Assembly: GCA_963845755.1 (NCBI GenBank)
Contig: CAWJTV010000041.1
Coordinates: 1-64,000 of the forward strand
Source of the DNA: an uncultured Planctomycetota bacterium
Lineage (GTDB): Bacteria; Planctomycetota; Planctomycetia; Isosphaerales; Isosphaeraceae
DNA: 64,000 nucleotides
Direction of reading: 5' to 3'
Positions 1 through 64,000 of this stretch are shown piece after piece. The notes beneath the pieces are model-generated. The model was not told the DNA's origin. It searched no databases and worked only from the letters and a program-made list of their open reading frames with translations. How positions within the stretch are numbered: the stretch's first letter is position 1; each line of letters opens with the position of its first letter. Position numbers and translations under genes: made by a program.

Positions 1-172
1 AGAGGAACGTCATGATCGCCGTGAGGCTGCCCCTGCATCGCATCTTCAACGGGCGTCAGATTCAAGAGCAATTCCATCGATCACTTCTCAATGCGGGAAG
101 AATTGGTGACACCAATTATGCCTCGCGGGGAGCGACCTCACCCGATGCGATTCAGCAACAGAGTCGGCGACT

Positions 173-555
173 TCAGCGGTGGCGTCGCGACGGTCGTAGG
201 GCCGCGACTTGGTGCTCGTCCTGGTATACGATCCGCCCGACGAACGCCGCGGTAACCAGTTCGGCGGGAATCTCCGAGCCATACTCGCCCAGCAGGTGGG
301 CGAGTTCCCACATCCGCTGCGAGAACCGCCCCACCTCCCTGTACCAGAAGACGGCCCCGTCCGGGATGAGGTGCCCCAGCGGGAGGGCAGATGAGCTGGG
401 ACCCACGCGAGCAGCTCCTCAAGCCTCTGGCAAACGTGCCCGTTCAGGTCCCCGTCGTCTCGGAGGCTGGAGGAGCCGGGCGGGAAAGAGCCCGACCTGT
501 GGGCGAGTCCTCCCCGACCCTTCTGGTGAACGATGTACCGGACGTAGCGACTCAT
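173..555 (-). pseudogene. Frameshifted small hypothetical protein
   Basis: N-part MSRYVRYIVHQKGRGG (ORF 88..633) and C-part ..AVFWYREVGRFSQRMWELAHLL..GRIVYQDEHQVAAL (ORF 173..406) lie in different frames. Confidence 0.35.
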
Positions 556-693
556 CCCCTTGAAACGCCCCAACTCTGGATCACCACCAGCTATTCCACT
601 GCCCGGGCCGGAGCCCGGCGTGGAAAGTCTCATCTATGGTTCACCCGATGTCCAGCATCCACGAAGTCAGGGGGAGATCGATACGCCGGACGG

Positions 694-1296
694 TTACGCA
701 CCCTTGTACACCGCATCTCTCGTTCGACAGCGAGTCTGTCCAGCCGAGTCACCTTGGTTCCTCCGGTTGCGCTTCCGGCGCTTCTCCTTCTTCGCCTTCA
801 CCTCTCTCAGCCTCGATGCCAGCTTCAGCTTGGATTCCAGGGAAGCCAGGAGTTCGCGGCAATCCGCTCGCCAGTCCTTCCGTTGACTCCCTATGTACAA
901 TTTCATTCGTTTATCCGAGAATTCCCGATCGACTTTAATCTTCCAGACCTCCAAGCCCACCTCATTCTTAAGTGTAAACGTCAATCTGACACAGAGTAAT
1001 CGCAGTCCCTTCAGGTCCACGCCATCCGGGCCTGATAGCTCGCCGGTATCCAGGTCAACCTTGATCTTGCGTAGCTGGGTAAGGCTGCGGGAATCGACAG
1101 GGTGGCCATCGATGCAACGTCCGACACAGCAGAAACGCCCCAGGCCATCCTCCCGCAGGAACGGGAACTTCCTCTCGTCGGCAACCACGGCAAAGAGTTC
1201 CTTCGCTTGCATCTCGAAGGTAAGGTCGCCCCATGCACTTCCACCTACCGAGCATCGACTCGAGAGTCCAGTATCGCGCCCGCCCGACGGAGGCAT
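694..1296 (-). CDS. Hypothetical protein (start probably near 1212, MQAKELF)
   Basis: 200-aa ORF with protein-like composition and a basic C-terminus; no family recognised. Confidence 0.5.
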   Translation of the reverse strand: MPPSGGRDTGLSSRCSVGGSAWGDLTFEMQAKELFAVVADERKFPFLREDGLGRFCCVGRCIDGHPVDSRSLTQLRKIKVDLDTGELSGPDGVDLKGLRLLCVRLTFTLKNEVGLEVWKIKVDREFSDKRMKLYIGSQRKDWRADCRELLASLESKLKLASRLREVKAKKEKRRKRNRRNQGDSAGQTRCRTRDAVYKGA

Positions 1297-1618
1297 TCGT
1301 AGATGGTGTTATAATCCGTTAGGTCCGAGCGGTCTCGATGATGGGCTGGCAACCAGGCCAGCCCTCCATTGACCAAACGCGGGTTGGGCAGCCCCGATCA
1401 ATGAGGCCAAGCCAAGCGTTGACCCTGCGACAACGAACTTGGATGGCATAGCCGATGGTTCCTGTCCAGGACCTGCCCCCCTCGACCAGACCCAACGTGG
1501 TTGGAGGCGTCGGAGCGGGCACGCCTGATCGGTCGCGTCATTGAGAATCTGTCAACTCTCAATACAAAAAATCGTGGATTGCCCCACCCGCACACGTAAC
1601 GAGACTTGGGAGACGGAG

Positions 1619-2767
1619 TCAACGGTACACCTTCAAGGTCGGCAATGCCTGTTTCAGCGATTCCATCCCCGCGTCGGTGACCTGCGTGCCGCCAACGCTA
1701 AGAGACGAGAGTTTGGTCAATCCCTTCAGATGCACCAACCCGGCGTCGGTGACCAGCGTGCCACCGAGGCCGAGGATGGAGAGTTGAGTCAGCCCCTCCA
1801 CATGCGAAAGCCCGGCATCAGTGATCTGCGTGCCATTGAGGCTGAGGGCGGCGAGCTTCGTCAGACCCTTCAGATGCGAAAGCCCGGCATCGGTGACCTG
1901 CTTGTTATTGAGGCCGAGGACGGAGAGTCCAGTCAGCCCCTCCAGATGTGAAAGCCCGGCATCAGTGATCTGCGTGCCATTGAGGCTGAGGGCGGCGAGC
2001 TTGGTCAGCCCCTCCAGATACGAAAGCCCGGCATCGGTGACCTGCGTCAGATCAAGGTAGAGGAAGGTGAGTCCGGTCTGCCTCTTAAGGTGCACCAACC
2101 CGGTGCCGGTGACCTTCGTAATGCCGAGGTTAAGAGACGAGAGTTTGGCCAACCCCTCCAGATGCACCAACCCGGCGTCGGTGACCAGCGTGCCACCGAG
2201 GTCGAGGACGGCGAGTTCAGTCAGCCCCTCCAGATGGAAAAGCCCGGCATCGGTGATCCGCGTGCCATTGAGGATGAGGATGGTGAGTTTGGTCAGCCCT
2301 TCCAGATGGGAAAGCCCGGCATCGGTGACCCGACTGCTATGGAGGGTGAGGGAGGAGAGTCTCTTCAGTCCACTCAGATGCGACAGCCCGGCGTCGGTCA
2401 CGAACGATCCGTTCAGAACCACTCCCTCGACCTGGCTGAGGTGCCCAACGTGGAGCAGGTCCGTAGCCGAGCCCCCCTGATCGAGATTGACATAAACCAC
2501 GTCGCCGAAATAATCGAGGCCGAGAAGATCGACCAGCCATCGTGGTGCGAGAGGTTTTCCACCGGGAAGAGGAACTCCGTAGCTGCATTCCCATTCGTAC
2601 CAGACCCAGCCGCCGGATCGTCTGATCGCGGCCACCGCATCGTGCTGGACTTGAGCGTTGCGGCCCATCCAGCCGAGCCAGCCGCCGATGATGAGGACCA
2701 GAGCGAGCAACCCTCGCAGGCTGAACCGCATGTAGGTCCGCCAGGGGCGTTTGTCCGATGCATTCAT
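1619..2767 (-). CDS. Planctomycete leucine-rich-repeat protein with N-terminal membrane anchor
   Basis: RFSLRGLL + TM segment, then ~11 24-aa repeats LxxLxLxGTxVTDAGLxHLxGL. Confidence 0.9.
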   Translation of the reverse strand: MNASDKRPWRTYMRFSLRGLLALVLIIGGWLGWMGRNAQVQHDAVAAIRRSGGWVWYEWECSYGVPLPGGKPLAPRWLVDLLGLDYFGDVVYVNLDQGGSATDLLHVGHLSQVEGVVLNGSFVTDAGLSHLSGLKRLSSLTLHSSRVTDAGLSHLEGLTKLTILILNGTRITDAGLFHLEGLTELAVLDLGGTLVTDAGLVHLEGLAKLSSLNLGITKVTGTGLVHLKRQTGLTFLYLDLTQVTDAGLSYLEGLTKLAALSLNGTQITDAGLSHLEGLTGLSVLGLNNKQVTDAGLSHLKGLTKLAALSLNGTQITDAGLSHVEGLTQLSILGLGGTLVTDAGLVHLKGLTKLSSLSVGGTQVTDAGMESLKQALPTLKVYR

Positions 2768-2980
2768 GTCATGTTCCTGTCGTCGAATGCGGGCTACCTG
2801 CTGTTGAGAGATTCGTCGAGAACCGGCCCGGCCGTCGCCTAGCAAATCTGATTTCCGGTCTGGCCATTACACCTCGGGCCCTGGTCCGCGCCCACCTGTC
2901 CGGATCAACGATTAGCGTGCCTTTACAGGGCAGGTGACCCACACGCCTGGTTATCAGTCTCGTTCTTGGGAATGTGGCGG

Positions 2981-3757
2981 TTAGAGTCGGATGATCTTCA
3001 GGTTCGGTCGTGCCTTTTGAAGTTCTCGTAGTGCGGTGTCGGTGACTCGGGTATTGCCGACTTCCAGAGATTGGAGGCGTTTGAGTCCTCTCAGGTGGAT
3101 CAAACCTGCATCGGTGATCTGTGTGCAGCCGAGGGAGAGACTCTTGAGATTAATCAACCCTCTTAGGTGGACCAACCCGGCATCAGTGACGGCAGTCTCC
3201 CTTAATGCCAGGACCTCCAGACCGGTCCGGTGCTCCAGGTGTGCCAACCCAGCGTCAGTCACCGCGCTACGGTTGAGCCACAGCGATCGAAGGGCCGGCA
3301 AACCTTTGAGGTTCGCCAACCCCTTGTCGCCGACTCGAGTCTTATGGAGGCCCAGAGTCCGGAGTCGAGACAGTCCTTCAAGGTCGGCCAATCGGCTGTC
3401 GTTGACGGACGATTCCCAGAGTCCCAGTTGCTCAATTCGAGTGAGACGGACGACATGGTCCAATTCCGTACCGGTGGACGGCCCATCGGGACCGACTCCG
3501 ACGAGGTCCACTCTGACGACATGGCCGACGTAATCGAGGCCGATACGATCCGCGAGCCATCTCACCCACCAGGGACTTCGTCTCGGATCGAGGTTGTATT
3601 CGACGTTTCCGTTTGCCCGACGGATGGCCGCCACGGCCTCGCGCTGGACTTGAGCCTGGTGGACCACCCATCCCAGCCAACAGCCGATGAGGAGCACGAG
3701 GATGACCAGTCCCCGAACTCTGAGCCGGAGCCAGCGTCGTCGAGATTTCGGTGTCAC
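2981..3757 (-). CDS. Leucine-rich-repeat protein, paralogue of 1619..2767
   Basis: Same N-terminus (QREAVAAIRR..G) and VTDAGLxHL repeats. Confidence 0.9.
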   Translation of the reverse strand: MTPKSRRRWLRLRVRGLVILVLLIGCWLGWVVHQAQVQREAVAAIRRANGNVEYNLDPRRSPWWVRWLADRIGLDYVGHVVRVDLVGVGPDGPSTGTELDHVVRLTRIEQLGLWESSVNDSRLADLEGLSRLRTLGLHKTRVGDKGLANLKGLPALRSLWLNRSAVTDAGLAHLEHRTGLEVLALRETAVTDAGLVHLRGLINLKSLSLGCTQITDAGLIHLRGLKRLQSLEVGNTRVTDTALRELQKARPNLKIIRL

Positions 3758-3877
3758 GTTCCTGGATCACCTATTCCATGCCCCGCCGTCGTGCCTCGCC
3801 CGCGTATCCGCGCCAACTATGGATCAGGCTTGTCATTGCGCGGCGCGGGGGAACTCTGCGGCGGCGCGGATCGTTGG

Positions 3878-4411
3878 TCAGCGGCGAAAGCCTGCGTCGA
3901 GCTGGTAATAGAGCGCGTCCAGCCGACCGCGACCAGCGCCGCGTACCGGAAACCGCCGCAGCATCTCGCGAACTGCCGCCGAGGCGTGTTCGATCGCCCA
4001 CCGGATTTCCTCGTCACTGACGTTGGGATCGCCGCCCGCTGCGAGTTCGCGGGCCCGCGCCCCATACACCGCGGGACCAAGGACGTGTTTCGCCTGGTCA
4101 GGTGTTATCAGTGCGTGGACGTAAGGGGTTGCCGCTGCGAGGCCCGCGGCGCGAGCGGCGGCTGCGGCAACCGGATCGCCGACCTCGCGTGCCGCTGCGT
4201 AAGCCGCCCAGACGAGGGAGCGCAGTTGCCCTTTCCGCTTCTCCCCGCGCGCGAAGGCCCGGATGCCCTCGATTGCCGTGCGCGGACGGGTGTCAGAGAG
4301 AGCCTTCGCCTCGAACAGCGGCAGCACCCGCTCGGCGCAATCGGCGGCCCAGAGCCCGACAAGGCGGCGGTCTTCTTCGCTCAGCGTCATCCCGCCGGGT
4401 TCGTGATCCAT
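3878..4411 (-). CDS. Imm5-like putative immunity protein
   Basis: LWAADCAERVLPLFE..DTRPRTAIE..AAARAAG motif. Confidence 0.75.
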   Translation of the reverse strand: MDHEPGGMTLSEEDRRLVGLWAADCAERVLPLFEAKALSDTRPRTAIEGIRAFARGEKRKGQLRSLVWAAYAAAREVGDPVAAAAARAAGLAAATPYVHALITPDQAKHVLGPAVYGARARELAAGGDPNVSDEEIRWAIEHASAAVREMLRRFPVRGAGRGRLDALYYQLDAGFRR

Positions 4412-4511
4412 CCGTCGCCTCCCTCACGCGCTGGGCAGCACTCGGAAGTCTGTCTGCGCAGATCTTTGGCAGGTGTTTGCTGTTCTTTTAGGGCCGAGCC
4501 TCTGGTCTCAA

Positions 4512-5055
4512 TTAGGGTTCAGGCGTGACGGCTTCCTCTGGCCCGGCGGCTCGATGACGCCTGATGGCATGGGAGTATCCCAGGATGGCCCCCATCGCGG
4601 CGAAGCCCAGAGTCAGCACCGAATGGCTCGACTGGCGGTATCGCTGCAACCCGGCCACATACCTGGCCACATTTCCGGGCGGTTCCGAATACCCTGAGAC
4701 TTCAAGACTGCCTGGAGGCGAGTATTTTTTCATCTCTGAAGCCAACTCCGGGCTGAAGTAAGGGATCGCCTCCTCGAACATGGCCGTCGTACGCGGCGGG
4801 CCGAGACGCTCATTCGCTACAGGTCCAAATCCCAGGATGAAGCACGGCCACCCGAATACGGCGCAACCGATCCAAGCCAGACGGCTTGGTCCGCTCTCGG
4901 CGAGGGACATGAAGATCGCGCCGACACAGCAGGGCTAGTGTCGTGAGCAGGATGATTCCGCCGCAGAAGGCCGAGTTGATTCGGAGCGCGGCGAAGCTCA
5001 AGGCGATGATGACGATGGCCGCCATCATCGACGCGATGCTGAATCGGAAGCGCAT
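4512..5055 (-). CDS. Planctomycete membrane protein (one frameshift near 4920)
   Basis: MRFRFSIASMMAAIVIIALSFAALR continues in another frame into ..LAWIGCAVFGWPCFILGFGP. Confidence 0.6.
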
Positions 5056-5360
5056 CACAAGACCCTCCGTCGGTTCGCTCGCCGTTAGGATGTAAAGGGT
5101 GGATTCTGGATCACCCGTTACAGATCCCGTCATCGTCCCGCGCCCGCCTGTCCGGCTCAACTATGGTCCACCACTAAATGAATCCTCGTAATAGAGAAAG
5201 CGAACGTGTGATGTCGCCGCGGTTGCGGTGAATCCTTGCCCCGAAGGGGGGAAAGGAAACGGGCCGCTCCGTCTCAATCCTCCCCCCTTACCGAGGGGGG
5301 ATGCCAGGGGGGTGAATTCGCATCGACCCTGGGGTGTGCGCCACGCAAGTGTTACGCGCT

Positions 5361-7075
5361 CTAGAACCAGATCTCGAAGCGGGTCATGAACAGGTCGCTG
5401 GTCCGCGCGAAGCCGCCGGGAGCGTAGACCACGGGGCTGCCGAACCCGGCGTGCTGCCAGTCGAACAGGACGTGGATGTACGGATTCCAGTACCAGTTGA
5501 TTCCGAGGTCGGTGACGAAGAGGCGGTCGGTCCAGAGGTTGGGATCGGCCAGCCCGGCGGTGAAGACCTGCTGGCCGAGATCCAGATAGCTGTACCGGGC
5601 GAAGACTTCCCACGCGCCCAGTCCGAATCGCCCCGGGCGGAGGTCGAACGACCGGAGTGGCGTGACCCGTCCTCGGCTGGCCAGCCGCTCGCCGGTCAGG
5701 AAGTACGACGCCTGCACGTAGAAGCTCTCGATCGGCAGGTGCACCCGGCTGCTCGTGTGGTTCGCCAGGGCATAATCCTGGAAGCCGCTCTGCCACTCGG
5801 CCAGGACCATCAGGCTCCGGTAGAAATAGGCCGCATGCAGCGACCAGAGATTGCGCGGGCCGGAGACCACAACGTTGTTGTTGAACGTCAGGAACGGGAC
5901 CCCGAGGACGTTGCTGCCGGCCGTGGGCACGATCGTCCGCAGCTCCTGGGGCACCGGCGCGTGGTTCTGATCGCCCGCGACCAGAGAGCCGCCCACGTTG
6001 AAGTTCTCCAGCGGCGAATCCTTCACCGGCCGGAACGGGGCGAAGTTGAGAAATGAGATCACGCTCTTGGGATTGCTCAGGTCGAACTGGCCGTTCGGCG
6101 TACTGTTGAAGATCCCCGCGGCGTAGTCGATCCGCCCGGCCACCGACTCGCCCCAGAACATCGCGCCCAGGTCGCGGTTCATGCCGAAGTTGTTGAAGAA
6201 CACCGACCACTCGCCGCTGGCCAGAGCCTCGGTCGGCTGGGCGTAGAACTCATAACAAAACGGCGACTTGAACCGGCCGAAGCGGAACTGGATCCGCTTG
6301 TCGTAGTTCACGTTCAAGAAGACATCCAGGGCGGCGAATGTGTCGAAGGAATCATTAAAGGAGACATAGTATTCATAAGGCCGACTCAGGTGGCCGTTGA
6401 AGACGAACCACTGGCGGGCGATGCCGAAGGTATCGGAGACGGGCGTCTGGTTGGGGATGCCGTAGAATCGCCCATCGAGCTCGGTCAGGTTGTGGAACTG
6501 GATGTCGAACTCGTCGTCGGTCGTCCGGAGCTGGAACCCGGGGCCCCACCGCGTCTGCGCCGGGACGTTGGGCAGCACCGCGGGCATGTCGAAGCGTGGC
6601 GACGGCAGCTCGGCCGCCGGCCCGAAGCCCGCCGCCGTGCCGCCGAAGCCCACCTCTTCGGAGACGGTCCCGCCCGGACCACCGGCGTCGGACAGATCCG
6701 ACACCCCGCCGCCGGCCGAGGTCCCTGACGTCCCGGGTCCGGTCCGGGTAGCGTTCAGGTTCGTGGCCTGGCGCGGCCGCCTTCGCCTGTCGCAGCTCCG
6801 TCGAGAGCTGATCGACTTGCGTCGAGAGTTTCTGGACCGTCGACTCCAACTGCCGGACATGCTCCGGGTCGGGCATCCGTTTGAGCAGGTCCTCCATCTG
6901 GCGAAGCCGTTCCTCCAGCGCGTCCCCATGCGTCGTAGTCGTGCCGCCCATCGCAGGCAGCGCCGGTACCGCGGGCACCGGCGGCGGAGGAGCTGCGGAC
7001 GACTGCGCCGGCGCGGCGGGGAACGCCGAGGCCGAGTGCCAGCGAGATGAGCACCGTCGGCAACCATCGGATCAT
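5361..7075 (-). CDS. Phosphate-selective porin OprO/OprP family (frameshifts in the N-terminal part)
   Basis: Signal peptide MIRWLPTVLISLALGLG, coiled coil, FRFGRFKSPF, NRDLG, YVQASYFLTGE, GAWEVFARYS, GINWYWN, terminal F. Confidence 0.85.
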
Positions 7076-7625
7076 CCGTTCGCGATCGACGTACAACCTC
7101 ATGCAATTGCCCTTCGGCCGAAGACGCACCCTCGGCCCATGGCTTCACTCGGCGCAAGAAAAAACTCCTACCGAAGGGACATCGGTCCCTCAAGGTAGGA
7201 GTTATTAACCCCGCGAAGGGTGGTTCAACGTTGGGGCGAACTCCATCACCCCCGGCGCGATCTCGCCGCAGACTATAGGTATTATCTATCATCGGCTGAC
7301 CTGCGAGCCGACTTTACCGATTTTGCGGTCGGGATTCCTGGGTCATGGCGCCCGAGATCATCCCCATCCTGATCCGGCCGAGGCGAAACGCGAAGCCCGC
7401 GATCTTGGCTCGGTCAACTGTGACCAATTTTGCCCTTACGCTTTGCTCCCGCGACAAGGGCGGTGCGTCAAGTGTCAACTATGGCGCGCCAACGATGGAT
7501 CACCCTTGGCACTCTGCCGACCAGGAATAGGTCGTCAAGACTCGCGGATTCTACCACCGCGGGACAAACCACCCGCCCTGCTCATCGACGGTCCATGATA
7601 AGTCATTTTGCCCTTGCCATGCTCA

Positions 7626-8216
7626 CTAGGAAAACTGACGGCAAGTATCCCGCCGGCTCGGTCCATTCCAGGTGATATCGTTCTCTCCGACCTGCACGAC
7701 CCCCGTCCCGTGGACGAGGACGCCGAGTCCGTGCTCGTTATCCCAACAGCAATGGAAAGTAAACCCAATCAACGAACAGCCATCTTTAGATAGGTCGAGT
7801 ACGCGGAGCGTGTGCAACCGGATCAGCCTCTTAAGATCATCCGGGGACTGCACCTCCGGGACCAGGGTCTCGTCCGAGGCCGCGTGTCCGGTGCACCACA
7901 TCTCGCGCTCGCGACGATAGTAGTCAAAGATGGCCTTGACGACCGTTGTGCAGACCAACTCCTGGTTCTCCAGGAATTGGACGAAGGCCCGCTCCTGTGC
8001 GGACGACGGCGGATTTCCTTCAGGACGGTGCACAATCAACTCGAAGCGCCCCTGTTTGTAGCCTTGGTCTGCCGTTTTGCGATAATCGCGCCCTCCGAAC
8101 TTCTCCGCCAGGAGAGCGGACGCAACATCATCAAACCCCGAGAAGAAACCGATCTGAACGGCCCCACTCCACCCTCTGGGAGCCTCGGAGATTGCGCCGA
8201 ATCGGAGATGATCCAT
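7626..8216 (-). CDS. Hypothetical protein, DUF6985/DUF2004-like immunity-type
   Basis: C-terminal IGFTFHCCWDNEHGLGVLVH motif. Confidence 0.65.
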   Translation of the reverse strand: MDHLRFGAISEAPRGWSGAVQIGFFSGFDDVASALLAEKFGGRDYRKTADQGYKQGRFELIVHRPEGNPPSSAQERAFVQFLENQELVCTTVVKAIFDYYRREREMWCTGHAASDETLVPEVQSPDDLKRLIRLHTLRVLDLSKDGCSLIGFTFHCCWDNEHGLGVLVHGTGVVQVGENDITWNGPSRRDTCRQFS

Positions 8217-8470
8217 GGGGTTCACCTTGGGGATTGTCCGCAGGTCGAAGGCATCCGTCAGTTCGCAAGCGATCCAGCCGGCCTGGGAGTCGTCCACGAA
8301 CCTCACGATGCGGACCGCCACGGCTTACACGACGGATGCTCCCGAACGGCTGGAAGTGGAAAGGGTCGATACTGGAATCACCCTTTTCGCTTTCATGCCG
8401 CGCAGAGGGCCGAGCGTCAAGTCTCAACTAGAGTCCAGGCGTCACACACGGACGGAGCGGCGTGAGACCA

Positions 8471-9064
8471 TCAACCGGAATGGCTCGCTTCTTGGAAGAC
8501 CAGCCACTCCCCCGCCGTCTCCTCCAACCGTTGCTTGCCCCCTTCCGTCGCCATGAAATGCCGCTTGCCTGTGGGCCGAAACAGGGGCGCCCCGCACCAC
8601 GTCGCTGGATCGATCCGGTATTCGTAGACTCCTCGACCGACCCGGACCGCATCCACTTGGGCGCCCTCGGGAAGAATCAACTCCCACAACAGGCCGAGCC
8701 GTTCCGCGACAGCCGGGGAGTGCGGGCGTGCCAGGATGTAGTCCTCCGGTTCCCCGCTTTCTGGGAGTTCGAGCGGTGACGGCGCGCTTGGGTCCCACAG
8801 CTCCCAGCGGAATTCAACGATCCGGGTCTTGATGACCGGGGCGAATGAGAGCCCGGCGAGCCCGGTTCGCTCAATTGCGGCCCGGAATTTGTGAGTGACG
8901 ACGACATCGCCGATGCCGGGCAGTGTGATCGGGGGGATGAATGGTCCGGTCCGTTCGAGCCGGATCAGCCCGTCGAGTCGGGGGAGGTGGCGTGACATGC
9001 CGTGGACCAGGATGGCACCATAGTCGCCCCAGGGCCGTGACCCGCCGATTCGGTAAAACCGCAT
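8471..9064 (-). CDS. Hypothetical protein
   Basis: ORF MRFYRIGGSRPWGDYGAIL..LERTGPFIPPITLP..GEPEDYI. Confidence 0.65.
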   Translation of the reverse strand: MRFYRIGGSRPWGDYGAILVHGMSRHLPRLDGLIRLERTGPFIPPITLPGIGDVVVTHKFRAAIERTGLAGLSFAPVIKTRIVEFRWELWDPSAPSPLELPESGEPEDYILARPHSPAVAERLGLLWELILPEGAQVDAVRVGRGVYEYRIDPATWCGAPLFRPTGKRHFMATEGGKQRLEETAGEWLVFQEASHSG

Positions 9065-9604
9065 GCCTGCCGACGCCTCAATGTGGAAGGTCTGATCTCT
9101 AGTCCAGGCTTTACACCGCAGTCTTGACGTCACTTCTTTCGCGACGTCTCGGATTTCGTTGATGCGATAGGGATATTCACCGTTTACACAGCGGACATTT
9201 TTAAACCATTTCTATCTCGCAGTTGCCAGACGTTCACAACACGGACCCTGGCCACTCTCAAGGATACCGCGGCGCAGGTTCGTTGCACCAGCGTCAAACC
9301 CTCGTGAGGCGAGGCATCGGTCCCGGGGGGCCAAACGGGGACGGACGAATCCATACCACTCGCGTTCAGGGTCGCTCCGGCGACCGCAACGTCAACTCTC
9401 GGCATCGGGAAACCTCACGATCGTTTCCCGATCCGGGCGGGCTTTGCACAACGAAGACCTCCTGCACAACGATTCGCCGGGCTGCACAACGAATCGGAGT
9501 AAAGGAGTGGCCCTGCCTCGCAAGCTTGGCGTACGTGAATCGGGCGGGAGGCGGTAGAATCGGACAGGTTACCCGATTCTTGGTCCTTGCGTGGATGCGC
9601 GAAA

Positions 9605-10087
9605 ATGGAAGAGAGACACGAGAACGAGCAATATTTTTTCGATGAGCCGACGATCGCGCGGCTTGCGGACCTCGTCCAGCCGTATCGCCTTCCCTGTTGC
9701 CTCTGCGCACCAACCGTGGGCCGAGAGCTTGAGCGCAGGGGAGTTGATGTCAGAATCCTAGACATTGACGAGCGGTTCAAGGAACTGCGAGGATACCGCT
9801 ACTTCGACCTGGGCCGACCGTCTTGGCTGGGAGAATCGTTCGGGGTTATCCTGTTCGACCCGCCATTCTTCAACGCGGCGCCGATCTCCCAGCTCCTGGA
9901 CGCAGTCCGCATGCTCTCGCATTATCGCTTCGACCAGAAACTGCTAATCAGTTGGCCAGCAAGGCGGCCTCACGTAATCCTGGAGGCGTTCCATCAATTC
10001 GGTCTAAGACCCGCCGGCTTCAGACCCGGATACGTGACCGTGGTCAATCAGGGCAAGAACGAGATCGAATTCTACGGCAATTTATGA
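9605..10087 (+). CDS. SAM-dependent methyltransferase, N6AMT2/EEF1AKMT1-like
   Basis: EQYFFDEPT, CLCAPT, LDIDERF, FDL..P, ILFDPPFF motifs in the order seen in that family. Confidence 0.65.
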   Translation: MEERHENEQYFFDEPTIARLADLVQPYRLPCCLCAPTVGRELERRGVDVRILDIDERFKELRGYRYFDLGRPSWLGESFGVILFDPPFFNAAPISQLLDAVRMLSHYRFDQKLLISWPARRPHVILEAFHQFGLRPAGFRPGYVTVVNQGKNEIEFYGNL

Positions 10088-10147
10088 TTGGAATAACTTT
10101 ATGCAACGAATCGGGGCCGCCAAACGTGACCAACGGTGCGGCCGGTG

Positions 10148-11383
10148 TTATGGCTGAGGCAAGGTGATCATGACCTCGCCCGCCTCGGGGCGGGCGATCG
10201 TCTGGCTGGTCGGCCGGCTGCTCGGCTCGTAGACATTGAGGGGGACCTCGCCGGTCGTCGGGGCATCGTACCAAACGAAGCGGCCGGCCGAATCGGTCTC
10301 AGTCTGCCAGCCGAGCAGGCCGCCGACGTACTTCCAGTCGGAGGCGACGACGGCCCTCGCCACGGGCCGGCCCCGGGCATCGACCACGCGGCCCTCCAGC
10401 GGCCGGCGCCGGCTCAGCCGGATGACCTGCGACGGCAGCTCCGGCGTCACGGCAACCTCATGGACGGCCCAGGCGAGGCCCGATGTCTGGACCACCAGGA
10501 CCAGGGTATCCCATTCCGGGCGAAGGCAGCGACCGGATCGGAACCGGCCGTCCTCGTCCGTCGTCAGCCGGAGGTACTCCTTGTCCCAAATCCACGGTGC
10601 GACCACGACCGTCGCCCCGCGCACCGGATGACCGAACGGGCTGAGTACCGTTCCGGAGATCGACCCGCCCGCCCTCATCACCTGCACGCTCGAAAAGGCG
10701 CGCGCGTTCCGGGCCGTGGTGCGCCACACGGCGACCGCGTGATCGGGGTGCGTCACCTGCACCCGGATCGGGGCGTCCGGAGCGGTCCCGGCCGGCAGGG
10801 CATTGGACCGCCAGCGGCCTTGGGCGTCGGTCGTCGCGATCATGGAGCCGCCGTTCGGGCTCGCCTCGATCTCGGGCCAGAGCTTCGCGAAGCGATAGAT
10901 CATCGGGAAGACCCGAGCCCCCTCGATCGGTCGCCCCCGCTCGTCCCGGACGATCCCGCCGATCGCCTCCGCCCGCTTGAGTTTGACGACGATGGGCGCC
11001 GGGTGGGTGACCGTGCTGACGTACCCCCGCTGGTAGCCGATGGGGGCGACGACGACATCGAACCACAAGGTCGCCTCGCTCGGCGGGACGATGGTGTAGT
11101 GCCCCTGATCATCGGTTGTCCCTTCCCAGGTGTAAATCCGGCCCCCTTTACCTCGGATAAAGACGGTTGCGCCGGGGAGCGGCGAACTATCGCTTTCGTC
11201 AACCACCTCCAGCGTGGCGGTCCGGACGGGCTGCGGTCCTTCCTCGGGCTGGATCGGCCCAGGGCGACCGGCCGGCCGAGCCGAGGCGGCGGGGTGGGTG
11301 CCGGAGGCCATCAAGGCCGTGACCGGCAAGATTGCGACGATTGCGAACGACTTCGCGAATCGCTTCAATGCCGTGATGAGCAT
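10148..11383 (-). CDS. Secreted carboxypeptidase-regulatory-like (beta-sandwich repeat) protein
   Basis: Signal peptide; repeated GxVxDxxGRPVxGAxV..TDxxGRF units. Confidence 0.8.
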   Translation of the reverse strand: MLITALKRFAKSFAIVAILPVTALMASGTHPAASARPAGRPGPIQPEEGPQPVRTATLEVVDESDSSPLPGATVFIRGKGGRIYTWEGTTDDQGHYTIVPPSEATLWFDVVVAPIGYQRGYVSTVTHPAPIVVKLKRAEAIGGIVRDERGRPIEGARVFPMIYRFAKLWPEIEASPNGGSMIATTDAQGRWRSNALPAGTAPDAPIRVQVTHPDHAVAVWRTTARNARAFSSVQVMRAGGSISGTVLSPFGHPVRGATVVVAPWIWDKEYLRLTTDEDGRFRSGRCLRPEWDTLVLVVQTSGLAWAVHEVAVTPELPSQVIRLSRRRPLEGRVVDARGRPVARAVVASDWKYVGGLLGWQTETDSAGRFVWYDAPTTGEVPLNVYEPSSRPTSQTIARPEAGEVMITLPQP

Positions 11384-11677
11384 CGCCTTGGTCCTGATCT
11401 TCGCTCTTGCAGAGCCCCCGTCAGCCGGCAGACATCGGCGAGCGCTCCGCACTCCAACGACTGGTTTCAACGCACCGGACCTGAGGGTACCTGGCAAGTG
11501 TCATTACGGGATCACCCGTTACACGTCCGCTCATCGTTCCGAACCGGCGGTCCGGGTCAACTATAGTCCAGGCGTTACATTGGCCCAGTGTCACCAGATA
11601 TCAGGATAAGCCGGTGTCCAGCCAGGGATCATCCGCGCCCAGGACGTTTTGTGACGGACGACCTTCGCCGGCCTTCT

Positions 11678-11735
11678 TGATAACGCCAAGGTTTAGCGAC
11701 CCGCGCAGCGGGTCCGCTGGAATGCTTCGTTAGAC
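11678..11735 (-). repeat. attC site (last of array)
   Basis: + strand tgataac..cgacccgcgcagcgggtccgctgg..gttagac. Confidence 0.85.
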
Positions 11736-12329
11736 GAGGTCTTTGCCATACGACCCGGCACGATGCCAGTTCGCCCTCAGGACGACCAAACCCAGGATCA
11801 CCGACATGAGGCCGCCCAACTCAGCACCCCAGATCGACCCACCGACCCAAGCATAGCGGAGCATCGGCCACCGCTGCTCCGGGACGCCGATAAACATACT
11901 CCTATAAAACTCGGGGCTGAGCGATGCCAGGCCCATGCCCGTCAAGCCCCCGAGGGCCCAGCAGAGGTAAGTCACCGCCAGGATGCCGAGCAGATGCTTG
12001 AGGGCGAGCCAATAGGGACAAGCCGCGCTCGTGATGATCCCCGTTCCGACCGTAAACACAAGCGAGAAGAACACCCCGAACAGGAGACCCTCGAATGCGC
12101 CCTGTGCGACGCTCGCGCACCAGACGTCGGCGACCTCGTGCCACCCGAGAATCGTGACGAAGTAGAGAGGACTGACGCGGCCATTCACGGCGTTGGTCGT
12201 TGCACCGAGGAAGCCACTCGCGAGGACGCCGCTGACTGCGATGGCCCCCAGATCGAGGGGCCGCGTCCTCTGCGGGCGGTAAGTGTCGCCGTCACCCACC
12301 GTTCGAAACCTCCGCCGACTCACGCCCAA
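11730..12329 (-). CDS. Cassette: multi-pass membrane protein
   Basis: Hydrophobic ORF; stop TAA inside R''. Confidence 0.75.
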   Translation of the reverse strand: MGVSRRRFRTVGDGDTYRPQRTRPLDLGAIAVSGVLASGFLGATTNAVNGRVSPLYFVTILGWHEVADVWCASVAQGAFEGLLFGVFFSLVFTVGTGIITSAACPYWLALKHLLGILAVTYLCWALGGLTGMGLASLSPEFYRSMFIGVPEQRWPMLRYAWVGGSIWGAELGGLMSVILGLVVLRANWHRAGSYGKDLV

Positions 12330-12374
12330 ATTCAGCGGCCCGCGCAGCGGGTGCGCTGCATCGCTTTGTTAGCC
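12317..12374 (-). repeat. attC site (R' degenerate, GTGAGTC)
   Basis: gactcac..cagcggcccgcgcagcgggtgcgctg..gttagcc. Confidence 0.85.
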
Positions 12375-12722
12375 ATCTTCTCCGAGTAAGGTACGAAGAC
12401 GCCTCACGACTTCCGCAACGACCCCCTTCGGGAGCTCACAGATCCGGGAAGCCTCGCGCACCCGCCAGTCCAGGCTCTTTACCTGGTCGGCTCCCGCCAC
12501 GCCGGTTATGGGATATCCTTCGGGCAGAGGTACTTCAAACGGATAGCCTTTGGCCTGATTGGTGATCGGACACAACAAAGCCAACCCAACCCGACCGTTG
12601 TAGGCCGCTGGCGACAGAACCAGGGCGGGACGACGCCCTGCTTGCTCATGGCCTGCTTGCGGGTCGAGGGAGATCCAGACGGCGTCTCCTCGTTCCGGGA
12701 TGTAGGCACATTTCCGCTTCAC
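12369..12722 (-). CDS. mazF: MazF/PemK endoribonuclease toxin
   Basis: YIPERGDAVWISLDPQAGHEQAGRRPALVLSP..DQVKSLDWRVR. Confidence 0.95.
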   Translation of the reverse strand: MKRKCAYIPERGDAVWISLDPQAGHEQAGRRPALVLSPAAYNGRVGLALLCPITNQAKGYPFEVPLPEGYPITGVAGADQVKSLDWRVREASRICELPKGVVAEVVRRLRTLLGEDG

Positions 12723-12961
12723 CAAACCTCCTTGCCGACGACCACTCCAGTATCCCACTCGCCGGGAAGGTTCTCGTCCGTGATGCCGCGCAACAGTTGG
12801 TCAAGCGTGAGTGGTGGCGGTGTGATGGGCTGTACGACCAGCCTGCCTTCCGACACAGACAGTTCAACGGCCCCGTCCGCCTGAAGGCCCGCCTCCTGGG
12901 CGAAGGACTTTGGGATGCGAAGAGCAAGACTATTGCCCCACTTCTGAACACGAGTCTTCAT
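12719..12961 (-). CDS. mazE: MazE/AbrB antitoxin
   Basis: MKTRVQKWGNSLALRIP..GKEVW; overlaps the mazF start. Confidence 0.95.
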   Translation of the reverse strand: MKTRVQKWGNSLALRIPKSFAQEAGLQADGAVELSVSEGRLVVQPITPPPLTLDQLLRGITDENLPGEWDTGVVVGKEVW

Positions 12962-12972
12962 GGCGACCTCCT

Positions 12973-12991
12973 GTATCTACAATGAAGATAC
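12973..12991 (-). promoter_or_regulatory. mazEF operator palindrome/promoter
   Basis: GTATCT-N7-AGATAC just upstream of the AGGAGG RBS; TTGACT further upstream. Confidence 0.6.
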
Positions 12992-13025
12992 GCGAGGCTG
13001 CTTGCGGAGTCAACAGGGATTCGTA

Positions 13026-13229
13026 TTACACGCGGCTGCCGCACTTGGTGCAACGATAACCACCGATATTGCCGACCGCGACCAGAATCCACACGGGGAG
13101 CCACAGCCCAACCGTAAACAGGCTCAGGAAGAAGTGAAGCAGGTGGTTGGGAGTGGTCCCCGTTGCCATCACCTGCCGTTCGCACACCGGGCAATAGCGC
13201 CCCGTCTGCTTCACCCCCAGGGTCGTCAA
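13026..13229 (-). CDS. Small LITAF-like Zn-ribbon membrane protein
   Basis: CPVC..NHLLHFFLSLFTVGLWLPVWIL..CTKCG. Confidence 0.65.
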   Translation of the reverse strand: MTTLGVKQTGRYCPVCERQVMATGTTPNHLLHFFLSLFTVGLWLPVWILVAVGNIGGYRCTKCGSRV

Positions 13230-13239
13230 CTTCTCTGTT

Positions 13240-13297
13240 GGCTAACGATAAGGTTCAGCGGCCCGCGCAGCGGGTCCGCTGCAACCTTAGGTTAGGT
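13240..13297 (-). repeat. attC site
   Basis: ggctaac...gttaggt. Confidence 0.9.
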
Positions 13298-15025
13298 GGC
13301 CGCCGCACGAAATCCGGACAAAGCATCCGCGACGAATCTCGGCATCTCATCCAGCCCGGCGACAAGCCCTTCTACGCTGGCCCTATGGTCGGAATGGCGT
13401 TGCCAATACTCTCGGCCGGCGTGGAGTACCGCACAGAGTAGATCGCCAGGGAAATAGTTCCCCTCGGCCAGCGGGTCGGTGCCCAGATGCTCCAAGGCCA
13501 GCGGCATCAGGAACATGAGACCCTCACGCTGTCCGATCATTAGGCGCACTCAACAATAAGTTACCGAATTTGGCTCTGTTTTCTGTGCGGTCGTATCTGA
13601 TAATTCCACTCGCCGTGAAAACTGTTACGGCGTATGAGGACTTCGGATAATTGCATACTGGATACGGTCTTTGCCTTCTGGTAGTGATTCTCGTCGAGCC
13701 AAGCGTGAACTTCCAGGCCCTCCTTGGTTCGCGTGCAGCCGATCAGCTTGACGACGATCTCCAAGGTCTCCAGGGGAACACCTCGCCAATTGCGGGTGAT
13801 GTGGCAAAAGAGCCGATGCTCGATCTTGTTCCACTTGCTCGTGCCCGGTGGATAGTGGCAAAGTTCCACTGCCAGGCCCGTTTCGTTGGCGAACTGTTGA
13901 ACGGCCCACCTCCAGAGGCGCGTTCGCGGGCTGTTGCTGCCCCCACTGTCGGCCGTGATCAGCAACCGCGTCGCTCGCGGATATCTGGGTTGCCCCAGGC
14001 GCTCCCACCAGCGACGAATCGCGGCGACCGCGAACTCGGCCGTATCGTGGCTGATCCCCACCGACACGCCGGCTTCGTTGTGGGCCAGGTCGTAGACCCC
14101 GTACGGCACCGCCTTGCCGAGCTTCTTGTCCGGGAAGTCATGGGTCTTGACCTTCTTGGGGTCTCCCTTCCTCCGGTAACTGCGACCCGGATTCTTGAGA
14201 TTTCCCAGGGGCTCTTTCTTCTTCGTATCCACCGATATGGTCGGCTGTCCCGCACGCTGGAAGGCGGTGACTCGCTTGCTGATGTGTCGGAATTGTGCAT
14301 CACGATCCGGATGCTGCTTGCCTTCGATCGTCTTGCGGTTGGCTTGCAGGCTATAGCCGCACTCATGCAGGAGTCGGCCCACCGTGTTGGCGCTCACCGC
14401 GAACCCGTCTCGCGCCAGCTCATCCGCCAACGTCCGCGTGCTCTTACACGTCCATCGGAGTGGCGACATGGGGTCGCCTCGCGCCGGCATCGACCAGCTT
14501 CTGCAGGGCTTCGACGAGCTTCGGCTGCTCGGACTCGCGGCATTTACGGCCGCCGCCAGACCGGCGTTGTTGGGTCGGCGGTGGCGAGTTGAGATCATCC
14601 AGTTCCCGAATCCCGGTTCGAATCGTGCGGTCCGACATCCCTGTAGCAGCAGCCACCGCTTCGATGCCGCCCCAACCGAGCGACCGCGCCTCCACTGCGG
14701 CCCATCGCCTTCAAGCGCGCTCATCCAAGTCCCCGACAATCGCGGAATACTTCTCACGAATCCATTCGACGACTTGTGTGTTCGGCATCCTCGGAAATAT
14801 CATCCAACCTGCCGTCGTCCGTCAATACCAATTTCGGTAACTTATTGTTGAGCGCACCCTTAGTCTCAGATCCTCCACGGTGAGCCGCCCGATCGGGATC
14901 TTGCGTAGACGAAGGCATTTCGTGACAAGCGAGGTATCTTCAGGCCCGGGTGACGGCGACGAGATGCCCTCGAGCTGGTCGAGGCAGAGATTGCGTCGTT
15001 CGGCTTCGAAGTCTCGGATACTCAT
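13292..15025 (-). pseudogene. CdiI-type (contact-dependent inhibition) immunity protein interrupted by ISAzo13
   Basis: Removing 13543-14859 plus one TAA rejoins LRKIPIGRLTVEDLRL|MIGQREGL..PLAEGNYFPGDLL in frame. Confidence 0.85.
13543..14859 (-). mobile_element. ISAzo13-family IS (transposase ~13561-14788 with an internal stop and a frameshift)
   Basis: TIR ..CTCAACAATAAGTTACCGAA; 3-bp TSD TTA/TAA; GDPMSPLRWT, ISVDTKKKE, PPGTSKWNKIEHRLF motifs. Confidence 0.92.
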
Positions 15026-15050
15026 AAAAAGAGCTCGATGCGACAGGGCC

Positions 15051-15111
15051 GCCTAACTCGAATGGTCACCGGCCCGCCGTCAGGCGGGTCCGCTGCATCG
15101 CATCGTCAGGG
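15051..15111 (-). repeat. attC site (R'' degenerate)
   Basis: gcctaac..ggcccgccgtcaggcgggtccgctg..gtcaggg. Confidence 0.8.
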
Positions 15112-15752
15112 ATTGCCCGCCGGCACTTCCGCCCGACGCTTCAAGAGGAGGTGGGCTGCGGCCAACGCCTCGTCATCCTCCAGATCCCATACACCTCCCG
15201 CATCCAGACGCCCGGCGGCCATGGCGAGATTCGACATCATCTGTCCCAGCCGCCAGTTCGGGTGCTCATGCCCTAGCCTGGATTCCCATGGAGGCAAAAA
15301 CGGGGTAGGCTACGACGCAATCCATAAACGAAGCAAAATTCGTCGAAGTGGGTTTTCCCCTGGATTTCAAGTGGTTCTGGCTTGAAACGGCTCATCGAAA
15401 CGCCTCTCTCGATGTTAGGTGATCCGTAAACTGAAAAAAGAGCATCCACGGTGTCAACTCAATGCATCCACTGTGGTGAATTCGATAGATTTGTCGCAAG
15501 AACCCCTTGTTTTCCAGGAGGAAGTGAGATTCGATCGACGAACATATCATCCATGGTGATCAAGTTAACTTAGTGGGAGACCCACCTTTAACTCTTGGAG
15601 GAGCATAACCAGTTCCGAGGCGAAAAGCTGAGTATCGCGGGCTTTTTTCCAATCATGCGGCAACAAATGTTAGCCCAATCTGCCTCCATGGGAATCCAGG
15701 CTAGCTCAATTAAGGCATTCAGCAATTCCATACGTATTCCATCAGTCGTCAT
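15106..15752 (-). pseudogene. Small protein (putative TA partner) interrupted by MITE
   Basis: Removing the MITE gives MTTDGIRMELLNALIELGHEHPNWRLGQMMSNLA..VWDLEDDEALAAA in frame; ATGA overlap with the upstream gene. Confidence 0.75.
15277..15700. mobile_element. MITE copy 1 (424 bp, CTAG flanks)
   Basis: Perfect 20-bp TIR CCTGGATTCCCATGGAGGCA; CTAG on both sides; no transposase; near-identical copy at 20474. Confidence 0.9.
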
Positions 15753-16048
15753 AGCCGCTCCTTCACGGTAGGCAACCCGCCGACAGCCACGGGTAGCATG
15801 GCCGTGACTTCCACGGTCACCAACGTACCCGGCAGATCCTTCGCGACGCGCGTTGGCCGCGTCACGCCGTCGTTGATAACAAGCTCGCCATCAGTGCCGC
15901 GACTGACTTCCAATGGCGGCATGCCAGCGACTGACAAACCATGGCGGGCCATCTGACGGTGGAGTTTCATCGGGTCAACCCCGTCACGGCGACCACCCGG
16001 AAGATGAAGCGTGGCGGGATCAACCTGCAGGAACTCGCGGTCGCTCAT
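15749..16048 (-). CDS. Small ParB/Srx-like domain protein
   Basis: MPPLEV..GELVINDGVTR motif resembles the ParB-N DGxxR motif. Confidence 0.55.
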   Translation of the reverse strand: MSDREFLQVDPATLHLPGGRRDGVDPMKLHRQMARHGLSVAGMPPLEVSRGTDGELVINDGVTRPTRVAKDLPGTLVTVEVTAMLPVAVGGLPTVKERL

Positions 16049-16109
16049 GTGGTTAGTCTAACGAATCCCCAGCGAAACCGAAAGCAATTCCGGCCGATCC
16101 AGACTACCG

Positions 16110-16971
16110 GTCGGGTAAGGAGGTGCTGTCGCCAGCACCCCCTCCCCTCAGAACTGCACGGGCGCCGTTTCGACGCATGTAGCTCAAGCCTTCAACAACG
16201 CCTCTGCGTGGCACGACCGAGCGGCTCCGCCGGCCCACGACACCCCTAACGAGACGCGGTCTCCCCATTGGCCTTGGGGTCAACCTGGACGTTACTGCGA
16301 CCGAGCCGGCTACCGAGGTTCGGCGGGGGCCGCACCACGGACGTCGCCGCCCGTAACAGTTCTGCATTGCCCCCTTTGCCGGTTGGCTGTCGGTTCACGT
16401 CCGTCAACACCCGGGGGAAGTCGGCTCGCTTTCGCGCGGGGTGATGTCCCAACCCCGATCCGGCCCGTTACAGGCCGACGTTCGCTTCCTCCCCCGTCCT
16501 TTACCCGCCGCCCCATCGGCTCGCCTTGCGACGGGCCTACCCCGCGGGAGGACGACGGGCTTACCACGTTGCATCGCAGGAATCCTCATGGGTTAGGCCC
16601 CGCCTCGACGCCGGTGGCTCGTCATCTGCGCCGGATGAGTTAGGAGCATCCGGACCTGGCCACTCACCGTTTTGGTCCAAGCCTGTCAGCACCTTTGGCT
16701 TGTTCTTGGTGACGACGCTTACGGCGGTTCACCTGGGTTGGCCGTACCCCGCGCCCCTGGTCCCCGACCACCTCGATGCTGGCAGTCGCGGCCTCGGCTC
16801 GCGATCCGGCCGCCACCCTTACGGGTGAGGATCCGTTGTCCCGAGGGCTTCGCACCCCGCCGTTGCCGGCGACGCACGCCCCGGTAGGGGACTGCTGGCA
16901 GAACAGCAGGTGTCGTCACCTCCTCATAATTGGAAGAGCAACACACTTCCTGCGACACCCTCGTGTCGCAC
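16110..16971 (-). ncRNA. ORF-less group II intron (862 nt) inserted in an attC core
   Basis: 5' GTGCG, DV GAGCTACATGCG..GTGCAGTTC, DVI ending CCCGAC; homologous to the two long introns; flanks rejoin as GTTAGG|CGG. Confidence 0.9.
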
Positions 16972-17028
16972 CCTAACGCCCAAGATCAGCGGCCCGCGGA
17001 GCGGGCCCGCTGGATCGCTTCGTTAGGC
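16972..17028 (-). repeat. attC site (R' split by intron)
   Basis: cctaac..cagcggcccgcggagcgggcccgctg..gttaggc. Confidence 0.9.
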
Positions 17029-17051
17029 GCGAACAGGGCGGCTAGGAGTCG

Positions 17052-17276
17052 TCACGCGCCCGCGACTACAACGTACCCCTCAACCCAGTGGTCCTGATCG
17101 ACTCGGTACTCATCGACGTGGAACCCGTCCGGTACCTCCGAGAAGCCGGGCAGGCGACCCAAGCGCGCCACGGCCGCGTCAGCTTTCTCTCGTGAGGAAT
17201 ACACGCCAAGGAACTTGACATCCTCGCCGCCGTCTTCCCGCGTATGCACGTGCTGGAGCACGAAGACGCTCGCCAT
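17052..17276 (-). CDS. Small acidic putative immunity protein
   Basis: VFVLQHVH..DVKFLGVYSSREKA..PGF..PDGFHVDEY..WVEGY. Confidence 0.7.
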   Translation of the reverse strand: MASVFVLQHVHTREDGGEDVKFLGVYSSREKADAAVARLGRLPGFSEVPDGFHVDEYRVDQDHWVEGYVVVAGA

Positions 17277-17293
17277 TGTGGCCCTCCCGATCG

Positions 17294-17506
17294 TCACTCG
17301 AACGCCCGGTCGCCCCACTTCTTGATCTTGCTGAACTCGCTACCTGGCCCGGTCGGGTAGTTCCCGGCCCCGTACATATCGTCGAGCAACCGCTCGGCGA
17401 AGTCGCGCCCATTCTCGATCGCGAAGGGCCGCTCCCCCTGCGCCCAACCGGGCACATCATCGGCCGCCTCTTTGCCACTCAGCCCCGACTTCCTCTTCTT
17501 GTGCAT
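17294..17506 (-). CDS. Stand-alone polymorphic-toxin-tip-like protein
   Basis: GKEAADDVPGWAQGERP..FAERLLD..YG..GPGSEFSKIKKWGDR resembles RHS C-terminal toxin tips. Confidence 0.55.
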   Translation of the reverse strand: MHKKRKSGLSGKEAADDVPGWAQGERPFAIENGRDFAERLLDDMYGAGNYPTGPGSEFSKIKKWGDRAFE

Positions 17507-17584
17507 CGCGTTCGCCGGGCCACAGCACCCATGATCCAGTGGTAGTGAACCCCATTATACCAGGACCCGCTTCGGCTCTTCGAC

Positions 17585-17640
17585 ACCTAACGCCCAGGTT
17601 CAGCGGCCCGCCTCAGGCGGGTCCGCTGCAACCGGAGGTT
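17585..17640 (-). repeat. attC site split at R'' by the IS91-like element (R'' lies at 19051-19057)
   Basis: acctaac..gtccgctgcaaccggag|gtt; joined to gttaggc at 19051 it matches the attC sites at 13240 and 21716. Confidence 0.85.
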
Positions 17641-17805
17641 CAAGTAAGCCGCTGCGCGGCAGGTTCCCTTGACCTCATCCAGTGTATCGCGACAGCCTGT
17701 CCCGGTCACCGCCTTCCCTCTCACCGTTCTCTGGCACTTCCCCGCGCCGTGGGCCATGGTTCTTCCCAGTGGCCATTTCCTCCTCCACTGCCAAAGGACC
17801 CGCCC

Positions 17806-18672
17806 ATGACCTCCTTGCTCCGTCAGCGCATGCGCCAGGACCTCCAGCTCGCCGGACTCTCCGAGCGCACTCAGGACGCTTACCTCCGCGCCCTCCGCCA
17901 ACTCGCCGACCACTTCCACACTCCCCCCGACCGCCTCACCGAGGCCCAACTCCGCGACGACTTCCTCCACCTCAAGAACGATCGCCGCTTCGCCGCCGCT
18001 TCCCTCGGCATCGCCTACAGCGGCATCAAATTCTTCTATGCTCACACCGTCCCCCGCGATTGGCCCACCCTCAAACGCCTCCGCGTCCCCAGGGAAAAGC
18101 GGCTCCCCGACGTCCTCTCCGTCGACGAGGTGCGACAGCTCATCGCCGCGGTCCGCATGCCCCACAATCGTACCTATCTCCAGACCGTCTACTCGCTGGG
18201 GCTCCGACTCGGCGAAGGGCTGCACCTTCAGGTCAGCGACATCGACAGCGCCCGGATGATGGTCCACGTCCATCGCGGCAAGGGGGCCAAGGATCGCTTC
18301 GTCCCACTGCCACCCCGCACCCTCAAGGCCCTTCGCCAGTATTGGGCCACCCATCGCCATCCCTCCTGGTTGTTCCCCGCCACCGGCCGCGATCACCACC
18401 AGGCGGCACACGCCGACGGTCCCATGGAACGCTCCAGCGTCCAGGGGGCCCTCCGCCGCGTCGTCCGCGACCTGGGCTTCCGCAAGGCCATTTCGATTCA
18501 TACGCTTCGACATAGTTATGCGACCCATCTTCTCGAAGCCGGGGTCAACCTGCGGCTGATCCAGCAGTCCCTCGGCCATAGCTCGTTGCAGACCACCATG
18601 GTCTACCTCCATCTGACCACCGTCAGCCACGAGCAGGCCCGCGAACGCATCGACGCGTTGATGGAGTTTTGA
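17806..18672 (+). CDS. Tyrosine recombinase (IS91-associated type)
   Basis: SAM-like N-domain; GLRLGE, GKGAKDR, HTLRHSYATHLLEAG, LGHSSLQTTMVYLH. Confidence 0.93.
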   Translation: MTSLLRQRMRQDLQLAGLSERTQDAYLRALRQLADHFHTPPDRLTEAQLRDDFLHLKNDRRFAAASLGIAYSGIKFFYAHTVPRDWPTLKRLRVPREKRLPDVLSVDEVRQLIAAVRMPHNRTYLQTVYSLGLRLGEGLHLQVSDIDSARMMVHVHRGKGAKDRFVPLPPRTLKALRQYWATHRHPSWLFPATGRDHHQAAHADGPMERSSVQGALRRVVRDLGFRKAISIHTLRHSYATHLLEAGVNLRLIQQSLGHSSLQTTMVYLHLTTVSHEQARERIDALMEF

Positions 18673-18675
18673 GCC

Positions 18676-18975
18676 ATGCCCACCGTCGCCGAGGTGGTGC
18701 GGCGGTATGGTCCGGCCTATCTCGAACGGTTCGGGGCCACGATGCCCGCGGCGCACCGGAAGGTGCTGCGCGACATCGCCGCCTGCCGGACCGCGCGCTG
18801 GGAACGGTGCTCTACCGTTGCGAGGACTGCGGGCGGATGCACGCGTTGGGCCGATCGTGCGGCAACCGCCATTGCCCGAGCTGTCAGCGCGACAAGGCCG
18901 AAGCCTGGCTCGAGAACCACACCGATCGCCTGCTGCCGTGTCCGTACTTCCTGGTCACCTTCACCCTGCCGTCGG
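18676..18975 (+). pseudogene. IS91-family (Y2) transposase, N-terminal Zn-binding fragment
   Basis: IAACRT(frameshift)LG..CEDCG..SCGNRHCPSCQ..LLPCPYFLVTFTLP, then truncated. Confidence 0.88.
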
Positions 18976-19089
18976 GGCTGTGTGGTCGCGCCGGGCTTCT
19001 TGAACAGGGATTGGAGGTCCGGCTTCGCGGACTCCAATCCTTTATGGTTGGTTAGGCTCCGCACCCTCACCGGCCCTGGGCGCAATCCC

Positions 19090-19422
19090 CTATGGTAACT
19101 CGAGCACGGAGGCCGCCGGATCGGATAGGAACGCTCGGATGTCCGCAGCCCTCGACCGCAACAATGCTTCGACATCCCGCGTCGGTCCGTTGCCGACTCG
19201 CAACCAGATCACCTTCGGTGGCGGGCCGCAGGTCGCCGACAGGTTCCGGAAGTCCGCATCCTTCGAGACCACCGCCAGGCCGCGGGCCGCCGCGTAGGCC
19301 CGCACCACCCGGTCGTCGGCTGAGGACAGGCCCACCAAGAGTACCTGCTCGGACCCCGGGAAGTCATTCGCCAGCAGCGCCGGCAGCCGCCGCGACAGGT
19401 TCTGGTCGAATAGCAAGCTCAC
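19090..19422 (-). CDS. DUF5615/VapC45-like PIN toxin
   Basis: LLFDQNLS..VVSKDADF..GPPPKVIWLRVGN. Confidence 0.9.
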   Translation of the reverse strand: MSLLFDQNLSRRLPALLANDFPGSEQVLLVGLSSADDRVVRAYAAARGLAVVSKDADFRNLSATCGPPPKVIWLRVGNGPTRDVEALLRSRAADIRAFLSDPAASVLELP

Positions 19423-19634
19423 GCGACCGGTACCGGAAGTTGGGCGGCGGCGAAGGCGTAGCAGGCCCGGACGTCATCGGCGGTCAGCTCCGGAAACTCG
19501 GCGAGGAGTTCCGGCACGGTCATCCCCCCGGCGAGGTACTCCAAGACGTCCCGCACGGTGATGCGCATACCGCGGATGCACGGCTGGCCGCTTCGCTTGC
19601 CCGGCTCGATGGTGATGATCTGAGTGTAGTCCAT
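19419..19634 (-). CDS. DUF433 antitoxin
   Basis: ITIEPGKRSGQPCIRGMRITVRDVLEYLAGGM..FPELT..DVRAC. Confidence 0.92.
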   Translation of the reverse strand: MDYTQIITIEPGKRSGQPCIRGMRITVRDVLEYLAGGMTVPELLAEFPELTADDVRACYAFAAAQLPVPVA

Positions 19635-19723
19635 ACCACCGAGCCTATCCGCCTCTTGGATAACGGTCAACGCCCGGCTGGAGACGTTCGTTGGAGGATG
19701 GCCCTTCACGCCCATCCTCTGCG

Positions 19724-19783
19724 GCCCAACGCCGAGGCTCAGCGGCCCGCCGCAGGCGGGTCCGCCGCGTCGCTTGGTGAGGC
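19724..19783 (-). repeat. attC site (degenerate R'')
   Basis: gcccaac..cagcggcccgccgcaggcgggtccgc..gtgaggc. Confidence 0.8.
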
Positions 19784-20176
19784 GAGTCGATACCCCACCT
19801 GAACCGCCAAGCCGAGGAGCCGCTCGATGAAGCGTGGCTCCTTGACCTCCTGCACGCCCAGGCTGAAATGAGCCGTGGCCTTGAAGAACTCGGCGAACCA
19901 GTCAAGATCATTCAGGCCAGGAGGTGGCTGGAAGACATGGCCTTGGCCGCTGGCATACCGCTCGAAACCCGCTTCCGCGGCCTCGCCGATGCGATCGACG
20001 AGGAAGACGCTGCCGAGCGAGTAGCGCTTCGGCGCGGCGCCGTCGCCAACGACGAACCAGATTGCGTTATGGAGCAGGGGCTGGACGGGCCTGTTGGTGA
20101 GCAGCCGTAGCGGCTCCCCCTCGTGCAGAGACTTACCCATGCGCTCGGTGTTGTGGTACGCGACGAAGTGCCGCAC
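19739..20176 (-). CDS. Cassette hypothetical protein (reads through a mutated R'' stop)
   Basis: MRHFVAYHNTERMG.. after GGAGG; TAA in R'' changed to TCA. Confidence 0.65.
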   Translation of the reverse strand: MRHFVAYHNTERMGKSLHEGEPLRLLTNRPVQPLLHNAIWFVVGDGAAPKRYSLGSVFLVDRIGEAAEAGFERYASGQGHVFQPPPGLNDLDWFAEFFKATAHFSLGVQEVKEPRFIERLLGLAVQVGYRLASPSDAADPPAAGR

Positions 20177-20196
20177 AGTTCGCCTCCGAATCCGCG

Positions 20197-20254
20197 ACCT
20201 AACGCTCAAGATCAGCGGCCCGCGGAGCGGGTCCGCTGGATCGCCTCGTTAGGC
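20197..20254 (-). repeat. attC site
   Basis: acctaac...gttaggc. Confidence 0.92.
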
Positions 20255-20467
20255 TAAAGCAGTTGACGGAACTCGTCGATCGTGAGGCCGGCACCCCGCA
20301 CGATCGTGCCCATCGTGATCGCGTTGATTCGGATTATGGCGAGGGATGGTCACGATGCGCGTGCCGTCGGTCATCACGATGTGCTTGCCCTGACGCCGAA
20401 TGTGGAAGCCGGCTTTCTCCAAGGCGCGGACTGCGTCGAGATGATTTACGCCCGGCAGCTTGGGCAT
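20254..20467 (-). pseudogene. hicA: HicA toxin (+1 frameshift near 20330)
   Basis: MPKLPGVNHLDAVRALEKAGF..RQGKHIVM..TIPRHNP; removing one base gives INAITMGTIVRGAGLTIDEFRQLL*. Confidence 0.85.
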
Positions 20468-20473
20468 GGCTAG

Positions 20474-20897
20474 CCTGGATTCCCATGGAGGCAAAAACGG
20501 GGTAGGCTACGACGCAATCCATAAACGAAGCAAAATTCGTCGAAGTGGGTTTTCCCCTGGATTTCAAGTGGTTCTGGCTTGAAACGGCTCATCGAAACGC
20601 CTCTCTCGATGTTAGGTGATCCGTAAACTGAAAAAAGAGCATCCGCGGTGTCAACTCAATGCATCCACTGTGGTGAATTCGATAGATTTGTCGCAAGAAC
20701 CCCTTGTTTTCCAGGAGGAAGTGAGATTCGATCGACGAACATATCATCCATGGTGATCAAGTTAACTTAGTGGGAGACCCACCTTTAACTCTTGGAGGAG
20801 CATAACCAGTTCCGAGGCGAAAAGCTGAGTATCGCGGGCTTTTTTCCAATCATGCGGCAACAAATGTTAGCCCAATCTGCCTCCATGGGAATCCAGG
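20474..20897. mobile_element. MITE copy 2, between hicB and hicA
   Basis: Same TIRs and CTAG flanks as 15277-15700; one substitution seen. Confidence 0.9.
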
Positions 20898-21095
20898 CTA
20901 GATGGTGACCTCGATCTCGCGAGCCTCGGCTTCCGAGGCCAGCTCCGCCGCCACCTCAAGGTACTCGCGGATGGAATCGGCGATATTTTCCAGGGCCTCT
21001 GCCTCTGTGGTGCCCTGCGTGCAGCACCCCGGCAGGCCAGGCACGCTGACGCTGTAGCCCTCGTCCGAGCGATAGAGTGCGACCTTGTAGATCAT
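20898..21095 (-). CDS. hicB: HicB antitoxin
   Basis: YSVSVPGLPGCCTQGTTEAEALENIADSIREYL. Confidence 0.92.
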   Translation of the reverse strand: MIYKVALYRSDEGYSVSVPGLPGCCTQGTTEAEALENIADSIREYLEVAAELASEAEAREIEVTI

Positions 21096-21198
21096 GTGGA
21101 CCTCCCGCCATCAATTCTATCGCGGGGTCGCCGGTTGGGATAGTGCGGCGCGGCCCGTGTCCGACCGAGCCGCGCCCGTGCGCGGCCCTGCCTCCACC

Positions 21199-21256
21199 GC
21201 CTAACGACCCAAATCAGCGGCCCGCGTAGCGGGTCCGCTGGATCGCCTCGTTAGGC
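21199..21256 (-). repeat. attC site
   Basis: gcctaac...gttaggc. Confidence 0.92.
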
Positions 21257-21706
21257 GGTCAGCGACACGAAGATTGCATCCGGGAATCGCTTGTGAGGAA
21301 CCGTGCGACTCAGTTCTCCTCGGCTACCGCGGACCCGCATGCTGGCCCCGGCGGGACTTTCCACCCGAATCCACTGGATATCTGTCGCTCCAGTGTCGAG
21401 CACGTGCTCAAACTCTTCTTCCGAGAGCAGGCAAACCGTTGATGTGCCGCACACGAGGCAAACGAAGGTAGCGTGTTGAACCGCGGAATCCCGCCAGATG
21501 GTGAGGTCGTCGAAAGTAAATGTGAACTGCCAAGGTGCTTCATCCTTGGTGGTGTGCTTCATGACGACCCGACGATCGTGGTTAATCTGATAGTGGCCGT
21601 ACCGATGATCTGCCTTGTTGAGCGCCTTGAATGACGGGTGTTCCACAATCTGGGCGAGCGCCGCACCATGGAACAGGTGTTTCTCTTGGATTTTCACGCG
21701 GTACAA
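21251..21706 (-). CDS. Cassette hypothetical protein
   Basis: ORF fills the cassette; GGAGG RBS; stop in R''. Confidence 0.75.
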   Translation of the reverse strand: MYRVKIQEKHLFHGAALAQIVEHPSFKALNKADHRYGHYQINHDRRVVMKHTTKDEAPWQFTFTFDDLTIWRDSAVQHATFVCLVCGTSTVCLLSEEEFEHVLDTGATDIQWIRVESPAGASMRVRGSRGELSRTVPHKRFPDAIFVSLTA

Positions 21707-21715
21707 CCTCCGCCG

Positions 21716-21773
21716 GCCTAACGTGAAGGTTCAGCGGCCCGCGGAGCGGGTCCGCTGCAACCGCCGGTTAGGC
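21716..21773 (-). repeat. attC site
   Basis: gcctaac...gttaggc. Confidence 0.92.
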
Positions 21774-22382
21774 GGACCCGGAGGCCGCTCTACGCATCGA
21801 GTTATCGTGATTGATCCCTCGGAGACAACGTGCCAGCAGCGCTCCGAGAAGGCCCGTCCAGAAGGATATGGTGGAATGGCAAAGTCGTCGATAGCCATCC
21901 GGGCTGATGGCGCGGAGTTGAGTCGCATTGTATCGAGACGTGGTCCCACGATCGTGTGCGACATTGAAACTGACCGTCTCGGCGCCGATATCGCCGAAGG
22001 TCTCGCCTCCCGCGAACCCTCGACCGGGCCCCTCCGTTGTCCAGACCCGCTCTCCGGCATGCGTAGGAGTATACTGCAGTTTCGTATAATGATCATCAAT
22101 AAGTGGCGTTGTCACGAGGTGCGGCATGATGTGCTCGTCACACCATGGGCCGATGCAGAGCACGAGGTAGCCTGCCCCGAAGATTAAATAGCCGGTCCAG
22201 GCCAACTCATTGGGGCTTCGAGTGGAGAGGCGGCCGATCAGGGCAACGCCGTTTGAGGCGATCGCGAGGCTCAGCATCACACGTGACCAGGATTCCGTAT
22301 CGGCGCGCAACGCGGCGAAGGTGATGCCGAGGAACACGACAAACACCATGAGTCCGGCGATCGAAATACGTGGCCTCCTCAT
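21768..22382 (-). CDS. Cassette planctomycete-type membrane protein
   Basis: MRRPRISIAGLMVFVVFLGITFAALR..LAWTGYLIFG; homologous to 4512..5055. Confidence 0.75.
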   Translation of the reverse strand: MRRPRISIAGLMVFVVFLGITFAALRADTESWSRVMLSLAIASNGVALIGRLSTRSPNELAWTGYLIFGAGYLVLCIGPWCDEHIMPHLVTTPLIDDHYTKLQYTPTHAGERVWTTEGPGRGFAGGETFGDIGAETVSFNVAHDRGTTSRYNATQLRAISPDGYRRLCHSTISFWTGLLGALLARCLRGINHDNSMRRAASGSA

Positions 22383-22421
22383 ATGCCGGCCTCGGTCACA
22401 CCTCGTTCGGAATGCAGGCCG

Positions 22422-24834
22422 GTCGGGTAAGGAGGTGAGGTTGCCCTCACCCCCTCCCCTCAGAACCGTACGTGCGCCTTGCGACGCATACGGCTCAAGC
22501 CTTCTCGAACGCCCCTCGCGGGACACAGCCCAGTCCGCCAGCCTTCCTCTTGCCGTGGATCTGCCGATGGCAGTGGGCGTGCAACAACTCCAAGTTGTCG
22601 TACGTCTCACCGCCGCCTCGATTGCGCCAGATCCGATGATGAATGTGCCAGGGTTCGTCTTCGGCCTGAAGAGGCTGCCCGCACATCACACATCGACCCC
22701 CTTGTCCCTTCCAGAGATACTCGATCCGGCCTCGACCTGCCAGGGTGTGCGTCAGCTTCCAGGCCGACCTCTCCTCCAGGTAGAGCTCCCACTCCGGATC
22801 GTAGGGGTTGGCCGCACTCCGGATCTTCCTCCACCGCAGGACCTTGACCCCGGCCGCTTTCATCAGCCGGATCCGTCGCGCCGAGCCCGTGCTGTCACGG
22901 ATTGTGCCCGTGAAGACCCAGTCTCGGTGGCCCTCGCGCTGGAAGTATTTCCTCTTGATCCACTTCCAGTTCTTCTCGGGATGGCGTCGGCGACACCATC
23001 TCATCAGCTTCCGGAAGATCCGATCGTCCACCGCATGGAAGATGCGCTTACTGACCGCATAACGGTGGTACATGGTCCAGCCCTTGATCTGTTGATTCAA
23101 GCGCCGGATTAAGTCGCCCGCCGTCTTGCCGCCCGAGTCGTCGATCGTCGCCTGGATCTTGGCCAGGAACGTCTTGATGCTCCGCTTCGATGGCTTGATC
23201 AAGACCTTGCCATTAGGGAAGCGTCGCACCGCCTGTCCCAGGAAATCGAAGCCGTCCTCAAGATGGGTGATCCTGGTCTTCTCGTGGGAGAGTTCGAGAC
23301 CCCGCTTTCGTAAGAAGTGTTCCACGAGGGGCTGGACTTCACCTCGCAGGAGGACCCTTGATGTGCCGGTAATGATGAAGTCATCCGCATATCGGACCAG
23401 ATGGACCTTGCCTCCCGCACGCCGTCGGCGTGTGTTGCTGAAGCGCCGCTCCAGCAACTCTTGCAACCCATCCAGGGCCCGGTTCGCCAGCGCGGGGGAG
23501 ACGATCCCCCCTTGAGGTGTGCCTTCCGTGGTGGCGAACAGGACGTGCTTCTCCAGGAACCCGGCCTTCAGCCACTTCCGGAGCACCTCCTTGTCCATGG
23601 GGATATGGTCGATCAACCAACGATGGCTGATCCGATCAAAGCAGGCTTTGATATCCCCCTCCAAGATCCAGCTCGGACCGGGCGGACCCCTGAGGATCTT
23701 GTGACACTCATCCAGGGCATCGGCACAGCAGCGTTCCAGTCGAAAGCCGTAGGAATGGCCGTCGGCGAGGGACTCTGCGATGGGATCGAGGCCCAGCAGG
23801 TAGAGGGCCTGCATGGCTCGATCGGCCATGGTAGGAATCCCTAAACCACGTCGCTGGCCGTTGCTCTTGGGAATGTAAACCCTGCGGAGCGGTTGCGGCC
23901 GATAGCCGTGCCGACGCAGGGTGCTGAAGGCCGCCGACTTGACCTCCGGCGTGTTCCAGAGGATTCCGTCCACGCCGGGGGTCCGCGCACCCGAATTACT
24001 GACGACTCGCAAGATGGCCAGAGCCCGGCCACTGTACGAGTGGGTGAGCAGGTAGACCAGGGCTTTGGCTTTGTTCCACCTGCCCTCCCGGACTGCCTTT
24101 ACGATACGCGCCTGGAGCCGACGGACCGTGCGCCAGACTTTCTTCCAGGAAATGGAATTCCAGTCGGGCGCATGGCCGGGGACCGCACCAACAGGCGTTG
24201 CCGCCTGTGCCTTATCTGCTTTGCCCCCTGAGTCAGTTGGCCGAGGTTCTCTCGTAACGGAAGACCCGGGGGAAGTCGGCTCCCTTTCGGGCGGGGTGAT
24301 GTCGCCTGTCGGCTCAACCCCTATCCGACCGGTTAGTGGCCGGCGTTCGCTTCCTCCCTCGTCCTGTACCCGCCGCCCCATGGGCTCCTCTTGCGAGTCG
24401 CCTACCCTCGCGGGGAGGACGACGGGCTTACCACGTTCCGACGATGTGCCAAGGTGGGGAGGGTCGCCGCTCTTCGCCGGTGGTACGGCATCTGCGCCAG
24501 GGGAGTTAGGAGCCCCCGGACCTGACCACGTGCCCTTTTGGCCCAAGCGTGACAGCATCTTCCGCTTGTTCTCAGTAACGACGTTTATCGCGGCTTCACT
24601 TTACGTTGACCCGTCCACCCGATCCTGGTCCCCGACCGCGTTGATGCTGGCAGTCGCGGCGTCGGCTCGCGCTCCGGCCGCCCTCCCGAGGGAGGAGGAT
24701 ACGTTGTGCCGGGGGCTTGGCACCCCTCCGTTGCCGGAGGCGCACTCCCCGGTGGGATACTGCTGGCAGAACAGCAGGTGCTGTCGCCCTCTCCGAGGTC
24801 GCAGCACAGTCACATCGGCGACTTCGTGTCGCAC
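22422..24834 (-). mobile_element. Group II intron (2413 nt, CL1/IIB-like) inserted in an attC core
   Basis: 5' GTGCG; DV GAGCCGTATGCG..CGTACGGTTC; 3' CCCGAC; flanks rejoin as GTTAGG|CGG. Confidence 0.95.
22495..24381 (-). CDS. ltrA: Intron-encoded reverse transcriptase/maturase with HNH endonuclease (start uncertain)
   Basis: WNSISW..VRRLQARIVKA, TPGVDG, GTPQGG, RYADDF, GFDFLG, CVMC..HIHH..NLELLHAHCHRQIH. Confidence 0.93.
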   Translation of the reverse strand: MGRRVQDEGGSERRPLTGRIGVEPTGDITPPEREPTSPGSSVTREPRPTDSGGKADKAQAATPVGAVPGHAPDWNSISWKKVWRTVRRLQARIVKAVREGRWNKAKALVYLLTHSYSGRALAILRVVSNSGARTPGVDGILWNTPEVKSAAFSTLRRHGYRPQPLRRVYIPKSNGQRRGLGIPTMADRAMQALYLLGLDPIAESLADGHSYGFRLERCCADALDECHKILRGPPGPSWILEGDIKACFDRISHRWLIDHIPMDKEVLRKWLKAGFLEKHVLFATTEGTPQGGIVSPALANRALDGLQELLERRFSNTRRRRAGGKVHLVRYADDFIITGTSRVLLRGEVQPLVEHFLRKRGLELSHEKTRITHLEDGFDFLGQAVRRFPNGKVLIKPSKRSIKTFLAKIQATIDDSGGKTAGDLIRRLNQQIKGWTMYHRYAVSKRIFHAVDDRIFRKLMRWCRRRHPEKNWKWIKRKYFQREGHRDWVFTGTIRDSTGSARRIRLMKAAGVKVLRWRKIRSAANPYDPEWELYLEERSAWKLTHTLAGRGRIEYLWKGQGGRCVMCGQPLQAEDEPWHIHHRIWRNRGGGETYDNLELLHAHCHRQIHGKRKAGGLGCVPRGAFEKA

Positions 24835-24891
24835 CCTAACGCTCAAGATCAGCGGTCCGCGCAGCGGGTCCGCTGCATCGCTTTGTTAGAC
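24835..24891 (-). repeat. attC site (R' split by intron)
   Basis: cctaac...gttagac. Confidence 0.9.
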
Positions 24892-24900
24892 AATTGCACC

Positions 24901-25404
24901 CTACTCGAACGCGAACCACATGCTTTGCTCGAACCGTTTGCGAGCCTCGCCAGCCAACTGATCCCGGATCGCCCGCAAGGAGAAGCCGCCCACGAGTTTG
25001 CCGGCTTCGACGTACATCCAGTCCTCGACCTCCGGCCGATCGACCTCCACTCGCTCGCCCGGAGCATGTCCCTTAAGGCCCGCGGCATCCGGTCCCAAGG
25101 CCCCGCGGAAATGGGCGCCGTCGAAGGAGACATCCTCGAGCCAGAGGTAATGCGTCCCCGTACCCTCGCGGACGGGAACCTTGATCGAGAAATCGCCCTG
25201 GCCGGGCCCGGGTGACGACAGCCGTTCGATGAAGCCGTCGAGTGATTCGCGGGCCCGCCGGGCCGCGGCTCTCATCGGCTCGTCGCCGCTCGGGACAGCG
25301 ACCGCCAGTTCACTCCCCTGCGGGTCGCCCGCGGACCGCCGGTGTTGGCCGCACCCGAACACTGCAGAGAGGACCCCAGCCAGGACAGCGATGATCCTAC
25401 GCAC
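24901..25404 (-). CDS. YegJ/DUF2314 family lipoprotein
   Basis: Lipobox-like VFGC; MRAAARRARESL, YLWL, VEDWMY..GKLVGGFS. Confidence 0.8.
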   Translation of the reverse strand: MRRIIAVLAGVLSAVFGCGQHRRSAGDPQGSELAVAVPSGDEPMRAAARRARESLDGFIERLSSPGPGQGDFSIKVPVREGTGTHYLWLEDVSFDGAHFRGALGPDAAGLKGHAPGERVEVDRPEVEDWMYVEAGKLVGGFSLRAIRDQLAGEARKRFEQSMWFAFE

Positions 25405-25422
25405 GAGATCGGTACCCTTTCC

Positions 25423-25468
25423 GTCTAACGCCCAAATTCAGCGGGTCCGCTGCAATGCCTCGTTAGGA
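25423..25468 (-). repeat. attC site with a 12-bp internal deletion
   Basis: gtctaacgcccaaattcagcgggtccgctgc..gttagga lacks the cagcggcccgcg arm. Confidence 0.8.
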
Positions 25469-26193
25469 CGCTTCGGCCTTAAGCTTGGCCAGTATCTTAT
25501 GGCCGATCTTTGAGCAATCATAAAAGGACTCGCCAACCGCATCGAGTTCCCAGCCGAGGCGTAAAGCCGATTCTAACGAAGTCGCGTCGGCTGCACCACG
25601 AACCAGTCTGCCTGATCCTCCATTGACCAGATGAGAACGCCCAGGCGACTCCCGGCGAAACGATACTGGGCCGTGCCAGGCCAACCAGACGTCCTCGGCC
25701 CTTCGTCGAACAAGCCCGCCAAATCCCGTAGAGACTCGGAGCTTATCGGACTATTCTGCGCTTGCACGAGGGCCGGCTGCCTGAGGACGACATGATAGTC
25801 CCATACGCAGGAGTAGACGTAGGTCGAGAAGTGTTGGGCGAACAGTTGCCACGCGGTACCTCCCGAGTCAACATCAACCAACACCGGGGGATCATCCGAG
25901 CCGTCGAAGCGGAGCGCCCAGGTACAGACACCCTGATTCTCCCAACGGATGGGGAGCAATCGCCCGACGGTCGATTCGGCGAAGGTGAAGTCCCGGACTG
26001 GGATTGGCGGGTCCTCGTTGCTGTGCATCGCGAGGATGGACAGGGCACTTTGGTACGAGTACCATTCGCGCACCGCCAGCGGCAAACGCATCCCGAGGCG
26101 TTGTTCGGTACTCTCAACCTCGCCCAACGCCGCCGTCGAGGTTCGTGGTTGGGTGCCAAGGAGTTCAAACGTGGCGCTATGGAACGATCCCAT
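25463..26193 (-). CDS. SMI1/KNR4 family immunity protein (frameshift near the C-terminus)
   Basis: EQRLGMRLPLAVREWY..ENQGVCTWA..DDPPVLV..FSTYV. Confidence 0.8.
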
Positions 26194-26203
26194 TGTCCCC
26201 GCC

Positions 26204-26264
26204 ACCTAACGCCAAAGATCAGCGGCCCGCCGACAGGCGCGTCCGCTGCATCGCCTCGTTAGCC
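26204..26264 (-). repeat. attC site
   Basis: acctaac...gttagcc. Confidence 0.9.
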
Positions 26265-26266
26265 GG

Positions 26267-27002
26267 TCACATGAACTTGCGCCGCTTGAACGCGGCAACA
26301 TCCTTGGCGGTGAGTTCGAACCACTCGCCATTCTTCCGCCGCTCGGCGAATCGTCCGTGCCAATAGTTCTCAATGCCGACCGGATCGTCGGTCTTGATCG
26401 GGTGAACAACCTTGACCTCCTCGGGGAGTTGGATCGCGAGTTCACGCTCGCGCCGGCCCACGGCGTTCGAGCGGCCAACCTTGTAGAAGCGGCCGGACTT
26501 CATCAGGTATACGTATCCGAGCTCCGATTCGGGTTCGACGCCTGCGTCCTCGGTAGCGTCCGGCTCGCACTGGAAGGCTTCACGATAACCGTGTCGCAGA
26601 GGGCCGCCACATCATGCCAGCCACGCGTCAGGGCGAACTCGCGCAGCCGCTCAGCGAGTTTCTGCTTGCCGCCGAAGCGGGAAAACGTGTTGTGCCACGG
26701 GAATCCCGGCTCGGTCCGGGCCTTCAACTTGATCTCATTCGCAACCGGGAAGCGTCCCAGCTCGCGTGCAAATATAGCGAGGCATTCGAGCAAGTCGTCC
26801 TCGCTACGTGGACCCTGAAGGACATTCGGCTGGAATCCGGCCTCTACAAGCGCCGTCGCCCCAGCCAGCCCAGAGCCTGCCCATCCAGTCCGAGGACTTG
26901 ATGCCGGTCTCGGCTTCGAAAGCGCGCGATACCCAGCGGGGACCCGCCGTTTTGCTGTGCGGTCCGCTTTATCTCCGAGAGGATGTGCGCCTTGGTGATC
27001 AC
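26267..27002 (-). pseudogene. GIY-YIG (T5orf172/MUG113-like) nuclease-domain protein, frameshifted
   Basis: N-terminus MITKAHILSEIKRTA; C-terminus YVYLMKSGRFYKVGRS..IENYWHGRF..NGEWFEL. Confidence 0.8.
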
Positions 27003-27016
27003 GTCTCTTCAGATAC

Positions 27017-27074
27017 GGCTAACGCCCAAGATCAGCGGCCCGCGCAGCGGGTCCGCTGCATCGCCTCGTTAGAC
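27017..27074 (-). repeat. attC site
   Basis: ggctaac...gttagac. Confidence 0.92.
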
Positions 27075-27080
27075 GGCAAG

Positions 27081-27522
27081 CTATACCCGCGCGAGTAATT
27101 CACGGTAGCCCTCGAACTCATTCTTCCAGTCCCCGTAAACGGCGACAAGCCCACAGCTCGGACAGCGGCACCCGAGGTAAAGCCATTTCACGTCCTCGCT
27201 GTCGTCATACAACGAGACGCCGACGGTGATCTCGAATTGCTCGCCGCCGCAGGGGCAGGCGCATTCGCCCAAATCGGCCTCCGCGAGAAACTCGGCGCTG
27301 TCGCCGATGGGATGCTCGTTGGAGCAGACCACACAGATGCGGACCGCCGCCCCCTGGTTATCGTCGAGGAGAAGGCGAAACAACTTGCCGCCGCACCGGC
27401 ACACCGCATCGGCGAAGGAGTGGGCGACGTATGCGTTGGCCTTGCTGTACGCGCGTGATCTCCTGACGGATGTCGGGCTGGCTATCACCGTAGCGATACT
27501 TCCCGCGCTTCTCAATTGCCAT
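27081..27522 (-). CDS. Cys-rich Zn-ribbon hypothetical protein (frameshift near the 5' end)
   Basis: MAIEKRGKYRYG.. then CRCGG..CVVC..CACPCG..CRCPSCG..YGDWK. Confidence 0.7.
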
Positions 27523-27537
27523 CGGAGTTACCCTACT

Positions 27538-27596
27538 CGTTAACGGAAAGTTCAGCGGCCCGCCGCAGGCGGGTCCACTGCAACGCGGAGTTAGAC
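27538..27596 (-). repeat. attC site
   Basis: cgttaac...gttagac. Confidence 0.85.
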
Positions 27597-27926
27597 GCGG
27601 CCATGGCCGACCGGCACCTGCCACAGCCCTATCTGATGAGAGTCATCGCGGAATCCACCGACAAACGCCGAGACTTCGCTACCGACAGGGCACCAGTCAC
27701 CCGCACGATATTTCTCGGGCGTCAGGCCCACAATGACGATGATCTCCAGCAGGGCAGGGAAACCGACGCCGAGGTCGACCCACGCCCCGAACGGGGATTT
27801 GACGACGACCGTACCAGTGACGGACTGCCCGTAGGCAAGGCGCTGCTCGAGCGCCTCCCAATCGGCAACCCGCTCGGGCGAGCGGTGGCCTGGAAACAAC
27901 CGGTCAAGATCGTCGCTGACGCTCAT
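27591..27926 (-). CDS. S1-like OB-fold protein
   Basis: GQSVTGTVVVKSPFGAWVDLG..ALLEI..VGSEVSAFV. Confidence 0.75.
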   Translation of the reverse strand: MSVSDDLDRLFPGHRSPERVADWEALEQRLAYGQSVTGTVVVKSPFGAWVDLGVGFPALLEIIVIVGLTPEKYRAGDWCPVGSEVSAFVGGFRDDSHQIGLWQVPVGHGRV

Positions 27927-27936
27927 TGCCCCACCG

Positions 27937-30349
27937 GTCGGGTAAGGAGGTGAGGTTGCCCTCACCCCCTCCCCTCAGAACCGTACGTGCGCCTTGCGAC
28001 GCATACGGCTCAAGCCTTCTCGAACGCCCCTCGCGGGACACAGCCCAGTCCGCCAGCCTTCCTCTTGCCGTGGATCTGCCGATGGCAGTGGGCGTGCAAC
28101 AACTCCAAGTTGTCGTACGTCTCACCGCCGCCTCGATTGCGCCAGATCCGATGATGAATGTGCCAGGGTTCGTCTTCGGCCTGAAGAGGCTGCCCGCACA
28201 TCACACATCGACCCCCTTGTCCCTTCCAGAGATACTCGATCCGGCCTCGACCTGCCAGGGTGTGCGTCAGCTTCCAGGCCGACCTCTCCTCCAGGTAGAG
28301 CTCCCACTCCGGATCGTAGGGGTTGGCCGCACTCCGGATCTTCCTCCACCGCAGGACCTTGACCCCGGCCGCTTTCATCAGCCGGATCCGTCGCGCCGAG
28401 CCCGTGCTGTCACGGATTGTGCCCGTGAAGACCCAGTCTCGGTGGCCCTCGCGCTGGAAGTATTTCCTCTTGATCCACTTCCAGTTCTTCTCGGGATGGC
28501 GTCGGCGACACCATCTCATCAGCTTCCGGAAGATCCGATCGTCCACCGCATGGAAGATGCGCTTACTGACCGCATAACGGTGGTACATGGTCCAGCCCTT
28601 GATCTGTTGATTCAAGCGCCGGATTAAGTCGCCCGCCGTCTTGCCGCCCGAGTCGTCGATCGTCGCCTGGATCTTGGCCAGGAACGTCTTGATGCTCCGC
28701 TTCGATGGCTTGATCAAGACCTTGCCATTAGGGAAGCGTCGCACCGCCTGTCCCAGGAAATCGAAGCCGTCCTCAAGATGGGTGATCCTGGTCTTCTCGT
28801 GGGAGAGTTCGAGACCCCGCTTTCGTAAGAAGTGTTCCACGAGGGGCTGGACTTCACCTCGCAGGAGGACCCTTGATGTGCCGGTAATGATGAAGTCATC
28901 CGCATATCGGACCAGATGGACCTTGCCTCCCGCACGCCGTCGGCGTGTGTTGCTGAAGCGCCGCTCCAGCAACTCTTGCAACCCATCCAGGGCCCGGTTC
29001 GCCAGCGCGGGGGAGACGATCCCCCCTTGAGGTGTGCCTTCCGTGGTGGCGAACAGGACGTGCTTCTCCAGGAACCCGGCCTTCAGCCACTTCCGGAGCA
29101 CCTCCTTGTCCATGGGGATATGGTCGATCAACCAACGATGGCTGATCCGATCAAAGCAGGCTTTGATATCCCCCTCCAAGATCCAGCTCGGACCGGGCGG
29201 ACCCCTGAGGATCTTGTGACACTCATCCAGGGCATCGGCACAGCAGCGTTCCAGTCGAAAGCCGTAGGAATGGCCGTCGGCGAGGGACTCTGCGATGGGA
29301 TCGAGGCCCAGCAGGTAGAGGGCCTGCATGGCTCGATCGGCCATGGTAGGAATCCCTAAACCACGTCGCTGGCCGTTGCTCTTGGGAATGTAAACCCTGC
29401 GGAGCGGTTGCGGCCGATAGCCGTGCCGACGCAGGGTGCTGAAGGCCGCCGACTTGACCTCCGGCGTGTTCCAGAGGATTCCGTCCACGCCGGGGGTCCG
29501 CGCACCCGAATTACTGACGACTCGCAAGATGGCCAGAGCCCGGCCACTGTACGAGTGGGTGAGCAGGTAGACCAGGGCTTTGGCTTTGTTCCACCTGCCC
29601 TCCCGGACTGCCTTTACGATACGCGCCTGGAGCCGACGGACCGTGCGCCAGACTTTCTTCCAGGAAATGGAATTCCAGTCGGGCGCGTGGCCGGGGACCG
29701 CACCAACAGGCGTTGCCGCCTGTGCCTTATCTGCTTTGCCCCCTGAGTCAGTTGGCCGAGGTTCTCTCGTAACGGAAGACCCGGGGGAAGTCGGCTCCCT
29801 TTCGGGCGGGGTGATGTCGCCTGTCGGCTCAACCCCTATCCGACCGGTTAGTGGCCGGCGTTCGCTTCCTCCCTCGTCCTGTACCCGCCGCCCCATGGGC
29901 TCCTCTTGCGAGTCGCCTACCCTCGCGGGGAGGACGACGGGCTTACCACGTTCCGACGATGTGCCAAGGTGGGGAGGGTCGCCGCTCTTCGCCGGTGGTA
30001 CGGCATCTGCGCCAGGGGAGTTAGGAGCCCCCGGACCTGACCACGTGCCCTTTTGGCCCAAGCGTGACAGCATCTTCCGCTTGTTCTCAGTAACGACGTT
30101 TATCGCGGCTTCACTTTACGTTGACCCGTCCACCCGATCCTGGTCCCCGACCGCGTTGATGCTGGCAGTCGCGGCGTCGGCTCGCGCTCCGGCCGCCCTC
30201 CCGAGGGAGGAGGATACGTTGTGCCGGGGGCTTGGCACCCCTCCGTTGCCGGAGGCGCACTCCCCGGTGGGATACTGCTGGCAGAACAGCAGGTGCTGTC
30301 GCCCTCTCCGAGGTCGCAGCACAGTCACATCGGCGACTTCGTGTCGCAC
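27937..30349 (-). mobile_element. Group II intron, second near-identical copy (2413 nt), in an attC core
   Basis: Same termini; flanks rejoin as GTTAGA|CGG; one synonymous difference noticed (CAT/CAC). Confidence 0.95.
28010..29896 (-). CDS. ltrA: Intron-encoded RT/maturase-HNH (copy 2)
   Basis: Protein identical to that of 22495..24381. Confidence 0.93.
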   Translation of the reverse strand: MGRRVQDEGGSERRPLTGRIGVEPTGDITPPEREPTSPGSSVTREPRPTDSGGKADKAQAATPVGAVPGHAPDWNSISWKKVWRTVRRLQARIVKAVREGRWNKAKALVYLLTHSYSGRALAILRVVSNSGARTPGVDGILWNTPEVKSAAFSTLRRHGYRPQPLRRVYIPKSNGQRRGLGIPTMADRAMQALYLLGLDPIAESLADGHSYGFRLERCCADALDECHKILRGPPGPSWILEGDIKACFDRISHRWLIDHIPMDKEVLRKWLKAGFLEKHVLFATTEGTPQGGIVSPALANRALDGLQELLERRFSNTRRRRAGGKVHLVRYADDFIITGTSRVLLRGEVQPLVEHFLRKRGLELSHEKTRITHLEDGFDFLGQAVRRFPNGKVLIKPSKRSIKTFLAKIQATIDDSGGKTAGDLIRRLNQQIKGWTMYHRYAVSKRIFHAVDDRIFRKLMRWCRRRHPEKNWKWIKRKYFQREGHRDWVFTGTIRDSTGSARRIRLMKAAGVKVLRWRKIRSAANPYDPEWELYLEERSAWKLTHTLAGRGRIEYLWKGQGGRCVMCGQPLQAEDEPWHIHHRIWRNRGGGETYDNLELLHAHCHRQIHGKRKAGGLGCVPRGAFEKA

Positions 30350-30408
30350 TCTAACGTCCAAGATCAGCGGCCCGCCGCAGGCGGGTCCGCTGCATCGCCT
30401 CGTTAGAC
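30350..30408 (-). repeat. attC site (R' split by intron)
   Basis: tctaac...gttagac. Confidence 0.9.
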
Positions 30409-30411
30409 GTG

Positions 30412-30849
30412 TCACGCTATGCCGACGGACACGCCGAACGGCACCTCAAGCTCGGCGAAGATGATCAGGGCTCGGTGATCAACCTCGAAGCCTCCGGTGC
30501 TGCAATTCGTATGGTAGCTGCAATACACGTTGACGGACAGGCGCTCCTTCAAGCCTTTCAGATAGGCGACGTGCGGCCGAACGGCGAGCCAGAGCGATTC
30601 CAGATGGACTTGCAGCGGACGACCCCGGGGTACCGGAGCGGAGTAGGACCACATGTCATGCTCGTAGCCCCTGGGAGAGGTCGGCGGAAGCTTCTCGTCC
30701 CTCCGATGCGCATGAGTTGGCACGATACCAAGTTCGGCTGTGATCGCCTCCAAGTCTCCGATGTCCCCAAAGATCCGGAGCGTGGCACCGAAGCGAAAGA
30801 AGTACTCGGGTTCCGCCATGACCTCCTCGACTTCAGAAGCCATGCCCAC
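30412..30849 (-). CDS. DUF4279-like protein
   Basis: ATLRIFG..ITAELGIVPT..DMWSY..HLESL..FAELEVPFGVS. Confidence 0.7.
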   Translation of the reverse strand: MGMASEVEEVMAEPEYFFRFGATLRIFGDIGDLEAITAELGIVPTHAHRRDEKLPPTSPRGYEHDMWSYSAPVPRGRPLQVHLESLWLAVRPHVAYLKGLKERLSVNVYCSYHTNCSTGGFEVDHRALIIFAELEVPFGVSVGIA

Positions 30850-30864
30850 TGCTCCTCGAACGAC

Positions 30865-30922
30865 GGCTAACGCCCAAGATCAGCGGCCCGCGGAGCGGGT
30901 CCGCTGAATCGCCTCGTTAGAC
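30865..30922 (-). repeat. attC site
   Basis: ggctaac...gttagac. Confidence 0.92.
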
Positions 30923-30962
30923 GAACCGTCCGGACCAGATGGCGGCGGGTGCCGCCTGCCGG

Positions 30963-31508
30963 TCAGACGGTCCTCATTCGCTCCTGTATCCACGGGTCCG
31001 ACCAGCCTCGTCGGATATCGACCCAGCCCAATGCTGCCAAGTCGGGATCGATGCCGAGTGCTTTCGCGAGGGCTTTGTGTCGCTCGATGGCGAAGACGAA
31101 GCGTCGCTCATGCAGCACCGAGCTAATCTCGGCGACAGCCTCCACTCCGAAGGCATCCGCCAGGAGTTCGGCCGAACCTCCGGACGGCTCGTTACCTCCG
31201 TCGCCGAAGCAACCGGGCCACGAGTTGTACTCGTTGACCAAGGCGCCATCCCGGAACAACCAATAGTAAAGAATGTCATCGTCATGGTTAAGGGAAGCCA
31301 GGACCGAGCATTTCAGATCTCCCGACAGCGCCATCCCGAGTCGGGCGATCTCCGATTCATCCTGAGCCTCGGTGCCCTCATCGTAGGCCATCGTCGTCCC
31401 GTTGGCCGTGGGGCCGACATAAGCCGAGCGGCCCAGCGTGCGGAGCACGGTCGCCACTCGCGATGGGTCGGCCCGCTGGATGGCGAAGTTCGTGTAGAAG
31501 TTCCCCAC
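30963..31508 (-). CDS. Cassette hypothetical protein (immunity-like)
   Basis: MGNFYTN..LNHDDDILYYWLFRDGALVNEYNSWP..FVFAIERH. Confidence 0.75.
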   Translation of the reverse strand: MGNFYTNFAIQRADPSRVATVLRTLGRSAYVGPTANGTTMAYDEGTEAQDESEIARLGMALSGDLKCSVLASLNHDDDILYYWLFRDGALVNEYNSWPGCFGDGGNEPSGGSAELLADAFGVEAVAEISSVLHERRFVFAIERHKALAKALGIDPDLAALGWVDIRRGWSDPWIQERMRTV

Positions 31509-31527
31509 GGGTCCTCCGATCCTGCTC

Positions 31528-31587
31528 GTCTAACGCTATAGATCAGCGGCCCCGCGCAGCGGGGTCCAATACATCGCATTGTTAGCC
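31528..31587 (-). repeat. attC site
   Basis: gtctaac...gttagcc. Confidence 0.88.
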
Positions 31588-32055
31588 GATCGCCTCCTCC
31601 TCCGCCAGCCTACTCCGCACCTGTTCGCACGCTTCCGCCGGCGAGTCGAACGGTAGGAAATCGACGCGAACTTCCGATCCGTCCCGTAGATCGAACAGAT
31701 AGTGGCTTCCCAGCGGTGGCGTTAGCCGCCAGCGGATCGATCGGATCTCCGCCCACGGAATCCAGCTACGGCTCGGAAGCCTTCGGCCGCTCAATCGGAT
31801 ACCCTCGTCCTCGACAACTCCCCTGATCCCATCGACGGACATGAGGTAAGAGTTGCTGACCATCGCCAGCACCCAGAATGGGTAGAACACAACGAAGGCG
31901 GCAGCGATCGCGGGGACCAGCAAGCATGCGGCAGGCCGCAGGAGCCGGAAACGAGCCAGGTAGATACATGACGGAACGAGCAGCGCCAACAATGCCATGG
32001 GGAAGAGTTGTCCGATGGAAGCGATCAGAGCCAGGCCCCTCGCCACGTATCGCAC
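31582..32055 (-). CDS. Membrane protein with a PH-like C-terminal domain
   Basis: TM segments, then EDEGIRL..IPWAEIRSI. Confidence 0.65.
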   Translation of the reverse strand: MRYVARGLALIASIGQLFPMALLALLVPSCIYLARFRLLRPAACLLVPAIAAAFVVFYPFWVLAMVSNSYLMSVDGIRGVVEDEGIRLSGRRLPSRSWIPWAEIRSIRWRLTPPLGSHYLFDLRDGSEVRVDFLPFDSPAEACEQVRSRLAEEEAIG

Positions 32056-32071
32056 AGAGCCATCCCCCGCC

Positions 32072-32129
32072 GGCTAACGATCAAGATCAGCGGCCCGCCC
32101 AGCGGGTCCGCTGCATCGCCTTGTTAGCC
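32072..32129 (-). repeat. attC site
   Basis: ggctaac...gttagcc. Confidence 0.92.
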
Positions 32130-32131
32130 CT

Positions 32132-32690
32132 TTACAACTTGCCGAAGTCGGTCACCGCCGATACTTCACCGCACGCGACGCACCGACCGTGGCAGAGGAA
32201 TACATTAAAGAACTCAAGTATCGGCCATCCTGGCTCATTGAAGAGCAAGTCGAACGCCGCTGGCCAGTAGACGAAGCCGACGGTCACCACAAAGACCTGC
32301 TCCCCACATGCCGAGCAAGAAAAGGGCTGTCTCGGCCCCTCGCCTCGGCCCTTTACGGAGCCGATGCCACCTTCGATCTTGGCGACCTCGCTGTGATAGC
32401 CGTGGATGTCGGTATCGAAGATCTCGGTCACCTTCCGGCAATCGGTGCACTCAAAACTGAGCGGGCTGATGAAGCACTCCGGGCCATCGTAGTTGGGGTT
32501 GTAGTCACGGAGGGGGTAACCCAGGACCCGACCGCGCTGTTCGCCGCAGGTGCACGCGAGGCGCACAGACGGATCTGCAGTTATCGTCCCACGCGACGGG
32601 GAGTTCCGCCGGGGTCAATCGGAACCCGCGAACGCAGGCGGGCGAGGTCGTCCGCAGGCGCTCGGCGGTCTGCTCGACAAGACGATCCAC
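32132..32690 (-). CDS. Cys-rich hypothetical protein (frameshift near 32570)
   Basis: CTCG..CTDC..FDTDIHGY..CSACG..CVACG. Confidence 0.65.
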
Positions 32691-32705
32691 TCCGAAACCT
32701 CCGCT

Positions 32706-32763
32706 GGCTAACGCCCAAGATCAGCGGCCCGCGCAGCGGGTCCGCTGCATCGCATTGTTAGCT
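32706..32763 (-). repeat. attC site
   Basis: ggctaac...gttagct. Confidence 0.92.
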
Positions 32764-32772
32764 GCGACATTC

Positions 32773-33264
32773 TCATTCATCCACGGTGAAGAGCATCGCA
32801 CGGTTGGCCGACGCTGCCTTCCGGAAGAAGTCCCTCAGATGCGGGAACCAACTCCAGGTATACTCGAAGTCGCTGTCCGACAATTCCCCTTGATAGGTTT
32901 CGGCGTCGATGGCGTCATACCTGCGGCGCAACTCATCTCGGTCGATGTCCTTCATGACTGCCGCGACCTCCTTTACCTCCTCGGGGCTGAGGAAGTTGAT
33001 GATGTAGTCCTCGCCCTCATATTGGTTGTCCGACCCGAGGATACATTTGTGCCACGGCGTTTCGCCGAACTCCAGCTTTCCGTCCGTCAGGCACCGGTGG
33101 ATGGCGTCCCAAGATTTATCCGTCTCTTGGAGCCACTCCTTATCCCAGGCTTCCTCCACATCCTCAACGAACGCCATGAGGGTCTCGTTGTTGGAAACGG
33201 GTGTATCCATCAGGCGCGAAGCCTGTTCCGCGGTCAACGCGAAATGGACACCGCGACACCCCAT
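32773..33264 (-). CDS. YfbM/DUF1877 family protein
   Basis: DKSWDAIHRCLT..LSPEEVKEVAA..LRDFFRKAA. Confidence 0.85.
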   Translation of the reverse strand: MGCRGVHFALTAEQASRLMDTPVSNNETLMAFVEDVEEAWDKEWLQETDKSWDAIHRCLTDGKLEFGETPWHKCILGSDNQYEGEDYIINFLSPEEVKEVAAVMKDIDRDELRRRYDAIDAETYQGELSDSDFEYTWSWFPHLRDFFRKAASANRAMLFTVDE

Positions 33265-33280
33265 CGGTTTGCCCTCCGCC

Positions 33281-33340
33281 GGCTAACGCTCCAGATCAGC
33301 GGCCCGCCGCAGGCGGGTCCGCTGCATCGCCTTGTTAGAC
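33281..33340 (-). repeat. attC site
   Basis: ggctaac...gttagac. Confidence 0.92.
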
Positions 33341-33408
33341 GGACTGACTGCCCCCACAGAGGGCCGGGGACGACAAGGCGTTGTCCCGGCCACTCGACCA
33401 CAACGAGC

Positions 33409-34011
33409 CTACGGTTTGCGAGTCAGGGCAGCGGCGAAACCGTCGAGTTCGAATGAGGCCCAACATACAGCTGCGAGTTCGTGCCCGCGGCCGTGCCACG
33501 TCGCGTTTATCACGTGGATGTTCTTCGATTGCAGATGCTCGACCGCAGGAATGAAGTCCTTGTCCGACGACACGAGGACAGCTACGCTATAGGCCCCTTC
33601 CCAAGCAAGTCCGATAAGATCTGTAACTATGCGTGCATCAATGGTCTTCTCTGCGGCACGCCCGAAAGCCGCTCCGCAGGACGGGCACGACGTGGTAGAC
33701 GCTCCGCAGGAGCGGCAGTGGACCGGATGCGCCCGCCAATGACGCTCAGATGTGAATACGCGGAAGCCAGGCTGCCTGTCCAGGAAGTTGTGGAGCCAGG
33801 ACTTGAGGTTAGCCTCCCGTCCCGCCTCATACCCTGCATAGACGCGCGTCTCCTGAAGAGTGAGCGAGCCAAGACCCGCCTTGGCGAGGAGGGAACTTGC
33901 CTCTCCGATGAGCACTCCGGGAAGAAGCTGCCAATCACAGAGGACGCGGTGCGTCCGCTCGTTCCATGTCAGTTGGAAATTCCAGTAATCGATAAAAATG
34001 CGTGCGTCCAC
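33409..34011 (-). CDS. NYN (LabA/DUF88, PIN-like) RNase with a Zn-ribbon insertion
   Basis: RIFIDYWNF; CRSC..CPSC; EKTIDARIVTDL; AVLVSSDKDFIPAVE. Confidence 0.88.
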   Translation of the reverse strand: MDARIFIDYWNFQLTWNERTHRVLCDWQLLPGVLIGEASSLLAKAGLGSLTLQETRVYAGYEAGREANLKSWLHNFLDRQPGFRVFTSERHWRAHPVHCRSCGASTTSCPSCGAAFGRAAEKTIDARIVTDLIGLAWEGAYSVAVLVSSDKDFIPAVEHLQSKNIHVINATWHGRGHELAAVCWASFELDGFAAALTRKP

Positions 34012-34024
34012 TGCTATGTTGCGG

Positions 34025-34054
34025 AAAAAAAATACGGGGAGCCGAAGCTCCCCG
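34025..34054 (-). terminator. Intrinsic terminator upstream of the NYN gene
   Basis: CGGGGAGC-TTCG-GCTCCCCG followed by TA and T8. Confidence 0.85.
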
Positions 34055-34099
34055 GGGCAAACATTCGCATCGGTGTTCGCACCGATGCGGGGCAAACAT
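34025..34099 (-). ncRNA. Putative ~75-nt structured leader/antitoxin RNA
   Basis: ATGTTTGCCCCG twice at a 35-nt period, each followed by a tetraloop hairpin; lies between promoter and terminator. Confidence 0.6.
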
Positions 34100-34105
34100 G
34101 GCTAA

Positions 34106-34134
34106 ATCATAGCCGCCGTCCACGGCGTCGTCAA
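34106..34134 (-). promoter_or_regulatory. Sigma70-type promoter
   Basis: TTGACG-17 nt-TATGAT. Confidence 0.75.
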
Positions 34135-34151
34135 GGGCGTAGCAAGGTCCG

Positions 34152-36219
34152 CAGCCCTGAGAAATCCGCCCCTCGGGCGGTAGGCCGGCACGCGGAAGCC
34201 GCGTGGATGGCGACCGAGGGCCGGCAAAGGCCGTAAGGGGACGGGCTCGAAGGCGGCTTCGAGTGCGACCGCTATCAGACCCTGAAGAACCCGGCTGAAC
34301 CTGGAACACGCCCACCCGCCACCGGCGGCTAACTGCTGTCCAGTCGGATCTGGATCGGCCCGGCTCCGGCCGGCTCGAAGACCTCGTCCGGCCAGTGTCG
34401 AAACCGCAGGCTCTCCAACAATCGTTGCGCCATGTTCTTCAACGAGCCGAACAGCTCCACGGCCGTTCGCTTCCCCTGCTCTTGGGCCAGGTGCCGCAAC
34501 AGGCTCCCCTTCTCCACCAGTTGCAACAGCAGATGGGCGATCTGCAACAGGAAATAGTAGGCCGGCCAGCATCTGTGGCTGTAGGCATGTTCCAGGTTCA
34601 GGCCACTGTTCTTCTGGGTGTTAAATCCCTCGTTCTCCTCGCGCCAGCGTGCCCTCCCTCCGTTGGTCGCTACTTCCACCACAGTCTCGTGGCTCAAATC
34701 CAGAGAGGTCACCCACGACCATTCCGTCTGCTTTCCCTCCTTGCCCGTCTCGGTGCACTCCAGAGCGTTGATGGTCCAGTCCCGACCATCACTGTCCCTG
34801 TAGTGCAGGCCGTTGATCCAGCGATAGACCTGCCGGACCCCTTGCGGCGTCATCCGTTCCACGCGCTGGTCGGGACACAACCGCAGCAACCCCTGGAAAT
34901 CCTCCCAGAGGGCGGGAAGTCGTCCAGGCTGAAACGTGTAAATGTAGTCGCATCGATAATCTTTGGCGACCTGGAATCCTTCTCCGCAGGCATACAGGCC
35001 GTCACCGCCGAGGCAAATCCGCAACTGCGGGAACTCGATCCGCAACTTCTCCACCAGGCGTCGCAAGGCCTTCAACTCGCAATCCTGCTTGATCCGTTCC
35101 GCGCTGGCACCCGCTGGGGCACTGGCGACGTCGTGGTTGTCGATGAACTCACTGGCGATCGAGATGACCGTGCCGGCCGGCCCCAGCACCTTGGCCTCCA
35201 GCACCTGGTGCATATATAGCGTCGTCTCACCGTGCCGCTGGGTCAGGCAATCGTCGCAATGCCGGGAGTGAAACACCAGATAGCCCGAGCCGTCAATCAA
35301 GACGACGAACCGCCCCTGCAGCCGCGCCGCGTCCAGAGCCTTCATGCGGATCAACCGCTGGACCATCCGCTGCCGCAACCCGGCGATGGGGTCGGGGCCG
35401 ATTTTCCCCAGGAAGTACTCCAAGGTCTGGTTCACCGGCCGGCTCTCTTGCGCCGTACCCGCCAGACGATTGAGATTGGGCAGGACCTCCGGGCCGTCGG
35501 TGTTCAACTGGTAGTCCAGTTGCGCCGGCTGCTCAACTTGCACAGGAACAAACTCAGCCCCCACCACAGCAGGAACCGCTTGTGGTAGATCACCAAGGGG
35601 GCAAACCGCGGGTCATCGATCGCATCGATCCAGGTGTTGAGATCGGGGAAGAAGTGACCCAGGGTTCGCACCAGGATAGGTCCGATGTTCAGCGTCGTCC
35701 CCGCCGCCGCTTTCGGTGCGAGACGTGGCCCTGGATCAAGGCCAGGGTCAACTGGCTGATTTCGTGGATCAGGCCTTTGAGACGTTGGTGTTCTTGCACC
35801 CATTCTTGGACCTCCGTGAGCAGGTCCTGGGGCACATACACCGTGCGAGTCTTACCCCCCTCCGAGAAGGTGAGGTGGTGGGCGGAGTGCAACGGGCCAC
35901 CGTGGTGGCAGGCGCAGGAGGGCTGGCCGCAACGTTTCTGCACCTGGGCCAGGCTGGCCGCCAGGAGCGGCCCAGCCGGAGCCAGTTGCTTGAGGCGGCG
36001 GTCGAGCATCCGACGGACCAGCGTGGGGTGGCTCGGCACATGCATCGATGGGCCCCTGGAACTTCCGGTAAGTGGACCTTATACCGGGAAAGGCCCGAAA
36101 AGTCATGAGGTGCGAAGAAAAAAATTGAGGGCCTAGGATGGTCGGGCATTCAACAGAGGTTCTACTCGGGACTTACGCTGCCGTCAAGGTGCGACAAATT
36201 CCCCAATTCCTCAGAGCTG
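34152..36219 (-). mobile_element. ISAs1-like IS, copy A (DUF6788-like ORF 35689-36045 + transposase ~34329-35690, frameshifted)
   Basis: TIR CAGCCCTGAGAAAT/ATTCCTCAGAGCTG; flank CAAGGTCCG; LIDGSG, KQDCELKA, GDGLYA, RWREENEGFNTQK. Confidence 0.8.
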
Positions 36220-36227
36220 CCAGGTCG

Positions 36228-38301
36228 CAGCCCTGAGAAATCCGCCCTTCGGGCGGTAGGCCGGCACGCGGAAGCCGCGTGGATGGCGACCGAGGGCCGG
36301 CAAAGGCCATAAGGGGACGGGCTCGAAGGCGGCTTCGAGTGCGACCGCGATCAGACCCAGAAGAACCCGGCTGAACCTGGAACACGCCCACCCGCCACCG
36401 GCGGCTAACTGCTGTCCAGGCGGATCTGGATCGGCCCGGCTCCGGCCGGCTCGAAGACCTCGTCCGGCCAGTGCCGAAACCGCAGGCTCTCCAACAACCG
36501 TTGCGCCATGTTCTTCAACGAGCCGAACAGCTCCACGGCCGTTCGCTTCCCCTGCTCTTGGGCCAGGTGCCGCAGCAGGCTCCCCTTCTCCACCAGTTGC
36601 AACAGCAGGTGGGCGATCTGCAACAGGAAGTAATAGGCCGCCCAGCATCTGTGGCTGTAGGCATGTTCCAGGTTCAGGCCACTGTTCTTCTGGGTGTTAA
36701 ATCCCTCATTCTCCTCGCGCCAGCGTTCCCTCCCTCCGTTCGTCGCCACTTCCACCACGGTCTCGTGGCTCACCTCCAGAGAGGTCACCCACGACCATTC
36801 CCTCTGCTTTCCCTCCTTGCCCGTCTCGGTACACTCCATCGCGTTGATGGTCCAGTCCCGGCCGTCACTGTCCGTGTAGCGCAGGCCGTTGATCCAGCGA
36901 TAGACCTGCCGGACCCCTTGCGGCGTCGTCCGCTCCACGCGCTGGTCGGGGCACAACCGCAGCAACCCCTGGAAATCCTCCCAGAGGGCCGGCAGTCGCC
37001 CAGGCTGAAACGTGTAAATGTAGTCGCATCGATAATCTTTGGCGACCTGGAACCCTTCTCCGCAGGCATACAGGCCGTCACCGCCCAGGCAGATCCGCAA
37101 CTGCGGGAACTCGCTCCGCAACTTCGCCAGCAGCCGTCGCAAGGCCTTCAGCTCGCAATCCTGCTTGACCCGCTCCTGCGCTGGCACCCGCCGGGGCACT
37201 GGCGACGTCGCGGTTGTCGATGAACTCGGTGGCGATCGAGATGACCGTGCCGGCCGGCCCCAGCAACTTGGCCTCCAGCACCTGGTGCATGTACAGCGTC
37301 GTCTCGCCGTGCCGCTGGGTCAGGCAATGCGTCGCAATGCCGGGAGCGGAACACCAGATATCCCGAGCCGTCAATCAGGACGACGAACCGCCCCTGCAGC
37401 CGTGCCTCGTCCAGGGCCTTCATGCGGATCAACCGGTGGACCATCTGCTGCCGCAAGCCGGCGATGGGGTCGGTGCCGATGTTCCCCAGGAAGTACTCCA
37501 AGGTCTGGTTCACCGGCCGGCTCTCCTGCGCGGTGCCCGCCAGACGGTTGAGGTTGGCCAGGACCTCCGGGCCGTCGGTGTTCAACTGGTAGTCGAGTTG
37601 TCGCCGGCTGCTCAACTTGCACAGGAACAAGCTCAGCCCCCACCACACCAGGAACCGCTTGTGGTAGACGACCAAGGGGACAAACCGCGGGTCGTCGATC
37701 TCATCGATCCAGGTGTTGAGTTCGGGGAAGAAGTGACGCACGGTTCGAGCCAGGATGGGGCCGATGTTCAGCGTCGTCCCCGCCGGCGCTTTCGGTGCTG
37801 AGACGTGGCCCTGGATCAGGGCCAGGGTCAACTGGCTGATCTCGTGGGTGAGGGTCTTGAGGCGTTGGTATTCTTGCACCCATGCTTGGACCTCCGTGAG
37901 CAGGTCCTGGGGCACATAGACGGTGCGAGTCTTGCCCTCCTCCTTGAAGGTGAGGTGGTGGGCTGGAGTGCAAGGGGCCGCCGTGGTGGCAGGCGCAGGA
38001 GGGCTGGCCACAGCGTTTGTGCACCTGGGCCAGGCTGGCCGCCAGCAGCGGCCCAGCCGGGGCCAGTTGCTTGAGGCGGCTGTCCAGCATCCGGCGGATC
38101 AGCGTCGGGTGGCTCGGGACATGCATCGATGGGCCCCTGGAACTTCCGGTAAGTAGCCGTTATACCGGGAAAGGCCCGAAAAATCATGAGGTGCGAAGAA
38201 AAAAATTGAGGGCCTAGGATGGGCGGTGCTCTCAACAGATTTTCTACTCGGGACTTACGCTGCCGTCAAGGTGCGACAAATTCCCCTATTCCTCAGAGCT
38301 G
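36228..38301 (-). mobile_element. ISAs1-like IS, copy B (diverged, tandem, several frameshifts)
   Basis: Same TIRs and genes with many substitutions; followed by CAAGGTCCG (38302-38310). Confidence 0.8.
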
Positions 38302-38316
38302 CAAGGTCCGAAACTG

Positions 38317-38800
38317 TTAGGAGCCACCGCGACGGTCTGGCTCCGTTCCAACGCCATGTTTGGCGTCGCGAACGACCATCCCTTCGCATTGCATGAACTC
38401 GGCGATATCCTCACCGTCGAGCGCGAACCATTCGCCATTGGCCCTCTTGGATGCGAACCGTTTGTGCCAGTGCTTCTCGACGTAATCCACGTTATTAGTG
38501 CGGATCTCGTGGATGAGTTGAGGCTTTTCTGGAAGCTGGATCTTCAATTGGGAGTAGCGCACATCGGGGTTCGTGGACTTGCCGATCTTGAAGTATGAGC
38601 CGCAAGCGATCAAGTAGACAACTCCCTTGCGACTCGGCGTCTCTGCTGGAGTTAAGCCATTCGCGGGAAGTGCGATGACATCACGCGGGTCGATGCCCTT
38701 CGATTCTGCGTGCTTCCAAGCCAGGCGCTCATTCGACGCATCGACATCAAGTTGTCGGGGGACGGCCCGAAACGGAGTCTAGGCCGAAGATCCTGAACAA
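38317..38800 (-). CDS. GIY-YIG (T5orf172/MUG113-like) protein (frameshift near the 5' end)
   Basis: GVVYLIACGSYFKIGKS..VEKHWHKRF..NGEWFAL; GGAGG before TTG at 38800. Confidence 0.75.
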
Positions 38801-38826
38801 GTCCGTCCTCCTGCTTGGGATACGCC

Positions 38827-38886
38827 GGCTAACGCTAAAGATCAGCGGCCCGCCACTGGCGGGTCCGCTGCATCGCTTTGTTAGCC
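38827..38886 (-). repeat. attC site
   Basis: ggctaac...gttagcc. Confidence 0.92.
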
Positions 38887-39146
38887 GAGGATAAGCTCCA
38901 CTCCGTCTTCTTGTTCGTCGCCGCCTGCGCAGTGAACTTCGATGATCTCGACCACCCAGTCAAAGACCGTCGGGCCAAGGCCTTGCCGAGCCCGCTGCAT
39001 CTCGGCGCGGACACCTATTAGCGACAATTAGATTTCCTTGTCGACGACAATTAGAATTCCCTACTCGGCCATAGTGTACAAGCCCCTGGGATTCTGGCCA
39101 ATTGACCATCCCTCTCGCCTCTGGGATCAACCATTCCTGCGCTCGT

Positions 39147-39924
39147 TCATCCCTCCTCTCGTGCGTCTGTCGGTTCCACCGGCTTTTGACGCGACTTCTT
39201 GGCCTGCTCGGCTCGGTAGCTCGGAACGTTCAACTCCACGATCACGCTATGGTGCACCAGCCGGTCGATGGCGGCGGCGGTCGTCATCGGATCCTTGAAG
39301 ATCGCCTCCCATCCCGAAAACGGCAGGTTGCTCGTCAGCATCACGCTCCCGCGCTCGTACCGTTCCGCCAGCAGGTTGAAGAGCACCTCCATCTCGTCCC
39401 GGCTGTATTGTACGTATCCAATATCGTCAAGGATCAGCACCTCATATCGGGAAATCTTCTTGAGAAAACCGCGCAGCTTCAGGTCGCGCTTCGCGGCCAA
39501 CAGATCTTGAACCATCAAGTGCGCATGTCGCGAACATCACCTTCCGCCCCGAGCGGATCAGTTCCTGCCCGATCGCGCACGCCACGTGGCTCTTGCCACT
39601 GCCGGGATTCCCGAATATGAGCACATTGTCATTTCGTCCAACAAAATCGCCTTCGAGCAGAGTTCTGACCTGCTGCGCCGCCTTGGACGGCAGTCGCTTC
39701 AGGTCCAGGCTTGACAGGTTCTTTTCCATGAACAGCCTCGATTCTCGCAACAACCGCTCGACCCGGTGGGAACGCCGCGACTCGCACTCGTGCTCCGCCA
39801 GATCCAGGAGGTAACGTTCGTAACTGGTCGACTCCTGACGGGCTCGTGCCGCCGCCGATTCGTACGCCTGCCGGATCGTCGGCAGGTGGAGCTCGCGAAG
39901 GCAGTCCGTCAGAGACTCATGCAC
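39147..39924 (-). CDS. istB: IstB ATPase (frameshift near 39518)
   Basis: GNPGSGKSH; LILDDIGY; TSNLPFSGW; AAIDRLVHH. Confidence 0.9.
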
Positions 39925-41420
39925 ATCGATTGGCTTACTGATGGAATATCCTCCCTGGTCTCGAGTAACAGGTCGTACATCGACAAATCCACCGTCGTGA
40001 CGACCACCTCCATCGCGCGAGGCAGGCCCAGGTCGTGACCCAGGTGCTCCGTGACGACGGTCGGGGTGATCGGCATGTTCCCGTCCAAGAGCCGGCCCAG
40101 GACGGCGTTGACCCCGACTTCCGACTCCTTCGCCGCCAACTCCAGGTTCCGGAGATAATCCTTGGTGGCGCGGGCCGGGCTTTGTGCCAGCAAGACGTCG
40201 TAGGCTCGGCGAAACCGGCCGGTTGGGAACATCGCGTCCCGGTGCCGATAGGCCGCGAACGCCCCCGGCTTGCGCACCAACCAGTCGATCACGTGCCGAT
40301 AGTTAATCACGTGTTTGTTGTGGCCGCGCTGCCGAGGGACCCTTTCAATCAGCGCCGCGCCGTGCCACACCTCCAGGCATTCCGCCATCACATGGACATC
40401 GACCTGTTCACCGATGAGTCGGCTCGGCACCGAGTAGGTGTTGGAGCCAACCCGGATCGTACTCCCCTGGGTGACCCGCACCCGGCGCCGGTGCCAGGCG
40501 TCCACCCGCCGCGAGGGGAGGTCCTTCAGCAACAGTCGTTCCTCGGTGAACCGCGGGTCCGTCCGCTGTTCGCGCTGAGCGAAGACCTGGCGAAGGAACA
40601 GCTCGTAGGCTGCTCGGTCGGCGAAATCGCGGCCGCTGCGCAACATGAGGGCCTGATCCATCGCTTGTTTGAACCGGTTATGACTCTGTTCGGCGTCTCC
40701 GTTCTGGTTGGCCTTACCAGCCTGGATGGCTTGAGGTGCCATGCCATAGTGGGCCATCAAGGCGCGGTATCGTTGCTGGAACAAGTCCCGATCGCCGAGG
40801 TTGTTGACCGCGGCCGTGAGCCGATCGGTGCGATGAGTCTGGGGAACCCCTCCCAGTTCCCAAAGGGCGTTCTGGAGCCCCTGGCTGAGGCTCTCGAAAC
40901 TTTCGGAGAAACAGACGGTGCCGGTCTCCCAGTTGGAGTAGGTCAGAACGAAGTGATAGACCAGGTGATCGAACGATTGGCCAGCGAGTGTGACCTGCAA
41001 ATCGTTCAGGGAAGTGAAGTCGGAGGCGCCTAAAGCGCCGGGCGTGTGGATCTGATCGAAGAAAACCTCCTTGGGTGGACCGTCGGTGGCCCGCCACGCT
41101 TTGATCTTCCGTTGCAAGGTCCGGAGCTGGCCGTCGGGGAACCGGCCCGGGAAGCGATGCTGAAGATCCTCAAACAGGGTCTTGGCTTGGAGCCCCGGGT
41201 TGAGCACCAGCCGATCGTGGAGTTCCGGCCAGACTTCCTGGAACGGATCCTCCCGGGTCCGCCAGGTCTTGGGAGTCCACGATTCACTGGGCAGGCGATC
41301 CGAGTCTCGGTACTTTTGAGCGGTCTTGGCGTCCATACCCACCTTCCAAGCCGCACGGTAGAGCGGCATTCCCTCGCCGAGAAGCTGGCGAAGCTTGAGA
41401 ACCTGGATGTCCTTGGTCAT
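39909..41420 (-). CDS. istA: IstA DDE transposase
   Basis: SDFT, GGVP..RTD, NGDAE, YSVPSRLIG. Confidence 0.92.
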   Translation of the reverse strand: MTKDIQVLKLRQLLGEGMPLYRAAWKVGMDAKTAQKYRDSDRLPSESWTPKTWRTREDPFQEVWPELHDRLVLNPGLQAKTLFEDLQHRFPGRFPDGQLRTLQRKIKAWRATDGPPKEVFFDQIHTPGALGASDFTSLNDLQVTLAGQSFDHLVYHFVLTYSNWETGTVCFSESFESLSQGLQNALWELGGVPQTHRTDRLTAAVNNLGDRDLFQQRYRALMAHYGMAPQAIQAGKANQNGDAEQSHNRFKQAMDQALMLRSGRDFADRAAYELFLRQVFAQREQRTDPRFTEERLLLKDLPSRRVDAWHRRRVRVTQGSTIRVGSNTYSVPSRLIGEQVDVHVMAECLEVWHGAALIERVPRQRGHNKHVINYRHVIDWLVRKPGAFAAYRHRDAMFPTGRFRRAYDVLLAQSPARATKDYLRNLELAAKESEVGVNAVLGRLLDGNMPITPTVVTEHLGHDLGLPRAMEVVVTTVDLSMYDLLLETREDIPSVSQSMCMSL

Positions 41421-41819
41421 GGTGGTTGCCTCCTGACCGAGGAGGAAACCACGTAGTGAACAACCAAGCGAGAGGAGGCGGGAATTCTGATTGTCGCTGG
41501 GCGGGAATTCTAATTGTCGCTAATCACCCACCAATCGATCCATGGGATGGCAGCACGTCAGATCCTCCTCGAGTTGCCGCACGGTCTCGGGATGCCCGAG
41601 TCGCTCCCGCGACAACGCCGAGTTGACCCATCGGAGCACAAAGCCGCCATCTGGGGTACCGTAGCCACCGCGGAGGATGTTATGGAAGGCGTCGAGGTTG
41701 TGCCCCCATTCGGCCCCGGGGATGAGGGCGCGGCTGACGACGTCGAAGAACTCTTCAAGCGTGGTGAAATCGCAGCCATCGATCTCATAGATGGGTTTCG
41801 ACATCCCCAGGCCCTCGCC

Positions 41820-41879
41820 GGCTAACGTCCAAGATCAGCGGCCCGCCGCAGGCGGGTCCGCTGCATCGCCTCGTTAGCC
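41820..41879 (-). repeat. attC site (first cassette)
   Basis: ggctaac...gttagcc; near-identical to 30350-30408. Confidence 0.92.
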
Positions 41880-41882
41880 GTG

Positions 41883-42318
41883 TCACGCTATGCCGACGGA
41901 CACGCCGAACGGCACCTCAAGCTCGGCGAAGATGATCAGGGCTCGGTGATCAACCTCGAAGCCTCCGGTGCTGCAATTCGTATGGTAGCTGCAATACACG
42001 TTGACGGACAGGCGCTCCTTCAAGCCTTTCAGATAGGCGACGTGCGGCCGAACGGCGAGCCAGAGCGATTCCAGATGGACTTCGCGGACGACCCCGGGGT
42101 ACCGGAGCGGAGTAGGACCACATGTCATGCTCGTAGCCCCTGGGAGAGGTCGGCAGAAGCTTCTCGTCCCTCCGATGCGCATGAGTTGGCACGATACCAA
42201 GTTCGGCTGTGATCGCCTCCAAGTCTCCGATGTCCCCAAAGATCCGGAGCGTGGCACCGAAGCGAAAGAAGTACTCGGGTTCCGCCATGACCTCCTCGAC
42301 TTCAGAAGCCATGCCCAC
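41883..42318 (-). pseudogene. DUF4279-like cassette gene, duplicate of 30412..30849, frameshift near 42082
   Basis: Near-identical DNA; cttcgcgg here versus cttgcagcgg. Confidence 0.8.
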
Positions 42319-42333
42319 TGCTCCTCGAACGAC

Positions 42334-42395
42334 GGCTAACCATTGTTTCGAAGCCCGCATGGGCGTCTTTTTTCCCGCCTTCATGGGCGTATAAT
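42334..42395 (-). other. attI site
   Basis: GTTAGCC core with no attC palindrome upstream; identity to the duplicate cassette stops exactly at the core; CATGGGCGT direct repeats at 42358 and 42382. Confidence 0.8.
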
Positions 42396-42411
42396 CCCGA
42401 TCACGGGATTG

Positions 42412-42440
42412 ATTATGATCGAGAAAGGCCGCATTTGCAA
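42412..42440 (-). promoter_or_regulatory. Candidate Pc cassette promoter
   Basis: TTGCAA-17 nt-CATAAT facing attI; a + strand TATAAT at 42390 may be the intI promoter. Confidence 0.55.
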
Positions 42441-42493
42441 CAAGACCTTCCAAGGTTTATCCAGACCAAACGCGACGAGATAAGACGCCCACC

Positions 42494-42690
42494 TTGCTCG
42501 ACCGGGTCCGTGAAGTTGTCTGGAGGTTGCATTACAGCATTCGCACCGGGGCTGCCTACCTCCAGTGGATCAAGCGGCTCATCCTCTTTCATGGCAAGCG
42601 GCGTCCTCTCGAGTTGGGCGAACGCGAGTTCGAAGACTCCCTGAGCCATCGGGCGGTCGAAAGGAACGTCGTGGCCTCGACGGAAAACCT
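42494..42690 (+). pseudogene. intI: Integron integrase, N-terminal fragment only
   Basis: LDRVREVVWRLHYSIRTGAAYLQWIKRLILFHGKRRP..AVERNVVASTEN, then unrelated sequence; no catalytic domain. Confidence 0.88.
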
Positions 42691-43103
42691 CCCGTCCTGG
42701 GTGCGCCACGCCGCGGACGATCGCTTCGCGACGTGCCTGGAGCACGAGAAGGCCAGCGAGTCCCTGTCGGTCTTCTCGCCGAAGACCATCGAGGCTCACG
42801 ATCGGGTCTTCTCCCCTCTCAAGGCGGCAGGACCCGGTTCCTCCGGTCAAGCTTGCCATCGCGGTTTTTTTGGGCCTTCCCAGACCTCCCACGCTTCGAT
42901 GTAACCCTGGACTCACTAACATGTTGCAGTGAATGATCCCGGTGCTCCCCCGTCGGAAAACTGTGACATGTAACAATTTTTATGCAACTGGGAACGCGCA
43001 TGTGCGGATCGTAAGGGTAAGAGGCGGTGGCGACACCCGAAGCGATCAAACGGGTGTCGCCCCGGGGACGACTTCCGTTGCATCCGCACCAGGGTCAGAG
43101 CAC

Positions 43104-44250
43104 CATGACCACCACAATGACCCCGCCCAGGCCCGATCGGGCCGAGATCAACCGCCGCAATGCCCAGAAGAGCACCGGTCCCCGGACCCCCGAGGGCAAG
43201 AACCGCTCCCGGTTCAACGCCGTCAAGCACGGCATGACCGCCAGGACCCTCGTCTTGCCCGGCGAGGATCCCGACGCGCTTCAAGAGCGGCTCGACTCCT
43301 GGATCGGCAACCTCCAGCCTCAAAACGACGTCGAGCAGTTCCTGGTCGAGCAGGCCGTGCAGTCCTCCTGGAAGCTGGATCGGGCCGATCGCGCCGAGGT
43401 CGCCCGATTGTCCCACATCATCGAAACGCTGCCGGTCCTGGAGGCGAACCGTCAGCAGGAAGAGGCCGCCGCGCTGGGCCGTCGGCTCTTCAGCGATCGC
43501 AATGGATCGGGAAGCATCAAGCTTCAGAGCCAGATCCTCGAAGCCCTCCTCCCGGGCCGCAAGTCCCAGACCTCCCGGCCCCTCGACGTCCTCGATCACG
43601 CCGGGGCCATCGTCCGCCGGCTCGAATCCACCGGTCCCGGCTGCCAGTGGATGCTCGACCGCTGGATCGAGCTCCGCGCGATCCTCGACCAGGGCCAGGC
43701 CTGGCCATCGACCGAAAAGTCCAGGGCGATCCGCCTGCTGGGGAAACCGCCGCTGAACCTGACGGCCGAGGAGTGGGAGAACCACTGCGAGCGCCGGCGG
43801 GCCAACCCGCACCCGGAGATCGACGGGTACCTGGCGGTGCAAGCTGGACCGACAGTTGGTCGAGGGACTGGCGCAGGACCAGGCGGCGACGATCGAGGAG
43901 TTGCGGAGCGTCGCCGAGCAGGCGATCGCGCGCCTGGAGCCGCTGACCGCCGAGCATCGCCGTCGTGCGCGAGGCGGATGTGGCCCGGCAAGCGGACCTC
44001 CTGTCGTTCGACACCAGCACCGAGGGCGAGCGGCTGCGTCGCTACCAGTTCTCGTGCAGCCGGTCGCTGTTCCGCAGCATCGACACCCTGTTCAAGGTCC
44101 GCCGATCCGGCCCGGGCGCGGTGCGTGGAAAAGGGAGGGGTAACACCGCAGAGATCGCAGAAACCACGGAGACGCGGACCGAGCGGAACGATGACGACAC
44201 GGGAGAGATCGATCCGACCGTGCCGACGGTTGGAATCGTCGAGAGTTTGA
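43104..44250 (+). CDS. Planctomycete multicopy hypothetical protein (frameshifted; 3' end uncertain)
   Basis: INRRNAQKSTGPRTPEGKNRSRFNAVKHG motif; later FDTSTEGERLRRY in another frame. Confidence 0.6.
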
Positions 44251-45427
44251 CCGAAACCGAACCCTCGGACCGAGAGGTCGATCACCGGACCGGGCAAGGC
44301 GAAACCGCTGACCCGCAGGTCGCTGTGGTCGCTCATCGCCGGTTGCCGATTCACCGCGCCCTGTTCTTTGCGACGACCCTCATCGTGCTCTTCGGTGCCG
44401 CGGTCCGCAGTCATCGGGATTCGCGAATCGAACCCACCACCGTGGCTGTCAATCATCAAAACGGTCAAAACGAAGCCATCACGACGCCCCGTCAGAGGTT
44501 TCTCATCGCGATTCCCCACCACGGAGTCGAAAAACCGACGGAGACCATGATCGAACCCAGTCACCAAAGCGTCACAGCGCGGCCGAGCCGCAACCAACCC
44601 AATCAAAAGCGACTCACCACAGAGTCGCAGAGGACACAGAGAAGAATCCTTCGATGCTTTCTGCTGATCCAACCTCTTGTGCCTCGAGACATTATGAAAT
44701 TGTGCACGGCGTACAAGATTCTCGAACTGAGTCGTACAGAGCACACAGAGAAGATTCCGAAGCATCCCGATACTGCAATCACATCGGGAATCACCGCCTC
44801 CGGGTGGCTCGGACTCAAAACGATAATCAGTCAGTACTTCCGACTTCGCTGCGCTCTTCCCGCCGTTGTGGTAAGGAATCGGAGTTGGCTGATGTGGGGA
44901 ATCGAGTGGGCGGGGAGGGGGGCAGACATTCGGTCCGGCTCCCGGGCGGAGTCAGGAGACCCGCGCCTGGCGCAGGCGACGGCGTCAGAGAACCCGTCGT
45001 CGCGATTTCGACCAGTCAACCCCAACTTCTCACCGTGCCAGCGCGGGCCTTCGGACTCGTCGACACTCGATTTCCCGCCAAAACACGCCAACGGTTACCG
45101 ACTTCCCGAATCGAACTGCCTCGCGGAGACCTCTCGAACTCGGGACGCTCACCGCGCCCGGGCGTGGGTCGAAGCTCGATATCCCACTCGTCTATTGCAC
45201 CCTTCGATCTCCCACAGTCTACCCAGTTTGAAGGGATCGGAAATTGAGGATCCGCCCGTCTCGAAAAAACGGTCAGGAAGTTCGCCGGGGTGAGCGTCCC
45301 GTTGTGGGTGTTCAAACTCCGCCGTGCTTTCGCGGCAGTTTCGGTCCTGTGCTCGTTGTCTCCTGGAGTGAGGGCTCGCCCTGGCGGGTTGACACAGGTT
45401 TCAGGCGCTTACCCCCCTGGTGCCACC

Positions 45428-47545
45428 ATGCCGGAAGAAACCATTGATCCTGGTCTGCTGGAGCAGACAAAGAACCAGATTCGCAAACTGGTGGCCGAGA
45501 TCGCCGACCTGGCGGAATCGGACATCCAACCGGCTGAGTTCTACGTGGAGTTCCTGAACCGATCGGTGGCGGCGGTGGCCGCGACCGGCGGCGCCTTCTG
45601 GCTGATGGACGGCCGGGGCGGGCTGAGACTGCAATATCAGGTCGAGTTCGGCTCGACCGGACTGATGGACGGCCGGGTCAAGACCGCCCCGCACGACGCC
45701 CTGCTGGGCTGCATGCTCCAGGCGTCGCAGGCCCAGATCATCCCGCCGGGCGCGGTGATCGATGGCGTTCCCCAGGCGTTCAACCCGACTGAGTACTCGC
45801 TGATCCTCGCGCCCTTGATGGTGGACAAGCAGGTCACGGGGCTGCTGGAGATCCTCATGGATCCCACGCGGCGCGCGGCCCAGCAGAAGAGCACGCTCCG
45901 GTTCGTCAGCGACCTGTGCGACCTGGCGGCCACCTATTTGAAGAACCGGCAGATGCGGCAGATGATGTCGCAGCAGCGGCTCTGGAATCAGCTCGAGGGC
46001 TTCACGCACCAGATCCACGGCTCGCTGGACCTGAAGGAGGCGGCCTACGCCGTCGTCAACGACGGCAAGCGGCTGGTCGGCTGCGACCGGCTGAGCGTCG
46101 CGCTGAAGATCTCCGGCCGGACCATGGTCGAGGCGATCAGCGGTCAGGAGGTCGTCGAGCAGCGGTCGAACCTGGTCCGGGAGCTGACGAGGCTCTGCAA
46201 GGCGGTGCTCCGTTCGGGCGAAGACCTGGTCTATACCGGCAGCACCGACGGTTTCGCACCCGATCTTCGCGACGCGCTCGAGATGTACGTCGACGAGTCG
46301 GGTTCGAAGGTCGTCAGCGTGACGCTCCTGCACAAGCCCGCCGAGACCGAGAAGGAGACCGAGAGCAAGGAAAAAGTCCCGTTCGGCTGCCTGATCGCCG
46401 AGCAGATCGGCGACGAGCTGGCTCCGACGGACATGCACGCCCGGACCGAGGTCGTCTCCCGGCACGCCTCGACGGCGCTGTGGAACGCCCAGGAACACCA
46501 CAAGATCTTCCTCAAGCCGGTCTTGAAGGCGATGGGCTCGCCCTGGCGAATGTTCCGGGGCCGGACCCTCGCCAAGATCGGCGCGGTGCTCGCGGGCGTC
46601 CTCTTGGTCATCCTCGGCATGGCATTCATCCCCTGCACGTTGACCATCGAAGGGCATGGCTCGCTCCTGCCCGAGGATCGCCACAAGGTCTATTCGCCCG
46701 TGCCCGCCTCCCGGGTCATCGAGGTCCTCGTCGATCACGGCGATCGCGTCAAGAAGGGGGACCTCCTGGTCAAGCTCGAGAGCAAGGATCTGGAGAAGGA
46801 GCTCCGGGGACTGATGGCCGAGCAGCAGAAAGCCGTCAACCAGTACGCCTTCCTCAGGAGACAGGAAGACAAAGCGGGTCATTCCCAGGCGGGCGGCGAC
46901 ATGGACATCAACCAGATCCGCGCCCAGATCTACGAGGCGAAGATCACGGACAACAGCTCGAGCCAACGGATCGACATCATCCGCGAGCAGGTCGAATCGA
47001 TGAGCATCGTGTCGCCGCAGGATGGCATCATCACGACCTGGGAGGCCAAGAAGAACCTGATGGGCCGGCCGGTCGAGATCGGCACCGAGTTGCTCCAGGT
47101 CGCCTCGACCGAGGGCGAATGGATCCTGGAAGTCGAGGTACCCGATGACGACATGGGGCCGATCCTGGCCGCCCAGCACCAGCTCCTGGACGACATCAAG
47201 GCCGGGCGGAAGAAGCCCGACGCGACCCTGTCCGCCTCGTTCGTGCCGATGACCGGGCCCGAGCACCGCTACTACGGCTACGTGCGCAAGATTGCTCCCA
47301 ACGCCGAGAACGTCGCCGAATCCGAGCAGTACAAGAACCGGCACGTCGTCAAGGTGACGATCGGCTTCTCGGACGAGGTCCGGCAGGAGTACATGAAGCA
47401 CAACCAGATCACCGAGATGCGCCCCGGAGCCGAGGTCCGCGCGCGTGTCGACTGCGGCCCGACCAACCTGGCCTACTACCTGCTCCGCAAGCCCGTCCAG
47501 GTCTTCTACGAATCGGTCATGTTCCGCTGGCCATTCTTGCGATGA
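45428..47545 (+). CDS. GAF-domain HlyD-family periplasmic adaptor
   Basis: GAF-like N-half, TM, lipoyl/coiled-coil (VDHGDRVKKGDLL; IVSPQDG; MRPGAEV). Confidence 0.85.
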   Translation: MPEETIDPGLLEQTKNQIRKLVAEIADLAESDIQPAEFYVEFLNRSVAAVAATGGAFWLMDGRGGLRLQYQVEFGSTGLMDGRVKTAPHDALLGCMLQASQAQIIPPGAVIDGVPQAFNPTEYSLILAPLMVDKQVTGLLEILMDPTRRAAQQKSTLRFVSDLCDLAATYLKNRQMRQMMSQQRLWNQLEGFTHQIHGSLDLKEAAYAVVNDGKRLVGCDRLSVALKISGRTMVEAISGQEVVEQRSNLVRELTRLCKAVLRSGEDLVYTGSTDGFAPDLRDALEMYVDESGSKVVSVTLLHKPAETEKETESKEKVPFGCLIAEQIGDELAPTDMHARTEVVSRHASTALWNAQEHHKIFLKPVLKAMGSPWRMFRGRTLAKIGAVLAGVLLVILGMAFIPCTLTIEGHGSLLPEDRHKVYSPVPASRVIEVLVDHGDRVKKGDLLVKLESKDLEKELRGLMAEQQKAVNQYAFLRRQEDKAGHSQAGGDMDINQIRAQIYEAKITDNSSSQRIDIIREQVESMSIVSPQDGIITTWEAKKNLMGRPVEIGTELLQVASTEGEWILEVEVPDDDMGPILAAQHQLLDDIKAGRKKPDATLSASFVPMTGPEHRYYGYVRKIAPNAENVAESEQYKNRHVVKVTIGFSDEVRQEYMKHNQITEMRPGAEVRARVDCGPTNLAYYLLRKPVQVFYESVMFRWPFLR

Positions 47546-47683
47546 TCCGTGTTCAGTATTCAGCGATTCGGGAATGATCCCTTGCTGAACACAGCCACCC
47601 ATTCCCATCGGGGAACGATTCGGCCCACATTGCGTTCACTGAACACTGAGAACTGAACACCGAAAACGAAGAGGAGTCCAGTC

Positions 47684-48646
47684 ATGTCGTTTCCCAAGCC
47701 CATGGCGGCGCTGGCCGCAGGCTCATTGATGTTGCTGGGCGCCGCCGCGCTGGCCCAGAGCGGCGGGGCCGCGGCGCCGACGGACAACCCCGGGGTGCAG
47801 ACGCTGGTCCTGACGGAACTGCCGTATGTCACCTGGATCGAGAAATCCTCGGTGGCCGCCCTTCGCGAGGGCGTCATCGAGCGGATGGAGCTCCAGATCG
47901 GCATGCCGGTCCAGAAGGGCGGGACGATCGGCCTCCTGCATCACAAGTTCGCCGAGCTGACCGTCGCCAAGGCCCAGCGCCAGGCCGAGAGCGTCGGTCC
48001 CAAGCAAAAGGCCGAGGCCCAGGAAGAAGTCGCGCTGTCGGTCTGCGCCCGCAACAAGCGGCTCAATGAGCGCAAGCCGGGCATGGTCTCCGCCGAGGAC
48101 GTCGCCAAGGCCGACGGCGAGCTCAAGGTGGCCACCGCCATGATCAAGGAGGCCGACGAGAACATGAAGATCGCCGAGGCCGAGCGCGACCTGGCCAAGC
48201 AGACCCTCGATGAGCACACGATCCTCGCCCCGTTCGACGGGATCGTCATCAAGCGGATGAAGAACCCCGGCGAGAGCGTCCGCGCCAACGAGGCGGTCGT
48301 CGATATCGGCAACCTCCGCCGGCTGGCCGTCGATGCCTATGTGCCCCTCGAGTACGCCTATCGCGTCAAGGAGGACCAGGTCGTCGAGATCCAGCCGCGG
48401 CTCTCGCTGCCGGGCGGGGAACCCTTGCCCATCGAGCGGAAGCGATTCCGGGGCAAGATCACGTTCGTCGATCCCGAGATCCAGCCGGTCGCCGAGACGG
48501 CCGTCCGGATCCGCGCCGAGTTCGAGAATGCTGCCCCTTATGACCTGAAGCCGGGCCTGAAGGTCCAGATGACGATCTTCCTGACCACCGACCGCACCGC
48601 CGTCAACTCCCACGCGACCGGCACTCGGACCGCACGAGCCCAGTGA
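47684..48646 (+). CDS. RND/HlyD-type membrane fusion protein
   Basis: Signal peptide; ILAPFDGIV..PGESV; GKITFVDPEI; LKPGL. Confidence 0.9.
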   Translation: MSFPKPMAALAAGSLMLLGAAALAQSGGAAAPTDNPGVQTLVLTELPYVTWIEKSSVAALREGVIERMELQIGMPVQKGGTIGLLHHKFAELTVAKAQRQAESVGPKQKAEAQEEVALSVCARNKRLNERKPGMVSAEDVAKADGELKVATAMIKEADENMKIAEAERDLAKQTLDEHTILAPFDGIVIKRMKNPGESVRANEAVVDIGNLRRLAVDAYVPLEYAYRVKEDQVVEIQPRLSLPGGEPLPIERKRFRGKITFVDPEIQPVAETAVRIRAEFENAAPYDLKPGLKVQMTIFLTTDRTAVNSHATGTRTARAQ

Positions 48647-48806
48647 ATTCGCAGTAGTCAGTAGTCAGTGGTCAGGAAAAAGGAATCTCTGTCCTGGCCG
48701 CTCGGATCCGCGCGGTCAGCGAAGTTCGACAAGACTCCGTGGCCAATTCTTGGGAACGAACGAAGTAATTACTAACTACTGACTACTGCTTATCCGGAGT
48801 TGACCG

Positions 48807-51053
48807 ATGAGTTCCGCTCCCAGCCAGGTTCCCACCCAAGCCTTCGGGCAAGCCGCCGAGCACCTTCAGGTCCGGCTCCGTCCGGACCTGGTCGTCCAGC
48901 CCCAGTTCTACGAGGGGATGACGCACTATGTGATCAAGGACCCGCTGGCGCTGAAGTATTTCCGATTCAAGATCGAGGAATACTTCCTCCTCCAGCAGTT
49001 CGACGGCAAGCAGACGCTCCAGGACGTGAAGAAGGCGTTCGAGCGAAAGTACCGGCCCCAGACGATCTCGATCGAGGACCTGACGCGGTTCGTGGCCCAG
49101 CTCCACGAGGCCGGGATCGTCCAGATCGACAGCGGCGAGCTCGCCAAGGTGCTGATCCGCCGCCGCAAGAAGAACCGGTGGCGCAAGGTCTGGAGCTTCC
49201 TGGCCAACATCCTGTTCATCAAGATCCCGGTCATCGATCCCGAGCGGCTGCTGACCCGGATGTACCCGTATTTCCGCTGGATCTTCACCACCGGGTTCAT
49301 CACCGTCAGCGTGATGTCGATGCTGTTGGCCCTCGGACTGGTTGTGAGCAACTGGAAGACGTTCTACGACAAGCTCCCCGACTTCCAGAGCTTCTTCAAC
49401 TGGTGGACCATCATGAGCTTCTGGATATGCCTGGCCGTCGTGAAGGTCATCCACGAGTTCGGCCACGGCCTGACCGCCAAGCACTTCGGCGGTGAAGTCC
49501 ACGAGATGGGGATCCTGTTCCTGGTCCTCACGCCGGCGTTGTACTGCGACGTGACCGATAGCTGGCTGCTGCCGAACAAGTGGAATCGCATCTGGATCTC
49601 GGCGGCGGGCATCTACGTCGAATGCTTCCTGGCCAGTATCGCCACATTCGTCTGGTGGTACAGCACGCCCGGGTTGATGAACAGTTTGGCCATGGCGACG
49701 ATGTTCATCTGCTCGGTCAACACGATCATGTTCAACGCCAACCCGCTGCTGCGGTACGACGGTTACTACGTGATGGCCGACTGGCTGGAGATCCCGAACC
49801 TGCGGATCAAGAGCACCCAGTTCTTCTCCTACCTGATCCAGGAGAAGGTACTGGGCCTGGAGATCCCGGTCCAGAGCTACATGCCGAAATCGCGGCGGTA
49901 CCTGTTCGTAACCTACGCGGTGGCCAGCTACATCTATCGATGGTTCGTGACCTTCGCCATCCTCTGGTTCCTGTCCCAGGTCCTCAAGCCCTACAAGCTC
50001 GAGTCGATCAGCTACCTGCTGGCCGGCGTCTCGCTGGTCCCACTCCTGGGGACGCCGGTCTATCAGATCGGCAAGTTCCTGACAACGCCCGGGCGGTTGC
50101 GCAAGGTGAAGAAGCTCCGCGCCAGCGCATTCGCCGCGGGGGCGGTTGCCCTGGTCACGGGGATCCTGCTGATCCCCACCCCCCTGCGCGTGCAGGGGTC
50201 GTTCGTGCTCAAGCTGGCCAAGCCCGAGGTCGTCTACGTGGAGACGGAAGGCCGGCTGATGGAGCTCAATGTCAAGAACGGCCAGTGGGTCACCAAGGAC
50301 ACCATCCTGGCCAAGCTATCGAACCCGGAGAAGCAGCGGGAGCTGCTCCAGCGTCAGCAGGACCACGACGTCAGCTTAATCAAGTCCGTCTATTTCAAGA
50401 TGAGTCCGGAGCACGATGATCGGGCGCAGGCCGTGCAACACCGAGAATACGCGGAAAAGCTGGAGCCCATGATCACGAAGATCGCCGACCAGCTCGGCAA
50501 GCTGACGCTGGTCGCGAACCGCGACGGCCAGGTCGTCGGTGCGCCACCACGCTCGGGAGTGGGGCGGTGGCTCAAGCCCGGCCAGCCCAACGATCCCGAT
50601 CCGCGACCCGACAAGCCGAATGAGACTCGTGCGGACAAGCCGTATTTCTGCGAGATCGGCGATCCCCATCACCTCGAGGCCCACCTGGTCCTGGACCAGG
50701 CCGACATCCACCTGATCCACCCCAACGACAAAGCGTGGTTGAAGGTCTACGGCAAGGCCGAGACGACCTACCGGAGCAGCGTGGAGTTGATCTCCAAGCA
50801 TACCAGCGGCGAAATCCCGCTGGAGCTCTCCAGCATGGCCGAAGGCGAGATCGCCGTTAAGCCCGACTACAAGACGGGGGCGGCGAAGCCCACGGAGGGC
50901 CACCTGGTCTACGAGATCATCATCCCGGTGGAAAACGCCGACCTCGAGCTGGAGCCGGGTCTCCGCGGATTCGCCAAGATCGAGGGCGGCAGCTATACCA
51001 TCGCCTGGTGGCTGCTGAGATGGTGGAACAAGCTCTTCAACTTCCAGCTCTGA
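48807..51053 (+). CDS. Site-2 (M50) peptidase fused to a HlyD domain
   Basis: PqqD-like N-terminus; IHEFGH; NANPLLRYDGYY; C-terminal HlyD. Confidence 0.9.
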   Translation: MSSAPSQVPTQAFGQAAEHLQVRLRPDLVVQPQFYEGMTHYVIKDPLALKYFRFKIEEYFLLQQFDGKQTLQDVKKAFERKYRPQTISIEDLTRFVAQLHEAGIVQIDSGELAKVLIRRRKKNRWRKVWSFLANILFIKIPVIDPERLLTRMYPYFRWIFTTGFITVSVMSMLLALGLVVSNWKTFYDKLPDFQSFFNWWTIMSFWICLAVVKVIHEFGHGLTAKHFGGEVHEMGILFLVLTPALYCDVTDSWLLPNKWNRIWISAAGIYVECFLASIATFVWWYSTPGLMNSLAMATMFICSVNTIMFNANPLLRYDGYYVMADWLEIPNLRIKSTQFFSYLIQEKVLGLEIPVQSYMPKSRRYLFVTYAVASYIYRWFVTFAILWFLSQVLKPYKLESISYLLAGVSLVPLLGTPVYQIGKFLTTPGRLRKVKKLRASAFAAGAVALVTGILLIPTPLRVQGSFVLKLAKPEVVYVETEGRLMELNVKNGQWVTKDTILAKLSNPEKQRELLQRQQDHDVSLIKSVYFKMSPEHDDRAQAVQHREYAEKLEPMITKIADQLGKLTLVANRDGQVVGAPPRSGVGRWLKPGQPNDPDPRPDKPNETRADKPYFCEIGDPHHLEAHLVLDQADIHLIHPNDKAWLKVYGKAETTYRSSVELISKHTSGEIPLELSSMAEGEIAVKPDYKTGAAKPTEGHLVYEIIIPVENADLELEPGLRGFAKIEGGSYTIAWWLLRWWNKLFNFQL

Positions 51054-51144
51054 TCGGACCGGACTGATCCTCGGAAGGGATGTCCCATCCGGCCAGGACG
51101 TCGCGTTCGAGCCGATTCTCACGTGTCCGCGATCGCCCGGGAGG

Positions 51145-52080
51145 GTGCGCAAAGTGAAAAAGTTACGTGCGACCGCATTCATCCTGGCGGCGCTGGCGCT
51201 GGTCACGGGAATCCTGCTGATCCCGATGCCGCTGCACGTCCAGGGGACGTTCGTGCTCAAGCTGGCCAAGCCCGAGGTCATCTACGTCGAGACGGAAGGC
51301 CGGCTGATGGAGCTCAACGTCAAGAACGGCCAGTGGATCACCAAGGACACCGTGCTGGCCAAGCTGTCAAACCCGGAGAAGCAGAGGGAGCTGCTCCAGC
51401 GTCAGCAGGACCAGGAGGTCAGTCTCACCAAGTCCATGTTCCTGAGCCAGAATCCGGACCACCGGGCGCAGGCCATGCAGAACAAGAAGTACGCCGACCA
51501 GTTGGAGCCGATGATCAAGAAGATCACCGACCAGATCGGCAAGCTGACCCTGGTGACCACGCGGGACGGTCAGGTCGTCGGCGTGCCGCATCATTCGAGC
51601 GTGGGCCAGTGGCTCAAACCCGGCCGGCCCGGCGATCCCGAAGTCCACGCCGACCGGCCGTACTTCTGCGAGGTCGGCGATCCGCATCACCTCGAAGCCC
51701 ACATGATCCTCGACCAGTCCGACATCAACCTGATCCGCCCCGACAACCGGGCCTGGCTCAAGATCTCCGGCAAGGCCGAGACGACCTTCAAGAGCGTCGT
51801 CGAGGAGATCGCCAGCCGCAAGAGCGAGGAGGTGCCGACCGAACTTTCCAACCTGGCCGAAGGCGAGGTGGCGTCCAAGCCCGACCGCGAGACCGGCACG
51901 GCCAAGCCGCTGACCGCCGTCTACGAAATCATCATCCCGGTGGAGAATCCCGAGCTCCTGCTCGAACCAGGCCTGCGCGGAACCGCCAAGATTCAAGGCA
52001 GGCGCACTTCCTGGTATCAGGGTACGCTGGCCTGGCGGTTGCTGCGGTGGTGGAACAAAGCCTTCAACTTCCAGATCTGA
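51145..52080 (+). CDS. Stand-alone HlyD paralogue (copy of the C-terminal half of 48807..51053)
   Basis: Collinear from RKVKKLRA to WWNKxFNFQ. Confidence 0.85.
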   Translation: MRKVKKLRATAFILAALALVTGILLIPMPLHVQGTFVLKLAKPEVIYVETEGRLMELNVKNGQWITKDTVLAKLSNPEKQRELLQRQQDQEVSLTKSMFLSQNPDHRAQAMQNKKYADQLEPMIKKITDQIGKLTLVTTRDGQVVGVPHHSSVGQWLKPGRPGDPEVHADRPYFCEVGDPHHLEAHMILDQSDINLIRPDNRAWLKISGKAETTFKSVVEEIASRKSEEVPTELSNLAEGEVASKPDRETGTAKPLTAVYEIIIPVENPELLLEPGLRGTAKIQGRRTSWYQGTLAWRLLRWWNKAFNFQI

Positions 52081-52113
52081 GCGAGGATGTCAACGAGAGT
52101 GGTCTGCGCCACG

Positions 52114-53421
52114 TCACGGTCGCGAGTCGGGTTCCACGCGGATGACGCCATGGTGAATCTGCTTGGCGATGGCGGTCACGGCCCTGATGGCCACATGGCC
52201 GTGCTCGGCCAGATGATCGAGCCGTGCAGGACGGATCACCTTGATGATATGCGATCGGCGATAGCGGGAATGCGCGGCGAAGATCGAGGTGCCCGATCCG
52301 GACGCGGACGAGGTGGTCAGCGGTACCGAGATGTTGCTGGCCACCAGGCCGGCGATCAGCAACGGGCCGTCGGGCGAGCCGAGTCCGGTCGCGAGGTTGG
52401 CGCTGTCCACCACATCGCGAGGAGAGGCGGGCGAAATCGAGTGGAAGTCGGCCGCCGGGAGGCTGTAGAGCGTGGGGAGCGTCTGGGAGGCGCCGTCGAG
52501 GCTCCCCTCGCCTTCCAGCGAGCGGCCCTGATCGGCGATGGCGATGATAGCCGCCCAGGCGGGCGTCCCCAGGCTGGTCCCTCCCACGACCTGCCACGAG
52601 CCCTGGGAGGTGCCGGGTGCGGTCTCATAGACCTCGACTCCGGTGTCCGGGTCGCCAACGAAGGCGACGTCGGGCGTGCCCCGCTTGCCGGTCGTCTGGA
52701 TGCTCCTCTGATAGACCGGCTCGGCATTGTAACGGCTCAAGCCGCCACCACTGTCGTACCAGGCGGTCTCGTACAGGTAGGTCCCCGATCGGGTGACGCT
52801 CAGGGATGTTCCGCCCACGGAGAGGACATTGGGCTCGACCGCCGGCCAGTTGGTACCGCCGTCCAGGCCGTTGTCTCCGCTGGCCGCGACGAATGTGATC
52901 CCCGTATGTCCTGCGGGTGTCGTGAAATGGGACGAGGACTGGTACCGGACCTCGCTGAATCCCCAGCTCATCGAGACTACCTCGACGCCCGGGATACGTC
53001 GCGCCGTTTCCACCGCGGCCATGAGGCTCTGGCGGCTCTGCGATCTCGCTTCGACGACCACGAGATTGGCGCCGGGAGCGATCGCGTGCGCCCACTCCAC
53101 ATCCAGCGATTCCTCGAGCGCCCAGCCGCTATTGGACCTCGCACCCCCCAGGTTGATCACGGTCGGCGGCGTCTGGGGCAGGTTGAACGTCTGGTCGAAC
53201 GTGAGCAGGTCCGAGATGATGGTCGGGTCGTGGTAGGCCTCGATCAGGGCGATCGTCTCGCCCGATCCATCCCCGTGGACGGTCGCGCCGGAGGCCGATT
53301 TGAAGGTGATAGCATCCAGGCCATAGGCGTTCGTCAACTGGGCTGGGGTCAAGCCGGAGAGCAGGCAGCGGTCGTCGAGTTGCTCCAGGGCCGGCCGGAG
53401 GCCGCGACGGAGAGGTTGCAT
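52114..53421 (-). CDS. S53/S8 (sedolisin-like) serine peptidase, secreted
   Basis: RPALEQLDDRCLLS; EESLDVE; AASGD; GTPDVA; GGTSLGTP. Confidence 0.9.
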   Translation of the reverse strand: MQPLRRGLRPALEQLDDRCLLSGLTPAQLTNAYGLDAITFKSASGATVHGDGSGETIALIEAYHDPTIISDLLTFDQTFNLPQTPPTVINLGGARSNSGWALEESLDVEWAHAIAPGANLVVVEARSQSRQSLMAAVETARRIPGVEVVSMSWGFSEVRYQSSSHFTTPAGHTGITFVAASGDNGLDGGTNWPAVEPNVLSVGGTSLSVTRSGTYLYETAWYDSGGGLSRYNAEPVYQRSIQTTGKRGTPDVAFVGDPDTGVEVYETAPGTSQGSWQVVGGTSLGTPAWAAIIAIADQGRSLEGEGSLDGASQTLPTLYSLPAADFHSISPASPRDVVDSANLATGLGSPDGPLLIAGLVASNISVPLTTSSASGSGTSIFAAHSRYRRSHIIKVIRPARLDHLAEHGHVAIRAVTAIAKQIHHGVIRVEPDSRP

Positions 53422-53666
53422 CAGTCACCTTTTCGTGGTGCACATCGAAGTAGGGTATCAGAGGGTCCGACAAGGGAGGCATCTTCGCTTACTAGAGAGT
53501 CTAACGTACGCCTGCCGGGAAAACGAACAAGGATTCTTGCAGTCAGCCCGCGCGACCGCCCGTTGCGTCCAGTTCTGGGGCCTGTTAGGCTTCGAACCTG
53601 GTGCCGGACACGCCGTTGTCCGGCGTGTGATGTTGCCCGAAGAGAACGAAGCACGTGGAGGCAGCG

Positions 53667-54215
53667 ATGATTCGAGGTATGGTGCGGACGATCACCACAC
53701 TGGGGCTCGGGGTCGGACTGATCCTGGTCGGTGGCATCGGCACGGCCAGGGCCGAGCTGAAAGTCGGCGACAAGGCACCCCCGTTCAAGCTCCAGGGATC
53801 CGACGGCAAGACCTACTCGCTCGAGGACTTCAAGGGCAAGTCGGCCGTGGTCATCGCCTGGTTCCCCAAGGCGTTCACCGGCGGCTGCACCAGGGAATGC
53901 AAGTCGCTCCGAGCCCATAGCAAGGCGCTCCATGAGCTGGACGTTGCGTATTTCACCGCCAGCGTTGATACGCCCGAAGAAAACAAGAAGTTCGCCGAGT
54001 CGCTCGATCTGGACTACCCGATTCTCAGCGATCCCGACAAGAGTGTGGCCAAGGCGTACGGAGTCCTCATGTCGGCTCGCCCCTTCGCCAATCGCTGGAC
54101 GTTCTACATCGACAAGGATGGGACCATCAAGGAGATCGACAAGACCGTGAAACCCGACAGCGCCGGTACGGACGTCGCCACCAAGGTCAAGGATCTCGGG
54201 CTTTCCTCCAAGTAG
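53667..54215 (+). CDS. Peroxiredoxin (BCP/AhpC-TSA)
   Basis: WFPKAFTGGCTREC. Confidence 0.9.
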   Translation: MIRGMVRTITTLGLGVGLILVGGIGTARAELKVGDKAPPFKLQGSDGKTYSLEDFKGKSAVVIAWFPKAFTGGCTRECKSLRAHSKALHELDVAYFTASVDTPEENKKFAESLDLDYPILSDPDKSVAKAYGVLMSARPFANRWTFYIDKDGTIKEIDKTVKPDSAGTDVATKVKDLGLSSK

Positions 54216-54263
54216 GTCCGAGCGCCATGAGGATCTCATCAGATCGCGCGCGATGAGTTTCTT

Positions 54264-54809
54264 TCAAGGGCGGCGCCGGGCGCGTAGCTCGGCCCAGTGC
54301 CGCGCCTGCAAGTCGGCCCATCGTTGCTTCAGATCTCCAAGGATCTTCCAGAAGAGCCGGCTGTGCATCCGGCCGGGGACACGGCTGCACCTTCGGGCGC
54401 CGAACGATTGCGGTTCGGTGTATTCGAGGTGGTGCGCGACCTCGTGTAGGAACGTGTCGAACAGCTCGTTCAGGGGCCGGCGGCCCTCCTTGCGATCGTG
54501 GGAGTAGACCCGCACCAGGCGCCGGGACTTGTAATAGCCACCGAGCACGTGGGTAGTGGGACGGATGTTGATGTCGATGGCGAAGGAGACACGGCAAGCG
54601 TACATCTTCTCCAGGCGATTCCGAAAGAGCGGGGCCAGGGCTGAGATGGGGGGCTCGTACGGCCGGGGTGCCGGCGATGGTTGAGGCGCCGACCGTTGCG
54701 TCCAGGTCGCGGGCTCGCTCTCAACTCGCGGTTGCGGCACGCGCGGTTCGCCGGGCCCGTGAGCGCCCTCGTGTTGCCGATCCAGGATCGGTTGGGATGA
54801 ACTATCCAT
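54264..54809 (-). CDS. HExxH (SprT-like) protein
   Basis: FLHEVAHH..MHSRLFW. Confidence 0.7.
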   Translation of the reverse strand: MDSSSQPILDRQHEGAHGPGEPRVPQPRVESEPATWTQRSAPQPSPAPRPYEPPISALAPLFRNRLEKMYACRVSFAIDINIRPTTHVLGGYYKSRRLVRVYSHDRKEGRRPLNELFDTFLHEVAHHLEYTEPQSFGARRCSRVPGRMHSRLFWKILGDLKQRWADLQARHWAELRARRRP

Positions 54810-54821
54810 CGTGGCGTTCCG

Positions 54822-55568
54822 TCAGTAAGTGGCCCGGCCGCCGCTGATGTCGTAACATTGGCCGGTCGTAAAGCTGGCTTCCGGGCTGGCCAGGTAATGG
54901 ACCAGCGCCGCGACTTCGTCAATGGTCCCGGTGCGCCCGAGCGGGATCTTTGCGATCATGTACTCGACCGTCTCCTGGGCGACCCCGTCGAGGATCGCCG
55001 TACGGATGACCGCCGGAGAGATCGCGTTGACCGTGATGTCCCCCTTGCCGGCCAGCTCCTTGGCCAGGGATTTGGTCAGGGCGATCACGGCAGCCTTGGA
55101 TGCGGAGTAAGGCAAGAGTGTCGGATTCCCCTCCTTGCCGGCGATGGAGGCCACATTGACGATCCGCCCATATCCGTGCGCCAGCATTCGGGGCACTGCG
55201 GCCTTGCAGAACAGGAACGGGCCGATGACATTGATCTCGAACACCTCGCGCACCTCGCTGACCTGGAGGTTCCAACTCTGGTCGGTCCGGCCGGTGATCC
55301 CGGCATTATTGATCAGGATCGACAACGGTCCCAACCGGGCCTCGGCCTGCTCGACGGCCCGGGCGACCTGATCCTCAGCGCGGACATCGCCTACGAGGTC
55401 CAGACCGTCGAGCCCCGCGGCGACGGTCCGGGCCAGATCTGGTTCTCGGTCGAACACGGCGACCCTGGCTCCGGCGGCATGGAGCCGTCGTGCAATCCCC
55501 GCGCCAATCCCCTGGCCAGCCCCCGTCACCAGCGCGACCTGGCCATCCAGCCGAAAAAACGCCGCCAT
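54822..55568 (-). CDS. SDR oxidoreductase
   Basis: TGAGQGIG, NNAGI, YSASK. Confidence 0.93.
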   Translation of the reverse strand: MAAFFRLDGQVALVTGAGQGIGAGIARRLHAAGARVAVFDREPDLARTVAAGLDGLDLVGDVRAEDQVARAVEQAEARLGPLSILINNAGITGRTDQSWNLQVSEVREVFEINVIGPFLFCKAAVPRMLAHGYGRIVNVASIAGKEGNPTLLPYSASKAAVIALTKSLAKELAGKGDITVNAISPAVIRTAILDGVAQETVEYMIAKIPLGRTGTIDEVAALVHYLASPEASFTTGQCYDISGGRATY

Positions 55569-55842
55569 CGACCCGCCTCGCACCGGATTCACGGAATCTC
55601 CCGACGAACTGCAACGAAACAACTTATCAGGTCCCGAGCCGATTGGCCACCGGGATGAGGCCAGCAAGCGGATTGTGACGAATCTGCAGGGAGGATTGAA
55701 TCATCGTGCCGGGAAGATTTTGACATCATCAAGGTGGGACGTCCACAATCCAATAGACTCCGCGAGACCCTGCCGAAGGGAACCGTGGCGCGGGCTCGGC
55801 TGTCACGTGGGACGTCGAAGTTCGCCGATTGAGGAGACCCCG

Positions 55843-56583
55843 TTGACTCGACCCCAAACGACCTGGCTCCTGACCAACGACGACGGCTGGGATGCACCGG
55901 GCCTGGCCGCGCTATGGGCGGCGGCGGAAGAACTCGGCCGTTGCCGGCTGGTCGCCCCGATGAAACCGGTCTCCGGGTGTGGCCACAGCGTAACGACCCA
56001 CGCGCCGATCGCGATCACGCCCATGGGCGAGGACCGCATCGCCGTTGCGGGCACGCCGGCCGATTGCGTCCGCCTGGCGCTGGATCACCTCACGCCGGGG
56101 ATCGACTGGATCCTCTCGGGCATCAACGCCGGTGGCAACCTCGGCACCGATGTCTATCATTCGGGGACCGTCGCCGCCGTCCGCGAGGGCGTCTTCCATG
56201 GCGTGGCAGGGATCGCCCTGTCGCATTACATCGACCGCGGCCGTGCCATCGACTGGCATCGTGCGACTCGATGGGCCACGAAGGTCCTCCGCCAGTTGTT
56301 GGCCTTGCCCAAGGAACCCGGCAGCTTCTGGAACGTCAATTTTCCCCACATCGGTCCGGACGAGCCGGATCCCGAGATCGTCTTCTGCCCGCTCGACCCT
56401 TCCCCCTTGCCGCTGAATTATCGCGTTGAGAACAGCCAGGCCGTCTATACCGGCAACTACCAGTCACGGGAGCACTGGCCGGGGAACGATGTTGACGTCT
56501 GCTTCGGCGGCCAGATCGCCGTGACCTTGGTCCGCGTCTTCGATGTCGAGCCGCCGACCCATACGATTCTCCCGGGGTCGTGA
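55843..56583 (+). CDS. surE: 5'/3'-nucleotidase SurE
   Basis: LTNDDG, GTPADCV, SGINAGGNLG..SGTVAA. Confidence 0.93.
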   Translation: MTRPQTTWLLTNDDGWDAPGLAALWAAAEELGRCRLVAPMKPVSGCGHSVTTHAPIAITPMGEDRIAVAGTPADCVRLALDHLTPGIDWILSGINAGGNLGTDVYHSGTVAAVREGVFHGVAGIALSHYIDRGRAIDWHRATRWATKVLRQLLALPKEPGSFWNVNFPHIGPDEPDPEIVFCPLDPSPLPLNYRVENSQAVYTGNYQSREHWPGNDVDVCFGGQIAVTLVRVFDVEPPTHTILPGS

Positions 56584-57004
56584 GTCGTTGGTTTCCACGA
56601 ATTCTTGGACCTCGGCCCATAACCCCGGCGAGACGTCGGCTACGCCGGACTGCAACACGATGACCAGCGCCTTCGGCGGCAGGACAGCCGCGAATCTGAG
56701 CGATGGCCGCCGCGGCGATGCACGGCGAGCGACTCATGCCCGCCCCGCAGGCGACCAGGGTGGGCGTCTCGTATCGCAACAGGCCAGCAACGGTCTCGAC
56801 AGCCGCACGGAGAAGCCAGCGGGGATTGCCTGGTCCGTCGATGAGAGGGAATCGGCAATAGGCCAGCTCGCGGCTCAACGTTGCCGGGGACTCATTCAGT
56901 GCCACGTTGACGATGGCGCGGATGCCCGCCGTGTGGATGCCGCGAAGGTCGCGGACATCGCCGGCATGGCCCAGCCAGAGTGAATAGCCCGGAATCTGGC
57001 GCAT
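56580..57004 (-). CDS. Dual-specificity phosphatase-like protein (frameshift near the 3' end)
   Basis: FPLIDG; LVACGAGMSRS (CX5R). Confidence 0.8.
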
Positions 57005-57025
57005 GAAATCACCATGCCTCCCCGG

Positions 57026-57541
57026 TCATATCGTGAACTCGGCGAACTCGGGACCATATCCGACCATGCCGCCGTTCGCCGGGATACTGCCGCTGCGTAG
57101 CTCGAGGACCATGAACGCCTCATCGGCCCCGTATTCATTCCCCAGTCCATGGACATCGGCTCGGGTGAAGCCGAAGCGTTGATAGTACGCCGGCTCACCC
57201 AGCACGACGACGAAACCATGGTTGGCGCGCGTGCAGGCTGCCAGGCCCACGCGGATCAGGCGGCTGCCGATGCCTTGATGTTGGTAGCTCGGATGAACGG
57301 CGACCGGCGCCATCCCGACGCCGATTCCCTCGCCGGCCACGCCATCCATCTCGACCGGGCTGAATGCGATGTGGCCGACAATCTCATCGTCCCATTCGGC
57401 GACGAGCGAGATTACGAGGTGATCGCCTGCACGCAGAAGTTCAACCAGCCGGGCTTCGGCGGCTGTTGGGAAGGCGGCCTCGAGGACCCGCCGGATCGCG
57501 GCGGCATCGGCTGGCTGTTCGGGGCGGATTGACAGAAACAT
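57026..57541 (-). CDS. GNAT acetyltransferase (YhbS-like)
   Basis: VGHIAFS..PVAVHP..QGIGSRL..VLGEPAYYQRFGF. Confidence 0.9.
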   Translation of the reverse strand: MFLSIRPEQPADAAAIRRVLEAAFPTAAEARLVELLRAGDHLVISLVAEWDDEIVGHIAFSPVEMDGVAGEGIGVGMAPVAVHPSYQHQGIGSRLIRVGLAACTRANHGFVVVLGEPAYYQRFGFTRADVHGLGNEYGADEAFMVLELRSGSIPANGGMVGYGPEFAEFTI

Positions 57542-57719
57542 GAGGGGGTCTCAACTTACTGGGACGGGATCGGCCATTCCACATCGCCGGGCGTGACCCC
57601 AGCACCGGGTCAACTCGCGACGAAATCGCCGCGAGGTTCCGCTATGATGGTCATACTGGTCTGGCCGCGACGTCTTTTCAAGAGGAGCCGTCGGAGATGG
57701 CCGCCGGAGGACTTGATCC

Positions 57720-58187
57720 ATGCCACGCATTATCGGCCTCGATTATGGCACGCGTCGGGTCGGCGCGGCCCTGAGCGATCCGGGTCGGACCATCGCCTTC
57801 CCGCTCGAGGTCTATGCGTTGCGCGGGGCCAAGCACGACGCGGAGCATTACCAGGAACTCGTCGCGGAAAACGAGGTCGATCGGATCGTCATCGGCCTGC
57901 CCTTGCATACCAGTGGGCGCGAGGGCGCGCTCGCCGCGCTGGCCCGCACGTTCGGCGACTGGCTGGTCGCGGTCACGGAACGCCCGGTCGTTTTTTACGA
58001 CGAACGCTATTCCACAGTCGAGGCCGAGCAGCGCTTGATCGACGCCGGCCTCACGCATCAGAAGCGCAGGGCGCTCCGCGACCAGCTCGCCGCGCAGATC
58101 ATGCTCCAGGGCTTCCTCGATGCCGGCTGCCCCGAGACTGAGGCCGCGCCGTCGCCGTTGGCGGACACTGACGAGGCCATTCCATGA
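57720..58187 (+). CDS. ruvX: RuvX/YqgF pre-16S rRNA nuclease
   Basis: IGLDYGTRRVG, IGLP, DERYST, DQLAA. Confidence 0.93.
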   Translation: MPRIIGLDYGTRRVGAALSDPGRTIAFPLEVYALRGAKHDAEHYQELVAENEVDRIVIGLPLHTSGREGALAALARTFGDWLVAVTERPVVFYDERYSTVEAEQRLIDAGLTHQKRRALRDQLAAQIMLQGFLDAGCPETEAAPSPLADTDEAIP

Positions 58188-59048
58188 CGACTCTGATCAT
58201 CGGCTGCGGCTACCTGGGCCAGCGGTTAGGCGCCTTGCTCCTCCGAGACGATGGGCGCGTCTGCGGCACGGTGCGATCGTCGAGTCGGGCCGAGGTGCTC
58301 GACGGACTCGGGATCGAGCCGGTGATCGCCGACGTCCTTCGGCCCGCTTCATTGCGCGAGCTGCCTTCGGCCGATCGGGTTTTTTATTGCGTGGGGTTCG
58401 ACCGTTCCTCAGGGGCCGCGATGCGGGCCGTTTACGTTGACGGCTTGCAGAACGTCCTGGATCATCTCCCGCTCTCGGCGAAGCGAATCGTTTACGCCAG
58501 CTCGACGGGCGTCTATGGGCAGACGAGCGGCGAGTGGGTCGATGAGGACTCACTGACGGACCCGTTGCACGAGTCGGGCCGGGTCTGCCTTGAGGCCGAG
58601 AGACGCGTCCGCGCCTGGGCTGAGGCGCATTCCCTCACGCCGGTCGTCTTGCGATTCGCGGGTCTCTACGGGCCGGGCCGGATCGTGCGCCGGACGATCC
58701 TGGAGCGGGGCGAGCCGATCCCCGGCGACCCGGATAAGTTCCTGAACGTGGTCCACGTCGACGACGCCGTCCGAGCGTCCGCGGCAGCCCTCAATGCCGA
58801 TGCGCCCGCTTCGGTCTACTTGGTCGCGGACGATCGGCCGGTCACGCGGCGCGAGTATTACTCCGTGGCGGCGCGCTCTCGACGCGCCCGAGCCGCGATT
58901 CGCGCCCGCACCGATCGAGGGCCCCGAATCGACTCGCGACGCCACCAACAAGCGGGTTGCGAACCGTCGCATGAAACGCGGGCTTGGCGTTACGCTGCTT
59001 TATTCCGACATCACGTCCGGGCTGCCCGCGGCTTTAGAGGAAGGTTGA
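58184..59048 (+). CDS. NAD-dependent epimerase/SDR (frameshift near 58878)
   Basis: IIGCGYLG, YASSTGVYG, LRFAGLYGPGR; C-terminus NKRVANRRMK in another frame. Confidence 0.85.
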
Positions 59049-59066
59049 TCCGGGAAACGCGAATGC

Positions 59067-59411
59067 TCAACCCGTCGGTGCGGGCTCGACATAGCATCGA
59101 AGTGGGCCCTTGGATGCCTTGCTCCGAGGGTCTGGCCCGTAGGCGATGACCTGGTCGCGCTTCAGCTCCGCGAGCTCCTTGTGGGTCGTGTAGACGATGG
59201 CGCGTCCAGTCGAGTGGATCCGCCAGGTTAGCTCTTCGGCCTTGGGAAGAGGATGGCGGAACAACTTGATCAGCAGGTCGATGACGTACTCGAACGTATG
59301 ATCCTCGTCGTTGAGGATCACGACGTTGTAAGGGGGCAGGCGCCGGGTCTGCTGGTCCGTGGTGACTTCGGGCTCGGCGACGGCGATGGTCGTTTCCGGC
59401 TCGTCGGCCAT
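59067..59411 (-). CDS. clpS: ATP-dependent Clp protease adaptor ClpS
   Basis: YNVVILNDEDHTFEYV..IHSTGRA. Confidence 0.92.
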   Translation of the reverse strand: MADEPETTIAVAEPEVTTDQQTRRLPPYNVVILNDEDHTFEYVIDLLIKLFRHPLPKAEELTWRIHSTGRAIVYTTHKELAELKRDQVIAYGPDPRSKASKGPLRCYVEPAPTG

Positions 59412-59544
59412 GGAATCAAGCCTCCCCAAGGGCAATAGTGCGAGTCGAGACCTCTTTTAGTCTATACTGGATTCCTCTGCGTGACAAAGCGAATCTGAGC
59501 GATTGGCACCGAGCCAATGTTCACCGAGGCGATTGGGGGAGACG

Positions 59545-59886
59545 ATGCGGGGCATGAGCCCGGGAACGGCATTGCGTCAGCTCCAGCAAGCCCAGGCCGG
59601 GCTAAAGCGGGCGCGTCAGTTGTTGAAGCAGGTCGGGGAACAAGAGCGCGCCATGGCCCCGGTCTTCGAGGCCGGCTGGACCGGCCTGGCCCAGGCGCAC
59701 CGGCTGATGGCGGAGATCCCGCCCGAAGCGGCCGATGACGCCGTGTTGACCAAGCAACTGGCCGTCCAGCGGTATGCCACGGCGTTGCTGGTCCGGCTGC
59801 GCCGGCTGCATCGGCATGGCGGGATCGATCCTGCGGACTTTTCTGACGACGACGATCGATTTGACGACGAGGACTTCGAGGATTGA
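59545..59886 (+). CDS. Hypothetical helical protein
   Basis: ORF with an acidic tail, co-oriented with the downstream methyltransferase. Confidence 0.65.
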   Translation: MRGMSPGTALRQLQQAQAGLKRARQLLKQVGEQERAMAPVFEAGWTGLAQAHRLMAEIPPEAADDAVLTKQLAVQRYATALLVRLRRLHRHGGIDPADFSDDDDRFDDEDFED

Positions 59887-59891
59887 ACGGA

Positions 59892-61172
59892 ATGCCACGC
59901 CCGCAACGTCCCCGCGCGGCCGCCGGGGCCATGCACGTGTCCGCCCCGCGGGTCCCCGATCGCAGCCTGACACCGGAAGGGGCCCTCCCGACCATGGCCA
60001 TCCGCGCCTCGGGCACTCACACGTTCGTCTACCGCAAGATGGTCGAGGGGCCGGTCGGTGCGGCGACGCCAAACCATGGAGACCTGGTGCGCGTGGTCGA
60101 CCGCGACGGCCAGCACCTCGGCTACGCCCTCTGGAACGGCCGGTCGCAGATCAGCCTGCGATTCCTCTCGCGCGGGGCCGAGCCCCCGGGCATCGAGTTT
60201 TGGACGCGGTGCATCGAGGAGGCCGCGGCGTTGCGGACCTCGATCCTCGGCCTGGACCGGGAGACCAACGCGTACCGCGCCATCCACGCCGAGGGCGACG
60301 GACTCACCGGCCTGGTCGTCGACCGGTTCGCCGACGTCCTCTCCGTCGAGGTCTTCAGCCTGGGGATGTACCAGCGGATCGGGCCGATCTTGTCGCTCTG
60401 CGCCCATCGGCTGGGGACGTCGCATTACCGCGTGGGCGTCGATGAGCGCGTCGCACTCCAGGAGGACTTCTCCGGCCGACCGCTGGCCAGTCCGCAACTG
60501 CCGCCCCGGATCACGATCGAGGAGCATGGGATCCGCTATCGTATCCATTTCGAGGAAGGTCACAAGACCGGCTTCTTTTGCGACCAGCGCGACAATCGCC
60601 GCGACCTGGCCCGGTTCTGCGCCGGCCGTTCCGTGCTGGACCTGTGTTGCTATACCGGCGGCTTCGGGCTCAATGCCCTGGTGAGAGGCCAGGCCCGTGA
60701 GGTCACCTGCGTCGACCTGGACGAGAAGGCCGTGGCCCTGGCGCGGGAGAACGGCCATGCCAACCAGGTCAAGCTCGATGTGGTCCACGCCGATGCCTTC
60801 GGCTACACGCGGCAGATGGGCCTGAACGGCCGGACCTTCGGCGTGATCGTGCTCGATCCCCCCAAGCTGATCCCGGACCGCGACGAGATCGCGCCGGGGA
60901 AGCGGAAATACTTCGACCTGAACGTCCTGGCGATGAAGCTGGTCGAGCCGGGGGGCGTGCTGGTCACCTGCTCGTGCTCGGGATTGCTCCCCGCCCCCGA
61001 CTTCCTCGCCATCCTCCGTGCGGCGGCGCGGAAGGCGGAGCGCCCGGCCCAGCTCCTGGCCCTGGGCGGCGCAGCCGCCGACCACCCCGTCGCGCTCGAC
61101 ACTCCCGAAGGGTCCTACCTCAAAGTCGCCTGGCTCCGGATTGGCGACTCCGCGAGTAGCCCGACCACTTGA
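59892..61172 (+). CDS. RlmI-like rRNA m5C methyltransferase
   Basis: HAEGDGLTGLVVD, GHKTGFFCDQRDNR, LDLCCYTGGF, LDPPK. Confidence 0.9.
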   Translation: MPRPQRPRAAAGAMHVSAPRVPDRSLTPEGALPTMAIRASGTHTFVYRKMVEGPVGAATPNHGDLVRVVDRDGQHLGYALWNGRSQISLRFLSRGAEPPGIEFWTRCIEEAAALRTSILGLDRETNAYRAIHAEGDGLTGLVVDRFADVLSVEVFSLGMYQRIGPILSLCAHRLGTSHYRVGVDERVALQEDFSGRPLASPQLPPRITIEEHGIRYRIHFEEGHKTGFFCDQRDNRRDLARFCAGRSVLDLCCYTGGFGLNALVRGQAREVTCVDLDEKAVALARENGHANQVKLDVVHADAFGYTRQMGLNGRTFGVIVLDPPKLIPDRDEIAPGKRKYFDLNVLAMKLVEPGGVLVTCSCSGLLPAPDFLAILRAAARKAERPAQLLALGGAAADHPVALDTPEGSYLKVAWLRIGDSASSPTT

Positions 61173-61210
61173 TTCGACACAAGCTGAACGAGCCGAGCGA
61201 GCCGGCCCGA

Positions 61211-61900
61211 TCAAGCAACGGGTCGCGCCGGCGAGAGTTGCTTACGAAAGCACCAAATCGCCAGAACCAACACAAATAAACTCAATACGACTGTCACCAA
61301 GAGAAATCCCTGGTGCTTACGCGGAGGAGCAGGCTCGGCCGCGGGGGTCGGCTGGTTCGTCACCCATTGGCTCGTCACGCCGGTTGCCGTCTTGAAATTG
61401 ACGATGTTCGCCGCAAATTCCCTCTTGAGCGGGTTGTTCCCTTCGAAACTGCCCACGGTGGCACCGTTGGCGGTGATATCAAAGACGAGCGGGTTCAATG
61501 ACCTCCTGCTGGAAAGGACATAGGTGAACGTTCCGAATCCGTCGGCAGTTCCGCCCCCAGCAAGGCTCCAACCGGTTGCTAAAGTCGGTGGAACGAACGC
61601 GATGTTGGACATTGTCAGAGGAACGGTACTGTTGAACGCGAACTCGCCGATCCCCAAGCCCGTAAGGGGGGGGAGATACAGAGCGCATGCATTGGCTGTA
61701 ACGTTGAACTCGACCGCATTGGTCCCTTTTGGGGTCAGTACGACCGTTGCATAGTTAGTGCCCAGAGGCAGCAGATTCGACACGGTAAGCTGGACCGTGT
61801 CTCCGCTCGAATCTCGACCCGCCGAGACGAGGAGCATGGTGCTGACCAGGATCAGGGCGCGACAATCGTGCGTCCGGAAAAGACTCAGAGGGTTCGTCAT
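61211..61900 (-). CDS. Secreted protein with a C-terminal TM anchor (PEP-CTERM-like)
   Basis: Signal peptide, beta-rich body, PAAEPAP + TM + RK. Confidence 0.6.
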   Translation of the reverse strand: MTNPLSLFRTHDCRALILVSTMLLVSAGRDSSGDTVQLTVSNLLPLGTNYATVVLTPKGTNAVEFNVTANACALYLPPLTGLGIGEFAFNSTVPLTMSNIAFVPPTLATGWSLAGGGTADGFGTFTYVLSSRRSLNPLVFDITANGATVGSFEGNNPLKREFAANIVNFKTATGVTSQWVTNQPTPAAEPAPPRKHQGFLLVTVVLSLFVLVLAIWCFRKQLSPARPVA

Positions 61901-62050
61901 CGAAGAATTCCTTCTACGATCAATGATCCCCGGTCTCCAAGCACCGGGAACCTCGGAAAAAAGGGGGCGGAACCGTGAACGGGAACACCTACCAGCCGGC
62001 GAGCGTCCCTGAACTTGGGCCAGAAGTTTGAAAGATTGAGAAACACAAAT

Positions 62051-64000
62051 TTATTTATGTGTATCTCTCGCCGTTGCATCCTCGTGCCGGACGTGGCACG
62101 GAGCGGTGAATCGGCGACGGATCGGGATAATGCCGCGGGCCGCGCCAACGTGGGTCCAGCCTGCGACGAGCAGGACAGCGGCATGCGATGCCGATGCCGA
62201 AGTCCGCTTCGGAACCGAATTGGCTCCCGCGAATCGTGAGGGGCGAATCTCCATGCGAGCGAACTTGAGCGGCCACTCTCCGGTAGGCTCGCCCACGTGA
62301 AATCGTGTGGGAGGCTCCGGACATTCCCCATGGGCGTTGTTCGCTCCCAGCAAATCCAGGATTGCGTCGATTGCTTTGCCCCGGTCCGTCTGCCGTGGGC
62401 TTTGCGGCTTGCCTGTCTGGCTGCCGCCTTCGACCTGGCCGGGCGCTTGCAGGAAACTCGACGGCGGCTCCGGCGATGGCGGCCGGGCCCCGGGGCGGAT
62501 CCTCGACGGATCGGTACCCGAGGGCGTATCCGAGCCCGAGGAGAATCGATCCCGGTTTTCTCGGCCGAATTGATCGAGGGCCTCGTCGAGGCCCAGAATG
62601 AGGCGATCCCGGGTCGAGGAGCCCGTCGGGAACGGACCGGCGGCGCCATTCTCGGGGTTACCCTCCACTTCTACGGGACTGTCCTCGATGCCGTTGCCGC
62701 CTCGCTGGGTCACACTCTGGCCGAACGAGGTCTCCGCGCCAAGGGATAAGGCGCCATTGGAGATTGCCGAGGCCTCGATCGGGACGAGGCCGATCCCGCT
62801 TGAGGCCGGCTCGATCGTCAAGGTCAGCAGTGTGCCAACCAACTCCAGCGACGATTCCTGGAGTGAGACAAGTTGAATGATGTCGTTCGACGGAAGCACC
62901 GGGGTTGGAGATGCGGTATTCCCGATCAGATTGATGGCGACGAGGATGGCCGCCTCCCGCCCCTCCGTGGCCGCGTAGAAGAACACCTGGCCGCCGGTGA
63001 GGACCGAGAATGACAGATCCGAAGGATTGGGAAGATCGCGAATCGTCTCTCGCGATATCAGGACCAGACCCTCGGTTCCCCCCTCGAAGAGCGCCAGGAC
63101 GCCATTGCCGGCATTGCCGACGACCAGGCCCTCAAAGCCGCCGCCCGAAGGGAATGCGAACGCCGTCAACGGATCGGTCCCCCCGGAGAGGATCGTCGTG
63201 GTGACCGGGTTCGGACTGTTGAATCCAGAGATCATCGTCAGGTCGTTCGACCCGGCGTTCACCGTCACCAGGTCGGTCCGGCCGTCGAAGTTGCCGGCGA
63301 AGCTGGTCACCGGATTGGTTCCCACGGCGTAGATCGTCGGGTCCGTATCGTTGAAGAACCCCTGGCCCACGCCCGGCAGGAGTCGGACGTCGTTCGAACC
63401 GCTGTCGGTAACCAGGAGGTCGGGATAGACGTCGCTGGTGAAGTAACCCACGATGGTGGACACGGGCCCGGATCCCCCCGGCCTCAGCCGCTCGCCCGGC
63501 GTGAAGCGGAGGTCCCCTTGATTGAGCAGGATCGAGACGTCGTTGGAGCCCTCGTTGGCGATCACCAGGTCGAGCCGCGGTTCACCGTTGGGGAACTTCT
63601 CACCCGTGAGGTCGGCCACGGTGACCCCCACCGGGTTGGTGCCCACGAAGTAGCCATGCCCGCCATTGACGGCCGGCCCGAACTGGCCATTGCCTAGACC
63701 GGGATAAATCAGCACGTTATTGCTGCCGCTGTTGGCCACGATCAGGTCGGGGATCCCGTCGCCGTTCAGATCGGCCAACGTCACGGCACCGGGATCGAGC
63801 AGGCCTGTGGATTGATTGTCCAGTACAGTCGAGCCGCTCGCACCATAGTCGACGACCACACGGTCAAGCCCCTGGTCGGCGTAGATGACGTCCTTCGAGC
63901 CGTTTCCCGTGAGGCCGGCCACGGCCAGAGTGATGGTCTGATTGGTGTTGCGATAGGGCTCGAACGTGCCGTTCCCCTGGCCCAGCAGCACCAGGAGGTC
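62051..64000 (-). CDS. FG-GAP/VCBS repeat protein (5' end outside the window)
   Basis: Repeated ADLNGDGIPDLIVANSGSNNV-type units. Confidence 0.9.
   Translation of the reverse strand, partial: DLLVLLGQGNGTFEPYRNTNQTITLAVAGLTGNGSKDVIYADQGLDRVVVDYGASGSTVLDNQSTGLLDPGAVTLADLNGDGIPDLIVANSGSNNVLIYPGLGNGQFGPAVNGGHGYFVGTNPVGVTVADLTGEKFPNGEPRLDLVIANEGSNDVSILLNQGDLRFTPGERLRPGGSGPVSTIVGYFTSDVYPDLLVTDSGSNDVRLLPGVGQGFFNDTDPTIYAVGTNPVTSFAGNFDGRTDLVTVNAGSNDLTMISGFNSPNPVTTTILSGGTDPLTAFAFPSGGGFEGLVVGNAGNGVLALFEGGTEGLVLISRETIRDLPNPSDLSFSVLTGGQVFFYAATEGREAAILVAINLIGNTASPTPVLPSNDIIQLVSLQESSLELVGTLLTLTIEPASSGIGLVPIEASAISNGALSLGAETSFGQSVTQRGGNGIEDSPVEVEGNPENGAAGPFPTGSSTRDRLILGLDEALDQFGRENRDRFSSGSDTPSGTDPSRIRPGARPPSPEPPSSFLQAPGQVEGGSQTGKPQSPRQTDRGKAIDAILDLLGANNAHGECPEPPTRFHVGEPTGEWPLKFARMEIRPSRFAGANSVPKRTSASASHAAVLLVAGWTHVGAARGIIPIRRRFTAPCHVRHEDATARDTHK

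Follow-up and report, generated by a model that had tools for sequence, protein, structure and literature searches.

Probable IIB1/CL1 group II introns in a planctomycete cassette array with exon-binding sequences complementary to attC

Three group II introns in the DNA stretch of 64,000 nucleotides analysed here (the window) lie inside attC sites, in the orientation of the cassette genes. These elements of a soil planctomycete are very probably IIB1 introns of the CL1 lineage whose exon-binding sequences EBS1, EBS2 and EBS3 are complementary to the right end of the attC top strand. The sequence-only reading had interpreted them as a IIB/CL1 lineage that targets attC by base pairing, and the class scores, the covariation of the exon-binding sequences and the match to the site all agree with that interpretation. 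In the proposed mechanism, EBS2 would pair with TCTTGG in the L'-R' spacer, EBS1 (CCUAAC, the letters of the R'' arm) with GTTAGG of R', and EBS3 (G) with C, the last R' base, so that the RNA-protein particle would reverse-splice between R' positions 6 and 7. The HNH domain presumably nicks the other strand and thereby primes reverse transcription, which would amount to ordinary IIB retrohoming at a repeated recombination site. Below, we describe the observed anatomy, pairings, exact empty-site junctions and site preference.

Cassette array and introns in the window

Calls of attC sites were made with our own nhmmer profile and our own rules, not with IntegronFinder or its model. The array and its elements are as follows (IEP, intron-encoded protein; arrows in sequences mark the point of insertion or crossover).

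11679..41880, minus strand: cassette array, 23 attC matches on the contig minus strand, 3 of them intron-occupied (nhmmer)
22422..24834, minus strand: full-length group II intron copy 1, 2413 nt, GUGCG...CCCGAC (Rfam RF02012 and RF00029, sequence read)
27937..30349, minus strand: full-length group II intron copy 2, 2413 nt, at GTTAGA↓CGG (Rfam, sequence read)
16110..16971, minus strand: group II intron of 862 nt lacking an ORF; its ribozyme lineage is separate, its EBS1 that of the full copies (Rfam)
22495..24171, minus strand: IEP of copy 1, with RVT_N, RVT_1 (with YADD), GIIM and HNH (Pfam; PDB 6ME0_C, residues 3-541)
28010..29686, minus strand: IEP of copy 2, frame as in copy 1 at an offset of 5515 (ORF 28010-30073)
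24504..24512, minus strand: EBS1 loop of copy 1, CUCCUAACU; EBS1 = CCUAAC, partner GUUAGG
30019..30027, minus strand: EBS1 loop of copy 2, exact loop match
16638..16646, minus strand: EBS1 loop of the ORF-less intron, exact loop match
24570..24575, minus strand: EBS2 CUGAGA of copy 1, partner UCUUGG or UCUUGA at -14 to -9; internal loop, alignment columns 332-342
30085-30090, minus strand: EBS2 CUGAGA of copy 2, as in copy 1
16704..16709, minus strand: EBS2 CCAAGA of the ORF-less intron, 6/6 Watson-Crick pairs with TCTTGG
24472 (copy 1), 29987 (copy 2) and 16606 (ORF-less intron), minus strand: EBS3 (G) in the D1 coordination loop, partner the first 3'-exon base C
24835..24896, minus strand: attC with copy 1, R'' GTCTAAC ... 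L' ... R' GTTAGG; seventh R' base, C, at 22421
30350..30411, minus strand: attC with copy 2, R' GTTAGA↓C
16972..17033, minus strand: attC with the ORF-less intron, R' GTTAGG↓C

The introns are flanked by attC sites, with 17 matches to the attC 3' half on the window minus strand against 0.02 expected, cores of the form RYYYAAC (R'') and GTTRRRY (R'), and bottom strands that fold into an R stem, a spacer and an L stem. Across the genome, the profile found 95 matches, in arrays. The genome's only integron integrase above the TIGR02249 cut-off of 265 scores 485 bits and lies on a contig other than the window's, divergent from an array, with an intron-occupied attC 968 bp from its gene. The window has no integrase above that cut-off, and holds a tyrosine recombinase below it (17539-18672, plus strand) and an N-terminal fragment (42494-42691, plus strand). 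Cassettes have been shuffled between arrays, as paralogues on contigs C41, C39 and C18 show.

All three introns had been placed at these coordinates and in the sense of the cassettes; Rfam matches above the gathering score and the junctions read confirm this, on the window minus strand. The junctions are GTTAGG↓GTGCGAC...CCCGAC↓CGG at two introns and GTTAGA↓...↓CGG at the third. Cassette ORFs run on the intron strand, one ending directly ahead of the attC at 24896, a second starting at 22382, about 40 nt past the intron. A single one of their 2413 bases distinguishes the two full copies. The window contains exactly three instances of the loop CTCCTAACT, at the positions reported for it (shuffle mean 0.09; none of 100 shuffles reached 3).

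Class of the introns and their protein

The protein has the domains RVT_N, RVT_1, GIIM and HNH, the last (PF01844) spanning residues 494-539 with E 9.7e-11. Among solved structures it is closest to the T.el4h RT (PDB 6ME0_C; 599 bits), with an identity of roughly 55-60% as judged by eye; T.el4h is a IIB1 intron with a CL1 enzyme, as described in PMC8643678. IIC enzymes reach 126-137 bits and LtrA 127, and this far higher CL1 score, together with the HNH domain, supports the earlier claim that the introns are not class C, with the CL1 assignment expressing similarity to one named CL1 enzyme rather than a place in a tree with all classes. Plasmid introns of E. coli and Klebsiella are 49.5-52% identical to the IEP over 97% of the protein; slightly higher-scoring relatives come from Burkholderia (54.0% over 96%) and Klebsiella variicola (55.0% over 84%), and the remaining near-full-length relatives (at least 94% covered) are at most 35% identical. 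The YADD and the HNH domain described by the sequence-only reading are present, and the protein is encoded by only two of the three introns.

At the usual IEP start position (24213-24211) stands AAG, as in six of the seven copies that encode the protein; the remaining one has ATG and an extra base. The protein may consequently start elsewhere, for example at an in-frame ATG at intron position 454, or may be supplied by the sister family. The copy 1 frame stays open upstream as far as 24558. The ATG at 24173-24171 is out of frame and was ruled out as a start.

Ribozyme structure and exon pairings

All three elements match RF02012 (D1-D4, 105-107 bits) and RF00029 (D5-D6, 46-62 bits) above the gathering score and over the full model length. 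RF02012 (D1D4-7) was dropped as evidence of class, as no class label could be verified for it. The hallmarks of group II introns can be read directly: the GUGCG start, a 34-nt D5 with AGC, and the end ...CCUUACCCGAC. A consensus fold of 25 related D1 sequences has 93 pairs, 74 of them with compensatory changes, and places EBS1 in a terminal loop and EBS2 in an internal loop. The loop had been proposed as EBS1 from its complementarity to the 5' exon, and both its terminal position and its covariation with the 5' exon bear this out; the EBS2 candidates CCAAGA and CTGAGA, proposed against TCTTGR, likewise hold by internal-loop position and pair counts.

Pairing between EBS1 and IBS1 was found in 135 of 144 cells (shuffles: mean 77, maximum 103), and between EBS2 and IBS2 in 105 of 144 (mean 66, maximum 84); in neither case did any of 2000 shuffles reach the observed count. 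In 14/14 introns the EBS3 base, in alignment column 459, is the complement of the base that opens the 3' exon. The three sequences, identified by covariation in the 25 related ribozymes, pair with TCTTGG..GTTAGG↓C. The presence of both EBS1 and EBS2, with EBS3 in the coordination loop and no delta next to EBS1, is the pattern by which IIB1/CL1 introns are recognised.

Occupancy and orientation in the genome

Eight such introns occupy 7 of 90 attC sites genome-wide, all at GTTAGR↓C, all on the top strand in cassette direction, and all with different downstream cassettes. Occupancy follows the match to the exon-binding sequences: 6 of 31 sites with a 6/6 IBS1 and C as IBS3 are occupied, compared with 1 of the 59 remaining sites (Fisher p 0.006), and among those 31 sites the count is 5/13 where EBS2 makes at least 5 pairs versus 1/18 (p 0.059). 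Well-matched sites are mostly empty (25/31), including three on contig C39 at which all three pairings are perfect. Imperfect occupied sites comprise one with an A.C mismatch at -1 and one, on contig C3, whose IBS2 is one base out of register.

Two empty-site paralogues demonstrate exact insertion with no duplication. The junctions of copy 1 are exact by comparison with C39:452005, and the empty counterpart of copy 2 at C18:79074/79075 reads GTTAGA↓CGGTGGGG, with 200/200 identical bases downstream. An unoccupied version of the cassette end upstream of copy 2 lies at 41822.

Strand choice is explained by EBS2, since EBS1 alone cannot separate the two arms of the attC palindrome. GTTAGG↓C is present in the mirror arm of 15 of 66 attCs; there EBS2 makes 0-2 of 6 pairs, and none is occupied. 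The sense orientation would thus arise because EBS2 tells the arms apart.

Relatives and sister lineages

The D1 of the ORF-less intron is 75% identical to the full copies and 89.7% to an ORF-less intron of another genome, and the D1 tree unites the intron with L056m and C4 (SH-aLRT 99). The nearest sister, family B, is 80.5% identical to a full copy in D1 and 81% over the whole intron, and its target is the unrelated site CTCCCGCACTTTYGATG↓A. In other planctomycete genomes, EBS1 reads CCGAAC in the introns L041a, L042 and L089b, which are inserted at GTTCGG↓C of longer attCs, and L035 occupies an attC of the kind that holds the window introns. A further sister lineage occupies the R''/L'' side of attC (7 insertions in 3 genomes), with its insertion point 16 nt inside the hairpin. 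Targeting of attC is patchy on both trees.

Of 59 loci, the junction survey covered those with a D1 match of at least 250 model positions and a recognisable start, a feature that L076 and L077 lack. Among metagenome junctions found through the EBS1 loop alone, 10 of 11 end in GTTAGG, GTTAGA or GGTAGG, and 3 of 11 are outside a recognisable attC. A strict automatic attC test accepted 7 of 35 relatives versus 14 of 300 random places, a test that is blind to sites with no recovered 3' exon or with differing R''/R', for which reason by-eye counts are given too; L072 is probably a false match in it. The metagenome locus L099 was rejected as support, as its putative 5' end is 376 nt from EBS1 rather than about 321 and its exon mismatches EBS1. 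The sequence-only reading would have been undermined by homologues inserting mostly outside attC: this is the case for homologues taken broadly, and only sublineages with attC-matching exon-binding sequences are inside.

Alternative explanations

The introns could be ordinary homing introns whose 14-nt target happens to be the most repeated sequence of the genome, with no adaptation to integrons. Standard IIB pairing as the mechanism, the unrelated target of family B and the patchy distribution all fit such opportunism. We nevertheless judge it unlikely, because relatives elsewhere carry an EBS1 adjusted to the attC core of their own genomes (CCGAAC for GTTCGG), a separate ribozyme lineage in the same genome carries the same EBS1, and a sister lineage has settled on the other side of attC. 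Recognition of the folded top-strand attC hairpin, as in class IIC with base pairing secondary, was raised for the intron UHB.I2 by Sonbol and Siam (PMC7923331), and the whole hairpin does directly precede the insertion point on its 5' side, an arrangement that IIC introns use. Yet EBS2 and its exon partner covary among introns whose targets are not hairpins, sister introns of the same architecture occupy hairpin-free sites, the R''-type lineage inserts within the hairpin itself, and in the folded hairpin IBS1 would be sequestered by R''; structural recognition is therefore very unlikely.

Instead of repeated retrohoming, the copies might owe their spread to the integron integrase or to segmental duplication of a single cassette that bore an intron. 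With the intron on the 3' side of the G↓TT crossover, the integrase could carry it with the downstream cassette, and the shuffling of cassettes between arrays is clear. However, the downstream cassettes differ at all 7 occupied sites, two of the cassettes also exist intron-free with a difference that is exactly the intron at GTTAGR↓C and not at G↓TT, and occupancy tracks the EBS match, which together make this explanation highly improbable.

Predicted activity and implications

The introns are predicted to be active and mobile at present. They would be transcribed with the cassettes and spliced from cassette mRNA, and an intron-bearing attC should be usable by the integrase, the intron riding with the downstream cassette. 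Twenty soil, rhizosphere and leaf-litter metagenome runs were found and the contigs of four were examined; these contained no spliced joint and no empty site of the exact cassettes, a result neutral on splicing. Parts of the intron are matched by metatranscriptome contigs of 90-95% similarity, which do not show that the window copy is transcribed.

A 2015 review describes three target habits of bacterial group II introns and, in its account, gives attC to class IIC alone (PMC4424553). Here a different class would reach attC by plain RNA-DNA pairing and on the other strand, where transcription with the cassettes and splicing are possible. With its different class, means and strand, this is a clear example of convergent specialisation on a recombination site that is itself mobile, and the strand follows a simple rule, namely that EBS2 removes the symmetry between the arms of the palindrome. 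The introns also suggest testable connections between retroelements and integron dynamics: they may hitchhike with cassettes, exert polar effects on cassette expression and possibly give rise to new cassettes. A natural attC-aimed IIB intron could seed targetron-style tools against integron arrays.

A more far-reaching reading, which we regard as doubtful, is that the clade is an integron-adapted hitchhiker, carried by the integrase, spliced, and capable of sense-strand cassette birth through its sister lineage. As the whole attC hairpin and the G↓TT crossover are left intact, the downstream cassette would acquire the intron as its 5' end. If so, the integrase would carry it to new arrays and hosts, and transcription from the integron promoter with splicing would make it nearly cost-free. 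Recombination with sister copies inserted after R'', followed by splicing and reverse transcription, could then join an unrelated gene, at its 3' end, to most of an attC, and such a fusion would be a sense-strand route to new cassettes.

Comparison with known systems

The closest printed precedent for sense-strand attC insertion of a CL1-type IIB intron is a single one, UHB.I2, a IIB1/CL1 intron from a soda-lake metagenome cassette array (Sonbol and Siam 2021, PMC7923331). The earlier statement that known attC introns are class IIC omits this sense-oriented case. UHB.I2, compared here by its published description rather than its sequence and absent from the loci examined, shares the probable class of the present introns, their cassette-sense orientation and their position directly at the attC 3' end. 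As described there, it is a single copy on one contig with boundaries UUGCG..GU, in contrast to the 7 independent sites and GUGCG..AC here. Its authors report no EBS3 bulge and 'poor conservation' of homologue flanks, whereas three pairings covary in our introns, and base-pair-programmed attC homing is not proposed in their account; the present data add empty sites and an explanation of strand choice.

Group IIC-attC introns such as S.ma.I2 are also mobile group II introns that favour integron attC, but are described as having a class C protein with no endonuclease domain, no EBS2, recognition of a stem-loop and a short IBS1, and insertion in the bottom strand, opposite to cassette transcription (PMC3001079, PMC4424553). 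The introns here have HNH, weak IIC similarity, EBS2-IBS2 pairing and a top-strand, sense position. IS1111-attC insertion sequences are likewise a mobile-element lineage specialised on attC; unlike the introns, they are DNA transposons near the attC 5' end and antisense to the cassettes (PMC3001079). The homing CL1/IIB1 introns T.el4h (Th.e.I3) and EcI5 share the protein architecture and target recognition by EBS1, EBS2 and EBS3; the targets described for them are unique gene sites or targets in their own genomes, whereas the target here is a recombination site present about 90 times per genome and borne by mobile cassettes (PMC8643678).

Group II introns in the R' arm of attC

Three minus-strand group II introns in the window interrupt attC, the integron recombination site, between positions 6 and 7 of its R' arm, twice at GTTAGG|C and once at GTTAGA|C (the bar marks the insertion point), and they lie on the same strand as the cassette ORFs.

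Introns of the window
22422-24834, minus strand: full-length intron copy 1, 2413 nt, protein-coding (Rfam RF02012 and RF00029)
27937-30349, minus strand: full-length intron copy 2, 2413 nt, protein-coding (Rfam RF02012 and RF00029)
16110-16971, minus strand: ORF-less intron, 862 nt, no ORF (Rfam RF02012 and RF00029)

In all three elements, the Rfam model of ribozyme domains D1-D4 (RF02012) is matched completely at 105–107 bits and that of D5-D6 (RF00029) at 46–62 bits, and the sequence of each reads GUGCGAC at the 5' end and CCUUACCCGAC at the 3' end. The two 2413-nt introns differ by one base, and each encodes a protein with RVT_N, RVT_1 (YADD included), GIIM and HNH domains. The closest solved relative of this protein is 6ME0 chain C, the T.el4h enzyme (E 7e-179, 599 bits, a single stretch over residues 3–541), compared with 126–137 bits for IIC enzymes and 127 bits for LtrA. 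According to PMC8643678, T.el4h belongs to IIB1 and its enzyme to CL1, and the account of intron classes in PMC4424553 gives the endonuclease domain as absent from classes C, D, E and F. Similarity to the T.el4h enzyme strongly suggests that the intron protein belongs to CL1.

The usual start codon, which opens the MTRAATPVG... of the homologues and is also present in family B, a sister intron family in the same genome, reads AAG in six of the seven protein-coding copies of this genome (24211-24213 and 29726-29728 in the window). The seventh copy (C47:12898) retains ATG but has an additional base ahead of the RT domain. Intron position 454 (window 24381) offers an in-frame ATG, with the frame uninterrupted from there on. 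Either the protein begins at this ATG, or the near-identical copies were mobilised by the intact protein of family B. Family B copies are located at C13:328696-331085 and C45:64868-67258, with partial ones on contigs C38, C24, C14 and C43, and their start codon is intact.

Exon recognition by base pairing

The loop CTCCTAACT occurs three times in the window, once per intron, where 0.09 occurrences are expected, and it holds an EBS1 complementary to the end of the 5' exon. Alignment of the homologous loop reveals that it varies along with the exon, both in family B, which is 81% identical over the whole intron and inserted at CTCCCGCACTTTYGATG|A, and in a relative on contig C4 inserted at ...CCTTGGCGGTCTGA|. 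The six sites of family B are not attC and have about 20 nt in common (GGYTCTYCCGCACTYTYGATG|A).

EBS1 loop and 5' exon end (IBS1) of related introns
Window introns: EBS1 CCTAAC, IBS1 GTTAGG
Family B: EBS1 CATCGA, IBS1 TCGATG or TTGATG
C4 relative: EBS1 TCAGAC, IBS1 GTCTGA

We collected 59 related loci via the intron protein, with one genome per species, and then mapped D1 and the intron boundaries. In the consensus fold derived from 25 diverse D1s, 74 of the 93 pairs show compensatory changes; EBS1 forms the terminal loop of a hairpin, and EBS2 lies on the 5' strand of an internal loop. Across 24 introns, 135 of the 144 EBS1 cells showed pairing with the intron's own exon (shuffles: mean 77, maximum 103), as did 105 of the 144 EBS2 cells (shuffles: mean 66, maximum 84); 0 of 2000 shuffles scored as high in either case. 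One column of the coordination loop (G, U or A) is complementary to the first base of the 3' exon in all 14 introns whose 3' end is clear, and this column is EBS3.

attC sites and the cassette array

The introns of the window are flanked by attC sites, and a 20-nt pattern of the attC right end has 17 minus-strand matches there against 0.02 expected. Each site runs from R'' (RYYYAAC) through an inverted repeat to R' (GTTRRRY), and the predicted fold of the bottom strands shows an R stem, a spacer and an L stem with a bulge. A profile made from 14 of the window's sites and run against the 14.3-Mb genome identified 95 attC sites: arrays of 30, 23, 15, 9, 7 and 6 on six contigs, plus five single matches on other contigs. 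Only one integrase in the genome exceeds the TIGR02249 cut-off (485 bits versus 265); it lies on contig C3, divergent from an attC array, with an occupied attC 968 bp from its gene.

The array encloses the gene of a plus-strand tyrosine recombinase (17539-18672; Phage_integrase and SAM_4 domains), which points away from the cassettes and scores 94 and 72 bits on the integron-integrase model, under its 265-bit cut-off. A 66-residue N-terminal integrase fragment (42494-42691, plus strand) is found just past the last attC, an arrangement that looks like a decayed integron. Two minus-strand transposase genes (13561-14757 and 39909-41420) are found among the cassettes, one a DDE_Tnp_ISAZ013 'Rhodopirellula transposase' (450 bits) and the other Mu-like, with an rve core and a Mu transposase C-terminal domain. 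Elsewhere in the window, a porin-like ORF (5361-7292, with a Porin_O_P match) is preceded by a fluoride riboswitch (RF01734, 39.5 bits; 7189-7259, minus strand). One cassette end occurs four times in three arrays (window 30350-30549 and 41822-42020, C39:445622 and C39:451456); the two C39 copies match at 199/199 positions and the window 41822 copy at 198/199. Each copy has a different cassette after it, which shows directly that cassettes have been shuffled in this genome.

Occupied and empty sites

Seven attC sites on contigs C41 (the window's own), C47 and C3 hold the seven protein-coding copies and the ORF-less intron, one of them carrying two copies in tandem. Every occupied site is GTTAGR|C, and the downstream cassette differs at each. 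Two downstream cassettes have intron-free paralogues, one 200/200 identical from C18:79075 onward and preceded by GTTAGA, the other 99.5% identical from C39:452005 onward and preceded by GTTAGC. In both, homology begins at the first base past the intron, and insertion was thus exact, with no target duplication. The site is broken at GTTAGR|C rather than at G|TT, where the integrase crosses over. We infer that the introns may splice and be mobile at present, that the integrase may use an occupied attC, and that an intron may travel with its cassette. Four public metagenome runs, searched as contigs, showed neither a spliced joint nor an intron-free form of these particular cassettes.

The tandem pair (C47:13544-20386) is arranged head to tail in a single attC, the upstream copy intact and the downstream one with a recombinase insert. 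This arrangement is consistent with another intron having entered at the GTTAGG| junction, which the first had left unaltered, even though the IBS3 position then offers G. At C3:156925-158938 and C47:14621-16632 (loci L094 and L095), a ~2-kb insert splits the RT gene of two intron copies at the same point, about intron position 1338, and encodes on the opposite strand a large serine recombinase with Resolvase, Recombinase and Zn_ribbon_recom domains.

Occupancy follows the exon pairings. Among the 90 attCs in which R' was reached, 7 are occupied: 6 of the 31 with a 6/6 IBS1 match and C at IBS3, versus 1 of the remaining 59 (Fisher p 0.006). Within the 31, occupancy was 5/13 with at least five EBS2 pairs and 1/18 with fewer (p 0.059). 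The one exception has its register shifted by a 1-nt deletion. Many well-matched sites are unoccupied, including three perfect ones on C39. Because attC is palindromic, GTTAGG|C is also present on the bottom strand, at the complement of R'', in 15 of 66 attCs, none of them occupied there. EBS2 could form only 0–2 of 6 pairs at these bottom-strand sites and mostly 5–6 on the top strand; thus, EBS2 breaks the symmetry of attC, which accounts for the sense orientation.

Relatives in other genomes

We sorted 38 junctions with D1 by eye: 4 at R' of attC, 7 in a sister lineage, 3 without flanks and 24 elsewhere. Locus L035 (GTTGGG|CGG) is in R' of the same attC type as the window, and L041a, L042 and L089b are at GTTCGG|C in attCs of ~100–128 nt, with EBS1 CCGAAC (GCGAAC in L042). 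The sister lineage (L057-L060, L089a, L041b and L071; positions L089:1751, L041:5559 and L071:1795) inserts 16 nt into longer attCs at gCCGAAC...TGCTG|CAGCAG, using an EBS2 that is complementary to CCGAAC, the R'' core. A single attC of L089 holds introns of both types. A strict automatic attC test recognised 7 of 35 junctions versus 14 of 300 random places.

In the protein tree, these attC lineages fall together with family B in a single clade (10 rows, SH-aLRT 81), inside which family B branches. The D1 tree clusters the window's ORF-less intron with two non-attC ORF-less introns (SH-aLRT 99); two ribozyme lineages of this genome therefore carry the same EBS1. Scanning metagenomes for nothing but the EBS1-loop pattern gave 14 loci, 11 with a 5' junction, and 10 of these 11 end in GTTAGG, GTTAGA or GGTAGG. 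Four of the 11 pass a strict hairpin test, four more show only the L'-R' half of an attC, and three have no recognisable attC.

Comparison with known attC introns

Sonbol and Siam (2021) printed one IIB1/CL1 intron, UHB.I2, in sense orientation immediately after attC; in their account of it, the flanks of its homologues are not conserved, and a role of the hairpin is raised as speculation (PMC7923331). Within the text reached by a full-text literature search on group II introns, attC, integrons and EBS1, this habit was found in no paper besides that one. The window introns share the sense orientation of UHB.I2 at attC and are probably of the same IIB1/CL1 type. In contrast, IIC-attC introns are described as entering the bottom strand and running against the cassettes (PMC3001079), whereas the window introns run with the cassette ORFs.
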